From contig WRKF01000188.1 in the NCBI GenBank assembly GCA_009778165.1, forward strand, positions 61-64,060: 64,000 bases of DNA, read 5' to 3'. The position numbers and the translations under genes were made by a program. This stretch comes from Defluviitaleaceae bacterium (GTDB lineage Bacteria > Bacillota > Clostridia > Lachnospirales > UBA5962). The notes under the pieces were generated by a model. It saw nothing but the letters and a program-made list of their open reading frames with translations, had not been told where the DNA came from and ran no database searches. Positions 1-64,000 of this stretch are shown piece after piece. Every line of letters begins with the position of its first letter. Position 1 is the first letter of the stretch.

Positions 1-1
1 T

Positions 2-235
2 GATACCCTGGATAATAAGTGGAATCTTGAGGATTTTAGGAAACTTGTTGAGTGGTATGAAAGGAAGGCTGCACGAAGCGCAGAGCAGAAAGGGGAAGCT
101 GTGGGGATGGAAAAAATGATAATCACGGCTATTAAAAATAGCGTTCCCCTCCAAGCTGTTGAAGCCATGTGTCGAGATGCTGGAATCACAGAAGCCCGTC
201 TTGTTGAACTGAAAAACCAAGCACAAATGGCTTAA
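2..235 (+). CDS. 3' end of an ORF cut by the window edge; the tail resembles the C-terminus of Rpn / PD-(D/E)XK 'putative transposase' family proteins
   Basis: The frame is open from the window edge to TAA at 233-235 (...EQKGEAVGMEKMIITAIKNSVPLQAVEAMCRDAGITEARLVELKNQAQMA*). It has the same tail architecture as the complete Rpn-like gene at 58458-59459 and is followed by the same downstream repeat family. Confidence 0.4.
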   Translation, partial: DTLDNKWNLEDFRKLVEWYERKAARSAEQKGEAVGMEKMIITAIKNSVPLQAVEAMCRDAGITEARLVELKNQAQMA

Positions 236-401
236 CCTAATTAAACGGCAAAATACAAAAGCCCGCGCGTACAGGCACCATTGTACGCCCTCTCAAAATA
301 ATTGGGGCTTGCCCTTCAAAATTTACCGTAAACCGCCGCAGAAAGTTTTTAAAATTAACTTTCTAGGGCAGTTTTTTGGTGGTTATTGACAACGGAAAAA
401 T

Positions 402-578
402 GGCGAAGAGCAAAAGAGGAAACGGTGCAATACGGGAGTTTTTGGTGTGAAAAAAGTCCGTTCTAATGCGAACTATGAAACTTTCTATGTGAGACTCTAT
501 GAGTGAGTTGGCAAAGAATTTTTTTGTGCCGAGAAATATAAAAATATTATATCACAGATAGCATGGACAAAACAAGAA
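402..578 (+). repeat. Dispersed repeat family X, copy 1 (single arm)
   Basis: Contains GTTCTAATGCGAACTATGAAACTTTCTATGTGAGACTCTATG...GAATTTTTTTGTGCCGAGAAATATAAAAATATTATAT...GCATGGACAAAACAAGA. It is homologous to 13993-14193 (inverted) and to both arms of 58185-58399. The flank at 402-459 matches 58400-58457 (inverted). Confidence 0.8.
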
Positions 579-915
579 GAACTCGGTCATTGTGGCATCT
601 ATATACTCCGGAAGCAAAATTTCTTTTTTTGAGTTTCTCCTTTTTTTACGTAAACCAATCCCAAGGTGAGTTGAGGAGAAGGTTCTGGGTGTGCGAAGAA
701 ATTTTTAATACCGATATATGATTTCCTGATAGTCTTCTGTGTCATAACGAGCAATTTCGAGAATTATTTCTTGAGGATGGGATATAAAAGTGACAATTAA
801 AATCAAATATTACCCCTGCATCGAACAGTAGGAAAGTTTTTTGTTGAAAAATATCTAATAAACACCAAAAACTTTCCGATTGTTTGTGCAGGAGTAATAG
901 TTTAAAATGGAACCG

Positions 916-1980
916 CTACAATAATGCTTCCATTATTTGAACTCCATTGGTGGCGGCTCCTTTACGTAAATTGTCTGCCACTATAAACATGTTAACACCG
1001 TTAGTGGAAAAATCTTGCCGTATGCGGCCGACAAAAACGGTGTCTTTGCCATTGGTTTTTATTGGCATGGGGGTGTCTGTTACGGCTACTCCCGGGGAGC
1101 TATCAAGCAATTTTATAAGATCGTTTAGTTGATATTCTTTTTCCAACACTATGTTTACGCTTTCGCTGTGGCCATGTATGATTGGTATTCTGACAGCGGT
1201 GGCAGTTATGGGTAGGTTGGGCAGTCCCAATATTTTTTTGGTTTCGTTCATAATTTTCATTTCTTCTGTTGTGTAGCCGTTTTCTGTGATGTCGCCTATT
1301 GTTGGTAAAACATTGTTTGCAATGTAGTCGGGAAAAGCCTTTAGCTCATAATGATGGTACGGATTAAGTATATCTACAGTGTTTTTTACGTGATCAGGTT
1401 CTAGTAAAGTATCGTTTATGCGTTGGGTTTGCCAGCTCAGTTTAGCGATGCCTGTTAAAAGATCGCTAAGCCCGTCTTTTCCTGCTCCGGAAACAGCTTG
1501 GTATGTGCTGATTACAACCCGTTTAAGACCGTATGTGCGGTGCAATGGTGCAAGGACAACGGTTGCTTGTATTGTGGTACAGTTAGGGTTAGCTATAATG
1601 TTTTTGTGATTTTTTAAAGCATTAGGGTTCACCTCCGGCACCACAAGGGGTACATCTTCTTTCATGCGAAAATGGGAGCTGTTGTCTATTACTACAATTC
1701 CTTTTTTTGTAGCGATCGGAGCGTATTTTTCACTTGTTTCATTGTCTGCACAAAAAAACGCATAATCTATATCTTTATCAAACGAGTTTTCCGCTATGGA
1801 TTCTACCGTGTACTCTTTGCCCTTAAAATTTAGCTTTTTGCCGGAAGATGCAGGAGAGGCGAACAGATATAACGCTTTTACGTTATATCCCCCCTCACGC
1901 TCCCTTTGCTCCAATACTTTCAAAAACTGTAAGCCAACAAGACCGCCGGCTCCTACTAACGCTAAATTTACTTCTTTCAT
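916..1980 (-). CDS. asd: Aspartate-semialdehyde dehydrogenase
   Basis: 354-aa ORF with N-terminal NAD-binding LALVGAGGLVG, active-site region IANPNCTTIQ and STYQAVSGAG. Confidence 0.92.
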   Translation of the reverse strand: MKEVNLALVGAGGLVGLQFLKVLEQREREGGYNVKALYLFASPASSGKKLNFKGKEYTVESIAENSFDKDIDYAFFCADNETSEKYAPIATKKGIVVIDNSSHFRMKEDVPLVVPEVNPNALKNHKNIIANPNCTTIQATVVLAPLHRTYGLKRVVISTYQAVSGAGKDGLSDLLTGIAKLSWQTQRINDTLLEPDHVKNTVDILNPYHHYELKAFPDYIANNVLPTIGDITENGYTTEEMKIMNETKKILGLPNLPITATAVRIPIIHGHSESVNIVLEKEYQLNDLIKLLDSSPGVAVTDTPMPIKTNGKDTVFVGRIRQDFSTNGVNMFIVADNLRKGAATNGVQIMEALL

Positions 1981-1992
1981 AAATGTTTACTC

Positions 1993-3192
1993 CTATTCTG
2001 TTTCCGCTACCCAACCTTCTATAACTTCTATAGCCTTTTGCAGTTGAATATCGTATTCAAATGCTATTTGGTGTATTCTGGCACTTTGGTAGTCCTCTAT
2101 CTCTACTATATATGTTGGGGTTAGGCCGTACCCATCTATAGCTGTGCCGTTTGGTGTGTAGTAGGTGGCAATGGTTATCCTGAGTGCGCTGCCGTCCGGC
2201 AAGGGTACGATGTCTTGCACGGAACCTTTTCCGAAGCTCTGCTGACCAACAAGGCGAGCAACACCGTGATCAACTGCAGCACCTGCCAAAACTTCCGAGG
2301 CAGAAGCGGAATGTCCGTTTATAAGTATTACCAGCGGGATTTCTATTTCTCCCGGGGTGCTGTACCGTGCACGGCGGTTGCCGGTACTATCTTGAATATA
2401 TAGTATAGCTCCTTCCGGCACTAACCTGCTTGTTATATTAACCACTACATCAAGCATACCGCCGGGGTTGTTACGCAAATCAAGTATTAAACCTTCCATG
2501 CCTTGAGATGCAAGGTTTTCGTAAGCACTTACAAATTGCCCGTATGTAACCCTGTCAAAACCTGACAAATGTACATATCCTATGTTGTTTTCCAACATTT
2601 CATAATGTACTGTGGGGATTTCTATTACAGCCCTTATTATTTCGATTTCAAACGTACGGTTTTCCATTTCCCTGTATATCGTTAAATTAACTGGCGTGCC
2701 TTCTTCCCCTTGAATCATACCGATTGTGATGACTAGGTCATTTGCGGTAATATCCTCGCCGTTTACTTCCAATATGCGGTCTCCTGGCAAAATACCTGCA
2801 TTGTAGGCAGGAGAGCCTCTGTAAGGCGAAACTATGAGAACGCTACCGTCCTCTGTGCGAGAAACAACGGCACCTATCCCAACAAATGTGCCGGCTGAAA
2901 GTTCCCTGAAGCGTCGAAACTCGTAAGCGGTCATATAGGATGTATAGATGTCGCCAACCCCATCTAACAGACCCGAAAACATAGCATCTTGCATGGCTTG
3001 ATGATCGAGATCTCCTATAAACCTATCTTCCAGTATTGACACTATTAGCTCTATTTTTTCTGCCACGGGGATTTCTTGTTCAAAATGCCTCCTGTAAAAC
3101 ACCATGCCTCCGCTAACAACAGTGTGTCCCCAAACTATTACTATAATGCCGACCAATATACCTTTAATAAATGTGCTTCTTTCTTGCTTCAT
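1993..3192 (-). CDS. S41 family C-terminal processing peptidase (Ctp-like), membrane anchored
   Basis: N-terminal TM segment, PDZ-like region (GILPGDRILEVNG), and catalytic region NGHSASASEVLAGA ... FGKGSVQ. I moved the start to ATG 3192, which is preceded by AAGGAGG; the ORF track begins at 3216. Confidence 0.88.
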   Translation of the reverse strand: MKQERSTFIKGILVGIIVIVWGHTVVSGGMVFYRRHFEQEIPVAEKIELIVSILEDRFIGDLDHQAMQDAMFSGLLDGVGDIYTSYMTAYEFRRFRELSAGTFVGIGAVVSRTEDGSVLIVSPYRGSPAYNAGILPGDRILEVNGEDITANDLVITIGMIQGEEGTPVNLTIYREMENRTFEIEIIRAVIEIPTVHYEMLENNIGYVHLSGFDRVTYGQFVSAYENLASQGMEGLILDLRNNPGGMLDVVVNITSRLVPEGAILYIQDSTGNRRARYSTPGEIEIPLVILINGHSASASEVLAGAAVDHGVARLVGQQSFGKGSVQDIVPLPDGSALRITIATYYTPNGTAIDGYGLTPTYIVEIEDYQSARIHQIAFEYDIQLQKAIEVIEGWVAETE

Positions 3193-3552
3193 GTGAACCT
3201 CCTTAGACATAACCAAAATCGGGGTATGATTTTGGTTTTTGCAAATTTTTCATAATTTTTCATTGATTTTTACACTTTTGCCGTTTTGAACACATTTTAT
3301 GTGCATTTGGGCGTGAAGTGTTTTGTGTGATAAATTACGCCGATTTTTAAACAGAATTTCTATGATATTGCTCCTATAATTTTTATAGTCCTAATGATAC
3401 CATAAATTAATTTTATTCGCAACCCTGATGATTATTCCGCCACGCCAAACGCACGAAGTGAAAAGCCTTGGGAGCTTTGCCTCCTCTAATAAATTTTGGC
3501 TACAAATAAACCTCCATGGAGTGCGTTAGCTTTTTTGCTACGCCCGGTATAA

Positions 3553-3593
3553 GACAAAAATTAGGAAGTCAGACCAAGAACAATCTGACTTCC
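3553..3593 (-). terminator. Rho-independent terminator closing the long minus-strand operon
   Basis: Perfect 10-bp stem GGAAGTCAGA / TCTGACTTCC (3564-3573 / 3584-3593) followed on the minus strand by TAATTTTTGT. Confidence 0.7.
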
Positions 3594-3614
3594 GCTCTCC
3601 TTTTCCAAAAAACT

Positions 3615-4484
3615 CTAAACGATAGTACCCTCGTTATTTAGCGGGCTAAACCCTGCCCCCAACACTTCTGTTGCAGAAGTAACAATAATAAAGGCTTGGG
3701 GATCTACCTCTTTTACTATTTCCTTTGCCTTAACCAATTCTTTTTGGCTCATTATACAGAGGAGCATATCTCGGGATTGCCCTGTATACACTCCTTTCGC
3801 AGGGATAGATGTAATACCCCTGGATATGTTCGTCAAAAGAACCTTACTTATTTCTTCAGACTTGGCAGATAATATAAACGCCGCCTTTGCAGACTGCACA
3901 CCGGAAATAACAACATCTGTAACCTTTACCGTAATAAAGATAGACACTACTGCATACATGGTGTTGATTGCCCCAAACATCAACATACCGCTCATTATAA
4001 CAACAAAATCCATGGTGAAGAGTATGCTTGTAAGTTTTACGTGCTTTAAATATCTGTGTATGATTGCCGCCAAAAGCGTGGAGCCGCCGCTTGTCGCTCC
4101 CTGGCGCAACATCATTGCCACACTGAGTCCTACCATAACTCCCCCAAACACAGCACTAAGCGTCAAATCAGGGTAAATGGAGGGAATGTGTTGGGCAAAA
4201 GAAAGAGCCACAGTAACTGCCCCAATCGCATACACACTTTTCATAAAAACATCTCTACCTATAATTCTAAACCCCATAAACAAAATCGGCAAGTTTAAAC
4301 TTATATTTGTAACCCACAGGGGAATAGTGAACGGCAAATGAGCTTCACTCAAGTTTAAAAAAATGATTGATAACCCACTTACCCCACCCGTTACTATCCC
4401 ATGATGAACATAAAAAATTTGTAGCCCAACAGCAAATATAATCGCTGCTAACGTTATTTCCAGGTATTCTCTAAATTTTTTCAT
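3615..4484 (-). CDS. YitT family membrane protein (polytopic domain plus C-terminal DUF2179-like domain)
   Basis: 289-aa ORF with GIVTGGVSGLSII, several TM helices, and a soluble C-terminal domain (KELVKAKEIVKEVDPQAFIIVTSATEVLGAGF). It starts 10 nt after the tagA-like stop. Confidence 0.8.
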   Translation of the reverse strand: MKKFREYLEITLAAIIFAVGLQIFYVHHGIVTGGVSGLSIIFLNLSEAHLPFTIPLWVTNISLNLPILFMGFRIIGRDVFMKSVYAIGAVTVALSFAQHIPSIYPDLTLSAVFGGVMVGLSVAMMLRQGATSGGSTLLAAIIHRYLKHVKLTSILFTMDFVVIMSGMLMFGAINTMYAVVSIFITVKVTDVVISGVQSAKAAFILSAKSEEISKVLLTNISRGITSIPAKGVYTGQSRDMLLCIMSQKELVKAKEIVKEVDPQAFIIVTSATEVLGAGFSPLNNEGTIV

Positions 4485-4494
4485 TTGATTTGTC

Positions 4495-5226
4495 CTATTC
4501 TTTTCTCTTTTTTGAAATTTTTTCAGTAACTACTCTAAAAACAAACTTTGGCAATGCACCCATGCGCACAATACGCTTGGGGTCAGTGGCAAGCCTGTAA
4601 AACCACTCCAGGTTAAGAGATACAAAAGCTCGTGGGGCACGTTTTACAACTCCTGCCATAACATCTATTGCACCACCAACACCTACGGAAATCTTCACAG
4701 GAAACCCTTTATTTTTTTGCATCCATTTTTCTTGCTTTGGCGCTCCCAACCCCACAAGCAGGACATGAGGTTCAAGTCGTTCTATTTCCTGTATTATAAC
4801 TTTTTCTTGGGTAATATCAAAATAGCCGCTGTGAAAGCCTATCACTGCTATATTTTTGTATTTAGCCTCTATTTTTTCTTTTGCCATTTTGGCTACACCA
4901 TCTTTTGCACCCAATATGTATACTGTAGTGCCGGCAGGGGCTAACTCAAAAAAAGAAAGCATTAAATCTATACCGGCAACTCGCTGCGACAGCTTGGGTT
5001 TCATAATATAAGATGCAAGCACTAACCCAATCCCATCAGGCACTACCAAATCCGCCTGTTTTATTATATCTGCCAGCTCTTTGTCTTTTTGGGCTTTCAT
5101 CACTATTTCCGGGTTGGGGGTTATCACAATATTGTTTTTATCTCCCTGCAAAAAAGCAAGAAGTTTTTTCACAGCATTTTCCAATGTTATGTTTTCTATT
5201 GGTATGTCTAAAATATAAGTTTTCAT
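4495..5226 (-). CDS. WecB/TagA/CpsF family glycosyltransferase (N-acetylmannosaminyltransferase-like)
   Basis: ILDIPIENITLENAV..., NIVITPNPEIVMKA, DLVVPDGIGLVLAS, GAPKQEKWM. ATG 5226 overlaps the upstream stop as TAATG. An alternative GTG start lies at 5262. Confidence 0.82.
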   Translation of the reverse strand: MKTYILDIPIENITLENAVKKLLAFLQGDKNNIVITPNPEIVMKAQKDKELADIIKQADLVVPDGIGLVLASYIMKPKLSQRVAGIDLMLSFFELAPAGTTVYILGAKDGVAKMAKEKIEAKYKNIAVIGFHSGYFDITQEKVIIQEIERLEPHVLLVGLGAPKQEKWMQKNKGFPVKISVGVGGAIDVMAGVVKRAPRAFVSLNLEWFYRLATDPKRIVRMGALPKFVFRVVTEKISKKRKE

Positions 5227-5840
5227 TAGCGTATTTCGTAGGAACCCCTTATTATAAACCACGCACCGGCAGAGGTTACTATAACCCCCCTTCCGTCGTT
5301 GCGAGGCACTATTAGCACATTGTTTATTGGTACAAAATCTCCATTAAACAGTTCTGTGCCTGCGGTAACGTTTATAATACCGTCATACACTTCTGTAAAT
5401 GATATTGCAGAACCGCCACGCAATATTATTTCTGTGCCTTCACCACCGATAAGCATATGCCCCCCCGGCACATATACCGGAGTGTATCTCTCTACACTCG
5501 GCTCCGGAATCGGTGCCGGTGCGGGAGGAGGAGCAGGAGCAGGAGCCTGCCATGAGCCTGCCATGCCCCCTGTTTGGCCCAGGTTTTCCAAAACAGTTCT
5601 CGATATATCTTGTATTAGAAAATTCAGCATTTCGTCACTAATGCCTGCTGCTTGCTGACCATGAGCCGCCAAACGCTGCTCCAAATAGCTACGAGAGATA
5701 AGCGGATCACCTTCTGTACCCGGCTGGTTCGCTATTATTGTAAATGCCGGCACAAGTGCGATTACAAAAAGCACAACAAAAATCTTGGTTTTCATACTTT
5801 TTATACTTTTAACACTTTTTATACTTTTGCAAATTTTCAT
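5226..5840 (-). CDS. Hypothetical signal-anchored protein with a Pro/Ala linker and a beta-rich C-terminal domain
   Basis: 204-aa ORF with a basic KSIKSVKSIKS N-terminus, hydrophobic segment IFVVLFVIALVPAFTII, linker APAPAPPPAPAPIPEP, and a Gly/beta-rich C-terminus. I recognise no family. Confidence 0.55.
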   Translation of the reverse strand: MKICKSIKSVKSIKSMKTKIFVVLFVIALVPAFTIIANQPGTEGDPLISRSYLEQRLAAHGQQAAGISDEMLNFLIQDISRTVLENLGQTGGMAGSWQAPAPAPPPAPAPIPEPSVERYTPVYVPGGHMLIGGEGTEIILRGGSAISFTEVYDGIINVTAGTELFNGDFVPINNVLIVPRNDGRGVIVTSAGAWFIIRGSYEIR

Positions 5841-5841
5841 G

Positions 5842-7263
5842 CTAGTCCTCCTCTATTCTATATTCTTTTGAAAACCCCGTTGAGGGGAAAAGCTCCCCAA
5901 AACCCATATCAACCACCTTTACATTAAAATAGTTGCCTGTGTATACAATGGAAATATTTAACCGTGTTGTAAGGGGAGGGGTGTGTATAGGGTCTATGTT
6001 TAAAGTCTGTGCAAGACTCACATCTCCTGCGGGGCTACGTTTTACTATATCTATTGTAAAAGGTTTTCTTGTGTCGTCTGCTACAATCACGGTGCAGTTA
6101 TAGGAACGCCCTGGGGAAAAGTTTTCACGTTCTATTATCGGCACAAAAACATCTGTTTTCCCTTGCTTTACATTTACGCCTATATCGTGATAAAGTTGGG
6201 TAAAACCTTCAATCGTTATTTCCTTAGCTATATCTTTTGGTATAAAACCCAGCTTTTTTGCCCCAATAATAGTGGCTCCCATTGCACTCATTGCCCCCTT
6301 ATGCTTTACCACATTAGCATCGGGAAAAAGCTCATCTACCACACCTTTGCTCCAAGACATTTCAAAACCGCCCCCGACTAAAAGAACAGTGTCTATATCA
6401 GAAATATCCACACCCTGCTTATCGAAGAAATTTTTTAAAAATTCCATCATTGTACGGCGAAGCGGGCTTATCATTTCTTTTACGTTAGCTTCTGCCACTT
6501 TGCATGTTACGGGAGGAAAACAAAAGTTCATGTATAGCTTTGTCGATTTTTGCCTTAAAAAAACCTGATCTTTATGCTCCTGCACAAAATTTTTAATGTT
6601 TATCATATCTTCCTTTTTAAGATAAGACGCATTTTGTGCTTTTACAAAAATACTTGCAAAATATTCTTCTAACGATGCCTCCAGTAAATAGGTAGCAACT
6701 TTTGCCTCTTCAGTTCGGCTTTCTTGCTTTATTTCTTTCCCTATTGTGTACAGCCCTGCCCGCAAGCCCCTTGCACCATAGTCAAGCAAAAGAAGTTTTT
6801 CGTTTTGCGGTTTTTTTGTAAAATAGTGGTATTCAAAGATACATTTGCTGTGCGGAACAAAAAAAGTAATACTTTTGTATTTATCAAAAGCAATTTTGAA
6901 ATTTTTGGTTTCGCCACCGGTTTGACTCACAACGATAGCAGCCAACTGAGCCCTTGGATTTATACTCAAAATATTTCTTAAAAACTCATCCACATATCTT
7001 ATCCAATGTTCCGGTTTGGTGGCACTTGAAAAAAGCCGACACAAAACAGGGTTGCTTTGGCTTTGATTTTGCAGTGCATAGTCGCCAAAAACCCATTCTT
7101 TTGTTTCTTTTATAAATTGGAGTGCTGTGGCCATCGTTGTTTTGCCGTAACCTCCGCTTATATCCAACGTTTGCGGAGCCATTTTTTTTGTGTCAAAATA
7201 AGCTAAAGAGCTGGTCGCATCTCCAATATCTATCCCTAAAATAAATTGGTTCTCTTTTAACAT
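5842..7263 (-). CDS. Divergent Hsp70/actin-fold ATPase paralog with a degenerate phosphate-2 motif and an SBD-beta-like C-terminus
   Basis: ILGIDIGDATSSLAYF (phosphate-1-like), LLLDYGARGLRAGLY (degenerate DxGGGTFD), VLLVGGGFEMSWSKGVVDELF (adenosine motif). The C-terminal beta region is HDIGVNV...FVPIIERENFSP...NVKVVDMG, and the protein ends ...EYRIEED. Confidence 0.7.
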   Translation of the reverse strand: MLKENQFILGIDIGDATSSLAYFDTKKMAPQTLDISGGYGKTTMATALQFIKETKEWVFGDYALQNQSQSNPVLCRLFSSATKPEHWIRYVDEFLRNILSINPRAQLAAIVVSQTGGETKNFKIAFDKYKSITFFVPHSKCIFEYHYFTKKPQNEKLLLLDYGARGLRAGLYTIGKEIKQESRTEEAKVATYLLEASLEEYFASIFVKAQNASYLKKEDMINIKNFVQEHKDQVFLRQKSTKLYMNFCFPPVTCKVAEANVKEMISPLRRTMMEFLKNFFDKQGVDISDIDTVLLVGGGFEMSWSKGVVDELFPDANVVKHKGAMSAMGATIIGAKKLGFIPKDIAKEITIEGFTQLYHDIGVNVKQGKTDVFVPIIERENFSPGRSYNCTVIVADDTRKPFTIDIVKRSPAGDVSLAQTLNIDPIHTPPLTTRLNISIVYTGNYFNVKVVDMGFGELFPSTGFSKEYRIEED

Positions 7264-7269
7264 GTCATT

Positions 7270-8208
7270 TTATCTCGCAACTACTACACTCGCTCTAATT
7301 ATCACTACTCCACTTTGATGGTAACCTTGGTTCGATACCTTTATTATTTCCCCTTTTTTAAACCCCTCTTGGCTTTGGGTCATTATTACCTCGTGTTCTC
7401 TGCCGTTAAATGTAGTGTGTGGCGGCGGATTTATAGGGCGTATACCATAATTAATCAAAGTTGTGTTTATCATACTATTTGCTTCTTCCACAACTTGTAT
7501 ATACATTAGCACATCCATTTCCGTGCTTTCTTTCAGCCTGGCTATACTGTAGTTTAGTAGGTCGTTAAACGTTGTTATTTCAAACAATAGCCTATCTTTT
7601 TTGTATGCCATCTCTTTTTTGTTTAATGTCTGCATATGGCTATTTACAGACTTTGCAACCTTTTGTTGTATTTTGGGATCATTTTGAAGCTCCACAAAAA
7701 ATTCTTCCGCAAGCTGTAAATTTATATCTTTTATATTATCCCATTGCTCCAATGCAAAATCTTGTATATTAAGAGTTTGGGGATTATATGTCATTTCCTC
7801 TGTTTCTTCCAAAAAACTTTGCAACGCATCTTTTATATTTTCAATTTTTATGACTAATGTTTCAGATATAGCCTTTATTATTTGGTGTTCTTCCTGATGG
7901 TCGATTAGGGTTTCTTCATATTCTCTACAATATTCTATAATGCTTATAAAGGTATCTATTACCACATTTGTCAAATATTTCATTACCTTGCATTTGCTGT
8001 AAAGGGTTTCAGAATAGCCTTTAACCGGCTCCCAGCTTCGTATGCTAAAATAAAGTATGTCGTCAAAAATCTTCACAAAAGTTTCCAGTTGTTGGTCATA
8101 GGCTTCTTTTGTTAGGGGTTCAATACTTGCCTTTAGCGGAGCATATGCGGCAAGGGCTGTCAAAAAGTTTGGCTGTGGCATATGAATCTCCTTGTTAGTA
8201 TAACTCAT
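7270..8208 (-). CDS. GrpE-like nucleotide exchange factor with an extended helical N-terminus
   Basis: The last ~60 aa (YGIRPINPPPHTTFNGREHEVIMTQSQEGFKKGEIIKVSNQGYHQSGVVIIRASVVVAR) align by eye with the GrpE C-terminal beta-domain (F-P/N-x-H-x-A/V ... KGY-x-x-x-G-x-x-I/L-R-x-A/S-x-V-x-V). It overlaps the Hsp70 gene by 14 nt. Confidence 0.65.
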   Translation of the reverse strand: MSYTNKEIHMPQPNFLTALAAYAPLKASIEPLTKEAYDQQLETFVKIFDDILYFSIRSWEPVKGYSETLYSKCKVMKYLTNVVIDTFISIIEYCREYEETLIDHQEEHQIIKAISETLVIKIENIKDALQSFLEETEEMTYNPQTLNIQDFALEQWDNIKDINLQLAEEFFVELQNDPKIQQKVAKSVNSHMQTLNKKEMAYKKDRLLFEITTFNDLLNYSIARLKESTEMDVLMYIQVVEEANSMINTTLINYGIRPINPPPHTTFNGREHEVIMTQSQEGFKKGEIIKVSNQGYHQSGVVIIRASVVVAR

Positions 8209-9844
8209 CTACTAAAAGCTCTGTTTCAACACCTTGGCTTTCAGATACCGCTCTCACTTTTAGCATATTATCTTGCCCCACAGTAAACATTACTTTCACT
8301 TTTTCGGTTCCTTTTGGGGCTTTTGGTATACCTTGCAATGTAGTTCCCGCAAGGCGTTTCATGCCATTCCTGTTTATGGATTTATCTTCTGTTGGGGATG
8401 TATCCTCATACACAACGATTGCCATACTTGTTACATCGTCAAAGTTTGTGGGGAACTCTTCTGTAGATTCTATCGTTAGCCCCGTGCTGGGAATTTCTAT
8501 CCCTGCCCCAACTATTTCAAAAAACTTGCGCCCGGCTATTTCCAAACCAAGGGGGTGCAGGGTTTTTTCTTTTATTTTCGGCCCCGTTGCGGTTGGAGAC
8601 AAAATCAAATTGGCATACGTTGCCGCCCCAAGAGATATGCTTAGTGCAGGGGATATTTTTGAACGGTGAGGCTCTTTTCCAAACTTTTCTAATATTTTTT
8701 GGCTAACCAGTGTTATGGAAGAAGAACCGCCAACCAAAAATATTTCATCTACTTGAGATATTCCGGCAGAATTAACACAATTATCTATACATTGTATAGT
8801 AATATCCAAAATATCCCGCAAGTTTTTGCCTTTATACCTTTCAAAATCTTGCGTAGCATCCCCCAGTTGATTTATACGACGGTGATTCTCAAACTCCTCT
8901 CTTGTTATCTCCATATTTATGTTTACTATTCTCGGTTCCTGCAAAAACGGAGTAAGGGTTATCTTTGTAGACTTAGCAAAGGAAAGCCTTTCTTTTGCTT
9001 GCCTGCTAACCTGCTCAAGCCTTGCCACCGCCATCTTTTTTTGGCGATAAATATGGGGGGATTCATCTTCTGCAAAAAGGTCGATTTCTCCTTTCGTTTG
9101 CTTTTTGAACTCTTCGTAAACCATGTCCATTATAAACTTATCTATATCATCTCCTCCCAAATCGTTATCTCCGTATGTGCTAAGGATAGATATAATAGGC
9201 TCTGCTCCCTCTGTTGCTTCTATGTTAATTACACAAGCATCAAAAGTACCGCCGCCAAAGTCGTACACAAGCAAGTTTTTGTTTGCGTCTTCCCCAAGGG
9301 CATATGTTATGGCAGCAGCAGCAGGCTCTAACCGCAAAAAAGTTTTATTTGTGTCAAATCCGGCTAAAATAGCCGCATCTTTCGTCATTTTTCGCTGTTT
9401 GTCAGTAGAATTTGCGGGAACGGTTATAACGCAGCCGGTAAACTCGCAAGGAGTGAGCAACTCTTCTTCCAAATATTCTTGAGCTTTTTCTCGTAAATAG
9501 GATAAAATCTCCGCTGCTATCTCCTCCGGGGTAAAATTGTGGTGTATATCGTCTACCAAAATACTTATCTTTTTGCCGGAACCCAGTCGGCGCTTTATGC
9601 TAAGCACAGTGCTTTCCGGATAAATCGCCGCAGCTTCTTTCGCTTGCACCCCAAAAACTTTTGCCAATTTGTTTTCTTCTTCCAAATCCGGCTCAAACAT
9701 AATGGCGGTGGGGAAAATGTTGCTGCCATCTATTGGTATGATTTGCGGCTCATCATCTATGTATACACTAACGACGCAGTTGGTTGTACCAAAGTCTATT
9801 CCCAAAACTAACTCTTGGTGTTGCTCTAAAGATATTTTTCCCAT
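8195..9844 (-). CDS. Hsp70 family chaperone, short form (NBD plus SBD-beta, no helical lid)
   Basis: GIDFGTTNCVVSV, LVYDFGGGTFDACV, IFLVGGSSSITLV, and SBD-beta signature LQGIPKAPKGTEKVKVMFTVGQDNMLKVRA. The 549-aa protein ends ~20 aa after the beta domain (...ELLVDELY). Confidence 0.9.
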   Translation of the reverse strand: MGKISLEQHQELVLGIDFGTTNCVVSVYIDDEPQIIPIDGSNIFPTAIMFEPDLEEENKLAKVFGVQAKEAAAIYPESTVLSIKRRLGSGKKISILVDDIHHNFTPEEIAAEILSYLREKAQEYLEEELLTPCEFTGCVITVPANSTDKQRKMTKDAAILAGFDTNKTFLRLEPAAAAITYALGEDANKNLLVYDFGGGTFDACVINIEATEGAEPIISILSTYGDNDLGGDDIDKFIMDMVYEEFKKQTKGEIDLFAEDESPHIYRQKKMAVARLEQVSRQAKERLSFAKSTKITLTPFLQEPRIVNINMEITREEFENHRRINQLGDATQDFERYKGKNLRDILDITIQCIDNCVNSAGISQVDEIFLVGGSSSITLVSQKILEKFGKEPHRSKISPALSISLGAATYANLILSPTATGPKIKEKTLHPLGLEIAGRKFFEIVGAGIEIPSTGLTIESTEEFPTNFDDVTSMAIVVYEDTSPTEDKSINRNGMKRLAGTTLQGIPKAPKGTEKVKVMFTVGQDNMLKVRAVSESQGVETELLVDELY

Positions 9845-9906
9845 TTTTTTGCCCCTTTTTGTATTTTTATGCTTTTATTTTGTGTTTTAGTATCATAATG
9901 TTTTAG

Positions 9907-9938
9907 TATCATAGTATCATAGTATCATAGTATCACAA
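9907..9938. repeat. 8-nt microsatellite (TATCATAG)x3 plus a degenerate fourth unit
   Basis: TATCATAG occurs at 9907, 9915 and 9923, then TATCACAA overlaps the stop codon of the 892-aa gene. It is preceded by a 15-nt direct repeat GTTTTAGTATCATA(A/G) at 9885 and 9900. Confidence 0.85.
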
Positions 9939-12611
9939 CAACTTAAACTTTACAGCTTCCTTTGGTCGATACATGCCATATAGCAGTTTCTCCATTTCAT
10001 CGTGCTTAAACATCTCAAAATAGATTAGTGCATTATTTATTGCAAAAAATTCATTTGCCGGGTTTAGCTCAAAATTATCGTCAAGGGGCTTTAAATCTAC
10101 CCTTTCGTTTTTGTATAACATAGTCTCGCTTTTTTTTTCTTTATCCTCAAAGTAGTATGACACTTTCTCGTTGTAAAAAATAGGGAAGCTAGTGGTATAT
10201 ATACCAAATTTAAAGTAATTCATTTGTGTTTTTGTATATTTTTTTTCACCACCTGTTTTTGTGTGTATATTTGTATGTATATATATTTTTTTTCCTGCAT
10301 CTGCTGTGTATGATATACAATAGAGTCCTTGCTGCATATCTGTTAAATGTTCCCTTGCACGCTCCATAAATATTGGCAAAAACATGTTGCTAAGCTCTAA
10401 ATTTTTCATTGCCTCTTTTAAAATTTTTTCGCCCTCTTCCTCTTTACTATTTATCGCCAATATTGCTAAAGCTATAATCAAAACTATATCTTCTTTTTTT
10501 CCGTATATTTCTTTAAGAACATCTATCACATTTTGTGGTAAATCTATTTCTTCTACTATAGTCTTGTAGCACAAATAGTATACAAAATCATCTACAACAT
10601 TGCTGTTTTGCAAATGCGAAGAGGAGTAGGCTCGCAAAAACACCTGTAGCACATCTAAAGAAATATGACGCATATAAATCGCCGCATTTAAAACTTTTTC
10701 ATCTAACCGGGAATTGCTGATTTGATGCTCGTTTAAAACGTCGCTAAGTTTGCACCACTCATGTATGGAACCTTTGTAATAGTCCAATACTGTCTTTAAA
10801 AATGTTTCGCTATAATAACCTTTTATCAGCAATTCATATATAGTGCCGGATATTAACGGCCGTATATCAACCTTAAATATCGGTTTGTATTTTTTAGGGT
10901 TTTCTTGGGCTTGCAACAAGGTTTCTATGCTTTCGCACAATACTGTTTCCGTAATATTTCGCGAGTTGCCTTGTATGAGTTTTATGACTTGTTGATATTC
11001 GTTGTTAGCCATAAATACCTTAAACATGGTCTCTATATGTCGTGGCTCAAGATTCCCCGGGTCAATTTCTTTGTAATATTCCAGTGCCCTTTCTATATGA
11101 TTAAGTTTAAAAAGGACGTTGCCGAGGGTTTGAGCTATTTGCATACGGAAATGGTTGGACAAACCCGCTGTTTTCATTGCTCGTCTTAATATAATTGTGC
11201 ATTCCTCTGTTTGCGCACCTTCGTGTATATAATGGTCGGCGATAGCTGTTAAAAGCCCCGTTCCGGTGTGTCCCTTTTTGTAAAGATAGTTATATAGCCA
11301 AAAATCCTCTTGCACTTGTTCTTGTAATTTGGGTTCTTCGTCTATTATACTTTTTTTGCTTTGATCCAGGCACAATATTCTAAAGTGTTTAGATGTTATC
11401 CGTACCAACGCTTCGCCCCTACCACTGCTCCAGTCCAACTGATAAGATGTTGGCTCTGCTCTGGTTTGCTCGCTTATCCATACATGAGCCACTTTGGGGT
11501 TTGTTGTTGTTAGTTTATGTAAAAAAAGTGAGCTTGCGATACTTGATTCCATTACGTTAACAGCTTTGCCGGATATTTTGCTTTTGTCCTTGTTGTTTTC
11601 CAGTGTGTAACGGAACAGTGTGTTGTAATATCTCTGATCCTTTGAAGAAATGTCCGTAGAGGCTCCGTGTAATGCTAATGCAACAATATCTTCACTCATG
11701 TTGTAAGTATCTACTAAATCTCTCAAATGAGGTAAAGTTAAAAGTATGTGAAACACAAAGGGTCGTATATCTATTGGCACCGGGGTAGCTCGGTTCATAA
11801 AATTTTCCACAGAAAAACGGCATATATCCTCTTTTTTGTTTATGTATGCACTATATATTAGAGCATTGTTAAACTCTTGCTCATATATTTGCTTGGCGGA
11901 CAGTTTATTGTAAAACTCATATGCCATTGAGCTATAATCGCCTTTGCTTAGCAATACTTTACATATTTCCAACAAAAGCCAGTCAGAGGTATCGTTATCC
12001 ACCTTTTCATATATTTCCATAAAGAGAAAAATATTGTCCCATATCTCTTCTGTTATTAACCGTTCATTTGCTTGCAACATTTCTGCGGTTAGCAGATTGT
12101 GAGCGTTTGCCCATTTCAAAAACGCAAGCAACAAGGCACTTTTGTAATATCTGCGCCCTTTTTTGAAAATTTTGTAAAAACAAAGATATAAAAATGGGCT
12201 ACGACAACCAGCCGTAAAGGCTTTGTCTAAGTAAGTATAGGCTATGCTAGGCTCGTTGTCTATATACATATAGCAGATATACTGGCTATAATCCTTTTTG
12301 AAAGCTAAGATTGCATCTTTAGATTTTTCGGCAACGCTTGAGTCCAATAAACCCAACAAAAAATTATAAAAGGCATAGGATTCCCCACCTTTATAAAAAT
12401 TGGCATATGGTTTAAAGGATGCCAGGATATCTTCAGCTACAGATGTATTACCTTTTTCTATTTCGAGTAATGCGGTATACAGATATAACCCCGTGTGAGC
12501 AGGGTGCTTTCTCGAAATATCTTTGGCTGCACTGTATGCTTTATCTAAACAGGCTTTATCGCCTAAAATGTATTGTATGTAATACTTGTGTATATCTATA
12601 ACCATTCGCAT
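9933..12611 (-). CDS. Large (892 aa) all-helical repeat protein, TPR-like by eye
   Basis: Long uninterrupted ORF rich in Y/L/A/K/E amphipathic segments (for example ALEYYKEIDPGNLEPRHIETMFKVFMANNEYQQVIKL), with no enzymatic motif. The last ~150 aa look beta-rich. The start overlaps the upstream stop as TAATG. Confidence 0.65.
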   Translation of the reverse strand: MRMVIDIHKYYIQYILGDKACLDKAYSAAKDISRKHPAHTGLYLYTALLEIEKGNTSVAEDILASFKPYANFYKGGESYAFYNFLLGLLDSSVAEKSKDAILAFKKDYSQYICYMYIDNEPSIAYTYLDKAFTAGCRSPFLYLCFYKIFKKGRRYYKSALLLAFLKWANAHNLLTAEMLQANERLITEEIWDNIFLFMEIYEKVDNDTSDWLLLEICKVLLSKGDYSSMAYEFYNKLSAKQIYEQEFNNALIYSAYINKKEDICRFSVENFMNRATPVPIDIRPFVFHILLTLPHLRDLVDTYNMSEDIVALALHGASTDISSKDQRYYNTLFRYTLENNKDKSKISGKAVNVMESSIASSLFLHKLTTTNPKVAHVWISEQTRAEPTSYQLDWSSGRGEALVRITSKHFRILCLDQSKKSIIDEEPKLQEQVQEDFWLYNYLYKKGHTGTGLLTAIADHYIHEGAQTEECTIILRRAMKTAGLSNHFRMQIAQTLGNVLFKLNHIERALEYYKEIDPGNLEPRHIETMFKVFMANNEYQQVIKLIQGNSRNITETVLCESIETLLQAQENPKKYKPIFKVDIRPLISGTIYELLIKGYYSETFLKTVLDYYKGSIHEWCKLSDVLNEHQISNSRLDEKVLNAAIYMRHISLDVLQVFLRAYSSSHLQNSNVVDDFVYYLCYKTIVEEIDLPQNVIDVLKEIYGKKEDIVLIIALAILAINSKEEEGEKILKEAMKNLELSNMFLPIFMERAREHLTDMQQGLYCISYTADAGKKIYIHTNIHTKTGGEKKYTKTQMNYFKFGIYTTSFPIFYNEKVSYYFEDKEKKSETMLYKNERVDLKPLDDNFELNPANEFFAINNALIYFEMFKHDEMEKLLYGMYRPKEAVKFKLL

Positions 12612-13801
12612 TACTTAAAGTCTCCCACCAGCAATTCTATATCTTGGAAGAATTTTTTGTCCCGATAATGGGATTTTACCCTTATAAAAGACTGAAAAAC
12701 AGGTTGCTTTCGTATGCTTTTTTGAGCCGTTTGCAACGTTGATAACCTTAAACCAAAGGGTATGGCTTCTTCTGTTTTTATTATATAAAGATTTTTGTCA
12801 AATTTTACAAAATTATCCCTTGGTGCTATTTCTATTCTAAGGGGTTCCTTTGTGTTATTTTTAATGTAAAGGAACAGATCATCTTTTATCCCCGCATAAT
12901 TCTTGTTTAATCTTATATCCACAAGGTTCAGCACCTGAGCTTTTATCTGCACTTCGCCCGTACCGGTTTCCAATGAAATTGTCCCGTATTGCACTCGTTT
13001 ATTTATCAATTTTCTATCTATCTCATAATCAATCTCTATTTCGTTGCTTTGTTTAAAATCTGCTGTTGTAACACTGCTTTTACGGAAAATAACCCAAGGA
13101 ACGTTACATTTCAGCGTTTCGTCAGTAAAGCCCTCGCCATGTCGTCGCACCCTAACTTTCCCTGTACAGGGTTCTATCTTAAATGGGTCAAGTGCCATTT
13201 GTATCTTTTCCTCATATAACGACGTTGTTGTGGGATTTTTTAGTTTATTTAGCACAAAAAAGTTATTTATACCCCTTTCTTTGTTTACATCATTTCTAAA
13301 TTGCTCATAAATATCTATATATTCATAATTGATGGTGTGTAACCATAGATAAAAATCATGTTTCATAAATATTTTTTTTGCAAAAGAAGGGTTTTGCACC
13401 CACAACTTGTAAAAGCTATCCATATCGTTAATGGAAAAACCCTCTGTAAAAAGAACGGGAGGCAGTACATTTATTATGAATTTTATTGTATGCTCGCCGC
13501 CGTTAGAAGCAATGGTGACATTTGTACAAATCTCTTTTGGGGCGTTGAGTGGAAGGTTAAGACTGTATCGTGTTTCTATGTTGTTGCCGTTAAAATGGGG
13601 TACATCAAAAACAACGGTGCTATTAGAATATATGCTCCCTTTTAAAGTGCCTGCACCAATATTTTCTATTATAATTTTACCTACACGCTCCTCTGTAGGA
13701 GAAGATTGTAGGTTGATTGTAGTTTCCCGCTGTTCAGATACTCCGTTGTGATTAACGGAAATAATGGGCAACTCGTTTTCAAAATAGTCCAATACATTCA
13801 T
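12611..13801 (-). CDS. Hypothetical 396-aa protein, beta-rich ends with a helical middle; first gene of the operon
   Basis: Uninterrupted ORF directly behind a near-consensus promoter and translationally coupled to the next gene. I recognise no motif. Confidence 0.6.
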   Translation of the reverse strand: MNVLDYFENELPIISVNHNGVSEQRETTINLQSSPTEERVGKIIIENIGAGTLKGSIYSNSTVVFDVPHFNGNNIETRYSLNLPLNAPKEICTNVTIASNGGEHTIKFIINVLPPVLFTEGFSINDMDSFYKLWVQNPSFAKKIFMKHDFYLWLHTINYEYIDIYEQFRNDVNKERGINNFFVLNKLKNPTTTSLYEEKIQMALDPFKIEPCTGKVRVRRHGEGFTDETLKCNVPWVIFRKSSVTTADFKQSNEIEIDYEIDRKLINKRVQYGTISLETGTGEVQIKAQVLNLVDIRLNKNYAGIKDDLFLYIKNNTKEPLRIEIAPRDNFVKFDKNLYIIKTEEAIPFGLRLSTLQTAQKSIRKQPVFQSFIRVKSHYRDKKFFQDIELLVGDFK

Positions 13802-13849
13802 AAACCTAACCTATTTTGTGATAAATACTCGTTGTTATACATACATACT

Positions 13850-13879
13850 ATTATACTACTATTTCATATTTTTTTGCAA
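13850..13879 (-). promoter_or_regulatory. Sigma-A type promoter of the Hsp70-cluster operon
   Basis: On the minus strand: TTGCAA (13879-13874), an 18-nt spacer, then TATAAT (13855-13850), about 50 nt upstream of ATG 13801. Confidence 0.6.
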
Positions 13880-13992
13880 GCACAAGCACAGAAAATTTCC
13901 GTGCATTTGTAAAGGTGCAACGAAAAAGTTCGAGAGTTTCAATTCGGTTTCAATTTGGTCTCGATTCTAAAAAAGTTAAACGCTACATTTCT

Positions 13993-14193
13993 CTCTTGTT
14001 TTGTCCATGCCAGCTGTTGTATAATGTTTTTATATTTCTCGGCACAAAAAAATTGCCTGATTTTTATTATTTTCTACTATTTTTTATTATAACAAGGCAT
14101 ACCTTAAATCAAAAATTCTACACTCACACATAGAGTCAGCTATAGAGTCAGCCATAGAGTCACACATCGAGTCTTCGTTAGTTCGCATTAGAA
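13993..14193 (-). repeat. Dispersed repeat family X, copy 2 (inverted relative to copy 1)
   Basis: The minus strand reads TTCTAATGCGAACTAACGAAGACTCGATGTGTGACTCTATGGCTGACTCTATAGCTGACTCTATGTGTGAG...[~55-nt AT-rich insertion]...AATTTTTTTGTGCCGAGAAATATAAAAACATTATACAACAGCTGGCATGGACAAAACAAGAG. It carries three tandem GACTCTATRGCT-like units. Confidence 0.8.
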
Positions 14194-14589
14194 AAGCCTC
14201 TCTAAAGGTGATTTTTAAAGGCTCAGCTAAGATTTTTCGCCATTCTAACCCTTGATCCAAAATCTTAGAAACGGGGAAAATGAAACACGGAATCGCTATA
14301 ATTTAAACCCAAATTCAAACTTAGAAATCAACTTTTCGGATTATAATTTTCGGCTTATAATTAATAAGGAAAAAATGCCGAACCCAAAAATCCTGTTTGT
14401 GGTATGCATCATTAACGATATTACGCAAAAACCGAAAAATATGTTGTGTAATATTATGCATTATTTTTTGCGACATTAATTCTCGAAAAATAATTTGTGT
14501 CAATGTGTATAATTTCGGATATATTGTTTCACAATACGTTGACATAAATAACAAAATTATATCGTTTTTCTTTTATGCATTATAATTAC

Positions 14590-14630
14590 AAAAAAGAAAA
14601 GGGGGGCGTGTTTACAACAAACACACCCCT
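14590..14630 (-). terminator. Rho-independent terminator of fliW-csrA
   Basis: The minus strand has GGGGTGTGTTTG-TTGT-AAACACGCCCC followed by CCTTTTCTTTTTTG, about 30 nt downstream of the csrA stop. Confidence 0.75.
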
Positions 14631-14661
14631 TCACATTAACACAAAATAAGTCTGTTTTAGC

Positions 14662-14886
14662 CTATTTTAGCTTGGTTAGATCTTTAAAAGTAGTTATATT
14701 CGCTTTGGCAGATTCCTTATTAGCTTCTACTATTTGATCATAAATCTCTTTTCTGTTTACCGGTATTTCTCTTGGGGCACTTATGCCAAGTTTAACTTGC
14801 TCACCTTGAATACTGATAACAACAATTTCTATATTATCAGAAATAATTATGGATTCTCCTTTTTTTCTTGTAAGAGCTAACATCAT
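14662..14886 (-). CDS. csrA: Carbon storage regulator CsrA
   Basis: [48 protein letters not shown]; 74 aa. It overlaps fliW by 4 nt. Confidence 0.95.
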
Positions 14887-15338
14887 TGCACCTGCTTTCT
14901 TTTTTGTATATCACCAAAAATTTTGTGACGTACCAAATATTCCTCGTTTTGGGCTACACATTGCATACCTTTTTGGGTTTTAGCATTAATAATGACGGGA
15001 GCCTTCAAATTTACAGTTATATCTTCAACGTTGTCGGGTATTGTCGCTATATTGTAAATAAAAAAATCACTTTTCTCATACTCTCCAATACTTGTTAGGT
15101 CAGTTTCAGAAATAGCAGGAGAATATTGAGGCATTATACTAAGTATATCTACAATAGGAAAAACAAGTTCCGGGTCTTTTATAGACTGTAGCCAACAAAA
15201 TGCACTGTTGTCATTATCTTCATCATGTATAACTATAAACTGGGTTTGGTCATGAAAAGCAGGTATGCCAGCCTCAAATTCAATAATCTTTTCTTTTGGT
15301 ATTTCTATTTCTCCGAAAAGGGGCGTTGTAATTATCAT
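14883..15338 (-). CDS. fliW: Flagellar assembly factor FliW (CsrA antagonist)
   Basis: 151-aa ORF with [19 protein letters not shown]...[18 protein letters not shown], in the typical fliW-csrA gene pair. Confidence 0.88.
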
Positions 15339-15390
15339 GTTTCATCCTCCCACTAATATTGTAAACAGCTTTTCTTGCATTTTCTTGCAC

Positions 15391-15430
15391 ATAGGTAAAT
15401 TATAACACACATAAGTAAATTATAACACAT
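15391..15430. repeat. Tandem 20-nt direct repeat in the fliW upstream region
   Basis: ATAGGTAAATTATAACACAC is followed by ATAAGTAAATTATAACACAT, and is preceded by TTTCTTGCA x2 (15371-15389). Confidence 0.85.
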
Positions 15431-15462
15431 TTTCAAAAAACACAAAAGAGGGTTATTAAAAT

Positions 15463-15501
15463 TTATCGGATTTATCGGCATAACAACTTCATGAAATTTT
15501 A
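15463..15501 (-). promoter_or_regulatory. Candidate SigD/FliA-type promoter for fliW-csrA
   Basis: The minus strand reads TAAA-N18-GCCGATAA (GCCGATAA at 15479-15472), followed by a second CCGATAA. The spacer is 2-3 nt longer than the B. subtilis TAAA-N14-16-GCCGATAT consensus. Confidence 0.3.
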
Positions 15502-15801
15502 TGGTATTATCTACTAGTTTAACAAAATGCTTATTGTGGTTCGTTGTGAAAATCAACAATAAATTAAAATTATTGGCCAATAATTTAGACATTTTTCTTA
15601 TTGCTAATTTTTTGTATTTATGCTAGAATACACAAAAATCATTTTATGAAAATTTTAAAACAACGTTTTTGTTCCTCCATACGCAAAAAAAATTCAAAAA
15701 AGTACTTGACATAAATCGAATCTTATATTACAATTATCAACGGTCGTTTTGGGATAGTTTCCTTTTGTGACACTTTCCTGTGGTGGATTAGTGTGCATTG
15801 T

Positions 15802-15887
15802 GGAGAGGTGTCCGAGTGGTTTAAGGAACTGGTCTTGAAAACCAGCGACTCCGAAAGGGGCCGTGGGTTCGAATCCCACCCTCTCCG
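15802..15887 (+). tRNA. tRNA-Ser (anticodon TGA)
   Basis: GGAGAGG acceptor pairs with CCTCTCC. The anticodon loop is CTTGAAA, with a long variable arm and T-arm GGGTTCGAATCCC. No CCA is encoded. Confidence 0.9.
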
Positions 15888-15913
15888 GTATGTAGCGGCC
15901 GAGTAGCCCATGT

Positions 15914-16001
15914 GGAGAAATACCCAAGTGGTTGAAGGGGCTCGCCTGGAAAGCGGGTAGGTCGTTAACCCGGCGCGAGGGTTCAAATCCCTCTTTCTCC
16001 G
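15914..16001 (+). tRNA. tRNA-Ser (anticodon GGA)
   Basis: GGAGAAA / TTTCTCC acceptor, anticodon loop CTGGAAA, long variable arm, T-arm GGGTTCAAATCCC. Confidence 0.9.
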
Positions 16002-16048
16002 CTTTATAGTTTTTTGGCAACACTTTTCAGAAACATGCAAATTTGTTT

Positions 16049-16121
16049 GGGGATGTAGCTCAGCTGGGAGAGCACCTGCCTTGCACGCAGGGGGTCACGA
16101 GTTCGAATCTCGTCATCTCCA
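16049..16121 (+). tRNA. tRNA-Ala (anticodon TGC)
   Basis: GGGGATGTAGCTCAGCTGGGAGAGC..., G3:U70 pair, anticodon loop CTTGCAC; 73 nt. Confidence 0.92.
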
Positions 16122-16272
16122 CTGTTTACTTTTGTTATTAGGTTTTGTAGCGGTTTTGTATTTGTAGGTTTTGTATTTTTATTATTACGGCTTTGTTTTG
16201 CCGCAGATTTTGTTGATAGGGATTTTTGGGGGCTGGTCACAACTTGCAGTTGTTGCTCGCCGATGCGTCCGG

Positions 16273-16346
16273 GGGCTGGTAGCTCAGCTGGTTAGAGCAC
16301 ACGCCTGATAAGCGTGAGGTCGGTGGTTCGAGTCCACTTCAGCCCA
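16273..16346 (+). tRNA. tRNA-Ile (anticodon GAT)
   Basis: GGGCTGGTAGCTCAGCTGGTTAGAGC..., anticodon loop CTGATAA; 74 nt. Confidence 0.9.
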
Positions 16347-16363
16347 GACAATGGCTTGCACAT

Positions 16364-16436
16364 GGGGGTATAGCTCAGTTGGGAGAGCGCTTGACTGGCA
16401 GTCAAGAGGTCAGGAGTTCAAGTCTCCTTATCTCCA
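16364..16436 (+). tRNA. tRNA-Ala (anticodon GGC)
   Basis: GGGGGTATAGCTCAGTTGGGAGAGC..., G3:U70 pair, anticodon loop CTGGCAG; 73 nt. Confidence 0.88.
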
Positions 16437-16485
16437 GCCTTTTTTGGCAACAGATTTGGTAATTTCGCAATATATTTACTGTTTT

Positions 16486-16560
16486 CGGGGTGTAGCGTAG
16501 CTTGGCTAGCGCGCCTGATTTGGGTTCAGGAGGTCGGAGGTTCGAATCCTCTCACCCCGG
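16486..16560 (+). tRNA. tRNA-Pro (anticodon TGG)
   Basis: CGGGGTG / CACCCCG acceptor, anticodon loop TTTGGGT, T-arm GGAGGTTCGAATCCTC. Confidence 0.88.
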
Positions 16561-16647
16561 CTATTGAAGAGTATATTGGGGCTTTTTCTAATAATCCACA
16601 ATATACTCTTGGTTCTATTTTGTGATATTCCCCAAACCCTAGTTCGA

Positions 16648-16721
<74 letters not shown>

Positions 16722-16853
16722 TTTGTAGGGTGGGGGTTCTATAGAACTGTTGCGAAATTGGTTGCGAAATTGTTGTAATTGTTGTAAATGTATAAAGAAT
16801 ATGAAATCGAAATTTTGGTGGTGGCAGGGATTTTGCCTAAAAACGCTAATCAT

Positions 16854-16926
16854 GGTGAGTGTAGTTCAGTGGTAGAGCGCCAGATTGTGGTTCTGGTTGT
16901 CGCGGGTTCAAATCCCGTCACTCACC
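16854..16926 (+). tRNA. tRNA-His (anticodon GTG)
   Basis: Extra G-1 followed by GTGAGTG / CACTCAC acceptor, discriminator C, anticodon loop TTGTGGT. Confidence 0.9.
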
Positions 16927-16951
16927 CTTTCGCAAATATTTTTTGCTATTT

Positions 16952-17024
16952 GGGTCACTAGCTCAGTCGGCAGAGCATCAGACTTTTAATCTGGTTGTCC
17001 CGGGTTCGACCCCCGGGTGACTCA
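16952..17024 (+). tRNA. tRNA-Lys (anticodon TTT)
   Basis: GGGTCAC / GTGACTC acceptor, anticodon loop CTTTTAA, T-arm CGGGTTCGACCCCCG. Confidence 0.9.
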
Positions 17025-17199
17025 TTATTATATTGGTTATATTTGTACTTTTTGCACTTTTTCGCAACACTTGTTTTGTTTCGCCCTTTATTAGGGGCAT
17101 TTTTTATATTTTTTAAGCTACCGAGAAGTTACCGAATCAAGGAAGCAGTTCCGCTCGGTAATATTAAAAATTGTTCCTAAAGGAATTAGGAGTTTTATA

Positions 17200-19284
17200 A
17201 TGAACATTTCAGAGCTTTTTGGGGAAGGGCTGTTTAACGATCAAGCAATGAAAACAGCCTTACCAAAAGACACATACAGAGTTTTAAAAAACACAATAAA
17301 AAAAGGTGAACCCCTAACGCCCGATGTGGCAAAAATTGTAGCAAACGCTATGAAAGTATGGGCGGTGGAAAAGGGAGTGACTCACTATACCCACTGGTTT
17401 CAGCCTATGACGGGAATAACGGCAGAAAAGCACGACAGCTTTGTTGTTCCTTCCGGAGAAGGGGCGATTATGGAGTTTAGCGGAACATCTTTGGTTCGCG
17501 GTGAACCAGACGCTTCCAGCTTCCCTTCCGGAGGAATACGTGAAACATTTGAAGCCCGCGGTTACACCGCATGGGATCCTACATCATACGCATTTATTAA
17601 AGATGGCATACTTTGCATTCCCAGTGTATTTTACTCCTATAGCGGAGAGGCTTTGGACAAAAAAACGCCTCTTTTGCGTTCTTTGGAAATTATAAACAAA
17701 GGGGCATTACGAATTTTGAGGCTCTTTGGCGATAATAGCACAGGTCGTGTTTTTAGCACAGTTGGAGTTGAGCAGGAATTTTTTTTGATTGACAAGTGGA
17801 TATTTAACGAAAGGCCGGATTTGGTTTTTTGTGGCAGAACCCTTTTGGGTGCAAAACCCCCACGGGGGCAAGAAATGGAAGATCACTATTATGGCACGCT
17901 AAAGCCTCGTGTTTCCGCTTTTTTTAAAGAGTTAAACCGAGAGTTGTGGAGATTGGGAATATACGCAAAAACTCAACACAACGAGGTAGCCCCCTCTCAA
18001 CACGAGCTTGCCTGTATTTTTGCAAACGGCAATATTTCCGCTGACCAAAACCAACTCGTTATGGAGTTGTTAAAATCTTTAGCAAAAAAACACGATATGG
18101 AATGCCTGCTTCACGAAAAACCTTTTGAAGGGGTAAACGGCAGCGGCAAGCACAACAATTGGTCTTTGGCTACAGACTTGGGAGAAAACCTACTGGAGCC
18201 GGGAAAAGAGCCGCACAAAAACTACAGATTCCTAGTGTTTTTGTCTTCTGTTATAAAAGCCTTAGATAAATACGGTTCGTTGTTGCGGGCAAGTATTGCC
18301 GATGCCGGTTGTGATTGTCGCCTTGGGGCAAACGAAGCCCCTCCTACTGTTGTTTCTGTATATCTTGGCAGTGAAATCGAAAACATTCTTAACGCCCTGG
18401 AAACTAAAACAGACTATATACCTCTCCAAAAAAAAGGTATAAACTTGGGCGTTACGTCCCTTGCGAGTTTCCCGAGTGATACTACCGATCGCAACCGAAC
18501 ATCACCGTTTGCGTTTACAGGCAACAAGTTCGAGTTCAGAATGCCCGGTTCTTCTGCTTCCGTATCCGAGCCAAATTTTATTTTGAACACAATGGTTGCA
18601 GAGGTTTTGCTTGAGTTTGCAGACCACTTGGAGCTAAAGGTAAAAATGGGCGAAGATTTGGAGATGGCAGTAAAAGAGCTAGTTTCTGATACTATGAAAA
18701 ACCACAAACGCATAATATTTAACGGGGATGGCTATAGCCAACAATGGGTACAAGAAGCAGCCAAACGTGGTCTTCCCAACTTAGCCACAGCAGTAGATGC
18801 AATTCCACAGCTAATAACTCGAAAGAGTGTGGACTTGTTTGAAAGGCACGGTATACTAAGCCGTAATGAACTAGTGCCTCGTTGCGACATTATGCTTGAG
18901 GACTATGCAAAACAAATCAATATAGAAGCTCTAACAATGATAGGAATGATAGAAAGCCGTATTATCCCGGCAATATTTAAGTATGAAAATGAGCTAGTAA
19001 CATTATCTCTTGGGAAAAAACAGCTTAATTTGCCGATTATATTAGAGGAGGATATTTTAAAGAAAATATCTGCTCTAACCGAATCTTTGCAAAAAGCACT
19101 AACCACATTAAAAAATCATACGGAAAAAATACATACCCAAGAAACTCCGATAAAAGCAGCGTCATACTGCAAAGATTATATATTAGACGATATGAATAAC
19201 CTACGAGAAGTGGTTGACAAACTTGAGAAAGTTGTAGTAAACTGGCCGTTCCCATCCTATGCCGACATGCTATATAGCATTTAA
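17200..19284 (+). CDS. glnN: Type III glutamine synthetase
   Basis: 694-aa ORF, the length typical of GS-III. Motifs include HYTHWFQPMTG, QHNEVAPSQHELA and NGSGKHNNWS. AGGAG lies 8 nt upstream. Confidence 0.9.
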   Translation: MNISELFGEGLFNDQAMKTALPKDTYRVLKNTIKKGEPLTPDVAKIVANAMKVWAVEKGVTHYTHWFQPMTGITAEKHDSFVVPSGEGAIMEFSGTSLVRGEPDASSFPSGGIRETFEARGYTAWDPTSYAFIKDGILCIPSVFYSYSGEALDKKTPLLRSLEIINKGALRILRLFGDNSTGRVFSTVGVEQEFFLIDKWIFNERPDLVFCGRTLLGAKPPRGQEMEDHYYGTLKPRVSAFFKELNRELWRLGIYAKTQHNEVAPSQHELACIFANGNISADQNQLVMELLKSLAKKHDMECLLHEKPFEGVNGSGKHNNWSLATDLGENLLEPGKEPHKNYRFLVFLSSVIKALDKYGSLLRASIADAGCDCRLGANEAPPTVVSVYLGSEIENILNALETKTDYIPLQKKGINLGVTSLASFPSDTTDRNRTSPFAFTGNKFEFRMPGSSASVSEPNFILNTMVAEVLLEFADHLELKVKMGEDLEMAVKELVSDTMKNHKRIIFNGDGYSQQWVQEAAKRGLPNLATAVDAIPQLITRKSVDLFERHGILSRNELVPRCDIMLEDYAKQINIEALTMIGMIESRIIPAIFKYENELVTLSLGKKQLNLPIILEEDILKKISALTESLQKALTTLKNHTEKIHTQETPIKAASYCKDYILDDMNNLREVVDKLEKVVVNWPFPSYADMLYSI

Positions 19285-19301
19285 TAAAATATAGGAGGAT
19301 T

Positions 19302-20402
19302 GTGAGGATTGTTATGATAGTTGTAAATTATGGTAAAGACTGGGTAAAAAGCACATATGAGACCCTGGAAGCATCGGATATTAAAGTATACTTAAAACCC
19401 GGAATGGCTGTGGCAATTAAGCCCAATTTGGTTTTGGCAAGCCCTCCCGAAAACGGTGCAACGACACACCCCGAGGTGTTGGAGGGTATTATTTGTTTTT
19501 TGAAAGATTTTGGTATTACCAAAATAAAGATAATGGAAAGCTCCGCTGTTGGAAACGATACAAAAAAAGCCTACAAAGTATGCGGTTATGAATACCTGAC
19601 AAAAAAATACAATGTTCCCCTGGTGGATCTAAAAAACGCCCCGCACAAGACACTAAATCATAGCGGCCTCGATATACAAATTGCCGAAGCCGCTTTTGAA
19701 ACAGACTTTTTTATTAACGTTCCTGTTCTAAAAGCTCATTGCCAAACCCGCTTTACCTGTTGCCTGAAAAATTTAAAAGGTTGCATACCGGAAAAAGAAA
19801 TGCGGCGATTTCATGCCTTGGGCCTGCATAAGCCTATTGCCGCCTTAGCTTCGTTGTTGCCTGTTCACTATTGTGTTGTGGACGGAATTTGCGGAGATCT
19901 CTCTTTTGAAGAAGGTGGTAGCCCAGTAGAAGCAAACCGCATTATTGCAGGGCGTGATTCGCTCCTCATCGATTCTTTTTGTGCTGAACTTATCGGATAC
20001 AAACCTCAAGATATAGGGTATTTGGTTCATGCACAAGAAAATGGGCTTGGGGAGTTTTTTTCTGCCAAAACAAAGGTGATGGAGCTTGGAGTCGATAACA
20101 AGCCTGCCATACAACAAAAAAGCAAAAGGTTGTCCGAGGATTATCGATCGAAAAATACCGGTATTGCTGAAGACAGAGCTTGTTCAGTATGTTACGCAGC
20201 TCTTATATTTGCACTACACAGAAACGGTTATAATCCAAGCAAAATCGAAAAAATTTGTATTGGTCAGGGTTTTAAAGGAAAGACAGACCAAAACACAAGC
20301 ACATTGGGGATAGGGGATTGTGCAAGGGGGTTTGATAACCATGTAGGAGGTTGCCCACCAAAAGCTGTTGATATTATAACAATGATAAACACACTTCATT
20401 AA
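19302..20402 (+). CDS. DUF362-like protein with a Cys-rich C-terminus
   Basis: MAVAIKPNLVLASPPENGATTHPEVLEGII..., VPVLKAHCQT, and a C-terminal CSVCYAAL...GDCARG...GGCPPK. The start is uncertain (GTG 19302 or ATG 19314). Confidence 0.65.
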   Translation: MRIVMIVVNYGKDWVKSTYETLEASDIKVYLKPGMAVAIKPNLVLASPPENGATTHPEVLEGIICFLKDFGITKIKIMESSAVGNDTKKAYKVCGYEYLTKKYNVPLVDLKNAPHKTLNHSGLDIQIAEAAFETDFFINVPVLKAHCQTRFTCCLKNLKGCIPEKEMRRFHALGLHKPIAALASLLPVHYCVVDGICGDLSFEEGGSPVEANRIIAGRDSLLIDSFCAELIGYKPQDIGYLVHAQENGLGEFFSAKTKVMELGVDNKPAIQQKSKRLSEDYRSKNTGIAEDRACSVCYAALIFALHRNGYNPSKIEKICIGQGFKGKTDQNTSTLGIGDCARGFDNHVGGCPPKAVDIITMINTLH

Positions 20403-20412
20403 GGAGGTACAA

Positions 20413-21507
20413 ATGAATACGTTCAAAGCAGGTTTTTCTGATTTTCTTGCGTCCGGTGCCGCAGTTTTGGCAGGGCTTTTTGTTGGATTGATAGTGCTTT
20501 TTTTTACAAATGCCAGCCAAGCCATTCCGGCTTTTTTAACCATACTCACATCCGGTTTTAGTAGCTTACGCAACTTTGGTGATGTACTTTACTTTGCAAC
20601 ACCGATTATAATGACAGGGCTTTCTGTTGGCTTTGCCTACAAAACCGGACTTTTCAACATTGGAGCCACAGGGCAATTCACCTTTGGAGCTTTTGCAGCG
20701 ATTTATGTTGGGGTAGAATTTCAGTTTTTGCCCCCCGCTATCCGTATAATAACTGCTCTTGTTGCGGCAATGCTCTGTGGAGCTCTTTGGGCTGCGATAC
20801 CCGGCCTTTTAAAAGCCTATCGCAATGTACATGAGGTTATTTCTTGCATTATGAGCAATTATATCGGCATGTTTCTTGTTAATTGGCTTATTTTAAACAC
20901 AATATTTGACCCCTTCCGCGCCCAAACCGCAGTCGTTCCGGCATCTTCTAACATGCCCAGGTGGGGAATGAACTATATTTTTACGGACGGGATAATAGCT
21001 TCTTCGGTAAATAGTGGTATTATTGTAGCACTAGCCGCCGCTGTCATCATTCACATTGTCCTCAACAAAACTAAATTTGGTTTTGAGCTAAAGGCGGCAG
21101 GCTTTAACAAAGATGCTGCAAAATACGCCGGGATAGCCCAAAACCGCAATATTGTGCTAAGTATGATGATATCAGGAGCATTGGCGGGGCTTGGGGGAGC
21201 GTTACTATACCTTTCCGGAGCAGGTATTTCCATGAATGTAGCCAATGTTTTAGCCGCAGAGGGTTTTACGGGAATATCCGTTGCTTTTCTTGCACTAGGT
21301 AGCCCCATCGGGATAATATTTACCGGTATGCTAATTGCTTACCTTCACCTTGGGGGTTTTACTATGCAATTGTTTGGTTTTGTTCCGGAAATTATAGAAA
21401 TTGTAATCTCTGTTATAATTTACTTTAGCGCCTTTTCTTTGCTGATGAAAATATATTTAACTCGTTTGGCGAAAAAGAGAGCTAAGGAAAAAGAGGAGGT
21501 CGTATGA
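20413..21507 (+). CDS. ABC transporter permease, BMP/nucleoside (NupP/YufP-like) family
   Basis: 364-aa polytopic protein with GLFNIGATGQF and ISGALAGLGGAL motifs typical of the CUT2 / basic-membrane-protein transporter permeases. Confidence 0.82.
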   Translation: MNTFKAGFSDFLASGAAVLAGLFVGLIVLFFTNASQAIPAFLTILTSGFSSLRNFGDVLYFATPIIMTGLSVGFAYKTGLFNIGATGQFTFGAFAAIYVGVEFQFLPPAIRIITALVAAMLCGALWAAIPGLLKAYRNVHEVISCIMSNYIGMFLVNWLILNTIFDPFRAQTAVVPASSNMPRWGMNYIFTDGIIASSVNSGIIVALAAAVIIHIVLNKTKFGFELKAAGFNKDAAKYAGIAQNRNIVLSMMISGALAGLGGALLYLSGAGISMNVANVLAAEGFTGISVAFLALGSPIGIIFTGMLIAYLHLGGFTMQLFGFVPEIIEIVISVIIYFSAFSLLMKIYLTRLAKKRAKEKEEVV

Positions 21508-22454
21508 TATTTTTTATTATGCAACAAACGATGTTTTTTTTCATACCGTTGCTAATTGTAGCGTTGGGAGGGATGTTTTCTGAACGGAGCGGTATTGTTA
21601 ATATTGCATTGGAAGGCATAATGGTTATGGGGGCATTCACATCTATTTTGTTTATTTCCACATTTCAGCATATGATGCCGGGTCAGACCACGTTGCTTTT
21701 GGGGCTGTTAATAGCGATGGCGACAGGTGTCTTTGTTGCCTGTTTCCACGCCTACGCATGTATTAATTTAAATGCCAATCAAACGATAAGCGGTATTGCC
21801 ATTAACATTTTCGCTCCGGCTTTCGCTATTTACACTGCCCGTATTGTCGGACAAACTCAGCAGGTGTTTTTTGCACCTCAAATGTTTCTTATTAGCTCGG
21901 TACCCATTTTGGGGGAAATACCCATTATTGGACCTTCGTTTTTTCAGGGTGCTTATATCACCACATATATTGGGATAGGCGTTTTGGTAGTTAGCTGGTT
22001 TGTGCTTTACAAAACCAGGTTCGGTTTGCGGCTACGTTCTTGTGGTGAACATCCCCAGGCCGCCGATAGTGTTGGTATAAATGTGTATCGCATACGATGG
22101 GCTGCTGTCCTTATATCCGGAGCTTTAGCAGGAATGGGCGGACTGGTTCTTATTGTACCCACATCTATTGCATTTAATGCCACTGTTAGCGGTTATGGCT
22201 TTTTGGCAATCGCTGTCCTTATCTTTGGCCAATGGAAGCCTCTTAGAATAATTTTGGCAGCTTTCTTTTTTGGTTTAATGCAGGCTATTACCGCTAGCCA
22301 CACTGTCATAGGCTTTTTGCGCGATATTGCGATCCCTGCCCACTTTTACCACATGACGCCCTATATAGCCACTTTGGTTTTGTTGGCTTTTACATCAAAA
22401 AGATCTGCGGCCCCGCGAGCATTAGGCCAGCCTTACGAGAAAGGATTGAGATAA
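21504..22454 (+). CDS. ABC transporter permease, BMP/nucleoside (NupQ/YufQ-like) family
   Basis: 316-aa polytopic protein with SERSGIVNIALEGIM and ISGALAGMGG. It overlaps the upstream permease by 4 nt. Confidence 0.82.
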   Translation: MIFFIMQQTMFFFIPLLIVALGGMFSERSGIVNIALEGIMVMGAFTSILFISTFQHMMPGQTTLLLGLLIAMATGVFVACFHAYACINLNANQTISGIAINIFAPAFAIYTARIVGQTQQVFFAPQMFLISSVPILGEIPIIGPSFFQGAYITTYIGIGVLVVSWFVLYKTRFGLRLRSCGEHPQAADSVGINVYRIRWAAVLISGALAGMGGLVLIVPTSIAFNATVSGYGFLAIAVLIFGQWKPLRIILAAFFFGLMQAITASHTVIGFLRDIAIPAHFYHMTPYIATLVLLAFTSKRSAAPRALGQPYEKGLR

Positions 22455-22455
22455 T

Positions 22456-23745
22456 ATGAGAATGTACGACATTATAATGAAAAAAAGAGAAGGGAAGGAG
22501 CTAGAGGTAAATGAAATCGCCTTTTTTGTGAAGGGATACACATCCGGAGAAGTGCCGGACTATCAAGCCGCCGCTTTGCTTATGGCAATAATGTTTAATG
22601 GGATGACAAAAACCGAAACGGCAGCATTAACTTTGCAAATGGCTAAAAGCGGCGATATGCTGGATCTTAGCTCAATTGATGGTATAAAAGTTGACAAGCA
22701 CTCTACCGGTGGTGTGGGGGACAAGGTGAGCCTTGTGGTGGGACCGATTGCGGCCGCAAACGGTGTTCCCGTGGCAAAAATGAGTGGCAGAGGTCTTGGC
22801 CACACGGGGGGAACAGTAGACAAAATGGAGTCTATACCCGGCTTTAATACAGAGCTTGCCACCAAGGATTTTATAGCCCAGGTACAAAAAAATGGTTTGG
22901 CTATAATCGGACAAACAGGCAATATTGCTCCTGCCGACAAAAAGCTATACGCCCTGCGAGATGTAACGGCTACGGTAGACAGTATACCCCTTATTGCCGC
23001 ATCTATAATGAGTAAAAAACTGGCAAGCGGTGCAGATGCCTTTGTGTTGGATGTGAAGGTGGGGAGCGGTGCATTTGCTAAAACCCCCCAATGGGCAACG
23101 GAGCTTGCGGATGCAATGGTAGAGATTGCAACGGAAAACGGCAAAAAAGCCGTTGCACTCCTAACAAATATGGACAGACCACTGGGTCGCACCGCCGGCA
23201 ACTGGCTAGAAATTGCAGAGGTAATAGAAACTTTGCAAGGAAAGGGTCCGGAGGATTTAACGTTTATTTGCGGTCAAGTTGCCGCAAATATGCTGTTTCT
23301 TGCAGACAAAGGCACACTGGAGCAATGTCAAAAAATGGTGGATACGGTTATACAGAATGGGAGAGCTTTTGAAAAATTTAAGGAAATGGTAGCTGCCCAA
23401 GGCGGGGATACTCATTTTATAGACAATCCCGAAAAATACCCAAAAGCCGCTTTTATAAAAGACTATACAGCAAAAGCTAGTGGTTACATAGAAAGTATGA
23501 ATACAGAAAATGCAGGGATTGCAACCGTTATATTAGGTGCGGGCCGTGCAAAAAAAGAAGATATAATTGATCCAAAGGCAGGTATAGTATTCCACAAAAA
23601 AACCGGCGATAAAGTCGATGAGGGAGATAAAATTGCAACTCTTTATACTCAAAAAGAAGAGATGGCGAACGAAGCCGCCCTGCTATTGGATTCTTCAATC
23701 ACAATAGGGAACAAAAAGCCCGAGAGCATAAAATTGATATATTAA
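22456..23745 (+). CDS. pdp: Pyrimidine-nucleoside (thymidine) phosphorylase
   Basis: MRMYDIIMKKREGKEL..., VDKHSTGGVGDKVSL, GRGLGHTGGTVDK; 429 aa. Confidence 0.92.
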   Translation: MRMYDIIMKKREGKELEVNEIAFFVKGYTSGEVPDYQAAALLMAIMFNGMTKTETAALTLQMAKSGDMLDLSSIDGIKVDKHSTGGVGDKVSLVVGPIAAANGVPVAKMSGRGLGHTGGTVDKMESIPGFNTELATKDFIAQVQKNGLAIIGQTGNIAPADKKLYALRDVTATVDSIPLIAASIMSKKLASGADAFVLDVKVGSGAFAKTPQWATELADAMVEIATENGKKAVALLTNMDRPLGRTAGNWLEIAEVIETLQGKGPEDLTFICGQVAANMLFLADKGTLEQCQKMVDTVIQNGRAFEKFKEMVAAQGGDTHFIDNPEKYPKAAFIKDYTAKASGYIESMNTENAGIATVILGAGRAKKEDIIDPKAGIVFHKKTGDKVDEGDKIATLYTQKEEMANEAALLLDSSITIGNKKPESIKLIY

Positions 23746-23766
23746 GGCGACTTAAAATGGGCAACC

Positions 23767-24876
23767 TTAATGAAAAGTGATATAATCGACTATATATCGG
23801 TTGAATTCCTCTAAAAAAGCCACTATTTCGTTGAAGTAAGGAGTATCGTAACCGCCATAGTTATCAGACAAAATAACCAAAATAAAGGGGGAAGGTGCGT
23901 ACACAATAGCCATTTTGTGCCATGCCCCCCCAAACAAAGGAAACCACCCGGTTTTGCTTGCCACAGGATAGTTGGATTCAAAGAAGGGATAATGATTGTT
24001 AAGCAAATGATCTAAAAATGTGCGACTGTAACGACCTCCTCTGTTTATATAATCATATTTGGCACGCATTAAAAGCCCCGCCTGGTTCGCAGTTGTACGA
24101 GAATATGTAATGTTGTGTATAAGGCTTGAATCGCCCCCCAAACCTTCAATAAAACGTGTAAAACCAGCCACACCATGGATAGAACGCAACATACGTAGAG
24201 CAACATTATCACTATGAAACAAGTTATAAGCTAAAAGTTGATGTTGGCTAAAATAATGCCCAAACTCAAAATTGTGGCGTATAATGCCACTACCTCCCGC
24301 ATAATATTCTTCTAAAAAAGGATGTGCTGAACTTAGATCGGTAAGCCACACATCAGCTTTTTGGTAAATATATAATGCAAACGGGGCTTTTGTGAGGCTT
24401 GCAGCAAAATAAACCCTCTCTCCGTTGCGGGTAAATGTGAAGCCGATTTCCGGGTTATGATAATAAACTGCAATGCGAGAAGGGAAGCCCGAAAAAAACT
24501 GCTCCAAAACATATGTATGCGAATCAAAACGAGACTCAAAAGGTTCCTCATAAGCATCTTCTTTATAATCGGGTTCTTCATAAGCAGGCTCTTCAAAGAT
24601 TTCTTCTGAAGCATTATATGAAACAGATGCCACAACTCTCTCAAAAATAAGTCCAACGTCGTCGTATGCCGGTTCTTCAAGGGTCGTAAGTTCGGCATCG
24701 TCGTATGTTGGCTCTTCAAGGGTCGTAAGTTCAACGTCGTCGTATGTCGGCTCTTCAAAGGTCGGGTGTTGATTCGTTGTTTCTCCAAGTCCAAGGGCAT
24801 ATACAAAAAATATAGTTGCGGCTACAAATGCTATACACAACAAAACTTTAAAATTTTTTGCAGAGGGCTTATTCAT
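23767..24876 (-). CDS. Membrane-anchored class-A beta-lactamase-fold serine hydrolase with an acidic tandem-repeat linker
   Basis: N-terminal TM segment, three LEEPTYDD(V/A)ELTT-type repeats, then all three class-A/PBP motifs: SLTK (SxxK), SDN, KTG. Confidence 0.72.
   Translation of the reverse strand: MNKPSAKNFKVLLCIAFVAATIFFVYALGLGETTNQHPTFEEPTYDDVELTTLEEPTYDDAELTTLEEPAYDDVGLIFERVVASVSYNASEEIFEEPAYEEPDYKEDAYEEPFESRFDSHTYVLEQFFSGFPSRIAVYYHNPEIGFTFTRNGERVYFAASLTKAPFALYIYQKADVWLTDLSSAHPFLEEYYAGGSGIIRHNFEFGHYFSQHQLLAYNLFHSDNVALRMLRSIHGVAGFTRFIEGLGGDSSLIHNITYSRTTANQAGLLMRAKYDYINRGGRYSRTFLDHLLNNHYPFFESNYPVASKTGWFPLFGGAWHKMAIVYAPSPFILVILSDNYGGYDTPYFNEIVAFLEEFNRYIVDYITFH
24655..24759 (-). repeat. 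Coding tandem repeat (39-nt unit, ~2.7 copies) in the serine hydrolase linker
   Basis: EEPTYDDVELTTL / EEPTYDDAELTTL / EEPAYDDVGL. The DNA units are near-identical. Confidence 0.85.
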
Positions 24877-24959
24877 AGGACACCTATATTAGGGACAAGG
24901 GGCTAGCCCCTTGCAGGGCTAGAACCAAGATCCCGCGGTTTTATGTACAACCAAACAAA

Positions 24960-25580
24960 TCAAAAAACTTTAGCCATTTCTATTGCTCGTTTGGTTGCTA
25001 TTTCTTTTATTTGGTCCGCCAAATCCGGCTTTTGCCCGTGACCCTGTATAAACAACGTTTCTATTTCTCTTACACCAATCAGGTTCATAACTTCACGCAA
25101 CACAGCATCGGCTTGGCTAATTGTCTTTATGTATCCACCGCTAGCGTGAATATGCACTACTTTGCGCCCGGCTTCTACCAACCCTCTCGGATAACCATCA
25201 TCTGTGTACGTAAATGTCTTCCCGGACACACACAATGTATCCAAATAAGATTTAAACCTGGCAGGGAAGCAAGAATTCCACAAAGGAGTTATAAATAAAT
25301 ATTTGTCATGGTCTAAAAACTGTTGCAATAGTGCACCGGAGGCAATCAGAGCCTTTTGCACTTCCGGTGCAATGTCGTCAAAATTACCACCGGAAGAAAG
25401 ATCAGCCATAGCACTCATCATACGACTATCCAACTCAGGCACATATATATCAAACAAGTTTACTTCTGTTACTTGGTGTGTAGGATGTGCGGCTTTGTAG
25501 CTTTCCACAAAAACCTTGCCTACGGCACGCCCAAAGGATAATTCACTAGCGTTTGCAGATACTGCTAATAGTTTTGTCAA
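24960..25580 (-). CDS. azoR: FMN-dependent NADH-azoreductase-like flavodoxin-fold oxidoreductase
   Basis: 206-aa ORF with MTKLLAVSANASELSFGRAVGKVFVESYKAAHPTHQVTEVNLFD and YLFITPLWNSCFPARFKSYLD (AzoR/AcpD pattern). Confidence 0.78.
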   Translation of the reverse strand: MTKLLAVSANASELSFGRAVGKVFVESYKAAHPTHQVTEVNLFDIYVPELDSRMMSAMADLSSGGNFDDIAPEVQKALIASGALLQQFLDHDKYLFITPLWNSCFPARFKSYLDTLCVSGKTFTYTDDGYPRGLVEAGRKVVHIHASGGYIKTISQADAVLREVMNLIGVREIETLFIQGHGQKPDLADQIKEIATKRAIEMAKVF

Positions 25581-25646
25581 AATAAATCCCCCCTTTTATA
25601 CAATTTCATACAATTTCATATAATTTTATGTGAGTTTCTATAATTT

Positions 25647-26294
25647 TTATAGATCAATATTTTCTGTTCTGTTGTTTCTGTACTGTTGCATTAGATAATT
25701 TTGTTTGTGGCGTTGTACCCGCGGTATATAGTTTTGAGTTTCACGAAAAGGAGGAATACCCCCAAAACGATTCACATTGCCTGCCCCTGCATTGTATGCC
25801 GCAAGAGCCAACTCCAAATTGTTATCAAAACGGTCGAGCATTCGCCGCAGATAACGTGTGCCGCCGTGTACATTTTGCCAAATATCAAACGGGTCTGTAA
25901 CACCCAGGCTTGCAGCAGTACCGGGCATTAACTGCATCAACCCCATCGCTCCGGCATGGCTAACAGCGTTTGGGTTATAACTGCTTTCTGTCATAATAAC
26001 AGCCCTAATCAAGTTTGGGTCTATTGCATATTGGGCAGAAGCACTAGCAATGGCAGTAGCTATTTCCGGATCTAGCTCCGCAGGTGGGTTATCTGTAAAA
26101 TTTTGCAATATTTGTGCAAAAGTAAAACCGCTAGTCAAACCGGCAACGGCAGTAGAGTTAGCCACGTAGTTGACATCTGCTCCGGGTGCTGTTACTGCCA
26201 TATCCTGATTAACAATCCCGGGAGACCTACGAGCCGGCATATTAAGTCCATTTCTTATATCGTTCGTTATTTCATTAAACAAATTAAAGTTCAT
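25647..26294 (-). CDS. Lytic transglycosylase (SLT domain) protein
   Basis: [32 protein letters not shown] ... [11 protein letters not shown] see no obvious N-terminal signal peptide. Confidence 0.85.
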
Positions 26295-26514
26295 GCAATC
26301 ATCTCCTTGTCTTTCCTAACGGTTTTAGCAGGGCTTTCCAATTCATATTTCAAATGCCCTTCAAATACCCTTTGACTATTTCCGAAAATATCGCTACAAT
26401 ATCCATATAGATTTTAGATAGATTTTAGAGTTAAGCTGATGTGCGACACTTATCGAAACATCTGCCAAACACCCTATCACATTCTAACACATTTTTTTGA
26501 AAAAGGAAAGCCTT

Positions 26515-28854
26515 ATGAAAATTAATTTTTACAAACCATTAGAATACAGCAAAATAGTGAGTCTGCTGTCTGCAAAAGCTATTAGCTCTCTAGGCAAAGA
26601 GCTTGCCGCCTCTCTTGCCCCATCTATTGATAAAAAGGAGATAGAACAGCTCCAGATTCAGACTACAACAGCTGTAGACATGTTATTAAAAAAAGGTTCT
26701 CTGCCCCTGGGGGGAGCAAAAGACATTACTCAAGCCATAGGGAGAGCGGCTCTCGGTGGTATTCTAAACATTACCGAACTACTCCATGTTGGGGATTTTG
26801 CCTATGTTTGCCGCAGGATGCAGAATTACGCAAAACCCGAAAACAAAGATGATTCCTTTCCGGCATTAGAGCCTTTTTTTGCGGAGATAGGAGTACCGAT
26901 AAAATTGGAAAAAGCTATAAATGCCGCTATTTTAAACGAAACAGAAATGCGAGATGATGCAAGCCCTGCTCTCAACGACATCCGCCGCTCCATAAAACAA
27001 TCCAATGGCAAAATAAAAGAAATGTTGAACAACATAATACATTCTTCACAATACAAAAATATGTTGCAGGACGGAGTTGTAACAATGCGTAGCGGACGTT
27101 TTTGCGTGCCGATAAAACAAGAATACAAAGGATCTTTTCCCGGCATCGTACATGATCAAAGTTCCACAGGGGCTACGGTTTTTATAGAGCCAATGGGAGT
27201 TGTAACTTTAAACAACAAAATCAGGGAACTAGCATCTAAGGAAAAAGAGGAAATAGAAGCTATTCTAAAAAAACTCTCTCTTTTGGTGGAAGAGGAAGTG
27301 CCTTTATTGAAAAACAATCTTCACTTTATAACCGAGCTAGACGTTATCTTTGCGAAAGGGCAGTTATCTTTGGATATGAACGGAACCCAACCTACCTTCA
27401 ATGAAAAGGGGATTATTAATATAGTGAAGGGTCGCCACCCTCTTATAAACAAAACCATCGTTGTGCCGCTAAATATTTACCTTGGGGACACTTTTTCCAC
27501 TTTGCTGATAACGGGGCCAAACACCGGTGGCAAAACTGTTGCCCTAAAAACCCTGGGGTTGTTTACCCTAATGGGTCAAGCGGGGCTTCACGTGCCTGCT
27601 CAAAGCTGTGAGCTTGCAGTGTTTGAAAATGTTTTTGCAGATATTGGGGACGAGCAAAGCATTGAGCAGAGCCTTTCCACATTTTCTGCCCATATGACAA
27701 ATATCGTGAAAATTTTAGAACATGCCACATCAAACTCTCTCGTGCTGTTAGATGAGCTGGGGGCAGGCACAGATCCAACAGAGGGAGCGGCTCTTGCCAT
27801 ATCCATCTTAGAATATCTGCATAAACAGGGGATACGAGCCGCTGTTACAACCCACTACAGCCAGCTAAAACTATACGCCCTTAACACTCCCGGTGTGGAA
27901 AATGCTTCTTGCGAGTTTGACATAAACACCCTCGCTCCAACTTATCGCTTGCTTATTGGTGTTCCCGGAAAAAGTAACGCCTTTGCAATCTCCAAAAAAC
28001 TTGGGCTTTCCGATTATATTATAGATATGGCTAGGGGTTATATAAATAGCCAAGAGGAGAAGCTGGAGGATATAATAGCCGATTTGGAAACTAACAAAAA
28101 GACAGCATTGATGGAAGAGGAAAGAGCTCATAGGTACATGAATGAAGCTAACCGCCTTAAACAGCAGCTAAATGAACAACGACAAAAATTTGAACAGCAA
28201 AAAGAGAAACTTTTGAAAAAGGCGAAGGAGCAGGCTCAAGAAACATTGAGGGCGGCAGAAGAAACAGCGAATTCCATAATAAAAGAGATGATAGCAAAAA
28301 GCAAAGAAGCTAACTTGCACGAAATGGATGCATTGCGGAAATCTATTACAAGCAAAATAGAGGAAATAACACCGAAGCCTGTTTACAAGCCAATCAAAAA
28401 GTTGGTGTTGGGGGATCGGGTTTATATTCACACGCTAAACCAAAGTGGTGTTGTAAGTGCTTTGCCCGATACAAACGCAGATGTGTTGGTAAAAGTGGGC
28501 ATAATGAAGGTAAAAGTACCAATAACCAACCTTTCCTTGGATACAGAAAAAGAGGAGATAACCCTAAGCCCTACGGTACGCTCATCTATAAAAGCCCAAA
28601 AATCTAAAACGATAAGCACAAGCCTGGATATTAGGGGCAAAATGGTGGATGAGGGGTTGGAGCTAACTGCCGGGTATTTGGACGACGCATATTTAACAGG
28701 GTTAAAGCAAGTAACGATAATACATGGGAAGGGATCAGGGGTGCTGCGTAGTGCAATACAAAAATACCTCGCAAAAAACCCTCATGTACAGAGCTACAGA
28801 GCAGGAGAGTTTGGAGAAGGCGACAGCGGAGTTACAGTGGTGGAGGTTAAGTGA
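26515..28854 (+). CDS. mutS2: Endonuclease MutS2
   Basis: Walker A ITGPNTGGKTV, DELGAGTDPTEGAAL, a coiled-coil region, and a C-terminal Smr domain (IIHGKGSGVLRSAI). I chose ATG 26515 behind AAGGAAAG; the ORF track starts at TTG 26497. Confidence 0.93.
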   Translation: MKINFYKPLEYSKIVSLLSAKAISSLGKELAASLAPSIDKKEIEQLQIQTTTAVDMLLKKGSLPLGGAKDITQAIGRAALGGILNITELLHVGDFAYVCRRMQNYAKPENKDDSFPALEPFFAEIGVPIKLEKAINAAILNETEMRDDASPALNDIRRSIKQSNGKIKEMLNNIIHSSQYKNMLQDGVVTMRSGRFCVPIKQEYKGSFPGIVHDQSSTGATVFIEPMGVVTLNNKIRELASKEKEEIEAILKKLSLLVEEEVPLLKNNLHFITELDVIFAKGQLSLDMNGTQPTFNEKGIINIVKGRHPLINKTIVVPLNIYLGDTFSTLLITGPNTGGKTVALKTLGLFTLMGQAGLHVPAQSCELAVFENVFADIGDEQSIEQSLSTFSAHMTNIVKILEHATSNSLVLLDELGAGTDPTEGAALAISILEYLHKQGIRAAVTTHYSQLKLYALNTPGVENASCEFDINTLAPTYRLLIGVPGKSNAFAISKKLGLSDYIIDMARGYINSQEEKLEDIIADLETNKKTALMEEERAHRYMNEANRLKQQLNEQRQKFEQQKEKLLKKAKEQAQETLRAAEETANSIIKEMIAKSKEANLHEMDALRKSITSKIEEITPKPVYKPIKKLVLGDRVYIHTLNQSGVVSALPDTNADVLVKVGIMKVKVPITNLSLDTEKEEITLSPTVRSSIKAQKSKTISTSLDIRGKMVDEGLELTAGYLDDAYLTGLKQVTIIHGKGSGVLRSAIQKYLAKNPHVQSYRAGEFGEGDSGVTVVEVK

Positions 28855-28862
28855 GAAAGTGT

Positions 28863-28899
28863 GACAGCTCTGTATTTGACTGTCCTTATATTTTTTTTG
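28863..28899 (+). terminator. Weak candidate terminator after mutS2
   Basis: 5-bp stem GACAG/CTGTC (28863-28867 / 28880-28884) followed by CTTATATTTTTTTT. Confidence 0.3.
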
Positions 28900-28944
28900 A
28901 CGCTGCTGATTTTTTGATTTCCTTTGATTTCCATGATTTTACTA

Positions 28945-29034
28945 CATAGCAAACGTCTTTTCAATCCACGACTGCTATCGGTCAGAACGCCTCACGCCCT
29001 CTACACTCGTGGTTTCAAAGTGCGTTTGCTATAG
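28945..29034 (+). repeat. REP/MITE-like repeat family A, copy 1
   Basis: CATAGCAAACGTCTTTTCAAT...GGTCAGAACGCCTCACGCCCTCT...ACACTCGTGGTTTCAAAGTGCGTTTGCTATAG. The termini form an inverted repeat (CTATAGCAAACG / CGTTTGCTATAG). It is near-identical to the reverse complement of 53306-53410. Confidence 0.85.
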
Positions 29035-29035
29035 C

Positions 29036-29064
29036 TTGAATATTTTCTTAAATTTTGATATAGT
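29036..29064 (+). promoter_or_regulatory. Candidate sigma-A promoter for thrB
   Basis: TTGAAT (29036-29041), a 17-nt spacer, then TATAGT (29059-29064). The -35 box abuts the right end of repeat A. Confidence 0.4.
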
Positions 29065-29127
29065 ATAGTTTAAGAATTTTTTCATTACAACAAAAAAAAT
29101 TAAAAAGTACAAATGAGGTGAAGTTAT

Positions 29128-30126
29128 ATGATAACTGTACGTGTTCCCGCCACAACCGCAAACCTAGGGGCTGGTTTTGACAGCCTTGGCATGGCACTTA
29201 GTCTATATAATAGAGTTAGTGCTCAGTTTTCTCCTGCACTCTATATAGAAATACAAAACAACAGTGCTAACATGCCAACAAATACTGAAAATTTGATATA
29301 CAAGTCCATGGTTCATTTTTACAGAGAATTTGGTAAGCATATGCCCGCTGTAAGCATTGTGCAAAAGGACGAGATACCAATTTCCAGTGGACTCGGCAGC
29401 AGTGCCGCATGTATTGTGGCAGGTATTATGCTTGCCAACAAACTTTCCGGAAAAAATCTACCAATAGATGCTCTTTTGCAAATAGCGGAGCGGTTAGATG
29501 GGCAGCCGGATAATGTAGCCCCCGCTCTTTTGGGTGGCATAGTTTCCAGTGCAAGAAGAGCCAGAAAACCCCTTGTTTTTTCAAAAATCCCTGTTTCTTC
29601 TGAAATAACGTTTGTGATAATCACCCCTGAATTGCCTCCGAAAACAGAAGAAGCAGCTAAAGTAGCAACTAAGGTGTTACCGTTGGCTCAACGCAAAAAA
29701 GAGCCGGAATTGCCCCCCAAAACAGAGGGAGCTAAGGTGGCACTACCGGCTCAGTACAAAAAAGAAGATGTGTTGCACAACATATCCCGTTCTGCTCTAT
29801 TTATAGCCTCTATGGTAAATGGCGAATGGGACAATTTAGCGACCGCTGTTCAAGACAAAATACATCAACCCTATCGAGAAAAGCAATTCCCACACATGCA
29901 GCAGCTTTTTGTTACAGCTTATTACCACGGTGCAAAAGCTGTGTTTTTGAGTGGCGATGGCCCTTCTGCCATAGCTATTGTAAAAAAAGAAAATAGCCCT
30001 AATTTTGAAGAAGCTCTTATGAAATCTATAAAGAAATTAGGTAAATGGTCATTAACAACCATAGATGCAGACAACGAAGGAGCAACCTACGAAGAAACCG
30101 AAACACCTCAACCACAGGAACAATAA
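29128..30126 (+). CDS. thrB: Homoserine kinase with an in-frame internal tandem duplication
   Basis: VRVPATTANLGAGFD, GHMP motif PISSGLGSSAACIVAG, GQPDNVAPALLGG. It is 332 aa and contains the duplicated PELPPKTE...KKE block. Confidence 0.88.
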   Translation: MITVRVPATTANLGAGFDSLGMALSLYNRVSAQFSPALYIEIQNNSANMPTNTENLIYKSMVHFYREFGKHMPAVSIVQKDEIPISSGLGSSAACIVAGIMLANKLSGKNLPIDALLQIAERLDGQPDNVAPALLGGIVSSARRARKPLVFSKIPVSSEITFVIITPELPPKTEEAAKVATKVLPLAQRKKEPELPPKTEGAKVALPAQYKKEDVLHNISRSALFIASMVNGEWDNLATAVQDKIHQPYREKQFPHMQQLFVTAYYHGAKAVFLSGDGPSAIAIVKKENSPNFEEALMKSIKKLGKWSLTTIDADNEGATYEETETPQPQEQ

Positions 30127-30226
30127 TCAAAAACAATAATGGGCCTGCCGGCTCATTCTATAGCACTTTTTATTAATATTGTCCCATTTTAAAAATGGTG
30201 AAAGTGCTGAATTAAGGATAAGGAAA

Positions 30227-30327
30227 GCAAATTAACTTTTCTGAATTTAAAAAAGTTAGTGAAAAGTTAATTTGCTATTGCAAATTAACTTTTCTGACTT
30301 TTAAGGGGTAGCGAAAAGTTAATTTGC
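30227..30327 (+). repeat. Two consecutive perfect 15-bp hairpins built from the same arm (repeat family C)
   Basis: GCAAATTAACTTTTC...GAAAAGTTAATTTGC at 30227-30275 and again at 30280-30327. The arm GAAAAGTTAATTTGC also occurs at 54284-54298. Confidence 0.85.
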
Positions 30328-30354
30328 TATAATTTGCTATATTGGGAGGAACAA

Positions 30355-30834
30355 ATGATTGAAAAAAGAACTGTGCTTACCTATGAAGGTCTAAAAAATC
30401 TGGAGCAGGAGCTACAGCACCTGAAGATTGTGCGCCGAAAAGAGGTAGCAGAAAAAATAAAGGAAGCTCGCGGACAAGGAGATTTATCCGAAAATGCTGA
30501 GTACGATTCCGCTAAAGAAGAGCAAGCCGAGATAGAATCTCGTATTTTGTCTGTGGAAAAAATGTTGCGCAACGCTGAAATTATAGATGAAGATGGAATA
30601 TCTACAGATACTATCACCATTGGCTCTGTTGTCCGCTTATTGGATGTAGAGTTTAGTGAGGAGTTGGAATATAAAATAGTGGGTTCTGCAGAAGCAGCTC
30701 CGGACAAAGGTTTTATATCTAACGAAAGCCCACTGGGATTGGCACTAATGAACCGCTCAGCAGAAGAAATTGTAGAGGTGAGTGCCCCTGACGGGTTAAT
30801 AGAATACAAAGTTTTAGAGATAGTCGGTAAGTAA
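30355..30834 (+). CDS. greA: Transcription elongation factor GreA
   Basis: LTYEGLKNLEQELQHLK, GDLSENAEYDSAKEEQ. ATG 30355 lies behind GGGAGGA. Confidence 0.93.
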   Translation: MIEKRTVLTYEGLKNLEQELQHLKIVRRKEVAEKIKEARGQGDLSENAEYDSAKEEQAEIESRILSVEKMLRNAEIIDEDGISTDTITIGSVVRLLDVEFSEELEYKIVGSAEAAPDKGFISNESPLGLALMNRSAEEIVEVSAPDGLIEYKVLEIVGK

Positions 30835-30855
30835 AGGCAACTCAAGGGAGAAAAG

Positions 30856-32361
30856 ATGGAAAATAATACAGAAATTTTTACAGAAGACAGTAATCAAGAT
30901 AGTAGCCAGGATAGCAATCGGCTAAAGGAGATAAGGCGGCAAAAACTTGCCGCACTGCAACAAGCGGGTAAAGACCCCTTCAATATAGTCAAATACGATA
31001 TAGACACAAAATCTACAGATATACTGCAAAACTATGAAGCCTATGAAGGGAAAAGGGTTAGCATTGCCGGTCGATTAATGTCTCGTAGACTGATGGGGAA
31101 AGCCAGCTTTTGTGATATTTTGGACAGCCATGGGCGTATACAAATTTATTTAAAGCAAGACCATATGGGAGAGGCCTACGAAGAGTTCAAAAAAACGGAC
31201 ATTGGCGATATATTTGGGATCGTAGGCACGGTTTTTAAAACAAAAAAAGAAGAAATTTCAATTAATGTGCAGGAAATATCTCTCCTTTCCAAAAGTTTAG
31301 AAATTTTACCGGAAAAATTTCATGGGCTGACAAACATAGACCTACGCTATCGCCAACGCTACGTTGATCTAATCGTAAATACAAGCGTTCGCAAAACATT
31401 TGCAAATCGTAGCAAAATTTTAAAGTCTATAAGAAATTATTTAGACAATCAGGGTTATATCGAAGTGGAAACTCCCGTGCTTCAGACAGTGTATGGTGGT
31501 GCAAACGCCGTTCCTTTCACAACTCACCACAAAGCTCTGGATTTGGAGCTTTATTTGCGCATTTCTTTGGAAACCTACCTTAAACGGCTCATAGTGGGTG
31601 GTTTTGACAAAGTTTACGAAATAGGCAGAGTTTTTCGCAATGAGGGGATAAGCACCCGCCACAACCCGGAATTTACAATGCTTGAGCTATATTGTGCCTA
31701 CATTGACTATCACGCAATTATGGAGCTAACAGAGCAATTGGTCCGCACAGCAGCGTATGACGTGTTGGGTACATACAAAATCAGCTACGAAGGTCATGAG
31801 ATGGATTTAGAAAAGCCCTTCGCCCGTATAAGTATGATAGATGCAGTTAAAGAACACACCAATATCGACTTTTCTGAAATAAAAACATCGGAGCAAGCAA
31901 GAGCTGCTGCAAAGGAAAGCGGTGTAGAAGTAGAACCTCACCATAAAATAGGGGATATACTAAACAGCCTTTTTGAAGAAAAAGTTGAAAAAAATCTTAT
32001 ACAACCAACTTTTATTATAGATTACCCCATAGAAATTTCTCCCTTAGCAAAACGCAAACCAAACAATCCGTCTCTAACGGAGCGATTTGAGCTATTTATC
32101 GTGGGAAGGGAATACGCAAATGCTTTTAGCGAGCTAAACGATCCGATAGACCAACGCCAACGGTTTGAAGCCCAAGAGGATTTAAAGGCGAAGGGTAACA
32201 ATGAAGCCATGCCCCTGGACGAGGATTTTATAACCGCTCTTTCTTATGGTATGCCCCCAACGGGAGGGTTAGGCATTGGCATAGATAGGCTCGTTATGCT
32301 CATAACCGGTTGCTCCTCCATAAGAGATGTTATATTTTTCCCAACAATGAAACCACTCTAA
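30856..32361 (+). CDS. lysS: Lysine--tRNA ligase (class II)
   Basis: 501-aa ORF with [49 protein letters not shown]. Confidence 0.95.
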
Positions 32362-32396
32362 GCTGCACAGCATATTGTAGCATATTACAGTATATA

Positions 32397-32448
32397 GCTA
32401 TTCCACTTAATTTTGCCTTCTTCCCAAAATGAAATTGAGTGGAATAGC
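32397..32448 (+). terminator. Candidate lysS terminator hairpin
   Basis: 11-bp stem GCTATTCCACT / AGTGGAATAGC with a partly self-pairing interior, followed by TTCCTGAATT (a poor U-tract). Confidence 0.4.
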
Positions 32449-32535
32449 TTCCTGAATTCGGCGGTTTTAGCCTAATTTTGCAATATAGTCAGTTTAAAAT
32501 GGAACTGCTATATATCTCCATCAATTGGCAGGGCA

Positions 32536-32564
32536 AACGGATTTATTTTCCGAAAATAAATCCG
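32536..32564. terminator. Perfect 13-bp hairpin between convergent genes
   Basis: ACGGATTTATTTT-CCG-AAAATAAATCCGT. There is no flanking U-tract on either strand. Confidence 0.35.
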
Positions 32565-32701
32565 TCATAAAGTGTGCTGATTAATGCAAAAATATGTTGT
32601 TTGCATTAAGAATAATTTAATCGAGATTAGTATATTTCTTGTTTTGTACTTTTTTTCAGTTTTTCAACACGACCCTATATTGCCGATGTTATAAAAGTCA
32701 A

Positions 32702-32947
32702 TTAAACGTCGCAAAGTTTTATCATCAAATCTGTTTCATCTTTTTTTACGATCTCTTTCAAAGAAACAACCTCTGCTTTTGTAATGCCGCTATAAAAGTG
32801 AACTTCTATAATATCACCTATCTTAACTTCATAAGATGCTTTGGCTGTTTTGCCATTTACAATTACCCTGCCGGCGGCACAAGCCTGTGCTGCCAAAGTG
32901 CGCCGCTTTATAAGGCGAGATAATTTCAAAAATTTGTCCAACCTCAT
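32702..32947 (-). CDS. S4-domain RNA-binding protein (YabO/Hsp15-like)
   Basis: [50 protein letters not shown] moved the start to ATG 32947; the ORF-track N-terminal extension is Cys-rich and implausible. Confidence 0.75.
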
Positions 32948-33092
32948 TACGACCCCATTTTTAATATTGGAAATATCCAAAAATTCAGCAAACCTACTTT
33001 CAAGAGTATCTGCCAACAAATAATACCTATCAAAGATCAACGCACAACACACATGCAAAATGCAAATACATGTTTTTTGCAAGTTGCATGCC

Positions 33093-33368
33093 TTATTTGT
33101 TTACAGAATCTTTTAATATCTTACCCGCTTTAAATCTAACCGCCTTAGATGCTGGTATAATCATTGTTTCGCTTGTGCGAGGGTTGCGTCCTTCCCTCTC
33201 CTTCCTGTCTACCACTTCCATTGACATAAAACCTACCAGTTGTATTTTACCACCTTCAGAAAGTTCTTTTATTACCACTTCTTCAAAGGCTTTCAAAAAT
33301 TTTTCAGAGTCCTTTTTGCTGAGTTCGGCTGTAGAAGCCAGTGCAGATACTAGTTCCGCTTTGTTCAT
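33093..33368 (-). CDS. hup: DNA-binding protein HU
   Basis: [11 protein letters not shown]...[43 protein letters not shown]; 91 aa. Confidence 0.93.
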
Positions 33369-33584
33369 TTGACGATTCCTCCTAATTAAAATAAAAATAA
33401 GTTATTTCTTTTTGGGCTTTCAATACACTTTTTAAGACAATTAACCCTCTACAACACTGTTTATACACTTTTTTTGAAATTTTGTCAAGAAAAATGTTTT
33501 TTGTTTTTCTCTTCATAGCTTTTTTGAATCCAAAAAAGCCAAAAAAAAGCTAATTTAGTTTCCTCCGCTATAGCGGATAAGATA

Positions 33585-34889
<1,305 letters not shown>

Positions 34890-34937
34890 TTATAAAAGCC
34901 TCATCGGTTTTTCAAAAACTACATTTCAGAGATTACT

Positions 34938-35228
34938 TTACGTAGTCAAAGTAATCGGATATACAGAAACCTGTTTTTTATCTCTGCCTTTTCTTTCGTA
35001 TCTGACACGACCGTCTGCAAGGGCAAAAAGAGAGTCATTGTTGGCTCTGCCAACATTTTGCCCGGGGTGTATTTTTGTGCCACGCTGTGTGTACAAGATA
35101 TTACCAGCTAAAACATACTGACCATCTGCACGTTTCGCCCCAAGGCGTTTAGACATGGACTCTCTACCATTTTTTGTGGAGCCAACACCTTTTTTGTGAG
35201 CAAAAAGCGATAAATTTATCTTAATCAT
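34938..35228 (-). CDS. rpmA: 50S ribosomal protein L27 (with a 9-aa Prp-cleaved N-terminal extension)
   Basis: MIKINLSLF|[16 protein letters not shown] chose ATG 35228 to give the Firmicute-type 9-residue propeptide. Confidence 0.93.
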
Positions 35229-35248
35229 AGTCTTCACGATTCCTCCTT

Positions 35249-35566
35249 TTATTGTGTTTTATTGTGTTTTACAGTTAACTTAATATCCATAGGATAACTT
35301 TCCTCAATCCCCACAAGCCCCAACAAAAGGCTATTTAACAAAAGTGCCGCTTCTTTGTCAACAGTGTCAGACTTGCACTCAAACGTTAAAAAACCGCCAT
35401 TATCTATGCTGTGGGTAAAGACTTGTTGTGTGAATTTGTCTACGCTATTTATTGTATTTAACGACAACAAAGAAACAGCGGCACATACTATTGGATCCCC
35501 ATGTTCCTTTATTTTAAATGCGTACACATCGTTGTTTCGGTTTTTGTAAACCTTTGCCCGTATCAT
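35249..35566 (-). CDS. prp: Ribosomal-processing cysteine protease Prp
   Basis: 105-aa ORF between rplU and rpmA with [21 protein letters not shown] (His/Cys dyad). Confidence 0.85.
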
Positions 35567-35877
35567 TATCTGTTTATACCGTCTATCTTTAGCTGGGTAT
35601 AGGGCTGTCTGTGTCCCTTTTTCTTGTGGTAGCCCTTTTTGGCTTTAAATTTGTACACTATTACTTTTTTTGCTTTCTCTTGAGCCATAACGGTAGCATC
35701 TACCGTTGCACCGCCCACCGTTGGGGTGCCTACAACAAAATCCCCATCGTTGCTTATTGCAATAACATTGTCAAAGACATAAGATGTACCCGGCTCTACA
35801 TCTAGCTTTTCAATTTTAATAATATCGCCGACTTGCACCTTATACTGCTTGCCTCCGGTTTGGATAATTGCATACAT
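35566..35877 (-). CDS. rplU: 50S ribosomal protein L21
   Basis: MYAIIQTGGKQYKVQVGDIIKIEKL...; 103 aa. Confidence 0.95.
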   Translation of the reverse strand: MYAIIQTGGKQYKVQVGDIIKIEKLDVEPGTSYVFDNVIAISNDGDFVVGTPTVGGATVDATVMAQEKAKKVIVYKFKAKKGYHKKKGHRQPYTQLKIDGINR

Positions 35878-35927
35878 TGTTAAATCTCCTTTATTTGTTA
35901 TTTACGGAACACGCCAAAGTGGGTGCT

Positions 35928-35970
35928 GAGACTTTTTAAAAAAACACCTAAATAACACCTAAAAAGTCTC
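35928..35970 (-). promoter_or_regulatory. Structured 5' leader hairpin upstream of rplU (possible L21-leader-type element)
   Basis: 10-bp stem GAGACTTTTT / AAAAAGTCTC whose loop carries the direct repeat AGGTGTT...AGGTGTT. It is nested inside GTGGGT/ACCCAC pairing, 50-130 nt upstream of the rplU start. Confidence 0.3.
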
Positions 35971-36189
35971 TTAGGCTTAATTACCCACCATGTGCGGTAA
36001 TGTGCAACATCAAGAATATCACAAAAAGACATTTATGTCAAACTTTTCAAAAATAGTTTTCAGCAGAAACGTATAACTTGACAAATAGAGCATTGAGGTG
36101 GTACATTATAGGAGAAAAGTTGTAAGTTACAGCAAATACAGCAAACGCCAATTTAAAACGGGACCGCTATAAACATGGAGGATAACCAA

Positions 36190-38202
36190 ATGAATCAAAA
36201 TAAAGCTATTAGTGAAGCGATGGAAATAAAATTGGACAATATTTTACCAAAATACCCGGAGTTTGTGGAGGGAATACGACGAGCCCCGAGCCGTGGTTTT
36301 AGACTCACAAAAACCCAAACAGAAACTGCTCTAAAAAACGCACTGCGCTATATCCCGGAAGAGTTGCACAAGGATTTAGCAGAGGAGTTTTTGGACGAGC
36401 TTGTTACGTATGGACGCATATATGCTTACCGATACAGACCACAGGGTCGGCTCTATGGCAAACCTATAAATGAATACAAGGGCAACTGTATAGAGGGCAA
36501 GGCTTTTCAGGTAATGATAGATAACAACTTGGACTTTGAAACGGCGCTGTACCCTTATGAGCTTGTAACGTATGGTGAAACGGGCAGTGTTTTTGCTAAC
36601 TGGATGCAATATCGGCTGGTCATAAAATATCTGGAAACAATGACTAGAGAGCAAACTCTTGTCATTGCTAGCGGTCACCCCGTTGGGCTGTTTCCATCCA
36701 AACCACAAGCTCCAAGGGTTATTATAACAAATGCCCTTATGGTGGGCATGTTTGACAACATACACGACTGGGAGGTAGCCCAGCAGATGGGAGTTAGCAA
36801 CTATGGGCAGATGACTGCCGGGGGATGGATGTATATTGGTCCACAGGGGATTGTACACGGCACATTTAACACTTTGCTAAACGCCGGAAGGCTAAAGTTG
36901 GGGCTTGCTCAAAATGAGGATTTGCGAGGGAAGCTGTTCGTTACAAGCGGGTTAGGTGGTATGAGCGGTGCGCAGCCAAAAGCTATAGAAATAGCGAACG
37001 GTGTTGGAATAATAGCCGAGGTGGACGAATCCCGTATTAAAACCAGGCACGAGCAGGGTTGGGTTAGTATAATGTCTGCCGACCTTGCAGAGGTATTTAA
37101 AACCGCTGCCGAGTATTTGTCCGAGAAAAAGACTATATCCATTGGCTACCACGGCAATATTGTGGATTTATTACAATATGCAGTAGACAACAATATTCAT
37201 ATAGATTTGCTTAGTGACCAAACAAGTTGCCACAACGCATACGACGGTGGCTACTGCCCTCAAATCCCCTTTGAAGAGCGAACAAAGATGCTCGCAGAAG
37301 ATAGGGACAAGTTTGTTTCCTTGGTCAACGAAACGTTGGTCAAACATTATAAGCTCATAGGGGAGCTTTCCAAAAGGGGTACGTACTTTTTTGACTATGG
37401 CAACTCTTTTTTGAAGGCTGTGTATGACGCAGGAGTTACAGAAGTTTCTAAAAATGGTATAGACGAAAAAGATGGCTTTGTGTATCCAAGTTATGTAGAG
37501 GACATTTTAGGACCGGAGCTGTTTGATTATGGTTACGGTCCATTTAGATGGGTTTGTTTGTCCGGGGATCCACAGGATTTGCAAAAAACGGACAAAGCGG
37601 CAATGGAGTGCATAGACAAAGACAGAAGAGGGCAGGATTATGACAACTATGTATGGGTTCGTGATGCACAAAAAAATAATATGGTGGTAGGTACACAGGC
37701 TCGTATACTTTACCAGGATGCAGAGGGCAGAACGAAGATAGCTCTAAAGTTTAACGAGATGGTAAAAAACGGAGAGATAGGGCCGATAATGTTGGGTCGA
37801 GACCATCACGATGTTAGCGGCACAGATTCTCCCTTTAGGGAAACAAGCAATATACACGATGGGAGCAATATAATGGCAGATATGGCTACCCATTGCTTTG
37901 CAGGCAATGCCGCCAGAGGAATGAGCCTCATCGCCCTTCACAACGGGGGCGGAGTTGGTATAGGCAAGGCAATTAACGGCGGGTTTGGTATGGTGCTGGA
38001 CGGTAGCGACAACGCAGCAAAAACAATAGAGTCCGCAATGATGTGGGATGTTATGGGTGGAGTCGCCAGACGCTCGTGGGCAAGAAACCCAAACAGCATA
38101 ACAACATCTATAGAGTATAACAAAAAAGGGCAGGGGCATATTACACTCCCATATATCCCGCAAAATGAGGTTATCGAAAAAGCCATAGCCAAAAAGTTTT
38201 AA
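36190..38202 (+). CDS. hutU: Urocanate hydratase (long form)
   Basis: YRYRPQGRLYG..., TAGGWMYIGPQGIVHGT, LGRDHHDVSGTDSPFRETSN. I chose ATG 36190 behind GGAGGA; the ORF track starts at 36175. Confidence 0.92.
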   Translation: MNQNKAISEAMEIKLDNILPKYPEFVEGIRRAPSRGFRLTKTQTETALKNALRYIPEELHKDLAEEFLDELVTYGRIYAYRYRPQGRLYGKPINEYKGNCIEGKAFQVMIDNNLDFETALYPYELVTYGETGSVFANWMQYRLVIKYLETMTREQTLVIASGHPVGLFPSKPQAPRVIITNALMVGMFDNIHDWEVAQQMGVSNYGQMTAGGWMYIGPQGIVHGTFNTLLNAGRLKLGLAQNEDLRGKLFVTSGLGGMSGAQPKAIEIANGVGIIAEVDESRIKTRHEQGWVSIMSADLAEVFKTAAEYLSEKKTISIGYHGNIVDLLQYAVDNNIHIDLLSDQTSCHNAYDGGYCPQIPFEERTKMLAEDRDKFVSLVNETLVKHYKLIGELSKRGTYFFDYGNSFLKAVYDAGVTEVSKNGIDEKDGFVYPSYVEDILGPELFDYGYGPFRWVCLSGDPQDLQKTDKAAMECIDKDRRGQDYDNYVWVRDAQKNNMVVGTQARILYQDAEGRTKIALKFNEMVKNGEIGPIMLGRDHHDVSGTDSPFRETSNIHDGSNIMADMATHCFAGNAARGMSLIALHNGGGVGIGKAINGGFGMVLDGSDNAAKTIESAMMWDVMGGVARRSWARNPNSITTSIEYNKKGQGHITLPYIPQNEVIEKAIAKKF

Positions 38203-38361
38203 ACCTTTAAACTATGTAACCAAAATTTCGCATTAAAGTAACAGGAAATTAATTGACACAAAAAGAATACGTGTAGTATAATGGCAATATATAACTATTA
38301 ACAGTGGGCAATGTCATTTCTTGCTTACACCCAATGCAGTATTATTATAGGAGGTTTTTAA

Positions 38362-39405
38362 ATGTCTAAAATGAAGAAAAAAATTGCAAAACTTGCAATA
38401 GTTGCACTCTTGTTAACTATTGCGACAAGTGTATATGCAAACGATGACTATCAAGCTGACTTCGAGTTTGATTTTCAAGCACCACCAAGCAACTTTTTGT
38501 CTGTATCCGGTGAAATAGTGGAAGTGGATGGCGACATACTAACAATAGAAGGGGAGCAGGGTGTGGCACGTTTAAACATCAGCGATTCCGTTTTTGTTGG
38601 TTTTGAGCTTTTACAAGAAACTACTATTGGGCAGGCAGTAACAGGCTACTTTTTTGCATGGGGTGCTATGCCACTCATTTACCCGCCACTATACACCATA
38701 GTTGTTTTGGTTAATCCCGAAACCGAACACCACAGCACAAAAGTTGACCTATTCATAGACATAGACGGTAGGCTAACAAGTGTGGACAACCAGTTAGTTA
38801 TCAACACGGAAGACTCCATAATAGTTGACTATGATTTTGAACCTTTTGAAGGAGATCTTGCCGGACGCAACCTGGTTGTAATGTACAGTGTAGCCACACG
38901 CAGTATACCTGCTATAACAAACCCGGATTTGGTTATGGTATTACCTGTAGTGGGAATAACGCCGGAGGTAACTCCTGACATAACCCCAATGCTACCCGAC
39001 CCCGACCAACTAGAAGGGCTTATGCCAACATTACCTGTTTTGAACTATGAACCGGACTGGGCCAACTACCCCATTATTATAGAAGGGGTTGGGCTGTACC
39101 AAGTGGACTTTCACATGACAGAAACCGAGGTTTTTGTACCATTACGCAGAGTCGTGGAAACCATGGGAGCAATAGTAATTTGGAATCCGGACACCGGTCA
39201 GATAAATGTAAATAACATAACTATCACTATAAACTCCAATGAATTTATTTTAGATGATCAAACTGTTACCCTGCTTTCTCCGGCAATCTTGATAGGGCAT
39301 ACAACATATGTTCCCATCAGTTTCTTTAGAGAGCTAATGGGTTTCAACAACGCCTACTTTGAAGGCGGTCATGTTCAAATAAACAACTTTGAGCTAATGC
39401 AATAA
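38362..39405 (+). CDS. Secreted protein with a C-terminal copper-amine-oxidase-N-terminal-like (stalk) domain
   Basis: Signal peptide MSKMKKKIAKLAIVALLLTIATSVYA. The C-terminus (VFVPLRRVVETMGAIVIWNPDTGQINV...TTYVPISFFRELMG) is typical of that clostridial domain. Confidence 0.65.
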   Translation: MSKMKKKIAKLAIVALLLTIATSVYANDDYQADFEFDFQAPPSNFLSVSGEIVEVDGDILTIEGEQGVARLNISDSVFVGFELLQETTIGQAVTGYFFAWGAMPLIYPPLYTIVVLVNPETEHHSTKVDLFIDIDGRLTSVDNQLVINTEDSIIVDYDFEPFEGDLAGRNLVVMYSVATRSIPAITNPDLVMVLPVVGITPEVTPDITPMLPDPDQLEGLMPTLPVLNYEPDWANYPIIIEGVGLYQVDFHMTETEVFVPLRRVVETMGAIVIWNPDTGQINVNNITITINSNEFILDDQTVTLLSPAILIGHTTYVPISFFRELMGFNNAYFEGGHVQINNFELMQ

Positions 39406-39417
39406 CAAATATATGCA

Positions 39418-39448
39418 TAGAGTCGATTAGCTAAGTTAATCGACTCTA
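39418..39448. terminator. Bidirectional terminator hairpin between convergent genes
   Basis: 12-bp perfect stem TAGAGTCGATTA / TAATCGACTCTA with a 7-nt loop. It overlaps the stop codon of the M48 gene. Confidence 0.5.
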
Positions 39449-40120
39449 CTCCCAATTTTCTTGCACAAGCCTTTTCTCTAACTGATTTAACCGCAAATTA
39501 CATTCTCTGTAATTTGGCATTATATTTTCTACAATATCCCAAAACATGCGTGAATGATTCAATTCCAGCAAATGTGCCAGTTCATGTACAATCACATAAT
39601 CTATCACATCATCATCCGCCATAATGAGCCGCCAAGAAAAATTAATATTTTTTTTGTGTGAGCAACTTCCCCAACGAGTTTTTGCGTTGTTTATTTTTAC
39701 CTTGGCGGGGGTAACTCCCATTAGCTCCGCATACACCGCTGTTCTATCTATAATATGGATTCTAGCAAGATGCCGATACGTGGCTACACATATAGCCTTT
39801 ATTGTGTCTGACTCAAGATTTGGAGGCAAATAAAAGCACCTACCTTCAAATTCCGGTTGTGTTACATCTTTTGCCACAATAGAGTACGCTACCCCACGGT
39901 ACATAATTGTATCGCCGTAGTTTAGAGCAAAGGTTCTCTTTTTTTCTATCCGTTTTTGCAGTTCGTTAAGTTTGCTGTTTATCCATTCCTCTTTAGACAT
40001 AACAAACTCGTCAACTTTTGCACGGGGGTATTTTAGCGGCACTCTAACCTCTACCCCTTCGGGTTTTATATGCAGGCTCGCAGTTTTGCGCCTGGAACGT
40101 ATTAAAGTATATTCAATCAT
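39446..40120 (-). CDS. M48/YgjP-family (DUF45, WLM-like) zinc metallopeptidase
   Basis: 224-aa ORF with RWGSCS...NINFSWRL and HExxH motif VHELAHLLELNHS. Confidence 0.85.
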   Translation of the reverse strand: MIEYTLIRSRRKTASLHIKPEGVEVRVPLKYPRAKVDEFVMSKEEWINSKLNELQKRIEKKRTFALNYGDTIMYRGVAYSIVAKDVTQPEFEGRCFYLPPNLESDTIKAICVATYRHLARIHIIDRTAVYAELMGVTPAKVKINNAKTRWGSCSHKKNINFSWRLIMADDDVIDYVIVHELAHLLELNHSRMFWDIVENIMPNYRECNLRLNQLEKRLVQENWE

Positions 40121-40947
40121 AATGCGTAATGTTCCTTATTATGTTCTCGCAAATCTCTTAACAAAAATACAAACAATGGAACAAAAATTAAGCTAAGAAC
40201 CCCCATCACAACTACAGTCATTATTGGAGAGGGTTGCTGATAGTATGGAATCTGCTCCGCCTCTTCCAATAGCTCTTGCGGTATGCTAAATATGAGAATT
40301 GTGTTAAACCCATTAATAACAAAATGAGCGATGATCGGGGCTAAAATAGAGCCGGTATAGTACAAAAAGTAGGAAAAAAGCACACCAAGGGCAAACGCAT
40401 AAAAGAACTGCTGTAAATTCATGTGTATAATACCAAAAAACAAGCCGTTCAAGAGAGCCGCTTTTTTTATGGGCAAATGTGCAAATTCTTTGTAAACTGC
40501 ACCCCTAAACATAAGCTCTTCAAATAGGGAAGGGGCGACCCCTATTGCTAAAAGAGCCAACCATAAGGGATAGTTTGCAGTAACATGTGTCAATACCTCG
40601 GCAACATAGTTTGTTACAAACAAAGACGTTACAGCAGACAAAAAGCCAGCCATGGGCAATGTAGTGAAGGTAATACCCACAATCAAGCAGAGGTTTTTTA
40701 AACCAAGAGGACGCAAAGGCAAAACGTCTGTCACTCTTTGTTTGGTTAACACCAAATATGCAACAAATGGCACAAAAAACATAATTACCTGAAAAATAAT
40801 AGTAAGGTGTGCAAAGCCGGGGCCAATATTTAGCAAATTAATTAAAGCACCGGCGAAAACGGTTACCACAACAATATAAATTATTAAAAAAAATACCAGC
40901 TTATAGCCACGCGGAATTTTGCTCATAAAGATTGCACCTTCTTTCAA
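40117..40947 (-). CDS. CPBP family intramembrane glutamic endopeptidase (CAAX protease / Abi fold)
   Basis: Polytopic protein with EELMFRG, FGIIHMN and HFVINGFN motifs. It overlaps both neighbours by 4 nt. Confidence 0.85.
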   Translation of the reverse strand: MKEGAIFMSKIPRGYKLVFFLIIYIVVVTVFAGALINLLNIGPGFAHLTIIFQVIMFFVPFVAYLVLTKQRVTDVLPLRPLGLKNLCLIVGITFTTLPMAGFLSAVTSLFVTNYVAEVLTHVTANYPLWLALLAIGVAPSLFEELMFRGAVYKEFAHLPIKKAALLNGLFFGIIHMNLQQFFYAFALGVLFSYFLYYTGSILAPIIAHFVINGFNTILIFSIPQELLEEAEQIPYYQQPSPIMTVVVMGVLSLIFVPLFVFLLRDLREHNKEHYAL

Positions 40948-41480
40948 TTCAAAACAGTCTTGTATCTCACATCTATAGCCCTGTAAAGCACAACTGGTTC
41001 AACCTCTACAGCAAACCTGCCAATGCTTGCCTCGGTAGTTACTGTTATATGCAACAGTTGAGTGTTTGTGTCGTGGATAATCTCTACATCTGCTATATAG
41101 CGGGCTACTTCTTGAGTGCCTAGACCGACACCCTGCCCCCCAAACATTAGCCTATTGTTTGGGGGGGTAACAGGGCGAAAGTTTATAACCCGCTGGTGGG
41201 CTTGCGGTGTGTTGCGGTTAATAAACATATCTATTCGTTGCAGTGTGCCGTTATTTTCCGTTTGCAAATCTATTGACTGAGCCTCACTAATATGGGTTGT
41301 CAAAAACTCCATCGATATTGTAGCGTGGTGAAAAAGTTCTTGCCGCACTGTAGCACGTGCATTTGCTGTAGCCACATATGTGCTAAGGTTAATTGCCCCA
41401 AGGAGCAAAATCGTTGTAACAGCCATTGCTATAGTCAACTCCAAAAGGGTAAAGCCTTTTGTGCGATTATTTTTTCTCAT
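40944..41480 (-). CDS. Prepilin-type N-terminal cleavage/methylation domain protein (pseudopilin)
   Basis: Class III signal MRKNNRTKG|FTLLELTIAMAVTTILLLGA; 178 aa. Confidence 0.8.
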   Translation of the reverse strand: MRKNNRTKGFTLLELTIAMAVTTILLLGAINLSTYVATANARATVRQELFHHATISMEFLTTHISEAQSIDLQTENNGTLQRIDMFINRNTPQAHQRVINFRPVTPPNNRLMFGGQGVGLGTQEVARYIADVEIIHDTNTQLLHITVTTEASIGRFAVEVEPVVLYRAIDVRYKTVLN

Positions 41481-42649
41481 AGCATCCCCGTTAGTTCGAA
41501 AGTAGGTAACATTATTGCAAGCATTATAAACAACAATATCAACCCCATCACTATTGTTAAGACAGGTTCTATAAGCCGTTTAAGTCTGGTAAATGCAATG
41601 TTCTGTTCTTTTTCAAAAAAAAGGGAACATTTTTCCAACGTTTCGGGTAATTTCCCGGTGTTTTCTCCTAGCTCTACCATGCTTTTCAAAAGAGGAGGAA
41701 AGTTGTACCTAAGAGCAGTACCGAGTCTCTCTCCTTCTTCTACATCTTTACGCATGTTTTGTATAATGTTTTTGTAATGCTGATTTTTCAACAACCCCTC
41801 ACAAGCACCAATGGCTTTGACCATAACCACTCCCGTTTCCAACATTACAGCTAGTGCAGAAGAAAAGCGAGCAGCACTTACAAGGGTAAAATATTTTTTT
41901 ATGAAAGGAATATGGAAAACCATCTTATCAAATTTCCGAAATTTCGCCAAAATTATTGTAAGCAAAACGGGTATTAACAGCAAAAATACCCTGCCGTTTA
42001 CAAAAAAATTGCTAACTGCAATGAGCCCGGTTGTAGCAGAAGGTAAATCCATATTTTGTGCCGCAAACATTTGTATAAAGTTAGGCACTAAATATGTCAT
42101 TGTAATACCAATTACAAAAACCATTGCAATAAAGGTAATGATAGGATAAAAAAGTATGTTAGCAATTTCCTGTTGAGAGGCAGCCTGTTTTTCATAATGC
42201 TTTTCCATTTTCAGTAAAATATCTCCGAGTTTTCCCGTTTCCTCTCCAATTTTTATCATATTGCACAACAACGGAGGAAAGGAGCAAGCCTCTACAGCGG
42301 CAGATATGTTTTCACCGTTAATTAATCTAGTACGAATATTTTCTAGCTCCTTTGCCAAGACTTTATTTGGGGCGGTGGTCAAGTTTAAATTGGTTAAGCT
42401 AACACCTGCGTTTATAAAAAAATACATGTGTCTGCAAAAAAAAGCTATATCTTGGCTAGAAAGCACTTGTGATTTAGAAAATACGATTTTGGTAAATAAG
42501 ACTTTTGTAAAAATATTTTGGGTTTTTACACTAATCACATGGTATCCCATTTCTTTTAGGGCTACTGTGGCTTCGGCTTGTGTGCTGGCAAAAACACTGC
42601 CTTTCATTATCGAATTTTCTTTTGTAGCTACTATATATTTAAATTTCAT
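41477..42649 (-). CDS. Type II secretion system F family platform protein (PilC/ComGB-like)
   Basis: 390-aa protein with two T2SSF repeats and three TM segments (GEETGKLGDIL..., GENTGKLPETL...). Confidence 0.87.
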   Translation of the reverse strand: MKFKYIVATKENSIMKGSVFASTQAEATVALKEMGYHVISVKTQNIFTKVLFTKIVFSKSQVLSSQDIAFFCRHMYFFINAGVSLTNLNLTTAPNKVLAKELENIRTRLINGENISAAVEACSFPPLLCNMIKIGEETGKLGDILLKMEKHYEKQAASQQEIANILFYPIITFIAMVFVIGITMTYLVPNFIQMFAAQNMDLPSATTGLIAVSNFFVNGRVFLLLIPVLLTIILAKFRKFDKMVFHIPFIKKYFTLVSAARFSSALAVMLETGVVMVKAIGACEGLLKNQHYKNIIQNMRKDVEEGERLGTALRYNFPPLLKSMVELGENTGKLPETLEKCSLFFEKEQNIAFTRLKRLIEPVLTIVMGLILLFIMLAIMLPTFELTGML

Positions 42650-44217
42650 AAAATTAAACTGTACACTTCCTCTAAAGATGTTTCTCCTGCCAATAAGTGT
42701 TCCATTGCTCTTTTAGCAAGAGTTTTAGGTGTTTCCCAACTGCCGGTTATTATATCTTTTTTAAGTTTGTCGCTCATTGTTACGATTTCATAAATGGCAA
42801 AGCGGTCAACAAATCCTGTGCCAAAACATTTTGGGCAACCCACTCTTTTGTATAAATTTTGTGGGCTGTAGCCCCTCTCTATGAGCCAAAGAGGCATGGG
42901 CTCCGGGGTTTTGCAGTGGGGACACAAACGCCGCAGCAACCTTTGGGAAATTATACCCCTTATTGCCTCTGTAAGGAGGTGTTTTTCTATACCCATATCT
43001 GTTAGGCGGGCAATTGTGCTTAGAGCATTGTTTGTGTGCAAAGTGCTAAGAACCAGGTGTCCCGTTATTGCGGCTCTTATCACAATTGCCGCGGTTTCTG
43101 TGTCTCGTATTTCCCCTATCATAATAATATCGGGATCTTGACGCAAAATATGGCGTAGCACAACAGAAAAATCAAGCCCTATTTTGGGGTTAATGGTAAC
43201 ATGGTTGATACCCTCCATAACATTCTCTACGGGATCCTCCACTGTTGTGATATTTATATCTTCTTTGTTAAGGTAAGTTAAAAAACTGGCAAGAGTTGTG
43301 GTTTTGCCACTTCCGGTGGGACCGGTAACGAGTATGGCACCGTTGGGATTTCTTAACATATCCTTTATTATTTGAGCATCTTCAACAAAAAAACCGAGGG
43401 TGCCTGCGTCTAACCCAAAGTTTAAGTTATGTTTATATATAAGGCGTAAAGCCACTTTTTCTCCAAAAATAGTAGGCAAAATACTAAGGCGAAAATCTAC
43501 ATCTTTGTGGCTGTCCATTTTAAAGCTACCATCTTTAGGAAAACGGCTTTCAGCAATATCCAAATTCGCCATAATTTTAAGGCGTGACAAAACATTGGTG
43601 AAAATATCACCAATAACGAGTGGTTGTCTTTTAAGGATTCCATTCACACGAAAACGCACAATAACACCGCTTTCGTTCGGTTCTATATGTATATCGCTGG
43701 CTTTTTGCAAAATAGCAGAATTAATAACACTCTCCACAATATCGGTAGCAGTATTTGACCCGGTGGTCGTTATGTTGCGGCTATAGTGTCTATCTATAAA
43801 TGACAATATTTGAGAGGGTTGTGCAAAAAACACAACAGTGCTTTTGCCGCAAATAAGAGAAATATCTTGTATTATCTGGTTGTTAAGAGGGTTAGCCATT
43901 GCTAAACCAATCTTGTTATCAGTACAAGGGAAAGCGAAAGCCCTGTGTTTTAGGGCTACAGCTTGAGGTATAATATCTGACAATGTATCACTTACTTCTG
44001 TCAAATCTTTTGTCTGGATAGAAAAATGAGTGGCCAATATTTCTTTTAAAACAGAGAAATCTACCAGCTTTTCCTGTAGCAAAAATTCTATCATGCTGGT
44101 TTCCGGCGTTTCCGTAAGATTTATGTTTTTAATATCTTCGATATTTTTGGTGCCTTTAATACCTTTGGTAGCGTAATCTATAAGTATTGATTTTAATTTT
44201 TCGTTTGGCATGTCCAT
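42646..44217 (-). CDS. GspE/PulE family assembly ATPase (PilB/ComGA-like)
   Basis: Walker A VTGPTGSGKTTTL, Asp box, DPDIIMIGEIRD, His box LVLSTLHTN, and tetracysteine CPHC...CPKC. Confidence 0.9.
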   Translation of the reverse strand: MDMPNEKLKSILIDYATKGIKGTKNIEDIKNINLTETPETSMIEFLLQEKLVDFSVLKEILATHFSIQTKDLTEVSDTLSDIIPQAVALKHRAFAFPCTDNKIGLAMANPLNNQIIQDISLICGKSTVVFFAQPSQILSFIDRHYSRNITTTGSNTATDIVESVINSAILQKASDIHIEPNESGVIVRFRVNGILKRQPLVIGDIFTNVLSRLKIMANLDIAESRFPKDGSFKMDSHKDVDFRLSILPTIFGEKVALRLIYKHNLNFGLDAGTLGFFVEDAQIIKDMLRNPNGAILVTGPTGSGKTTTLASFLTYLNKEDINITTVEDPVENVMEGINHVTINPKIGLDFSVVLRHILRQDPDIIMIGEIRDTETAAIVIRAAITGHLVLSTLHTNNALSTIARLTDMGIEKHLLTEAIRGIISQRLLRRLCPHCKTPEPMPLWLIERGYSPQNLYKRVGCPKCFGTGFVDRFAIYEIVTMSDKLKKDIITGSWETPKTLAKRAMEHLLAGETSLEEVYSLIL

Positions 44218-44240
44218 TTTTTTTATTTTATTATTTTATA

Positions 44241-44615
44241 TTATTTCTTGCCACCCTCAAGGTTTTTTAGTAAAATTTCCGCAGTGGCAAGATTGCTTGC
44301 TAAGGGTATATTGTGCATATCGCACAAACGCAATACAGAATCAATGTCCTGTTCGTAATAGTTTTCGTCTTCGGGATCTCGCAAAAAAATCACCAAATCC
44401 ATATTTCCATGGGTTATTTGTGTACCCAATTGATATTTGCCTCCCAGTTGCCCGGTAAGATATTTGTTTATGGATAGATTACTTGCTTCTTCTATTAGGC
44501 GGCCTGTTGTGCCTGTTGCAAACAAATTATGTTTAATTAAAACATGTCTGTAGGCAATGCACAAGTTTTCCATTAATTTCTTTTTACTGTCGTGTGCTAC
44601 AAAAGCAATGTTCAT
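44241..44615 (-). CDS. mgsA: Methylglyoxal synthase
   Basis: IAFVAHDSKKK..., LFATGTTGRLI, IFLRDP; 124 aa. Confidence 0.9.
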   Translation of the reverse strand: MNIAFVAHDSKKKLMENLCIAYRHVLIKHNLFATGTTGRLIEEASNLSINKYLTGQLGGKYQLGTQITHGNMDLVIFLRDPEDENYYEQDIDSVLRLCDMHNIPLASNLATAEILLKNLEGGKK

Positions 44616-45781
44616 CTATATCCCTCCTTGGAAAATTGTTTATTGGTTATGTGTATATTCATTACAATTCCCATGCTTATCATAAGAACCCACATGGAAC
44701 TGCCCCCATAACTAACAAAGGGTAGGGTGATGCCTGTGTTTGGTAAAATGTTTGTTACGACACCAACATGTATGAATGTTTGAAAAAACAGCATACCACA
44801 AACCCCGGCAGCGATAAGCATACCAACAAGAGTGTCTGCAAAGTGGGAAATAAGTAAACATTTTATAATCAAAATAAGTATAACAAACAACACAATATTT
44901 GCACCGATAAAGCCGAATTCTTCGCCAATAACAGCAAATATAAAGTCGTTGTGGGCTTCCGGCAATATTCCCATTTGGTTAATAATGCCGTTATACAGAC
45001 CTCGTCCGGAAAGCTGACCGCTACCCAGTGCAGTGCGAGCTTGTAATGTTTGGAATCCCGGATCTCCGATAAACTCTAACAATCTCCTTATTTGGAAATC
45101 GCTAATGAGCCTATCTATAAGGATAAAGTTACCTTGTCCTCGGCTAAGATCCAGGTAAAAAAGTGCACCTGCAGGTATAATTGCAGAAAGTGCCGTAAAA
45201 ATATATTTATAGCTAAGTCCGCCCAAAAAAAGCATAGTGGCGGATATTAGCAAAACAACCATGCTAGCGGAGAGAGAAGGTTGCTGAAAAATAAGGTATA
45301 CCGGAACAGCTATAAGCCCTGCAAGTCCCAACAGCACAAATATATTATTAATCTTTTCTTTGTATTTGTCAATAAAACCGGCAAGAAAAAGTATCATAAA
45401 TATTTTAGCGTATTGAGAAGGTTGTATACCAAACTGAGCTCCTCCAAAAGATATCATAAGCCCTCTGTTTACATTTGCGGCACCCGTGCCAAAAAAGTAA
45501 GTTAAAACCAGTAACAATAGGTTAAAACCGTAGATTGGCCAATAGAGCTTTGCGAGAAGTTTGTGGTTTATAAGGCTAAAAACAAAAAACATAATCAACC
45601 CACTAACGAACGCAAATTGTTGCTGTGCATGTAAAGATGAGTTTGGGTTTATGTGTATATTAGTCACACTACCTATTACGATAATGCCAAACACACAAAG
45701 ACCGCAAATTAACACGACCATAAGATAATCTATGGATAATAGGCTTTTCTTAAAGTACTCCAACACAAACATTAAAATCAC
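44612..45781 (-). CDS. rodA: FtsW/RodA/SpoVE family peptidoglycan polymerase (RodA by context)
   Basis: 389-aa polytopic protein with QPSQYAKI and PEAHNDFIFAVIGEEFG, located next to the min/mre genes. Confidence 0.87.
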   Translation of the reverse strand: MILMFVLEYFKKSLLSIDYLMVVLICGLCVFGIIVIGSVTNIHINPNSSLHAQQQFAFVSGLIMFFVFSLINHKLLAKLYWPIYGFNLLLLVLTYFFGTGAANVNRGLMISFGGAQFGIQPSQYAKIFMILFLAGFIDKYKEKINNIFVLLGLAGLIAVPVYLIFQQPSLSASMVVLLISATMLFLGGLSYKYIFTALSAIIPAGALFYLDLSRGQGNFILIDRLISDFQIRRLLEFIGDPGFQTLQARTALGSGQLSGRGLYNGIINQMGILPEAHNDFIFAVIGEEFGFIGANIVLFVILILIIKCLLISHFADTLVGMLIAAGVCGMLFFQTFIHVGVVTNILPNTGITLPFVSYGGSSMWVLMISMGIVMNIHITNKQFSKEGYR

Positions 45782-45829
45782 CTACCTTCAATCTCTTTTA
45801 AACATAAATATAAATAGCCGCCGTCGGAA

Positions 45830-45874
45830 GCCATTTAATTTAAAAATCATTTAGCAATTTTTGAATTAAATGGC
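45830..45874. repeat. Hairpin repeat family D, copy 1
   Basis: GCCATTTAATT...AATTAAATGGC followed by TATA. Related hairpins are at 47101-47126 and 56214-56255. Confidence 0.7.
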
Positions 45875-45930
45875 TATATCAGGCGAAACCTGATACTTGC
45901 GTCGCCTTTTTTGTTTTTTCAACACACCCA

Positions 45931-46194
45931 CTATCTTTTCATATTTTTAATTGGTATATTGGCATATAGCACAGGGCTTCCTCTACTATCGTCTGCCGAA
46001 GGAGTTATTTGTACATCAAAACCTTCGGTATCTATTTCCATATATTTAGAAATAACTCCTATTATGTCTTCTCGCAGAGCTTCTAACATGGCCTCGCTAC
46101 AGTTTATCCTGTCGGTAATAAGTACCAGTTTAAGCCGTTCTTTTGCTACTGTCTTTGAATTTTCTTTTTTTGATAAAAGGCGTAGTAAGTCCAT
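45931..46194 (-). CDS. minE: Cell division topological specificity factor MinE
   Basis: 87-aa ORF with SKTVAKERLKLVLITDR, directly downstream of minD. Confidence 0.9.
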   Translation of the reverse strand: MDLLRLLSKKENSKTVAKERLKLVLITDRINCSEAMLEALREDIIGVISKYMEIDTEGFDVQITPSADDSRGSPVLYANIPIKNMKR

Positions 46195-46203
46195 TGTATG
46201 CTC

Positions 46204-46992
46204 CTATTTAAATATTTTTTTAAGCCTAGAGAGGATATTCTCTTTGCTTTCTAAGTCCATAAAGGGAACTTCTTGCCCTGCTATTCGTTTACTAATATCA
46301 CTAAAAGCTCTGCCGGCTTTGGAACTTTGATCCAATACAGCGGGTTCACCGTGGTTTGTAGAAGTTATTACAGTTTCATCGTCAGGCACAACACCGACTA
46401 TGTCTATTGCCAAAATTTCAGTTACGTCTTCTATTGCCATCATATCGCCTCGGCTTACCATGTCTATACGCAAGCGGTTAAGCACCAATTTTGGATCTTT
46501 TAGCCCGTTAGCTTCCAGTAAGCCTATAATGCGATCTGCATCTCTTACTGCACTAACCTCCGGAGTTGTTACAACGATGGCGTGCTGAGCACCGGCTATG
46601 GCATTTTTAAAACCTTGCTCTATACCGGCGGGACAGTCCACAAGGACATAATCAAATTCTTCTTTTAGTTTTTCACACAAATCTTTCATTTGCTGTGGTG
46701 CTATTGCATCTTTGTCTTTTGTCTGTGCTGCCGGCAAAAGATAAAGGTTTTGGTTGCGTTTGTCTTTAATGAGGGCTTGTTTTAGTTTGCAGTTGCCCTC
46801 TATAACATCTACAATATCGTAAACTATGCGGTTTTCTAACCCCATAACCACATCTAAATTTCGCAGGCCTATATCTGCGTCCAACAAGGCTACTTTTTTG
46901 TCAAGCATGGCTAATCCCATACCAATATTTGCTGTAGTAGTGGTCTTTCCAACGCCACCTTTTCCGGATGTTACAACTATTATTTCACTCAT
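46204..46992 (-). CDS. minD: Septum site-determining ATPase MinD
   Basis: IVVTSGKGGVGKTTTTANIG (deviant Walker A) and a C-terminal amphipathic helix. Confidence 0.95.
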   Translation of the reverse strand: MSEIIVVTSGKGGVGKTTTTANIGMGLAMLDKKVALLDADIGLRNLDVVMGLENRIVYDIVDVIEGNCKLKQALIKDKRNQNLYLLPAAQTKDKDAIAPQQMKDLCEKLKEEFDYVLVDCPAGIEQGFKNAIAGAQHAIVVTTPEVSAVRDADRIIGLLEANGLKDPKLVLNRLRIDMVSRGDMMAIEDVTEILAIDIVGVVPDDETVITSTNHGEPAVLDQSSKAGRAFSDISKRIAGQEVPFMDLESKENILSRLKKIFK

Positions 46993-47057
46993 GCTTCTAT
47001 CATACCTTTCAGTTTGTTTTGGCTTTGTTTGCTTTTTATCTAAAAATTATCTAAAAA

Positions 47058-47181
47058 CCTATGCGAGTACATGCTCAAAACGTCTCACGCCATCTACAAC
47101 CATTTAACTTGGTTTGAAGTTAAATGACTGCAATGTTCGATCTCCCTCTGCACTCATGGTTTCAAAAAACATTTACTATAC
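47058..47181 (+). repeat. Repeat family A, degenerate copy carrying a family-D hairpin insertion
   Basis: AACGTCTCACGCCATCTAC...[CCATTTAACTTGGTTTGAAGTTAAATG]...CTCTGCACTCATGGTTTCAAAAAACATTTACTATA aligns with copy 1 at 28945-29034. Confidence 0.6.
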
Positions 47182-47198
47182 TATAACAGATTTTTATA

Positions 47199-47849
47199 TT
47201 ATAGTAAAGGTGCTATATAAATTTGCCTTTCTTCTATATATGCCATGGATGCGGTTTTTTTCTTTATCATCTCCCTTGGTACATATGTAATAAGATCTGC
47301 AATGCGTATTTGGGTTGGGGATAGGGAAAGAACAGCAACAAAGGCATCTTGATTCCCCCCAAAACCGGCGTGAGCTACACTTTTTAAAGTTCCAAGCACA
47401 ATAATATTGTTAAAGGCGGCAAGTTTGGCACCCGGGTTAACATCTCCAACAACAACTATGCTACCTTTGTTGTTGATTATTGCTTGACCACTGCGCAACG
47501 CCCCGCGATGAAATGCGGTGTCTTGCTGGTCGGCTAATACAGTATTAATAAAGTTTGGTGATTGTCCAGGTTTTTGTTTATCCCCGGGTTTTTGCGGAAC
47601 ACCTCCGGGGCTGAAAGTAATGTTGAGGTCGGTGCTGCGGCTAATAATATTCAACAATTCTTCTTCTTGCTCCAAAGAAAGTTTACGGCCTTTAAAATAA
47701 ATTATGGCCTTGGAATTGCCGAAAAATTTCCGAGCTTCTGTAGCTTTTTTGTTCAATGTGTCTTTTAAAATTTCAAACTGTGTTTCTTCGTTCAGCAAAA
47801 TAACCAAACCATCTTTTGTACCTTTAAATGTTACGCTATTGTCTTTCAT
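47199..47849 (-). CDS. minC: Septum site-determining protein MinC
   Basis: 216-aa ORF upstream of minD with the C-terminal beta-helix pattern GSIVVVGDVNPGAKLAAFNNIIVLGTLKSVAHAG. Confidence 0.85.
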   Translation of the reverse strand: MKDNSVTFKGTKDGLVILLNEETQFEILKDTLNKKATEARKFFGNSKAIIYFKGRKLSLEQEEELLNIISRSTDLNITFSPGGVPQKPGDKQKPGQSPNFINTVLADQQDTAFHRGALRSGQAIINNKGSIVVVGDVNPGAKLAAFNNIIVLGTLKSVAHAGFGGNQDAFVAVLSLSPTQIRIADLITYVPREMIKKKTASMAYIEERQIYIAPLL

Positions 47850-47859
47850 TTTTACCTTA

Positions 47860-50595
47860 TCACCTCATTAGTAATACGTTTGTATTAGAAGTATCATCAT
47901 CTTCTTCCACGATTTGCGATACTGTGTTTAGTTGGAAATATGCACCTATAACATCTCTGGCTACTTGAGATGAAGCGGAAGGAGATATAGTGCCGGTGGC
48001 ACCAAAGGGTATAACCACATATATCGCGATTTGGGGATCATGTAACGGAGCAAAGGCGTTAAAAGTGGTGTGGGATAATCTGTGGTCTTGGTCGTGTTCC
48101 GCTGTTCCCGTTTTTGAACCAACGCTAAACGGGAAATGGCTAAATAGTCCTGATGCAGTAGCTCTACCGGGAGCAGCCTCTGTAACCAAACGCATTCCCT
48201 CGTGTATTGCATCCCAGGTGCTTTCGGATATTGGCGGTATATCTGTGCTAAAAGGTATTGTGCGAGCTATATATACACCGTTTGGGTGTGCTATACGATC
48301 TAGCAAACGCAGATTTACCACATTACCTCTGGTGGCAAGCCCCGCAGTAAGCCGAGCCATAGCGGCAGCGGTATAGTCATTTAGCTGTTGGCCAATAGCT
48401 ACCCGCACAGTATCACCGGGAGTCCATGGGTTTGTTGTGCCTTGTATACTTGCGAAAAACTCCTGTAACCCGGGAGAAGCCATTTGGTTGGGGGCAGCAT
48501 GGCGATAAGTTTCTCCAATCTCTACTCCCGTCGCTGTGTCCAACCCAAAAGCCTCCATATATGTGTTAAGACGGTCTATAGCCAAAAGAGGTGAGTGCCC
48601 CGTCTGTGTATCGCCGAGCCTAAAGGATGATTCGTAGAAAAAGTAGTTGCTACTTATGGCAATAGCTTCTGCAATATTTATATTTCCAAGGCTAACACTC
48701 GCCCAACTGGTAGGGTTAGGTTCACCTGCTCTTGTAAAAACCACTTGATCTACAATCTGTTCATAAGTTGTTATAACGCCATATTCCAGTGCTGCTATAC
48801 CCGTTATCATTTTAAAAACCGATCCGGGAGGTCTCCTCTCCCAAAAAGGGCGGTTTATAAGGGGAGTGGTGGGGTCGTTCATGAGGCTTATCCAATATGC
48901 GTTGTTGAAATTATTAACGAGTTGGTTAGTGTCAAAACTAGGATAACTAACACTTGCAAGCACCTCTCCTGTATGAACATCTACCAATACCAAAGAACCG
49001 GTAGAGGGGTCAACATTTGTCATTTGGGGAGTTATTTCGCCGTTTTCCAAGCGAGATACCACAATGTTGCGAGCAACTTCGTTGCTGCTGTTTGCTACAC
49101 GATGAGCAAAAAACGGATAACCGTCATCTAGTATAATTCCTTGCTCGTACATTGCTGCCAAAATTTGCCCGGGGGTTATACGACCATCTGTAATGGCATT
49201 AGAGATAATGCGGTTAATAACAACACGCCCCGCCATCATGGTAGCATTTACCGTTTCGTCTACAGACAGTACATAGCTCATTATTTGGTGAGAAACACTG
49301 CCCGGCTCACTTTCAAATATAGGTCTCGGATCAAGATTGTTTGCCGCAACAAGAGATGCCAAAACGGCTTCTACTTCCAAAGTGCCTTCGTTGTGATGGT
49401 CTGTGGTCATACGAGCAATTATTGTGCGAGCCAGTGTGTTTTGCAAAATATGAAAAGCCTCAATTTGCAGATATTTGTCCAGCGTAAGAAAAATATCGCT
49501 GCCACCTATTGGATCTACACGGCTGTTAGCCACTGTTCCCATTCGCCTGCCAACATTGTTAACATAAATCTGCTCTCTTCCCCTGGTGCCTCGCAAATAA
49601 TCCTCAAAAGCACTCTCTATACCTGTGCGTCCAATAAGGTCTGTTAATTCATAGCCAATAGAAAGCAGATGTTCTATGTTATCACTTTCGATAAACCGAT
49701 CTATATATCCCACAATATGGGAGAAATAGCGGCCGGCAGGGTAGTGGCGCAAAAAGCCGGTACTGATAAATGTAGAGCGGTAGCTTTGTGGATCTTCTTC
49801 CACATTAGTTATTGTTTCCAAGCTCACATCTAAAGCTATTGTCATTGGCACAAAAAGCTGCCCCCGGTGGTTGTTAAACAGATTGGTGCGAAGAGAAATG
49901 ATATTTCGCACTTGGGTTGGGGTAAGGGGGTGGCGACCCGCAATATCTCCTATTGTAAAAAAGGATTCCAAATAGTTTATCATTTGGGTTCTTCTGTGTT
50001 GGGCTGTATTGCCGGGTGTCGGTATGTCGTAAAGGAGCTGGTCTATACTGAAAAACACGGTAAGCCTAGCCAAAAGATAGGGAGCCAAAAGACCGGGGTC
50101 ATCTACTGCGCCACTTTCTGTATACGTTCTTGTGTCGGGGATAACCTCTAAATCTCTGAAAAAACGAGCCCGCTGTCCCCTGGGGTTTTCTCCGGAAAAA
50201 GTAAATTCAAAGGGAGGCGTGGGTGTTATTGGCAACGTATCCATAAACTCTTCTCCGTTGCTTTCAAGTAAAACAAGCAAATTGAGAAAAGTTGTATTTA
50301 CCTCGTAAGCTGTAAGGTTTATACTTGGATCAAACATTACAGAACGGGTGGTAGAGTTAACTGCCAATGGTCTGCCAAATCGGTCATAGATATTGCCTCG
50401 TTCTGCCGGCAAAGAAATTTCCCTTAATTGGTGGCTTGTGAGTCCTTCATAATATAATTGCCCTTGCACTATCTGCAAATCAAAAAGAACGCTGGAAAGG
50501 AACAAAAAAGCCATAATAGACATAATCAGCAAAACAATTAGCCTATTGTTGAGTATTCCTAAAATTCTTTGTAACGGTTTTTCCTTCTCAATCAT
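47860..50595 (-). CDS. mrdA: Penicillin-binding protein 2 (elongasome transpeptidase), long form
   Basis: N-terminal TM segment, then SVFK (SxxK), SSN and KTGTAE motifs. It lies between mreD and minC. I chose ATG 50595 behind GGAG. Confidence 0.88.
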   Translation of the reverse strand: MIEKEKPLQRILGILNNRLIVLLIMSIMAFLFLSSVLFDLQIVQGQLYYEGLTSHQLREISLPAERGNIYDRFGRPLAVNSTTRSVMFDPSINLTAYEVNTTFLNLLVLLESNGEEFMDTLPITPTPPFEFTFSGENPRGQRARFFRDLEVIPDTRTYTESGAVDDPGLLAPYLLARLTVFFSIDQLLYDIPTPGNTAQHRRTQMINYLESFFTIGDIAGRHPLTPTQVRNIISLRTNLFNNHRGQLFVPMTIALDVSLETITNVEEDPQSYRSTFISTGFLRHYPAGRYFSHIVGYIDRFIESDNIEHLLSIGYELTDLIGRTGIESAFEDYLRGTRGREQIYVNNVGRRMGTVANSRVDPIGGSDIFLTLDKYLQIEAFHILQNTLARTIIARMTTDHHNEGTLEVEAVLASLVAANNLDPRPIFESEPGSVSHQIMSYVLSVDETVNATMMAGRVVINRIISNAITDGRITPGQILAAMYEQGIILDDGYPFFAHRVANSSNEVARNIVVSRLENGEITPQMTNVDPSTGSLVLVDVHTGEVLASVSYPSFDTNQLVNNFNNAYWISLMNDPTTPLINRPFWERRPPGSVFKMITGIAALEYGVITTYEQIVDQVVFTRAGEPNPTSWASVSLGNINIAEAIAISSNYFFYESSFRLGDTQTGHSPLLAIDRLNTYMEAFGLDTATGVEIGETYRHAAPNQMASPGLQEFFASIQGTTNPWTPGDTVRVAIGQQLNDYTAAAMARLTAGLATRGNVVNLRLLDRIAHPNGVYIARTIPFSTDIPPISESTWDAIHEGMRLVTEAAPGRATASGLFSHFPFSVGSKTGTAEHDQDHRLSHTTFNAFAPLHDPQIAIYVVIPFGATGTISPSASSQVARDVIGAYFQLNTVSQIVEEDDDTSNTNVLLMR

Positions 50596-50632
50596 AATAA
50601 TCAACTCCTTATCTATTAAATTGTCTGTTAAA

Positions 50633-51148
50633 TTATCTATTAAAAATCTTACGACTATGTTTTTCGTGGCTTTCCAACCTAGAGTTTATCCTGTATATGA
50701 AAACATATATGGGTAGCGTTATGGCAATATTGTAAAGAGTGCTAGGCAGTATAATAGACCACACATAGCTAAAAATATCTAATCTGGCTCTAAACAAAAA
50801 GTTTAGCAGATAATAGGCAAAGTTAAAAAGGAATGTAGTTATACCTATTAAAGCGATTGGCAATAAATAATTTTCTACATAAAATTCCTTAAAAGGCTTG
50901 CCGCTAAAAAAACCAATGAGCATGTATAAAAAAGCATTTAAACCAATTATAACTCCAAAAAACACATCTTGCAATAGCCCCGCAAAAAAACCTATCATTG
51001 CACCTTCCACTTCGTGGCGCAATATTGCAAAGGACACAACGATTATTATGGCTGTGTTTGGAGAGATTCCAAAAATTTGCATTGGCCATGTTGTTTGCAA
51101 TATGAAATTTATCAATACAATTGTTATTACAATAAAGAAGCGAGCCAC
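50633..51148 (-). CDS. mreD: Rod shape-determining protein MreD
   Basis: 171-aa polytopic protein downstream of mreC. Confidence 0.82.
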   Translation of the reverse strand: MARFFIVITIVLINFILQTTWPMQIFGISPNTAIIIVVSFAILRHEVEGAMIGFFAGLLQDVFFGVIIGLNAFLYMLIGFFSGKPFKEFYVENYLLPIALIGITTFLFNFAYYLLNFLFRARLDIFSYVWSIILPSTLYNIAITLPIYVFIYRINSRLESHEKHSRKIFNR

Positions 51149-51157
51149 AAATTTCTC

Positions 51158-52033
51158 CTATTCTCCTAAAGTTATTTCTGCGTAGGAGTATTCATAATCG
51201 TCATAGTCCATATCTTCCGAAACCCCCGTTATAACCAAAACAGCATTTAAGTTATCGAAGCTGACAAGAGGCTGAACAATAGCTATCAGACCCTGCGGGG
51301 ACGGCTCTGTAATTTCTACTATTATACCTATATGTATCCCCGGCGGGAAAATAGTGCCAAGGGCAGATGTCATCAGTTCATCCCCTTCCAATATATCGGC
51401 ATCTATGTCTGTTTCAAACCTAAGAAGCCCCTGACTGCCCAGCATAATGTCTCCTCGTGCAAAACCTATGGCACCGCTACGGCTTATAGCCGCACTAACT
51501 GCACTGGCATCGTCTATAATAGGTGTAACTTGAGAAAAATTGTGAGCCTCCGCTGTAACATTTCCAACAAGAGCACCTTGAGCAACAACAACCATGTTTT
51601 GCTCCACCCCATGGGTATATCCGCGGTTTATAATGAACCTGGTGTTCCAGTTGTTGTTGTCGCGGGATATAATATCGGCGGCAACTGTTTCAAAACGGGG
51701 ATAGCGTTGATCCATCTCCAACAGTTGTGTGAGTTGGTAGTTGTGTGCTTCCAACAGCTCCAACCTGTTAAGGGCAAGTAGCAACTCCTCCATTTCGGAG
51801 TTTAGGCGCTGGTTTTCAGATACCAAATAGTTCATGTCGGTAAAATATGTTCTGATGTCGGAAAACCATCCTCCAACACCTGTCATTACATTTTGTATAG
51901 GCACCACAACCACACCCAAAACATTTGAAACAAAACCGGATGTGCGATTGCCTACAGTGAAAGCCATCAAAAGTATACATATGATAATACCAACCAGCAA
52001 AAAAACAGTTTTTTTGTTTCGTAATATTTTCAT
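51158..52033 (-). CDS. mreC: Rod shape-determining protein MreC
   Basis: TM segment, coiled coil (NQRLNSEMEELLLALNRLELLEAHN) and beta domains. ATG 52033 lies behind GGAGGA. Confidence 0.87.
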   Translation of the reverse strand: MKILRNKKTVFLLVGIIICILLMAFTVGNRTSGFVSNVLGVVVVPIQNVMTGVGGWFSDIRTYFTDMNYLVSENQRLNSEMEELLLALNRLELLEAHNYQLTQLLEMDQRYPRFETVAADIISRDNNNWNTRFIINRGYTHGVEQNMVVVAQGALVGNVTAEAHNFSQVTPIIDDASAVSAAISRSGAIGFARGDIMLGSQGLLRFETDIDADILEGDELMTSALGTIFPPGIHIGIIVEITEPSPQGLIAIVQPLVSFDNLNAVLVITGVSEDMDYDDYEYSYAEITLGE

Positions 52034-52092
52034 ATTATATTCCTCCAAATTTATAGATTTTATAGATTTTTGTAGATCTTTATAAATCATAG

Positions 52093-53121
52093 TTACCTTC
52101 GCAATTTGCGAGGGGAAACAAGCACATTACGGAGGGTTTCTAAGTTTTCCAATACCACGCCTGTGCCATTCGCTACACAGTTTAAGGGTTCATCTGCAAT
52201 ATTAACAGCTATCCCGGTTTCATACGATATAAGCCTGTCTAAATCTCCCAACAATGCGCCGCCGCCGGTTAGCATAATACCTGCTTCAATAATATCGGCG
52301 GCAAGCTCCGGTGGGGTCATCTCCAGCGTAAGCCTTATTGAATCTACGATTGCGTTGACAGGGTCTTCTATCGCTGCATATACCTCTTGTGCAGACATGG
52401 TAAGGATTTTTGGCAACCCGCTAGAAAGATCTCGCCCGCGTATATCCATACGAAGATTTGGGTCCGGATCGTAAACAGAAGCAATATTTATCTTCAGCTC
52501 TTCTGCTGTGCGATCGCCAATTGCAAGACCGTATTCTTTTCTAACATATGTAACGATGCTTTTGTCTATTTCATCGCCCGCTATCCGCAGAGATTTGCTT
52601 ATCACAATACCCCCAAGGGATATAACGGCAACCTCGCTTGTGCCACCACCAATATCTACAACCAAAGAACCCAAAGGCTCACCCACAGGCAACCCGGCAC
52701 CAATAGCGGCTGCCATTGGCTCTTCTATCAAAAAAGCGTTGTTTTCCCTGGTGCCGGCGGCTATTGCACTTTCTATTACCGCTCTTTTTTCCACCTCTGT
52801 GATTCCCGATGGTACGCAAACAATAACCCGCGGTCGTGGGCTAAAAAAAGAGCCGGAAAGGGATTTTTTTATAAAATATTTAAGCATTGCTTTTGTAGAC
52901 TCAAAATCAGCAATAACCCCGTCTTTCATTGGCCGCACCGCTATAATATTGCCCGGTGTGCGTCCTATCATTTGCTTAGCCTCATCTCCCACAGCCAATA
53001 CGCTCTTGGTAGATGTGTTAAGTGCTACAACAGAGGGTTCATTTAATATTATGCCTTTGTTTTTCATGAAAACTAAAACATTAGCTGTACCTAAATCTAT
53101 ACCCAAATCTCTGGAAATCAT
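52093..53121 (-). CDS. mreB: Rod shape-determining actin homologue MreB
   Basis: [43 protein letters not shown]; 342 aa. Confidence 0.95.
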
Positions 53122-53305
53122 ATATACTCCTGTTTCTGTAATTTATAACTTATAATAATAAATTGTAAATAGTAATGGTAATTATAGTAAAAAACTTTCC
53201 GAACATTAATCAATTTTATACATGTATATAATACACTTTTTTGCGAAAAATTTCAAGGAGAAATATTTGAGTCCACGACTAGCCCCCATAGTGGATTTTT
53301 ACCAC

Positions 53306-53410
53306 CTATAGCAAACGCACTTTGAAACCACGAGTGCAGAAGGAAGCCGAACGCCAGAGGGCGTGGGGTGTTCTGACCGACAGCAATCATTGAAAAGACG
53401 TTTGCTATAG
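53306..53410 (-). repeat. REP/MITE-like repeat family A, copy 2 (inverted, with a ~16-nt extra segment)
   Basis: CTATAGCAAACGCACTTTGAAACCACGAGTGCAGAAGGAAGCCGAACGCCAGAGGGCGTGGGGTGTTCTGACCGACAGCAATCATTGAAAAGACGTTTGCTATAG. Confidence 0.85.
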
Positions 53411-53510
53411 ATATTCGCCATGCATGGTATGCAAAAAAGCCATCAATATTCGGGCATTGCCTGATTTGACGGCTTTGTAATTATTTCTTCGCTATTGAGT
53501 TTTACTTTGG

Positions 53511-54001
53511 TTAGTCCTTATCTCCGTTTACTTGAGCATCAACAGAAAGATAATTAAATCGACCGGTCATAAAGTTAGCTATTTTGTTCTTGCGGTCGTC
53601 TTCCAACCACAATCTGCCATCATCAGTTAGCTCAAATTTGCAGATAGCCTCTTTTTTGCTTGCTTTATAGTCGATGCTTAGGTATTTGAGAACATTCCAA
53701 CCTACTATGTAAAAAATGGTATTTGTGAACGTCAATTTTACAAATGGAGGCCATATGCACCTAACCCATCCATCTGTAGTGATAAACCCTTCCAAACGCT
53801 ATATTTTGGCGGCGTTGGTTTGGGTTTTTTTAACTCAAAATACTCATCCGGCGTAAGTATCGCTACAACATCACCGTGAAAACGCGAATCATCCGAAGGT
53901 CTGCTTATCACTATCATATACTTATCGTGATACTTGTCCTCCATATCCTCGACTATCACATCGTGTTCCAAAATTTCATGCTCACCATTGAATGAAAACA
54001 T
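53511..54001 (-). pseudogene. Probable single gene split by a frameshift (alternatively two overlapping small genes); product unknown
   Basis: ORF 54001->53738 (MFSFNGEHEILEHDV..., RBS AAAGGGG) and ORF 53795->53511 overlap by 58 nt in different frames. Reading across near GTTTGGAAGGG (~53785-53795) gives ...PPKYSVW/EGFITTDGWVRC... Confidence 0.35.
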
Positions 54002-54283
54002 AGTAATCCCCTTTCTAGTTTTGGCTTGTAGTATTGCGGTGTACAGACTCAAAGCCTCTCCGTCTAATTATACCAGACTCTTATGAATTTGGCAAAAAAA
54101 ATAGCGAGCAAACCCCAGATATTTAGTTTGTGGTAAAGTTGCACAATCTTCTAACGGCAACTGTATTTGAATTTTCCCGAAAAAACTTACCAATTACAAT
54201 CGACTCGAGTAAGAAATTTATTGCGTATAGCAGTTCCGTATTTAATTGTTCTTATGAATTTTTCTGGTTTATAAAGGAATAAC

Positions 54284-54298
54284 GAAAAGTTAATTTGC
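54284..54298 (+). repeat. Repeat family C half-site upstream of the transketolase genes
   Basis: GAAAAGTTAATTTGC is identical to the hairpin arms at 30261-30275 and 30313-30327 and is followed by a similar (T/G)ATA-AT-TG context. Confidence 0.7.
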
Positions 54299-54304
54299 GA
54301 TATA

Positions 54305-54334
54305 TTGACAAACCCTATGAATTTAGGCTAAAAT
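54305..54334 (+). promoter_or_regulatory. Candidate sigma-A promoter for the transketolase operon
   Basis: TTGACA (54305-54310), an 18-nt spacer, then TAAAAT (54329-54334). Confidence 0.45.
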
Positions 54335-54382
54335 CAGAGGAGAAGTTGTTGGGGGTCTTATGACACATAAAGGAGAATAAAT

Positions 54383-55222
54383 ATGTCAACAATCAGCCAA
54401 AAAAGAATTGACGAGCTTGTGGAGATTTGTGCCCAAATGCGCATAGACTTAATCAAGCAACTACACAAAATTCAGACCGGACACCCCGGTGGTTCCTTGT
54501 CTGTATGCGAAATTTTGGCACTACTGTACTTGGAAATAGCAAAAGTTGATCCTAAAAATCCAAAATTGCCGGAAAGGGATCGTATTTTGCTAACAAAAGG
54601 TCATGCCGCACCAATGCTTTATTTAGCTTTGGCTCGTGCCGGGTTTTTCCCTCAAGAAGAGTTTTCTACTCTACGCCAAATAAATTCTCGTTTGCAAGGT
54701 CATCCGGATGCAAAAACTACTCCCGGGGTAGAAGCTCCCAGTGGTCCAATGGGGTTGGGGCTTTCCGCTGCCGTTGGTATGGCTCTTGCACTTAAACTGG
54801 ACAAAAACCCTGCTAGAGTTTATGCCGTTATGGGTGATGGCGAGCTAAACGAGGGTACTGTATGGGAAGCCTGTATGAGTATTGCAAAGTTCGGGATAGA
54901 CAACCTAACTCCTATTGTGGATTTCAACGGAGTGCAGTTGGACGGTCTTACTAACGAGATTATGCCAATGCTTGACTTGGGAGCAAAATTTAGTGCCTTT
55001 GGTTTTGAAGTGATTAATTGCGACGGTCACAACATTGCCGATCTGTACAAGGCAATAAGCACGGCAAATTCTTTTGGTAAGCCGTCTGTTATTTTAGCTA
55101 AAACTATAAAAGGCAAGGGCGTTAGCTTTATGGAGGGCAAAAACGCTTGGCATGGCGCTCCAATAGATGATGCCAATTTTGCCATAGCGATGAAAGAACT
55201 GGAGGGAAATGCAAATGGCTAA
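54383..55222 (+). CDS. Transketolase, N-terminal (TPP-binding) subunit
   Basis: GHPGGSLSVCEIL, GDGELNEGTVWEA; 279 aa. It is split from the C-terminal subunit, as in many Clostridia. Confidence 0.9.
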   Translation: MSTISQKRIDELVEICAQMRIDLIKQLHKIQTGHPGGSLSVCEILALLYLEIAKVDPKNPKLPERDRILLTKGHAAPMLYLALARAGFFPQEEFSTLRQINSRLQGHPDAKTTPGVEAPSGPMGLGLSAAVGMALALKLDKNPARVYAVMGDGELNEGTVWEACMSIAKFGIDNLTPIVDFNGVQLDGLTNEIMPMLDLGAKFSAFGFEVINCDGHNIADLYKAISTANSFGKPSVILAKTIKGKGVSFMEGKNAWHGAPIDDANFAIAMKELEGNANG

Positions 55223-56147
55223 AACAATAAGAGATATATATGGTGAAACCTTGGTAAAATACGGCACTACAGACGAAAGGATTGTGGTGTTGGACGCAGA
55301 TGTATCAAATTCTACAAAATCTGCTATTTTTGCTAAAGCTGTTCCGGAACGCTTTTTTAACTTAGGCATTGCAGAGGCAAATATGGCAGGTATTGGTGCG
55401 GGGCTTGCGGCAGGCGGGAAAATACCTTTCATTAACACCTTTGCTGTTTTCCTCACTTCTTTGGGTCTTTTGGCTGCCCGCACATATGGCTCATATTCTA
55501 ACTGGAACATGAAATATGTAGGTGCGTATGGTGGCCTGTCTAACGGATTTGACGGACCGACTCATCACTCTATAGAAGATCTTGCAGTTTTTAGAACACT
55601 GCCCAACTTCCAGGTTTTTGTAGCGTCAGATGCACGTCAAACAGCTTGGCTTGTAAAAAACGCCATTGATCACCACGGACCAATGTACATACGCCTTACC
55701 CGCAATGCAATACCCGACATTTATGACGACAATGCAACATTTAAAACCGGCAAGGGTAATATTGTACGCCAAGGCGATGATGTAACCATAATTGCCTGCG
55801 GACTTATGGTAAAACCGGCGCTAGATGCCGCCGAAACTTTGGCAACCCAGGGGGTGTCTGCCCAAGTTGTGGATATGTTCTGCATTAAACCCTTAGATAA
55901 GGAACTTATTTTGGACTGTGCCAAAAAAACCAAACTTGTTGTGACTGTGGAAGAACACAGCATAATCGGCGGTTTGGGCGGTGCTGTAGCCGAAGTTATG
56001 GCTACCGGCGGATCCGGAGTACCCCAAGTGTTTATTGGTCTCAATGATACTCACGCCGAAACGGGTACATTAAACGCACTTTTTGAAAAATATGGTCTTA
56101 CTGCTGACGATATTGTAGCAAAAACACTAAAAGGATTAGGCAAATAA
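55209..56147 (+). CDS. Transketolase, C-terminal (pyrimidine-binding) subunit
   Basis: NLGIAEANMAGIGAGLA, GPTHHSIEDLAVFR; 312 aa. It overlaps the N-terminal subunit gene by 14 nt. Confidence 0.9.
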   Translation: MQMAKTIRDIYGETLVKYGTTDERIVVLDADVSNSTKSAIFAKAVPERFFNLGIAEANMAGIGAGLAAGGKIPFINTFAVFLTSLGLLAARTYGSYSNWNMKYVGAYGGLSNGFDGPTHHSIEDLAVFRTLPNFQVFVASDARQTAWLVKNAIDHHGPMYIRLTRNAIPDIYDDNATFKTGKGNIVRQGDDVTIIACGLMVKPALDAAETLATQGVSAQVVDMFCIKPLDKELILDCAKKTKLVVTVEEHSIIGGLGGAVAEVMATGGSGVPQVFIGLNDTHAETGTLNALFEKYGLTADDIVAKTLKGLGK

Positions 56148-56213
56148 GAATGTATAGCGGTTAATTTAAAAATCGACAATCATTTGAAAAAATGCTATAT
56201 CGTTTCCTGTACA

Positions 56214-56255
56214 GCCATTCAACTTAAAAATCTCATATTTTTTAAGTTGAATGGC
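56214..56255. repeat. Hairpin repeat family D, copy 3 (17-bp stem)
   Basis: GCCATTCAACTTAAAAA-TCTCATAT-TTTTTAAGTTGAATGGC followed by TATAAC, between the tkt stop and the lepA start. Confidence 0.75.
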
Positions 56256-56289
56256 TATAACATTCCTTAGTTACGGAGCGTTTTATTTT

Positions 56290-58131
56290 ATGGATACAAA
56301 AGATACAAAAAAAGAAGCAAACAAAGAAGCAAACCGACAAATACGCAATTTTTCTATTATAGCTCATATAGACCATGGTAAAAGCACTCTCGCAGACCGC
56401 CTAATAGAAAAAAGCGGCTTGCTAACCCAAAGAGAGATGCAAAGCCAGGTGCTAGATAACATGGATATAGAGCGGGAGCGGGGTATCACAATAAAAGCCC
56501 AAGCTGTACGCCTTATATATAAAGCCCAAGATGGGCAGGAATATATACTTAACCTAATAGATACCCCCGGCCACGTGGACTTCAACTACGAGGTGAGCCG
56601 TAGCCTTGCCGCTTGCGAGGGAGCAATATTGGTGGTAGATGCTGCCCAGGGGATAGAGGCACAAACTCTTGCCAATGTGTATTTGGCTATTGACAACAAT
56701 TTAGAGATACTGCCGGTTATAAACAAAATTGATTTGCCCAGTGCTAACCCCCAAGGGGTTATAGAAGAAATAGAAGATATTATTGGCATCCCTGCACAAG
56801 AGGCTCCCCTTATATCTGCCAAGGCTGATATTAACATAGCACAAGTGTTTGAAGGGGTAATCGCCAACATACCACCGCCAATGGGTAGCACAGCTAATCC
56901 ATTAAAGGCGCTTATTTTCGACTGTTTTTACGACACTTACAAAGGTGTTATTGTTTTTATTAGAATTGTGGATGGAATAATAAAAAAGGGTACAAAAGTT
57001 TTGTTTATGGCAACGAACAAATCTTTTGAGGTACTGGAGGTTGGTTTTTTTGGACCGGGGCGTTTTGTGAACACAGAGGAGCTAAAAGCCGGAGATGTTG
57101 GTTACATAACAGCCAGTATAAAAGATGTGCGTTACACCAAAATTGGAGATACAATAACATATGCGGATATCCCTTGTGCAGATCCATTGCCCGGCTATAA
57201 AACTGTAAACTCCATGGTTTTTTGCGGCGTTTTTCCCGCCGACCGAAACGATTATCAAAATCTGCGAGATGCTTTGGACAAGCTCCACCTAAACGATGCC
57301 GCACTACAGTTTGAGCCGGAAAGCAGTGTAGCCTTGGGTTTTGGGTTTAGATGTGGATTTCTTGGGCTACTCCATTTGGAGATAGTGCAGGAGCGACTGG
57401 AAAGAGAATATAATCTGAACCTTGTTACCACTGCCCCTTCTGTTATATATAATATTTATAAAACAGATGGCACAATGGTTGCCATATCCAACCCGGCGGA
57501 TATGCCCGAAGTTACTCAAATACAAAAAATAGAAGAGCCCATGGTTAGAGCTTTAGTAATGCTGCCACCGGAATATATTGGTTCAGTAATGGAACTTTGT
57601 CAAGAGCGGCGCGGGGAATATGTAAGCATGGAATATACCGGCACAAACCGTGCCACGCTTATATACAATATGCCTCTAAATGAAATTATTTACGATTTTT
57701 TTGATGTATTAAAATCTCGCAGCAAGGGCTATGCATCATTTGATTATGAGCTAACAAACTATCAGGAGTCGGAGCTTGTAAAGTTAGATATTTTGGTAAA
57801 CAAAGAGGTGGTAGATGCGTTAAGTTTTATCGTTCACAAGTCTAGTGCTTATGAGCGAGGGCGAAAAATTTGCGAAAAGCTAAAAAAGGAAATTTCCCGT
57901 CACCAGTTTGAAATACCGATACAAGCAGGGATTGGCGGCAAAATAATTGCCAGGACAACAGTGAGTGCACTGCGAAAGGACGTTCTCTCTAAATGTTATG
58001 GTGGTGATATAACCCGTAAAAAGAAGTTGTTAGAGAAACAAAAAGAAGGGAAAAAACGGATGCGTAACATAGGAAATGTGGAAGTTCCCCAAAGTGCTTT
58101 TATGAGTGTGCTGAAGTTAGAAGAGGAGTAG
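56290..58131 (+). CDS. lepA: Translation elongation factor 4 (LepA)
   Basis: [37 protein letters not shown], and the LepA C-terminal domain. I chose ATG 56290; the ORF track starts at 56251 inside the upstream hairpin. Confidence 0.94.
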
Positions 58132-58184
58132 GGAAGCGAGAGAAAATAGGCGTTGTGCCTCTGCATATTCCGAAAATTTACTTC

Positions 58185-58399
58185 GTTCTAATGCGAACTA
58201 TGAAACTCTTTATGTGAGACTCTATAGCTGACTTTAAGGCTGACTCTATGTATGAACAAGAGGTTTTTTGTGTCGAGAATTGTCGAGAATTACAAAAATA
58301 TTATACAACAAACGCTCGGAACAAAAAAATTCTTTACCACCCACACATAGCTTCAGCCATAAATTCTCACATAAAGAGTTTGTAAGTTCGCATTAGAAC
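58185..58399. repeat. Dispersed repeat family X, copy 3: two arms in inverted orientation (MITE-like, ~35-bp near-perfect termini)
   Basis: The left end is GTTCTAATGCGAACTATGAAACTCTTTATGTGAGA. The right end, TCTCACATAAAGAGTTTGTAAGTTCGCATTAGAAC, is its reverse complement with 3 mismatches. Confidence 0.85.
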
Positions 58400-58457
58400 G
58401 CCTCTAATTTTGTTTTGAAACCCGCTCATAGCACCGTTTTCCTCTTTGTTATTCGCT

Positions 58458-59459
58458 TTATTCCGTTAAACCTTTTACCCATTCAAGTGACATTTTCACA
58501 TAACGCGTAACTTGTTCAGGAGTAAAGCCATCGCCTAACATTTCAAGGGCGGTTTCACGAGCCTTTTTTTCTAGTCCTTCTTCTAGTCCCTTTTCTAGTC
58601 CTTTTTCCAGTCCCTTTTCTAGTCCTTCTTCTAGTCCTTTTTCTAGTCCTTTTTCCAGTCCTTCTTCTAGTCCTTTTTCTAGTCCTTCTTCTAGTCCCTT
58701 TTCTTGTGCTTCGTTTCTAAGCCGATCAAACGTACCGTCTTTTTCAAAATGTTCAAAAATAATTTGTCGCACAGCAACACTAGTCATCGCTAAAACCTCC
58801 TCCAAAATTGATTGGTTTGCACCCAATACTCTATCAAGATAAATATTTACTTTTTCCGATATTCCGTATTTCCTGTAAGCCTCAAATACTTCCTGCACAT
58901 CCATCTTTGTTAAACTGCTCCGCAAGTTTTTCAAAAAGACATTTTCCTCTGCGGTCAATCTCTTGCTTTCAATTATCTGTGCTTTGAAAATATCGCCTTT
59001 AACGTAGTATATGCCGTTGCTAACTTCTTCAACCTCAAATCCTCTGTTATTTACAAGATGGCCGAATAATTTCATGGGTTTTGGGGTAACAACAAAGCTG
59101 ATTGTTATATCTTCTATTGGGATTTCCTCAAAAGCAGAGTAAATCATCGCATAACCTATGACCTTATTGTAATCCCAAACAGAAAGGTTGTCTTTTTCGG
59201 ATTTGTACTCAAAGATATTATGATTTTTGAATATCCGCCCTATATTTTTGTCTATCTTAACATCTGCCGTCTTTTTGATTATGAGAACGTCTATTTTGAG
59301 GGCTTCCTTGCTCAATTGGTGTTCATCTTCAAAGGTTAGGACATAATTATAATCATAGAGTTCTAATTGGAGTGCAACGTAAAATGCGTCATGCCAATAT
59401 ATCTTGTCTTGCTTGCCATTCTCTTTACCTATATCTTGTTGATTATTGTCTTTATCCAT
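58458..59459 (-). CDS. Rpn family recombination-promoting nuclease / PD-(D/E)XK 'putative transposase'
   Basis: ALKIDVLIIKK...NIFEYKSEKD (D...E-x-K nuclease core), a C-terminal (E/K)GLE x ~11 repeat, and a terminal helix EMLGDGFTPEQVTRYVKMSLEWV. I chose ATG 59459 behind GAGGG; the ORF track extends to 59651. Confidence 0.7.
   Translation of the reverse strand: MDKDNNQQDIGKENGKQDKIYWHDAFYVALQLELYDYNYVLTFEDEHQLSKEALKIDVLIIKKTADVKIDKNIGRIFKNHNIFEYKSEKDNLSVWDYNKVIGYAMIYSAFEEIPIEDITISFVVTPKPMKLFGHLVNNRGFEVEEVSNGIYYVKGDIFKAQIIESKRLTAEENVFLKNLRSSLTKMDVQEVFEAYRKYGISEKVNIYLDRVLGANQSILEEVLAMTSVAVRQIIFEHFEKDGTFDRLRNEAQEKGLEEGLEKGLEEGLEKGLEKGLEEGLEKGLEKGLEKGLEEGLEKKARETALEMLGDGFTPEQVTRYVKMSLEWVKGLTE
58570..58700 (-). 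repeat. Coding 12-nt tandem repeat (GLEK/GLEE)n within the Rpn-like gene
   Basis: CTAGTCC(T/C)T(T/C)TT(C/T) is reiterated ~11 times and translates to EKGLEEGLEKGLEEGLEKGLEKGLEEGLEKGLEKGLEKGLEEGLEK. Confidence 0.9.
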
Positions 59460-59679
59460 AACGCCCTCACAAATTTTGACATGGAACTTTTTAACTCCTT
59501 CATAATCATTATATGAGATTTTGTTCAAGTTTTCAAGAAAAAGTTTTTTACAGCCACAAACGTTCTTTACTTCTGTGCGCAAAACGTGTATAATATTGTT
59601 ATTAAATAAAAGAATAACCGCTGTTTTGGCGGTTAAAATTAGAAATAACAAATTATGACACTAATGAGGGGGTTTTGTT

Positions 59680-59943
59680 ATGTACCAAAACATCATGTTA
59701 ATTATCGCAACTATTTTAGTTATCGGTGCTATAATCGGCATATTAGCGGTTTATATCTACATTTTTAAACACTATCATTATAGATGTGTGAAATGTTCCG
59801 CATTATACAAACCTGATACTTTATGGCAGTCAATGTGTGGAATCAATGGAGGCAGTCAGAGAAAGTTAAAATGCCCCAATTGTAATACAAGAGAATGGGC
59901 TGATATGATAAAGGGTGCTATTCCTAATTTTGAAAATAATTAA
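59680..59943 (+). CDS. Small membrane protein with a CxxC...CxxC zinc ribbon
   Basis: TM helix IMLIIATILVIGAIIGILAVYIYIF, then CVKC...CPNC. GAGGGGG lies upstream. Confidence 0.55.
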   Translation: MYQNIMLIIATILVIGAIIGILAVYIYIFKHYHYRCVKCSALYKPDTLWQSMCGINGGSQRKLKCPNCNTREWADMIKGAIPNFENN

Positions 59944-60007
59944 CAAATATTAAACCGTACTGTCTTTGGAACAACAGGGGTAGTCTTTACCTGATTGTGG
60001 AGGTTTT

Positions 60008-60673
60008 ATGGAGCCTTTGATGAAAATAAAAATAAAAACGAAAAAAATGATATTGGGTTTTGGTATGGCAATAGCAATCATCCTTTTGAGTGGTTGCACA
60101 AATGGGTTATACTTGGGCTATACTGACTACAATATAGATGGCGTTTACGATGCAACACAGCAAAATGAGGTTGGCAATACGAGTGTTCCTATTTTGTTTA
60201 CGGATACAGAATTTGAGCAAATAACACAGCAAAACAACGAGCATACCACAAGCGAAACCGCAGACGATTCCTTCGATTATGAAAATTTTCTCGAATTGTT
60301 GACAGCAAACGGCTTTTCTTTTGAAGAAGGGCAGATATTTCCTGGTGGTAGCATGACCGCTCCACTATCCGCTATGGCAAAATTCGTTTATGTTGAGGGC
60401 GAAATGCTTCGTGTTGAAATATATGATTCAAACGAAATTATGGAAAAAGCCTCCATTTTAATTCATATAAGCGGTGTAGCCTCTCCTGATTGGCCCAATT
60501 TCCTAACATTTAAAGTAACGTGGATGCCGGAGGCTTCTCCACGTTGGTTCAAAAGAGGTTCGCTGATTATTTTTTACGGCGGCAACGACAGCCGTGTTAT
60601 AGATTTTCTCGTGGAAAATCTCACTTTTTTTGTAGGTTTTGATATAGATTTTTTTGTATATACGGATGAATAA
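60008..60673 (+). CDS. Hypothetical lipoprotein
   Basis: Lipobox ILLSGC after a basic N-terminus; 221 aa. I recognise no family. An alternative start is ATG 60020. Confidence 0.6.
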   Translation: MEPLMKIKIKTKKMILGFGMAIAIILLSGCTNGLYLGYTDYNIDGVYDATQQNEVGNTSVPILFTDTEFEQITQQNNEHTTSETADDSFDYENFLELLTANGFSFEEGQIFPGGSMTAPLSAMAKFVYVEGEMLRVEIYDSNEIMEKASILIHISGVASPDWPNFLTFKVTWMPEASPRWFKRGSLIIFYGGNDSRVIDFLVENLTFFVGFDIDFFVYTDE

Positions 60674-60832
60674 CTGCAACTTGTGAAATAGATTGTTTGT
60701 AGCAGTTCCGTAAGCAGTTCCGTATTTCATGTGATTGGAACATAGCTATATAACAGATAGCAAAAGATAACAAAAACAAAACAATAAGATAATCGCCACA
60801 TTTCATTCATGTTAAATTTCGCACTAATACTA

Positions 60833-60861
60833 TTGCATAAAAATCGCAAATATATTACAAT
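60833..60861 (+). promoter_or_regulatory. Candidate sigma-A promoter for the NSS transporter operon
   Basis: TTGCAT (60833-60838), a 17-nt spacer, then TACAAT (60856-60861). Confidence 0.45.
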
Positions 60862-60959
60862 ATAAATGGACTTTTTTGGAAGTTTGAATTCCGGAAAAGT
60901 TAGAAGTTTATTTTAAATTATTTTTAAATTATTTATTACTTTTTAGGAGGAATATAATT

Positions 60960-62465
60960 ATGCAACAAAAATCCGGTGATAGTTTTTGGTCGAACAGATT
61001 TACCTTTGTGCTTGCGGCTGTTGGTTCTGCCGTTGGGTTGGGGAACATATGGCGCTATCCCGCAACCGTGTTTGACAATGGGGGTGGGGCGTTTTTTATC
61101 CCTTATTTTATTGCTTTTTTTACTGCGGGTTTACCTATCCTTATTTTGGAGTTTACCGTTGGCTCTAAATGGCGAGGTGCCGGTCCGTTAGCATACGCCC
61201 GCATAAACAAAAAATGGGAGTTTTTGGGTTGGATGGGTACCATGGTTGCAGGCATGATAGTGTTTTTCTATGTAGTTATACTTGCCTGGGCTGTAAATTT
61301 CCTTATTTTCTCTATCCAAGGGATGGCTTGGGGTCCTGACCCCGGTGGCTTTTTCTTTGGTGAGTTTTTAGGGGCTACCGGTAACCCTATTGTGCTTGGG
61401 GCAATAAACTGGCCCGTTGTTGCGTCCCTTGTTGTGCTGTGGGGCGGCACATGGCTCGTTTCATCTCGTGATTTAAAAAGTGGGTTGGAGCGGTTTAACG
61501 TTATACTTTTACCTCTTATGTTTATTTTTATGGTCGGCTTGATGATATGGGCTACAACGCTACCGGGTGCTACAGCAGGGCTTAACGCACTGTTCACACC
61601 GGACTTTGCAGTTCTTGCGACCCCCGGTGTTTGGATAGCCGCATACGGGCAAATCTTTTTTAGCCTCAGTGTTTGTATGGGTATAATGATAACGTACGGT
61701 AGTTATCTTAAAAAGAACAGTGAAATAACAAACACTGCCATGACAATAGGTTTTGCTGATATTGGTATAGCAATGGTGGCTGCTACTGCTGTATTTTCTA
61801 TTTTAGGTTACATGGCTACACAACAGGGTGTTGCTGTAGATGATGTTGCTACCGGTGGTGCGGGGCTTGTTTTCACTGTGTTTCCCGTAGCATTTAACCT
61901 TATGGGTGCTGTTGGTCCGTGGTTTGCCACTTTCTTCTTCTTGGTTTTGCTTATTGCCGGCATGACCTCTTTTGTCAGCCTTATAGAGGCTTTTTCGCAG
62001 CCTTTCGTGGAAAAGTTTAATGTTGAGCGTAAAAAAATGTTTACAATAACATGTATAATCGGTTTTTTTGCCAGCTTGCTATACGCTACGGGGGCAGGGG
62101 TTCACCTGCTAACCATCGTAAACTACGTTATAGACTACTTTTTAACGATAGGTGGCTTCTTGCAAGTTATTTGTGTTATTTGGTTATTTAAAAAAGCACC
62201 GGAAATACAGGCTTTTGTTAACAAAAATGCTTACATTAAAATTACCAACTGGTGGCTTATTCCTATAAAATACATTTTCCCCGTTGTGGTGGCTGCTATA
62301 ACTGCCACATGGGTAGTAGACTTTATAGGCGGTGGTGCAGCTGCACATTCCACAGAGGTTCTTATTATTGTACACGGTGGCACAGCCCTTACGATGATAT
62401 TGGGTATGGCAATATTGCCGCGTATAAAATGGCGTAGAAACATAGAAGACTATGAAAAGGAATAA
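60960..62465 (+). CDS. Sodium-dependent transporter, neurotransmitter:sodium symporter (NSS/SNF) family
   Basis: WSNRFTFVLAAVGSAVGLGNIWRYP; 501 aa with ~11-12 TM segments. Confidence 0.9.
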   Translation: MQQKSGDSFWSNRFTFVLAAVGSAVGLGNIWRYPATVFDNGGGAFFIPYFIAFFTAGLPILILEFTVGSKWRGAGPLAYARINKKWEFLGWMGTMVAGMIVFFYVVILAWAVNFLIFSIQGMAWGPDPGGFFFGEFLGATGNPIVLGAINWPVVASLVVLWGGTWLVSSRDLKSGLERFNVILLPLMFIFMVGLMIWATTLPGATAGLNALFTPDFAVLATPGVWIAAYGQIFFSLSVCMGIMITYGSYLKKNSEITNTAMTIGFADIGIAMVAATAVFSILGYMATQQGVAVDDVATGGAGLVFTVFPVAFNLMGAVGPWFATFFFLVLLIAGMTSFVSLIEAFSQPFVEKFNVERKKMFTITCIIGFFASLLYATGAGVHLLTIVNYVIDYFLTIGGFLQVICVIWLFKKAPEIQAFVNKNAYIKITNWWLIPIKYIFPVVVAAITATWVVDFIGGGAAAHSTEVLIIVHGGTALTMILGMAILPRIKWRRNIEDYEKE

Positions 62466-62575
62466 TATTAAGATTGTGAAGGTTCTGCCCCCACACCTCT
62501 GTTGTTTTTAAAAAAAGCAGCAAAAATATAATGGGGTTCGGGGCAGCGCCCAAGGTTTTAAAAAAGGAGGAAATC

Positions 62576-62680
62576 ATGACAGGTACAGCAGTTTTGTTTA
62601 TGATAATAGGTTTTGGTCTGTCATTTGGCGGGTTATGTGTAAACCTTTACATAGACTCTAAAAACAACCCCAAAAAATAA
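62576..62680 (+). CDS. Small (34 aa) single-TM protein, MetS-like NSS transporter small subunit
   Basis: AGGAGG lies 6 nt upstream of the ATG. It translates to MTGTAVLFMIIGFGLSFGGLCVNLYIDSKNNPKK*. It is below the ORF-track length cut-off and sits immediately downstream of the NSS transporter. Confidence 0.6.
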   Translation: MTGTAVLFMIIGFGLSFGGLCVNLYIDSKNNPKK

Positions 62681-62711
62681 AAAAATTGGGTTTCCATCAT
62701 GGAGGGCAGAG

Positions 62712-63584
62712 ATGTTATCTAATTTTAGTGACATTATAAAACTTACTCAAAACAAAAAAAACAAGATAAGCGTGGCAGTGGCACAAGATGCACATGTGTT
62801 GGAAGCTGTCAAAATAGCCAAGGAACAAGGAATAGCCGATTTTGTTTTGGTTGGAGACAAGCAGAAAATAGAAGAACTGACAACAGAAAAGTTTGAGATA
62901 ATACACGAAACCGATGCCGCCGCCGCTTGCAAAATAGCCGTTGATTTAGTAAACCAAGGAGAAACTAAAGCACTAATGAAAGGTTTAGTGGACACATCTG
63001 TTGTAATGAAAGCAGCTTTGAACAAAGAACACGGTATGCGTACGGGAAAAAACCTAAGCCATATTGCTGCGTTTGAAGTGGCTGTCTATCACAAGTTGTT
63101 GTTTGTTGCAGATGCTGCAATTAACATAGCCCCGGACATAAATACAAAAAAGGAAATATTGCAAAATTGCGTAGAGGCTCTTAACAACCTGGGTTTGAGC
63201 AAACCAAAAGTAGCCCTGTTGGCAGCAAAAGAAAAGGTTGACCCCAAAATGCAGGTAACACTGGAATATGAAGAGATAATTAAAGATCACAAAGGCGGCT
63301 TTTTGCAGGAAGCTATAATCGATGGTCCTTTGGCGTTAGACAATGCCGTATCAAAAGAATCTTGTGCTATAAAGGGGATAAACAGCCCTGTTGGCGGTGA
63401 TGCTGATTTGTTGTTTTGCCCGGATATAGAAGCGGGCAATATCCTGTACAAATCTCTTGCCTTTTTGGCCGGGGCAAAAAGCGGAGGTGTTGTGCTTGGG
63501 GCAAAACGCCCAATAATACTTACATCTCGTGCAGATTCTACAGAGAGCAAAACTATTTCCATTGCGTTATCGCTACTCTTTTAG
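62712..63584 (+). CDS. ptb: Phosphate butyryltransferase (phosphate acyltransferase family)
   Basis: 290-aa ORF with ISVAVAQDAHVLEAV, LMKGLVDT, GGDADLLFCPDIEAGNILYK, directly upstream of butyrate kinase. Confidence 0.85.
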   Translation: MLSNFSDIIKLTQNKKNKISVAVAQDAHVLEAVKIAKEQGIADFVLVGDKQKIEELTTEKFEIIHETDAAAACKIAVDLVNQGETKALMKGLVDTSVVMKAALNKEHGMRTGKNLSHIAAFEVAVYHKLLFVADAAINIAPDINTKKEILQNCVEALNNLGLSKPKVALLAAKEKVDPKMQVTLEYEEIIKDHKGGFLQEAIIDGPLALDNAVSKESCAIKGINSPVGGDADLLFCPDIEAGNILYKSLAFLAGAKSGGVVLGAKRPIILTSRADSTESKTISIALSLLF

Positions 63585-63600
63585 TGGGAGAATTTTTAAA

Positions 63601-64000
63601 ATGATAAAAATACTAGTTGTAAACCCGGGATCCACTTCTACAAAAATAGGGTATTTTGAAGGGGAGAACCAAAAATTTGACGAAACACTGAGACATACCA
63701 CAGAGGAGCTTGCCCCATTTGAAAAAATAGCTGATCAGTACAGTTTTAGAATGGGGATAATAGAGGCTTTCTTGAAAAAAAAGGAGATAGACGTGGCAGA
63801 GCTATCTGCTGTTGTGGGTATGGGCGGCCTTATCAAACCCGTGATAGGCGGCACATATGAAGTAAACGACGCAATGGCACGAGATTTGAAAGCCGGGGTT
63901 TCCGGTGAACACGCATCTAACCTTGGAGGGCTTATATCTTATGAGATAGGCAAAAAAATAGGTGTCCCCGCCTATATTGTCGATCCGGTTGTAGTGGACG
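63601..64000 (+). CDS. buk: Butyrate kinase (5' part; runs off the window)
   Basis: MIKILVVNPGSTSTKIGYFEG...VVGMGGLIKPVIGGTYEVNDAM...HASNLGG. Confidence 0.88.
   Translation, partial: MIKILVVNPGSTSTKIGYFEGENQKFDETLRHTTEELAPFEKIADQYSFRMGIIEAFLKKKEIDVAELSAVVGMGGLIKPVIGGTYEVNDAMARDLKAGVSGEHASNLGGLISYEIGKKIGVPAYIVDPVVVD

Follow-up and report, generated by a model that had tools for sequence, protein, structure and literature searches.

A conserved five-gene module of gut Clostridia encoding DUF5717 proteins, a predicted lid-less Hsp70, a GrpE-like factor and a degenerate Hsp70 paralogue

The window (the whole 64-kb stretch of DNA that was analysed) carries a conserved five-gene module of gut Clostridia (genes A to E; Table 1) that has no characterised counterpart. 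On balance, we think it probable that the five genes form a dedicated accessory Hsp70 machine, built around a DUF5717 scaffold and vertically maintained in this group. A first-pass annotation had described the locus as a self-contained chaperone-like system of six genes; its view of an accessory, specialised Hsp70 module stood, while the gene count, the supposed unknowns and the analogy to HscC did not. The six minus-strand open reading frames were all found exactly where they had been placed, and junction measurements bore out the tight spacing reported for them (TAATG, overlaps, or gaps of at most 88 nt). Genes A and B share a TAATG at 12611, B and C are 88 nt apart, C runs 14 nt into D (a 13-nt gap results instead if the gene-caller start of the 303-aa form of D is used), and the spacing is 6 nt between D and E and 1 nt between E and F.

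Table 1 Features of the locus in window coordinates.
Feature	Coordinates	Strand	Length	Matches and remarks
Candidate sigma-70-type promoter	13850..13879	-		TTGCAA-18-TATAAT; 10/12 match; 48 nt upstream of gene A ATG
csrA terminator	14629-14603			
Gene A	12611..13801	-	396 aa	Pfam DUF5717_N 7.7e-34, profile positions 24-288 of 875
Gene B	9933..12611	-	892 aa	Pfam DUF5717_N 5e-23; DUF5717 (C-terminal) 3.4e-34
Gene C	8195..9844	-	549 aa	Pfam HSP70 4.3e-75, profile positions 1-496 of 599
Gene D	7270..8208	-	312 aa (303 aa from alternative start)	Pfam GrpE 6.5e-13
Gene E	5842..7263	-	473 aa	Pfam DUF5716_C 2e-16; weak HSP70 3.5e-7
Gene F	5226..5840	-	204 aa	Membrane-anchored; PAPAPPPAPAP linker
tagA/wecG-family glycosyltransferase	4495..5226	-	243 aa from ATG at 5226	Pfam Glyco_tran_WecG 9e-57
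yitT-family membrane protein (DUF2179)	3615..4484	-		Pfam YitT_membrane 2.6e-49 and DUF2179; last gene of the unit
Terminator-like hairpin	3564..3593	-		13-bp stem and T-run, 22 nt past yitT stop

The transcription unit was not bounded at 5226, as had been proposed, and runs on through tagA and yitT. The stop codon of gene F overlaps the tagA ATG (TAATG), tagA is translationally coupled to gene F, and yitT starts 10 nt beyond tagA. The hairpin at 3593-3564 is the first terminator-like hairpin downstream and closes a unit of eight genes (A-F, tagA, yitT); three weaker same-strand hairpins with stems of 5-7 bp (12217-12199, 12213-12197, 8547-8530) lie inside its genes. At the other end, the near-consensus promoter previously noted is present in the gap of 858 nt beyond the csrA terminator, but it is indistinguishable from chance, as promoter-like sites are no commoner in the region than in shuffled sequence (44 observed vs 44.2 expected), and it is plausible as a promoter by its position only.

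A gene-neighbourhood search for co-occurrence beyond this genome found the block again as one unit, in the order DUF5717_N, DUF5717, Hsp70, GrpE-like and DUF5716, at about 25 independent loci, which belong to MAGs of Defluviitaleaceae and other Clostridia (order A-B-C-D-E seen in L006, L008, L011-L016, L018, L019, L024 and L027, and also in L031, L033-L035, L038 and L044). Most loci have a longer, eight-gene form of the module, to which an Hsp70-vWA fusion, a TPR protein and a second Hsp70-like gene are added; the version in the window is a reduced one. Up to four Hsp70-fold paralogues were found in one operon. Two loci (L002/L003) have kept A, B and E and lost C and D, so that the scaffold and the putative pseudo-Hsp70 (gene E, see below) can persist without the dedicated motor (gene C). 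Across loci, the identity of A, B, D and E is 28-46%, compared to 60-67% for C in most of them; the motor evolves slowly and the scaffold fast. The neighbours of the module are mostly housekeeping genes, its distribution is confined to related Clostridia, and no copies were found on viral contigs or plasmids. Other accessory partners seen in relatives are a TerY-like vWA protein with a PP2C, and an AbiH neighbour.

Gene C is predicted to encode a catalytically competent lid-less Hsp70. Because the HSP70 profile was covered only in part, the protein was assigned an NBD and an SBD-beta and no lid, and its alignment to solved DnaK structures stops at DnaK residue ~500, which confirmed the earlier description of an Hsp70 ending after the SBD-beta. 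The hydrophobic interdomain linker of DnaK (LLLD) is replaced by K/V-x-E-K-T throughout the gene C family; since the lid is missing as well, an altered allostery is plausible. The C-terminus ends in a conserved VD(E/D)LY. All ATPase motifs are intact, the SBD-beta is canonical and there is no other dnaK within the 64-kb window, as would be expected if C and D were simply the DnaK and GrpE of the organism in a rearranged or degenerate housekeeping locus. We regard this as very improbable. Gene C shares 49-67% identity with its orthologues in other loci (60-67% in most) but only 30-35% with canonical Clostridial DnaK, and C and D both remain far under the NCBIfam equivalog cut-offs (250 bits vs 648 for DnaK in the case of C, 27 vs 152 for GrpE in the case of D). 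The lid, hrcA and dnaJ are all absent from the locus, as noted before, and there is no CIRCE element in the 64-kb window. Among module-bearing relatives, L020 also encodes a canonical hrcA-grpE-dnaK operon, at a distance of 5 kb from the module copy, and L002 does without C and D altogether. The recurrence of the block, the low identity to DnaK, the missed cut-offs and the lack of CIRCE thus support the earlier reading of an accessory Hsp70 module distinct from the housekeeping DnaK.

The product of gene D is probably the private GrpE-type nucleotide-exchange factor of gene C. Its GrpE identity had been proposed from the C-terminal ~60 aa and holds; the match is more extensive, as the whole GrpE core is found at residues 167-311 (profile positions 23-164 of 165; 49 bits vs a cut-off of 25.8). 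A variable helical N-terminal extension precedes this core, and the orthologues vary in length between 161 and 654 aa, with only the C-terminal ~200 aa in common. Gene E, in turn, appears to encode a lid-less Hsp70 paralogue without the residues needed for ATP hydrolysis, i.e. a pseudo-ATPase. Its Pfam matches and the family alignment confirmed a second Hsp70-fold protein with a degenerate motif, and a profile of the family matched solved Hsp70 structures across both the NBD and the SBD-beta (2e-26). Among 13 aligned family members, the position of DnaK Lys70 is never Lys (Leu in gene E), TTN is lost, and the NEP glutamate is kept in none at the aligned position; in most members GGGTFD has become G-x-R-x-L/I-R (GARGLRAG in the window protein).

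Genes A and B had been listed as unknowns, but they are no orphans: a profile search placed both in Pfam DUF families, and in DUF families only (Table 1). They are the two halves of one split protein family, DUF5717, and are fused into a single protein in P0046 and P0117. The AlphaFold2 model of gene A (pLDDT 85.4) shows a helical insert and three beta-sandwiches of an Ig-like (ASH/PapD-type) fold, with the best Foldseek matches to ASH/hydin-type domains of the ciliary central pair, CEP192 SPD-2 and TRAPPII; no TM segment was detected, and the product is predicted to be cytoplasmic. Gene B is not all-helical, as had been assumed. Its model (pLDDT 92.6) consists of a TPR-like alpha-solenoid (1-361), a beta-sandwich (364-431), a second solenoid (437-761), a beta domain (763-834) and a conserved terminal helical hairpin (851-881), with conservation peaking at residues 797-874. 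Foldseek returned only generic TPR scaffolds for gene B (TM-score at most about 0.3), and only 294 cluster representatives among 1.84 billion proteins matched it. In the searchable literature no paper was found to mention DUF5717, and the sole mention of DUF5716 was in an unrelated cancer-informatics paper.

The absence of an HPD motif or J-domain from the six proteins was borne out by Pfam and by an HPD tripeptide scan, neither of which gave a match to any window protein. Likewise, no J-domain was found in loci L001-L024 with a DnaJ J-domain query or in the precomputed Pfam tables of the full loci L008, L011 and L027, and the gene B profile showed no J-like signal (hhalign probability 0.1%). 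The description of the system as self-contained and free of a J-protein holds for the locus only: gene C could be served by the housekeeping DnaJ from another place in the genome, and the missing J gene is no proof of J-independence. E. coli HscC, suggested as the nearest analogy, is a weak one, with 28% identity to gene C and no closer to it than DnaK. HscC relies on J-proteins and operates without a GrpE (PMC8215388). The published account that comes closest concerns DO-GTPase systems and their Hsp70-GrpE theme, composed of Hsp70, GrpE, a second Hsp70 and a repeat/TPR protein (Kaur et al. 2020; PMC7159879), from which the module differs in that no GTPase is present. That no system of such composition has been characterised, as previously stated, remains correct, although this closer description exists.

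In the accessory Hsp70 machine that we favour, gene C would alternate between ATP and ADP states and be reset by gene D. The A/B scaffold, possibly together with E, would do the usual job of a J-protein, recruiting gene C to a single, specific partner or client and triggering or gating its ATPase; a candidate site on B is the most conserved patch, formed by the C-terminal beta domain and the helical hairpin. Gene E could be a non-hydrolysing partner of C, similar to Ssz1 in the ribosome-associated complex or Hsp110 with Hsp70. The output would be the assembly, disassembly or switching of a scaffold-centred complex and not general protein folding. If this view holds, the module may be an Hsp70 machine that is started in an unusual way. 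A slow motor and a fast scaffold, together with the accessory vWA, TPR and PP2C proteins and extra Hsp70s elsewhere, fit a regulated sensor or switch such as Kaur et al. (2020; PMC7159879) put forward for NTP-dependent conflict systems. By this analogy, a role of that kind is the most likely one, although no recognisable effector and no PADLOC or PHROG match was found for it. The lack of viral or plasmid copies, the mostly housekeeping neighbours and the narrow distribution also speak against a conflict role.

An alternative explanation is that the actin-fold proteins C and E (with E' and the vWA fusion elsewhere) are not chaperones and polymerise on the A/B scaffold into an intracellular structure, e.g. 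in Clostridia that are large or that differentiate, relatives of Epulopiscium for instance. One homologue does come from an Epulopiscium MAG, several Hsp70-fold paralogues can share an operon, and for the related systems Kaur et al. suggested "complexes akin to cytoskeletal structures" (PMC7159879). Gene E also has a weak ParM-like PHROG match (1e-4), and C, E' and the vWA fusion protein have MreB-family Pfam matches; however, these are the generic actin-fold signal given by every Hsp70. Moreover, C and E each keep an SBD-beta, a domain that to our knowledge is found in no actin-like filament protein, and a dedicated GrpE argues for a chaperone-type nucleotide cycle. We consider polymerisation distinctly improbable.

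Gene F, for which Pfam, NCBIfam, PHROG and PDB gave no match, has a TM segment at about residues 20-38 and no homologue in the other annotated module loci, so that the conserved unit comprises five genes and not six as first described. Its sole homologue (L044; 38% identity) lies directly upstream of tagA. From this gene order, gene F probably belongs with the downstream tagA unit and not with the Hsp70 module, the two being merely co-transcribed here. The tagA product matches NCBIfam TarA at 2e-65, under the family cut-off. Together with F, TagA and YitT, the module could conceivably chaperone or regulate those steps in the synthesis of wall teichoic acid or a secondary cell-wall polymer that take place in the cytoplasm, which we judge unlikely. 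The tagA-yitT pair directly follows gene E in L002/L003 and L027, with overlapping or near-overlapping junctions, and does so in the window with gene F alone intervening; in L044, a distance of 3.7 kb separates F and tagA from the module. However, the L044 pair is on the strand opposite to the module, with mnmA, iscS and abiH in between, membrane segments are absent from A-E, and neither tagA nor yitT occurs within 10 kb in any eight-gene locus. In L006 the module is followed by leucyl-tRNA synthetase. Gene F, tagA and yitT are more probably a separate cell-wall-related unit, co-transcribed with the module by chance in this lineage: the tagA-linked loci are the closer relatives of the window, and shared gene-order ancestry is therefore as good an explanation of the pattern as function.

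Genes A to E, which encode the two halves of a DUF5717 scaffold (A and B), a lid-less Hsp70 (C), a GrpE-like protein (D) and a DUF5716 pseudo-Hsp70 (E), are inherited together, and no J-protein accompanies them. The loci of relatives were collected from the contexts of HMMER hits and from pattern scans of GTDB genomes and JGI metagenomes (seeded with an 8-sequence alignment sharing INNALIY), and all were annotated by phmmer. All six minus-strand ORFs of the first-pass annotation were found in place, and the neighbourhood comparison gave one consistent picture across loci, in which A-B-C-D-E recurs as a unit outside the genome of the window. The six-gene unit originally proposed stands for these five genes but not for the membrane-anchored F, which is not part of the conserved block.

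Positions of the six genes, their flanking features and the related loci, with the identity of the relatives' proteins to those of the window
Feature	Sequence or loci	Position	Strand	Length	Identity to window protein
A	window	12611-13801	minus	396 aa	30-45%
B	window	9933-12611	minus	892 aa	28-38%
C	window	8195-9844	minus	549 aa	60-67% (49% in the most distant locus, L011)
D	window	7270-8208	minus	312 aa	30-46% (only the C-terminal ~200 aa align)
E	window	5842-7263	minus	473 aa	31-39%
F	window	5226-5840	minus	204 aa	
Promoter-like match TTGCAA-18-TATAAT	window	13879-13850			
Terminator-like hairpin beyond yitT	window	3593-3564			
Strong terminator-like hairpin after csrA	window	14629-14603			
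AT-rich gap between csrA and operon	window	13802-14660		858 nt	
Tandem repeat, 12-nt unit x3.8	window	14129-14173			
Nine tRNA genes	window	15802-17024	plus		
Type III glutamine synthetase gene	window	17200-19284			
lepA	window	56251-58131			
Five-gene form A-B-C-D-E	window, L006, L015, L027, L038/L044				
Eight-gene form (most loci)	L008, L011-L014, L016, L018, L019, L024, L031, L033-L035				
Genes added in the eight-gene form, example	L013	17751-21460			
Reduced form A-B-E-tagA-yitT, no C or D	L002/L003	5860-12542			
Variant form, vWA, PP2C and DUF6273 genes directly upstream of A-B	L025 (position), L026	5984-9781	same as A-B		
AbiH-family gene upstream of module	L044	7659-8690	divergent		
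F homologue	L044	4565-5149	opposite A-E		38%
Zinc-ribbon Ser/Thr kinase	L030	2523-3956			

The module occurs in several forms. In the eight-gene form, A-E are followed by a second Hsp70-like gene (E'), in which the Lys70 equivalent is the only catalytic residue lost (Tyr instead), by an Hsp70-vWA fusion (~690 aa) whose ATPase motifs are intact, and by a TPR protein of ~380 aa. A variant form carries a TerY-like vWA, a PP2C phosphatase and a DUF6273 gene. None of these vWA, PP2C, DUF6273, TPR, second Hsp70-like or Hsp70-vWA genes was found elsewhere in the 64-kb window. The variant loci also hold the closest full-length relative of B (41% identity), and IS1 transposase fragments lie just before their vWA-PP2C-DUF6273 genes. 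With neither Hsp70 nor GrpE in the reduced form, a dedicated motor is evidently dispensable for retention of the scaffold and the pseudo-Hsp70. An AbiH-family abortive-infection gene immediately upstream of the module in L044 was the sole defence gene seen beside any copy. The identities in the table indicate that the motor C is under much stronger constraint than its partners; in L011 the identities of A, B, D and E are lower still (22-32%). The hosts are uncultured or poorly studied gut Clostridia, with Defluviitaleaceae, Eubacteriales, Clostridiales and Epulopiscium MAGs as named sources; several were assembled from a limited number of JGI and ENA metagenomes, one record is a roe-deer rumen sample, and the isolate names presumably denote termite-gut MAG sets. 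No module copies were found on viral contigs or plasmids.

The reading of C as a lid-less Hsp70 with intact ATPase motifs was borne out by Pfam, structure alignment and motif table alike. C matched the Pfam HSP70 profile (4.3e-75) over positions 1-496 of 599, and its alignment to solved DnaK structures stopped at about DnaK residue 500, leaving the nucleotide-binding domain (NBD) and SBD-beta present and the lid missing. C retains every catalytic motif (DxGTTN, the equivalents of Lys70 and Glu171, DFGGGTFD and GGSS), and as far as its residues can show, it is a catalytically active Hsp70. Its interdomain linker reads KIKEKT in place of the hydrophobic LLLD of DnaK; that the hydrophobic linker and the lid are both missing would fit altered allosteric control of C. 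The C orthologues all end right after SBD-beta with a conserved VD(E/D)LY. We considered the C-terminal VDELY as an EEVD-like TPR-docking tail, but in the alignment it falls on the first turn of helix A of the DnaK lid, and its role may be no more than to cap the beta domain; we keep the docking role as an idea only.

The HscC analogy of the first-pass annotation proved weak, since C is no closer to E. coli HscC (28% identity, 134 bits) than to canonical Clostridial DnaK (30-35%; 30% and 197 bits in the pairwise comparison). HscC (556 aa) shares with C the character of a short, specialised Hsp70, and its neighbourhood includes the Sel1/TPR-type protein YbeT. However, HscC keeps a shortened lid, works with the dedicated J-proteins DjlB/DjlC and is thought not to use GrpE (PMC8215388), whereas the module has no lid, a dedicated GrpE and no J-protein. 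The absence of a J-domain from the six proteins was confirmed, with neither a PF00226 hit nor an HPD tripeptide. A phmmer search with the E. coli DnaJ J-domain found nothing among the ORFs of loci L001-L024, and hhalign gave the B profile a probability of 0.1% against the J-domain. A cryptic J-domain in the terminal hairpin of B was rejected: a Y/H-D/E loop is present but profile similarity is absent. No characterised Hsp70, HscA and HscC included, is known to be started other than by a J-domain protein.

D proved GrpE-like as proposed, scoring above the Pfam gathering score (PF01025; 49.1 versus 25.8 bits), but the match is not confined to the C-terminal ~60 aa: residues 167-311 align with profile positions 23-164 of 165, spanning the GrpE long helix, four-helix bundle and beta domain. 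Because the NCBIfam GrpE equivalog cut-off was missed (27 versus 152 bits) although the Pfam score was reached, D is a divergent member of the family. Its family profile had no hit in the PDB, and the single-protein PDB search gave nothing better than a mitochondrial GrpE at an E-value of 0.99. Orthologues of D range from 161 to 654 aa, their length varying via the N-terminal extension. Two starts are possible for D in the window: that of the longest ORF (312 aa) gives a 14-nt overlap with the Hsp70 stop, while the public gene call of 303 aa begins 13 nt after that stop.

That C and D are the housekeeping DnaK system in rearranged form is very unlikely. No further Hsp70 or dnaK was found within the 64-kb window, MreB-type actin-fold hits apart; a housekeeping chaperone operon, if in the genome, lies outside the window. 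Against the housekeeping reading stand the low identity of C to DnaK, its score of 250 bits against the NCBIfam DnaK equivalog (NF001413; cut-off 648 bits), the lack of a CIRCE element in the whole window even when 3 mismatches were allowed, and a relative's locus (L020) with a canonical hrcA (355 aa)-grpE (178 aa)-dnaK (624 aa) operon at a distance of 5 kb from the module. Pfam searches of the operon gave no hit for HrcA or DnaJ. The accessory, non-housekeeping role first suggested is upheld by the missed DnaK cut-off, the window without CIRCE and the separate canonical operon in L020. Behind lepA lie, among others, genes for an SNF-family sodium symporter and for a phosphate acetyl/butyryl transferase, but no hrcA-grpE-dnaK-dnaJ.

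E had been described as a degenerate second Hsp70-fold protein, and both Pfam and the family profile agreed. It matched DUF5716_C (PF18980; 2e-16, 60 bits) with an additional weak HSP70 match, and its 17-sequence family profile aligned with solved Hsp70s at 2e-26, through both NBD and SBD-beta. The Lys70 position is Leu in the window protein and never Lys in aligned family members, TTN is lost, GGGTFD has become G-x-R-x-L/I-R-G/A-G in most members, and the NEP glutamate is kept by no member at the aligned position. Because the catalytic residues are lost in every aligned family member, we take E, on its sequence, to be a pseudo-ATPase.

A and B are not the orphan unknowns for which they had been taken, as Pfam places both in the DUF5717 family. 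A matched DUF5717_N (7.7e-34, 117 bits) over the first 290 profile positions, and B the end of DUF5717_N (81 bits) and the DUF5717 C-terminal family (3.4e-34, 119 bits; PF18984 and PF18983); the gathering scores of 25, 25 and 34.7 bits for DUF5717_N, DUF5717 and DUF5716_C were all exceeded. A, B and E are thus members of DUF families by Pfam, and NCBI already calls window proteins 'DUF5717 family protein'. The two are halves of one family, fused in the relatives' proteins P0046 and P0117 (1190 and 1302 aa); the split form is commoner, most of the best 150 B matches being ~900 aa long. A word-indexed homology search gave 2 hits with the 892-aa B and 4 with a 31-sequence profile, and exhaustive HMMER was needed to recover the B family, which is small (294 cluster representatives among 1.84 billion proteins).

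Structure models were built for both halves. Although B had been called all-helical, its AlphaFold2 model (96-sequence alignment, pLDDT 92.6) shows a TPR-like solenoid (residues 1-361), a beta-sandwich (364-431), a second solenoid (437-761), a beta domain (763-834) and a terminal helical hairpin (851-881). Conservation within the family peaks in the C-terminal beta domain and the hairpin (at M797, Y799, G803, F812, E815, the invariant N859, and E874). Foldseek against the PDB returned only generic TPR scaffolds (IFT-A, Ctr9, Naa15, Ski3 and OGT; TM-score at most about 0.3) and therefore gave no functional lead. The model of A (pLDDT 85.4), for which the aligned homologues were database hits, has three beta-sandwiches and a helical insert, and its closest structures were ASH/hydin-type Ig domains of the ciliary central pair, the CEP192 SPD-2 domain and TRAPPII. 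Its first sandwich (residues 35-117) is homologous to the C-terminal domain of some zinc-ribbon Ser/Thr kinases (P0167-P0170; hhalign 96%). This kinase lead stays weak, since the single kinase contig inspected was without TerY-P or Hsp70 context.

How such a module could work may be sketched from its parts. C would run the nucleotide cycle and D would reset it, while the A/B scaffold, possibly together with E, would stand in for a J-protein by targeting and triggering C. E may act as a non-hydrolysing partner of C, in the manner of Ssz1 or Hsp110 with Hsp70, and the output would be the assembly, remodelling or switching of a scaffold-centred complex. In the ribosome-associated complex (Ssz1-Zuo1, working with Ssb) as in Hsp70-Hsp110 pairs, an active Hsp70 is teamed with a diverged paralogue that by itself leaves the chaperone ATPase cycle incomplete, and Ssz1 has a truncated substrate-binding domain. 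The likeness would be functional only: the eukaryotic pairs still need a J-domain (Zuo1 or class A/B J-proteins) and share with the module only the Hsp70 fold (for such partners see also PMC13580251). A bolder reading, which we judge clearly less likely than not, is that of a J-independent Hsp70 machine of gut Clostridia. In it the giant Ig/TPR scaffold (DUF5717) and the dead DUF5716 protein would take the place of the J-domain co-chaperone, bringing in and triggering a lid-less Hsp70 that a private GrpE resets; together they would act as an ATP-driven sensor or switch and possibly form a new GTPase-less branch of NTP-dependent conflict systems.

The closest published counterpart is the Hsp70-GrpE theme of GAP1-N2 DO-GTPase systems (Kaur, Burroughs, Iyer and Aravind, eLife 2020; PMC7159879, section 29), whose 'theme 2' brings together Hsp70, GrpE and a further Hsp70 with a repeat protein that is fused to either TPR or DnaJ. 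Theme and module both have an Hsp70 and a GrpE, plus another protein of Hsp70 fold and beta-sandwich repeats linked to TPR repeats; occurrence in Firmicutes and Actinobacteria is given for both, and the vWA and PP2C partners of related themes reappear in the extended and variant loci here. In contrast to those systems, no GTPase-family Pfam hit was obtained in the operon genes of L008, L011, L027 and the window, where every operon gene is A, B, C, D, E, E', the vWA fusion or the TPR protein; by this gene accounting GAP1 is apparently absent too. The repeat domains of the module are Ig-like/ASH/PapD-like by Foldseek and only possibly FNIII, its second Hsp70 retains an SBD-beta-like part that is missing from that of the DO-GTPase theme, and it has no J-domain fusion. 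By analogy, the conserved motor with a variable scaffold, the vWA, TPR and PP2C accessories and the one AbiH neighbour resemble conflict systems, and a conflict role is our leading guess. It is a guess rather than a finding because DO-GTPase and, apparently, GAP1 are absent, no effector is recognisable and A-E had no hit among the PADLOC-DB 2.0 defence models at E <= 0.1.

In the searched literature, no paper concerned DUF5717 and a single, unrelated cancer-informatics paper concerned DUF5716. Of the bacterial Hsp70 machines, the main review treats DnaK, HscA and HscC alone (PMC8215388), and a 2026 review describes bacterial DnaK derivatives as largely unexplored 'dark matter' (PMC13580251). 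DUF5717 and DUF5716 were already registered as families of unknown function. The module, a specialised Hsp70 system, would provide a first functional context for three Pfam DUFs and a defined example within that dark matter. Its conserved Hsp70 clade, with an intact ATPase, no lid, an odd linker, its own GrpE and no J-protein neighbour, also lends itself to testing whether an Hsp70 may be triggered otherwise. The slowly evolving motor set against a fast scaffold, with vWA, TPR and PP2C accessories, makes the module a candidate stress or immune switch of a new, regulated kind. Experimental access will probably be via heterologous reconstitution, given the uncultured or poorly studied hosts.

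The boundaries of the transcription unit differ from those first drawn. On the 5' side, fliW and csrA with their hairpin are followed by the AT-rich gap, which has no ORF of at least 80 aa and no Rfam match, and which contains other short tandem repeats besides the 12-nt unit. The promoter-like sequence reported in it does exist, matching at 10 of 12 positions and lying 48 nt before the A start, but it is plausible by position only, since such matches were as frequent in shuffled sequence (44 found versus 44.2 expected). On the 3' side, the unit does not end at 5226: the stop of F overlaps the ATG of a tagA/wecG glycosyltransferase gene (TAATG) and yitT starts 10 nt past tagA. As the first terminator-like hairpin lies only beyond yitT, a transcript of eight genes is likely.

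F has one N-terminal membrane segment and had no match in any profile or database search run, apart from a chance-level ZorF match at 0.013 (PADLOC-DB 2.0). Among the other module loci annotated by phmmer its sole homologue was in L044 (E = 6e-39), directly upstream of tagA/wecG and separated from the module by mnmA, iscS and abiH. The extracytoplasmic C-terminal beta domain and a 'DPL(I/V)SRSYLEQRL' motif are conserved between the two proteins. Because this lone homologue adjoins tagA away from the module, F appears to pair with tagA, which suggests a putative, uncharacterised F-TagA pair. Directly after E, tagA-yitT was also found in L002 and L027 and in none of the eight-gene loci; we read this as a gene order inherited among the closer relatives of the window, and a functional tie of the module to wall-polymer synthesis as a minority possibility. 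The window TagA is 46-62% identical to its relatives and YitT 52-60%. Farther upstream, the nine tRNA genes, the only matches of the Rfam search being tRNAs, lie between fliW-csrA and the type III glutamine synthetase gene.
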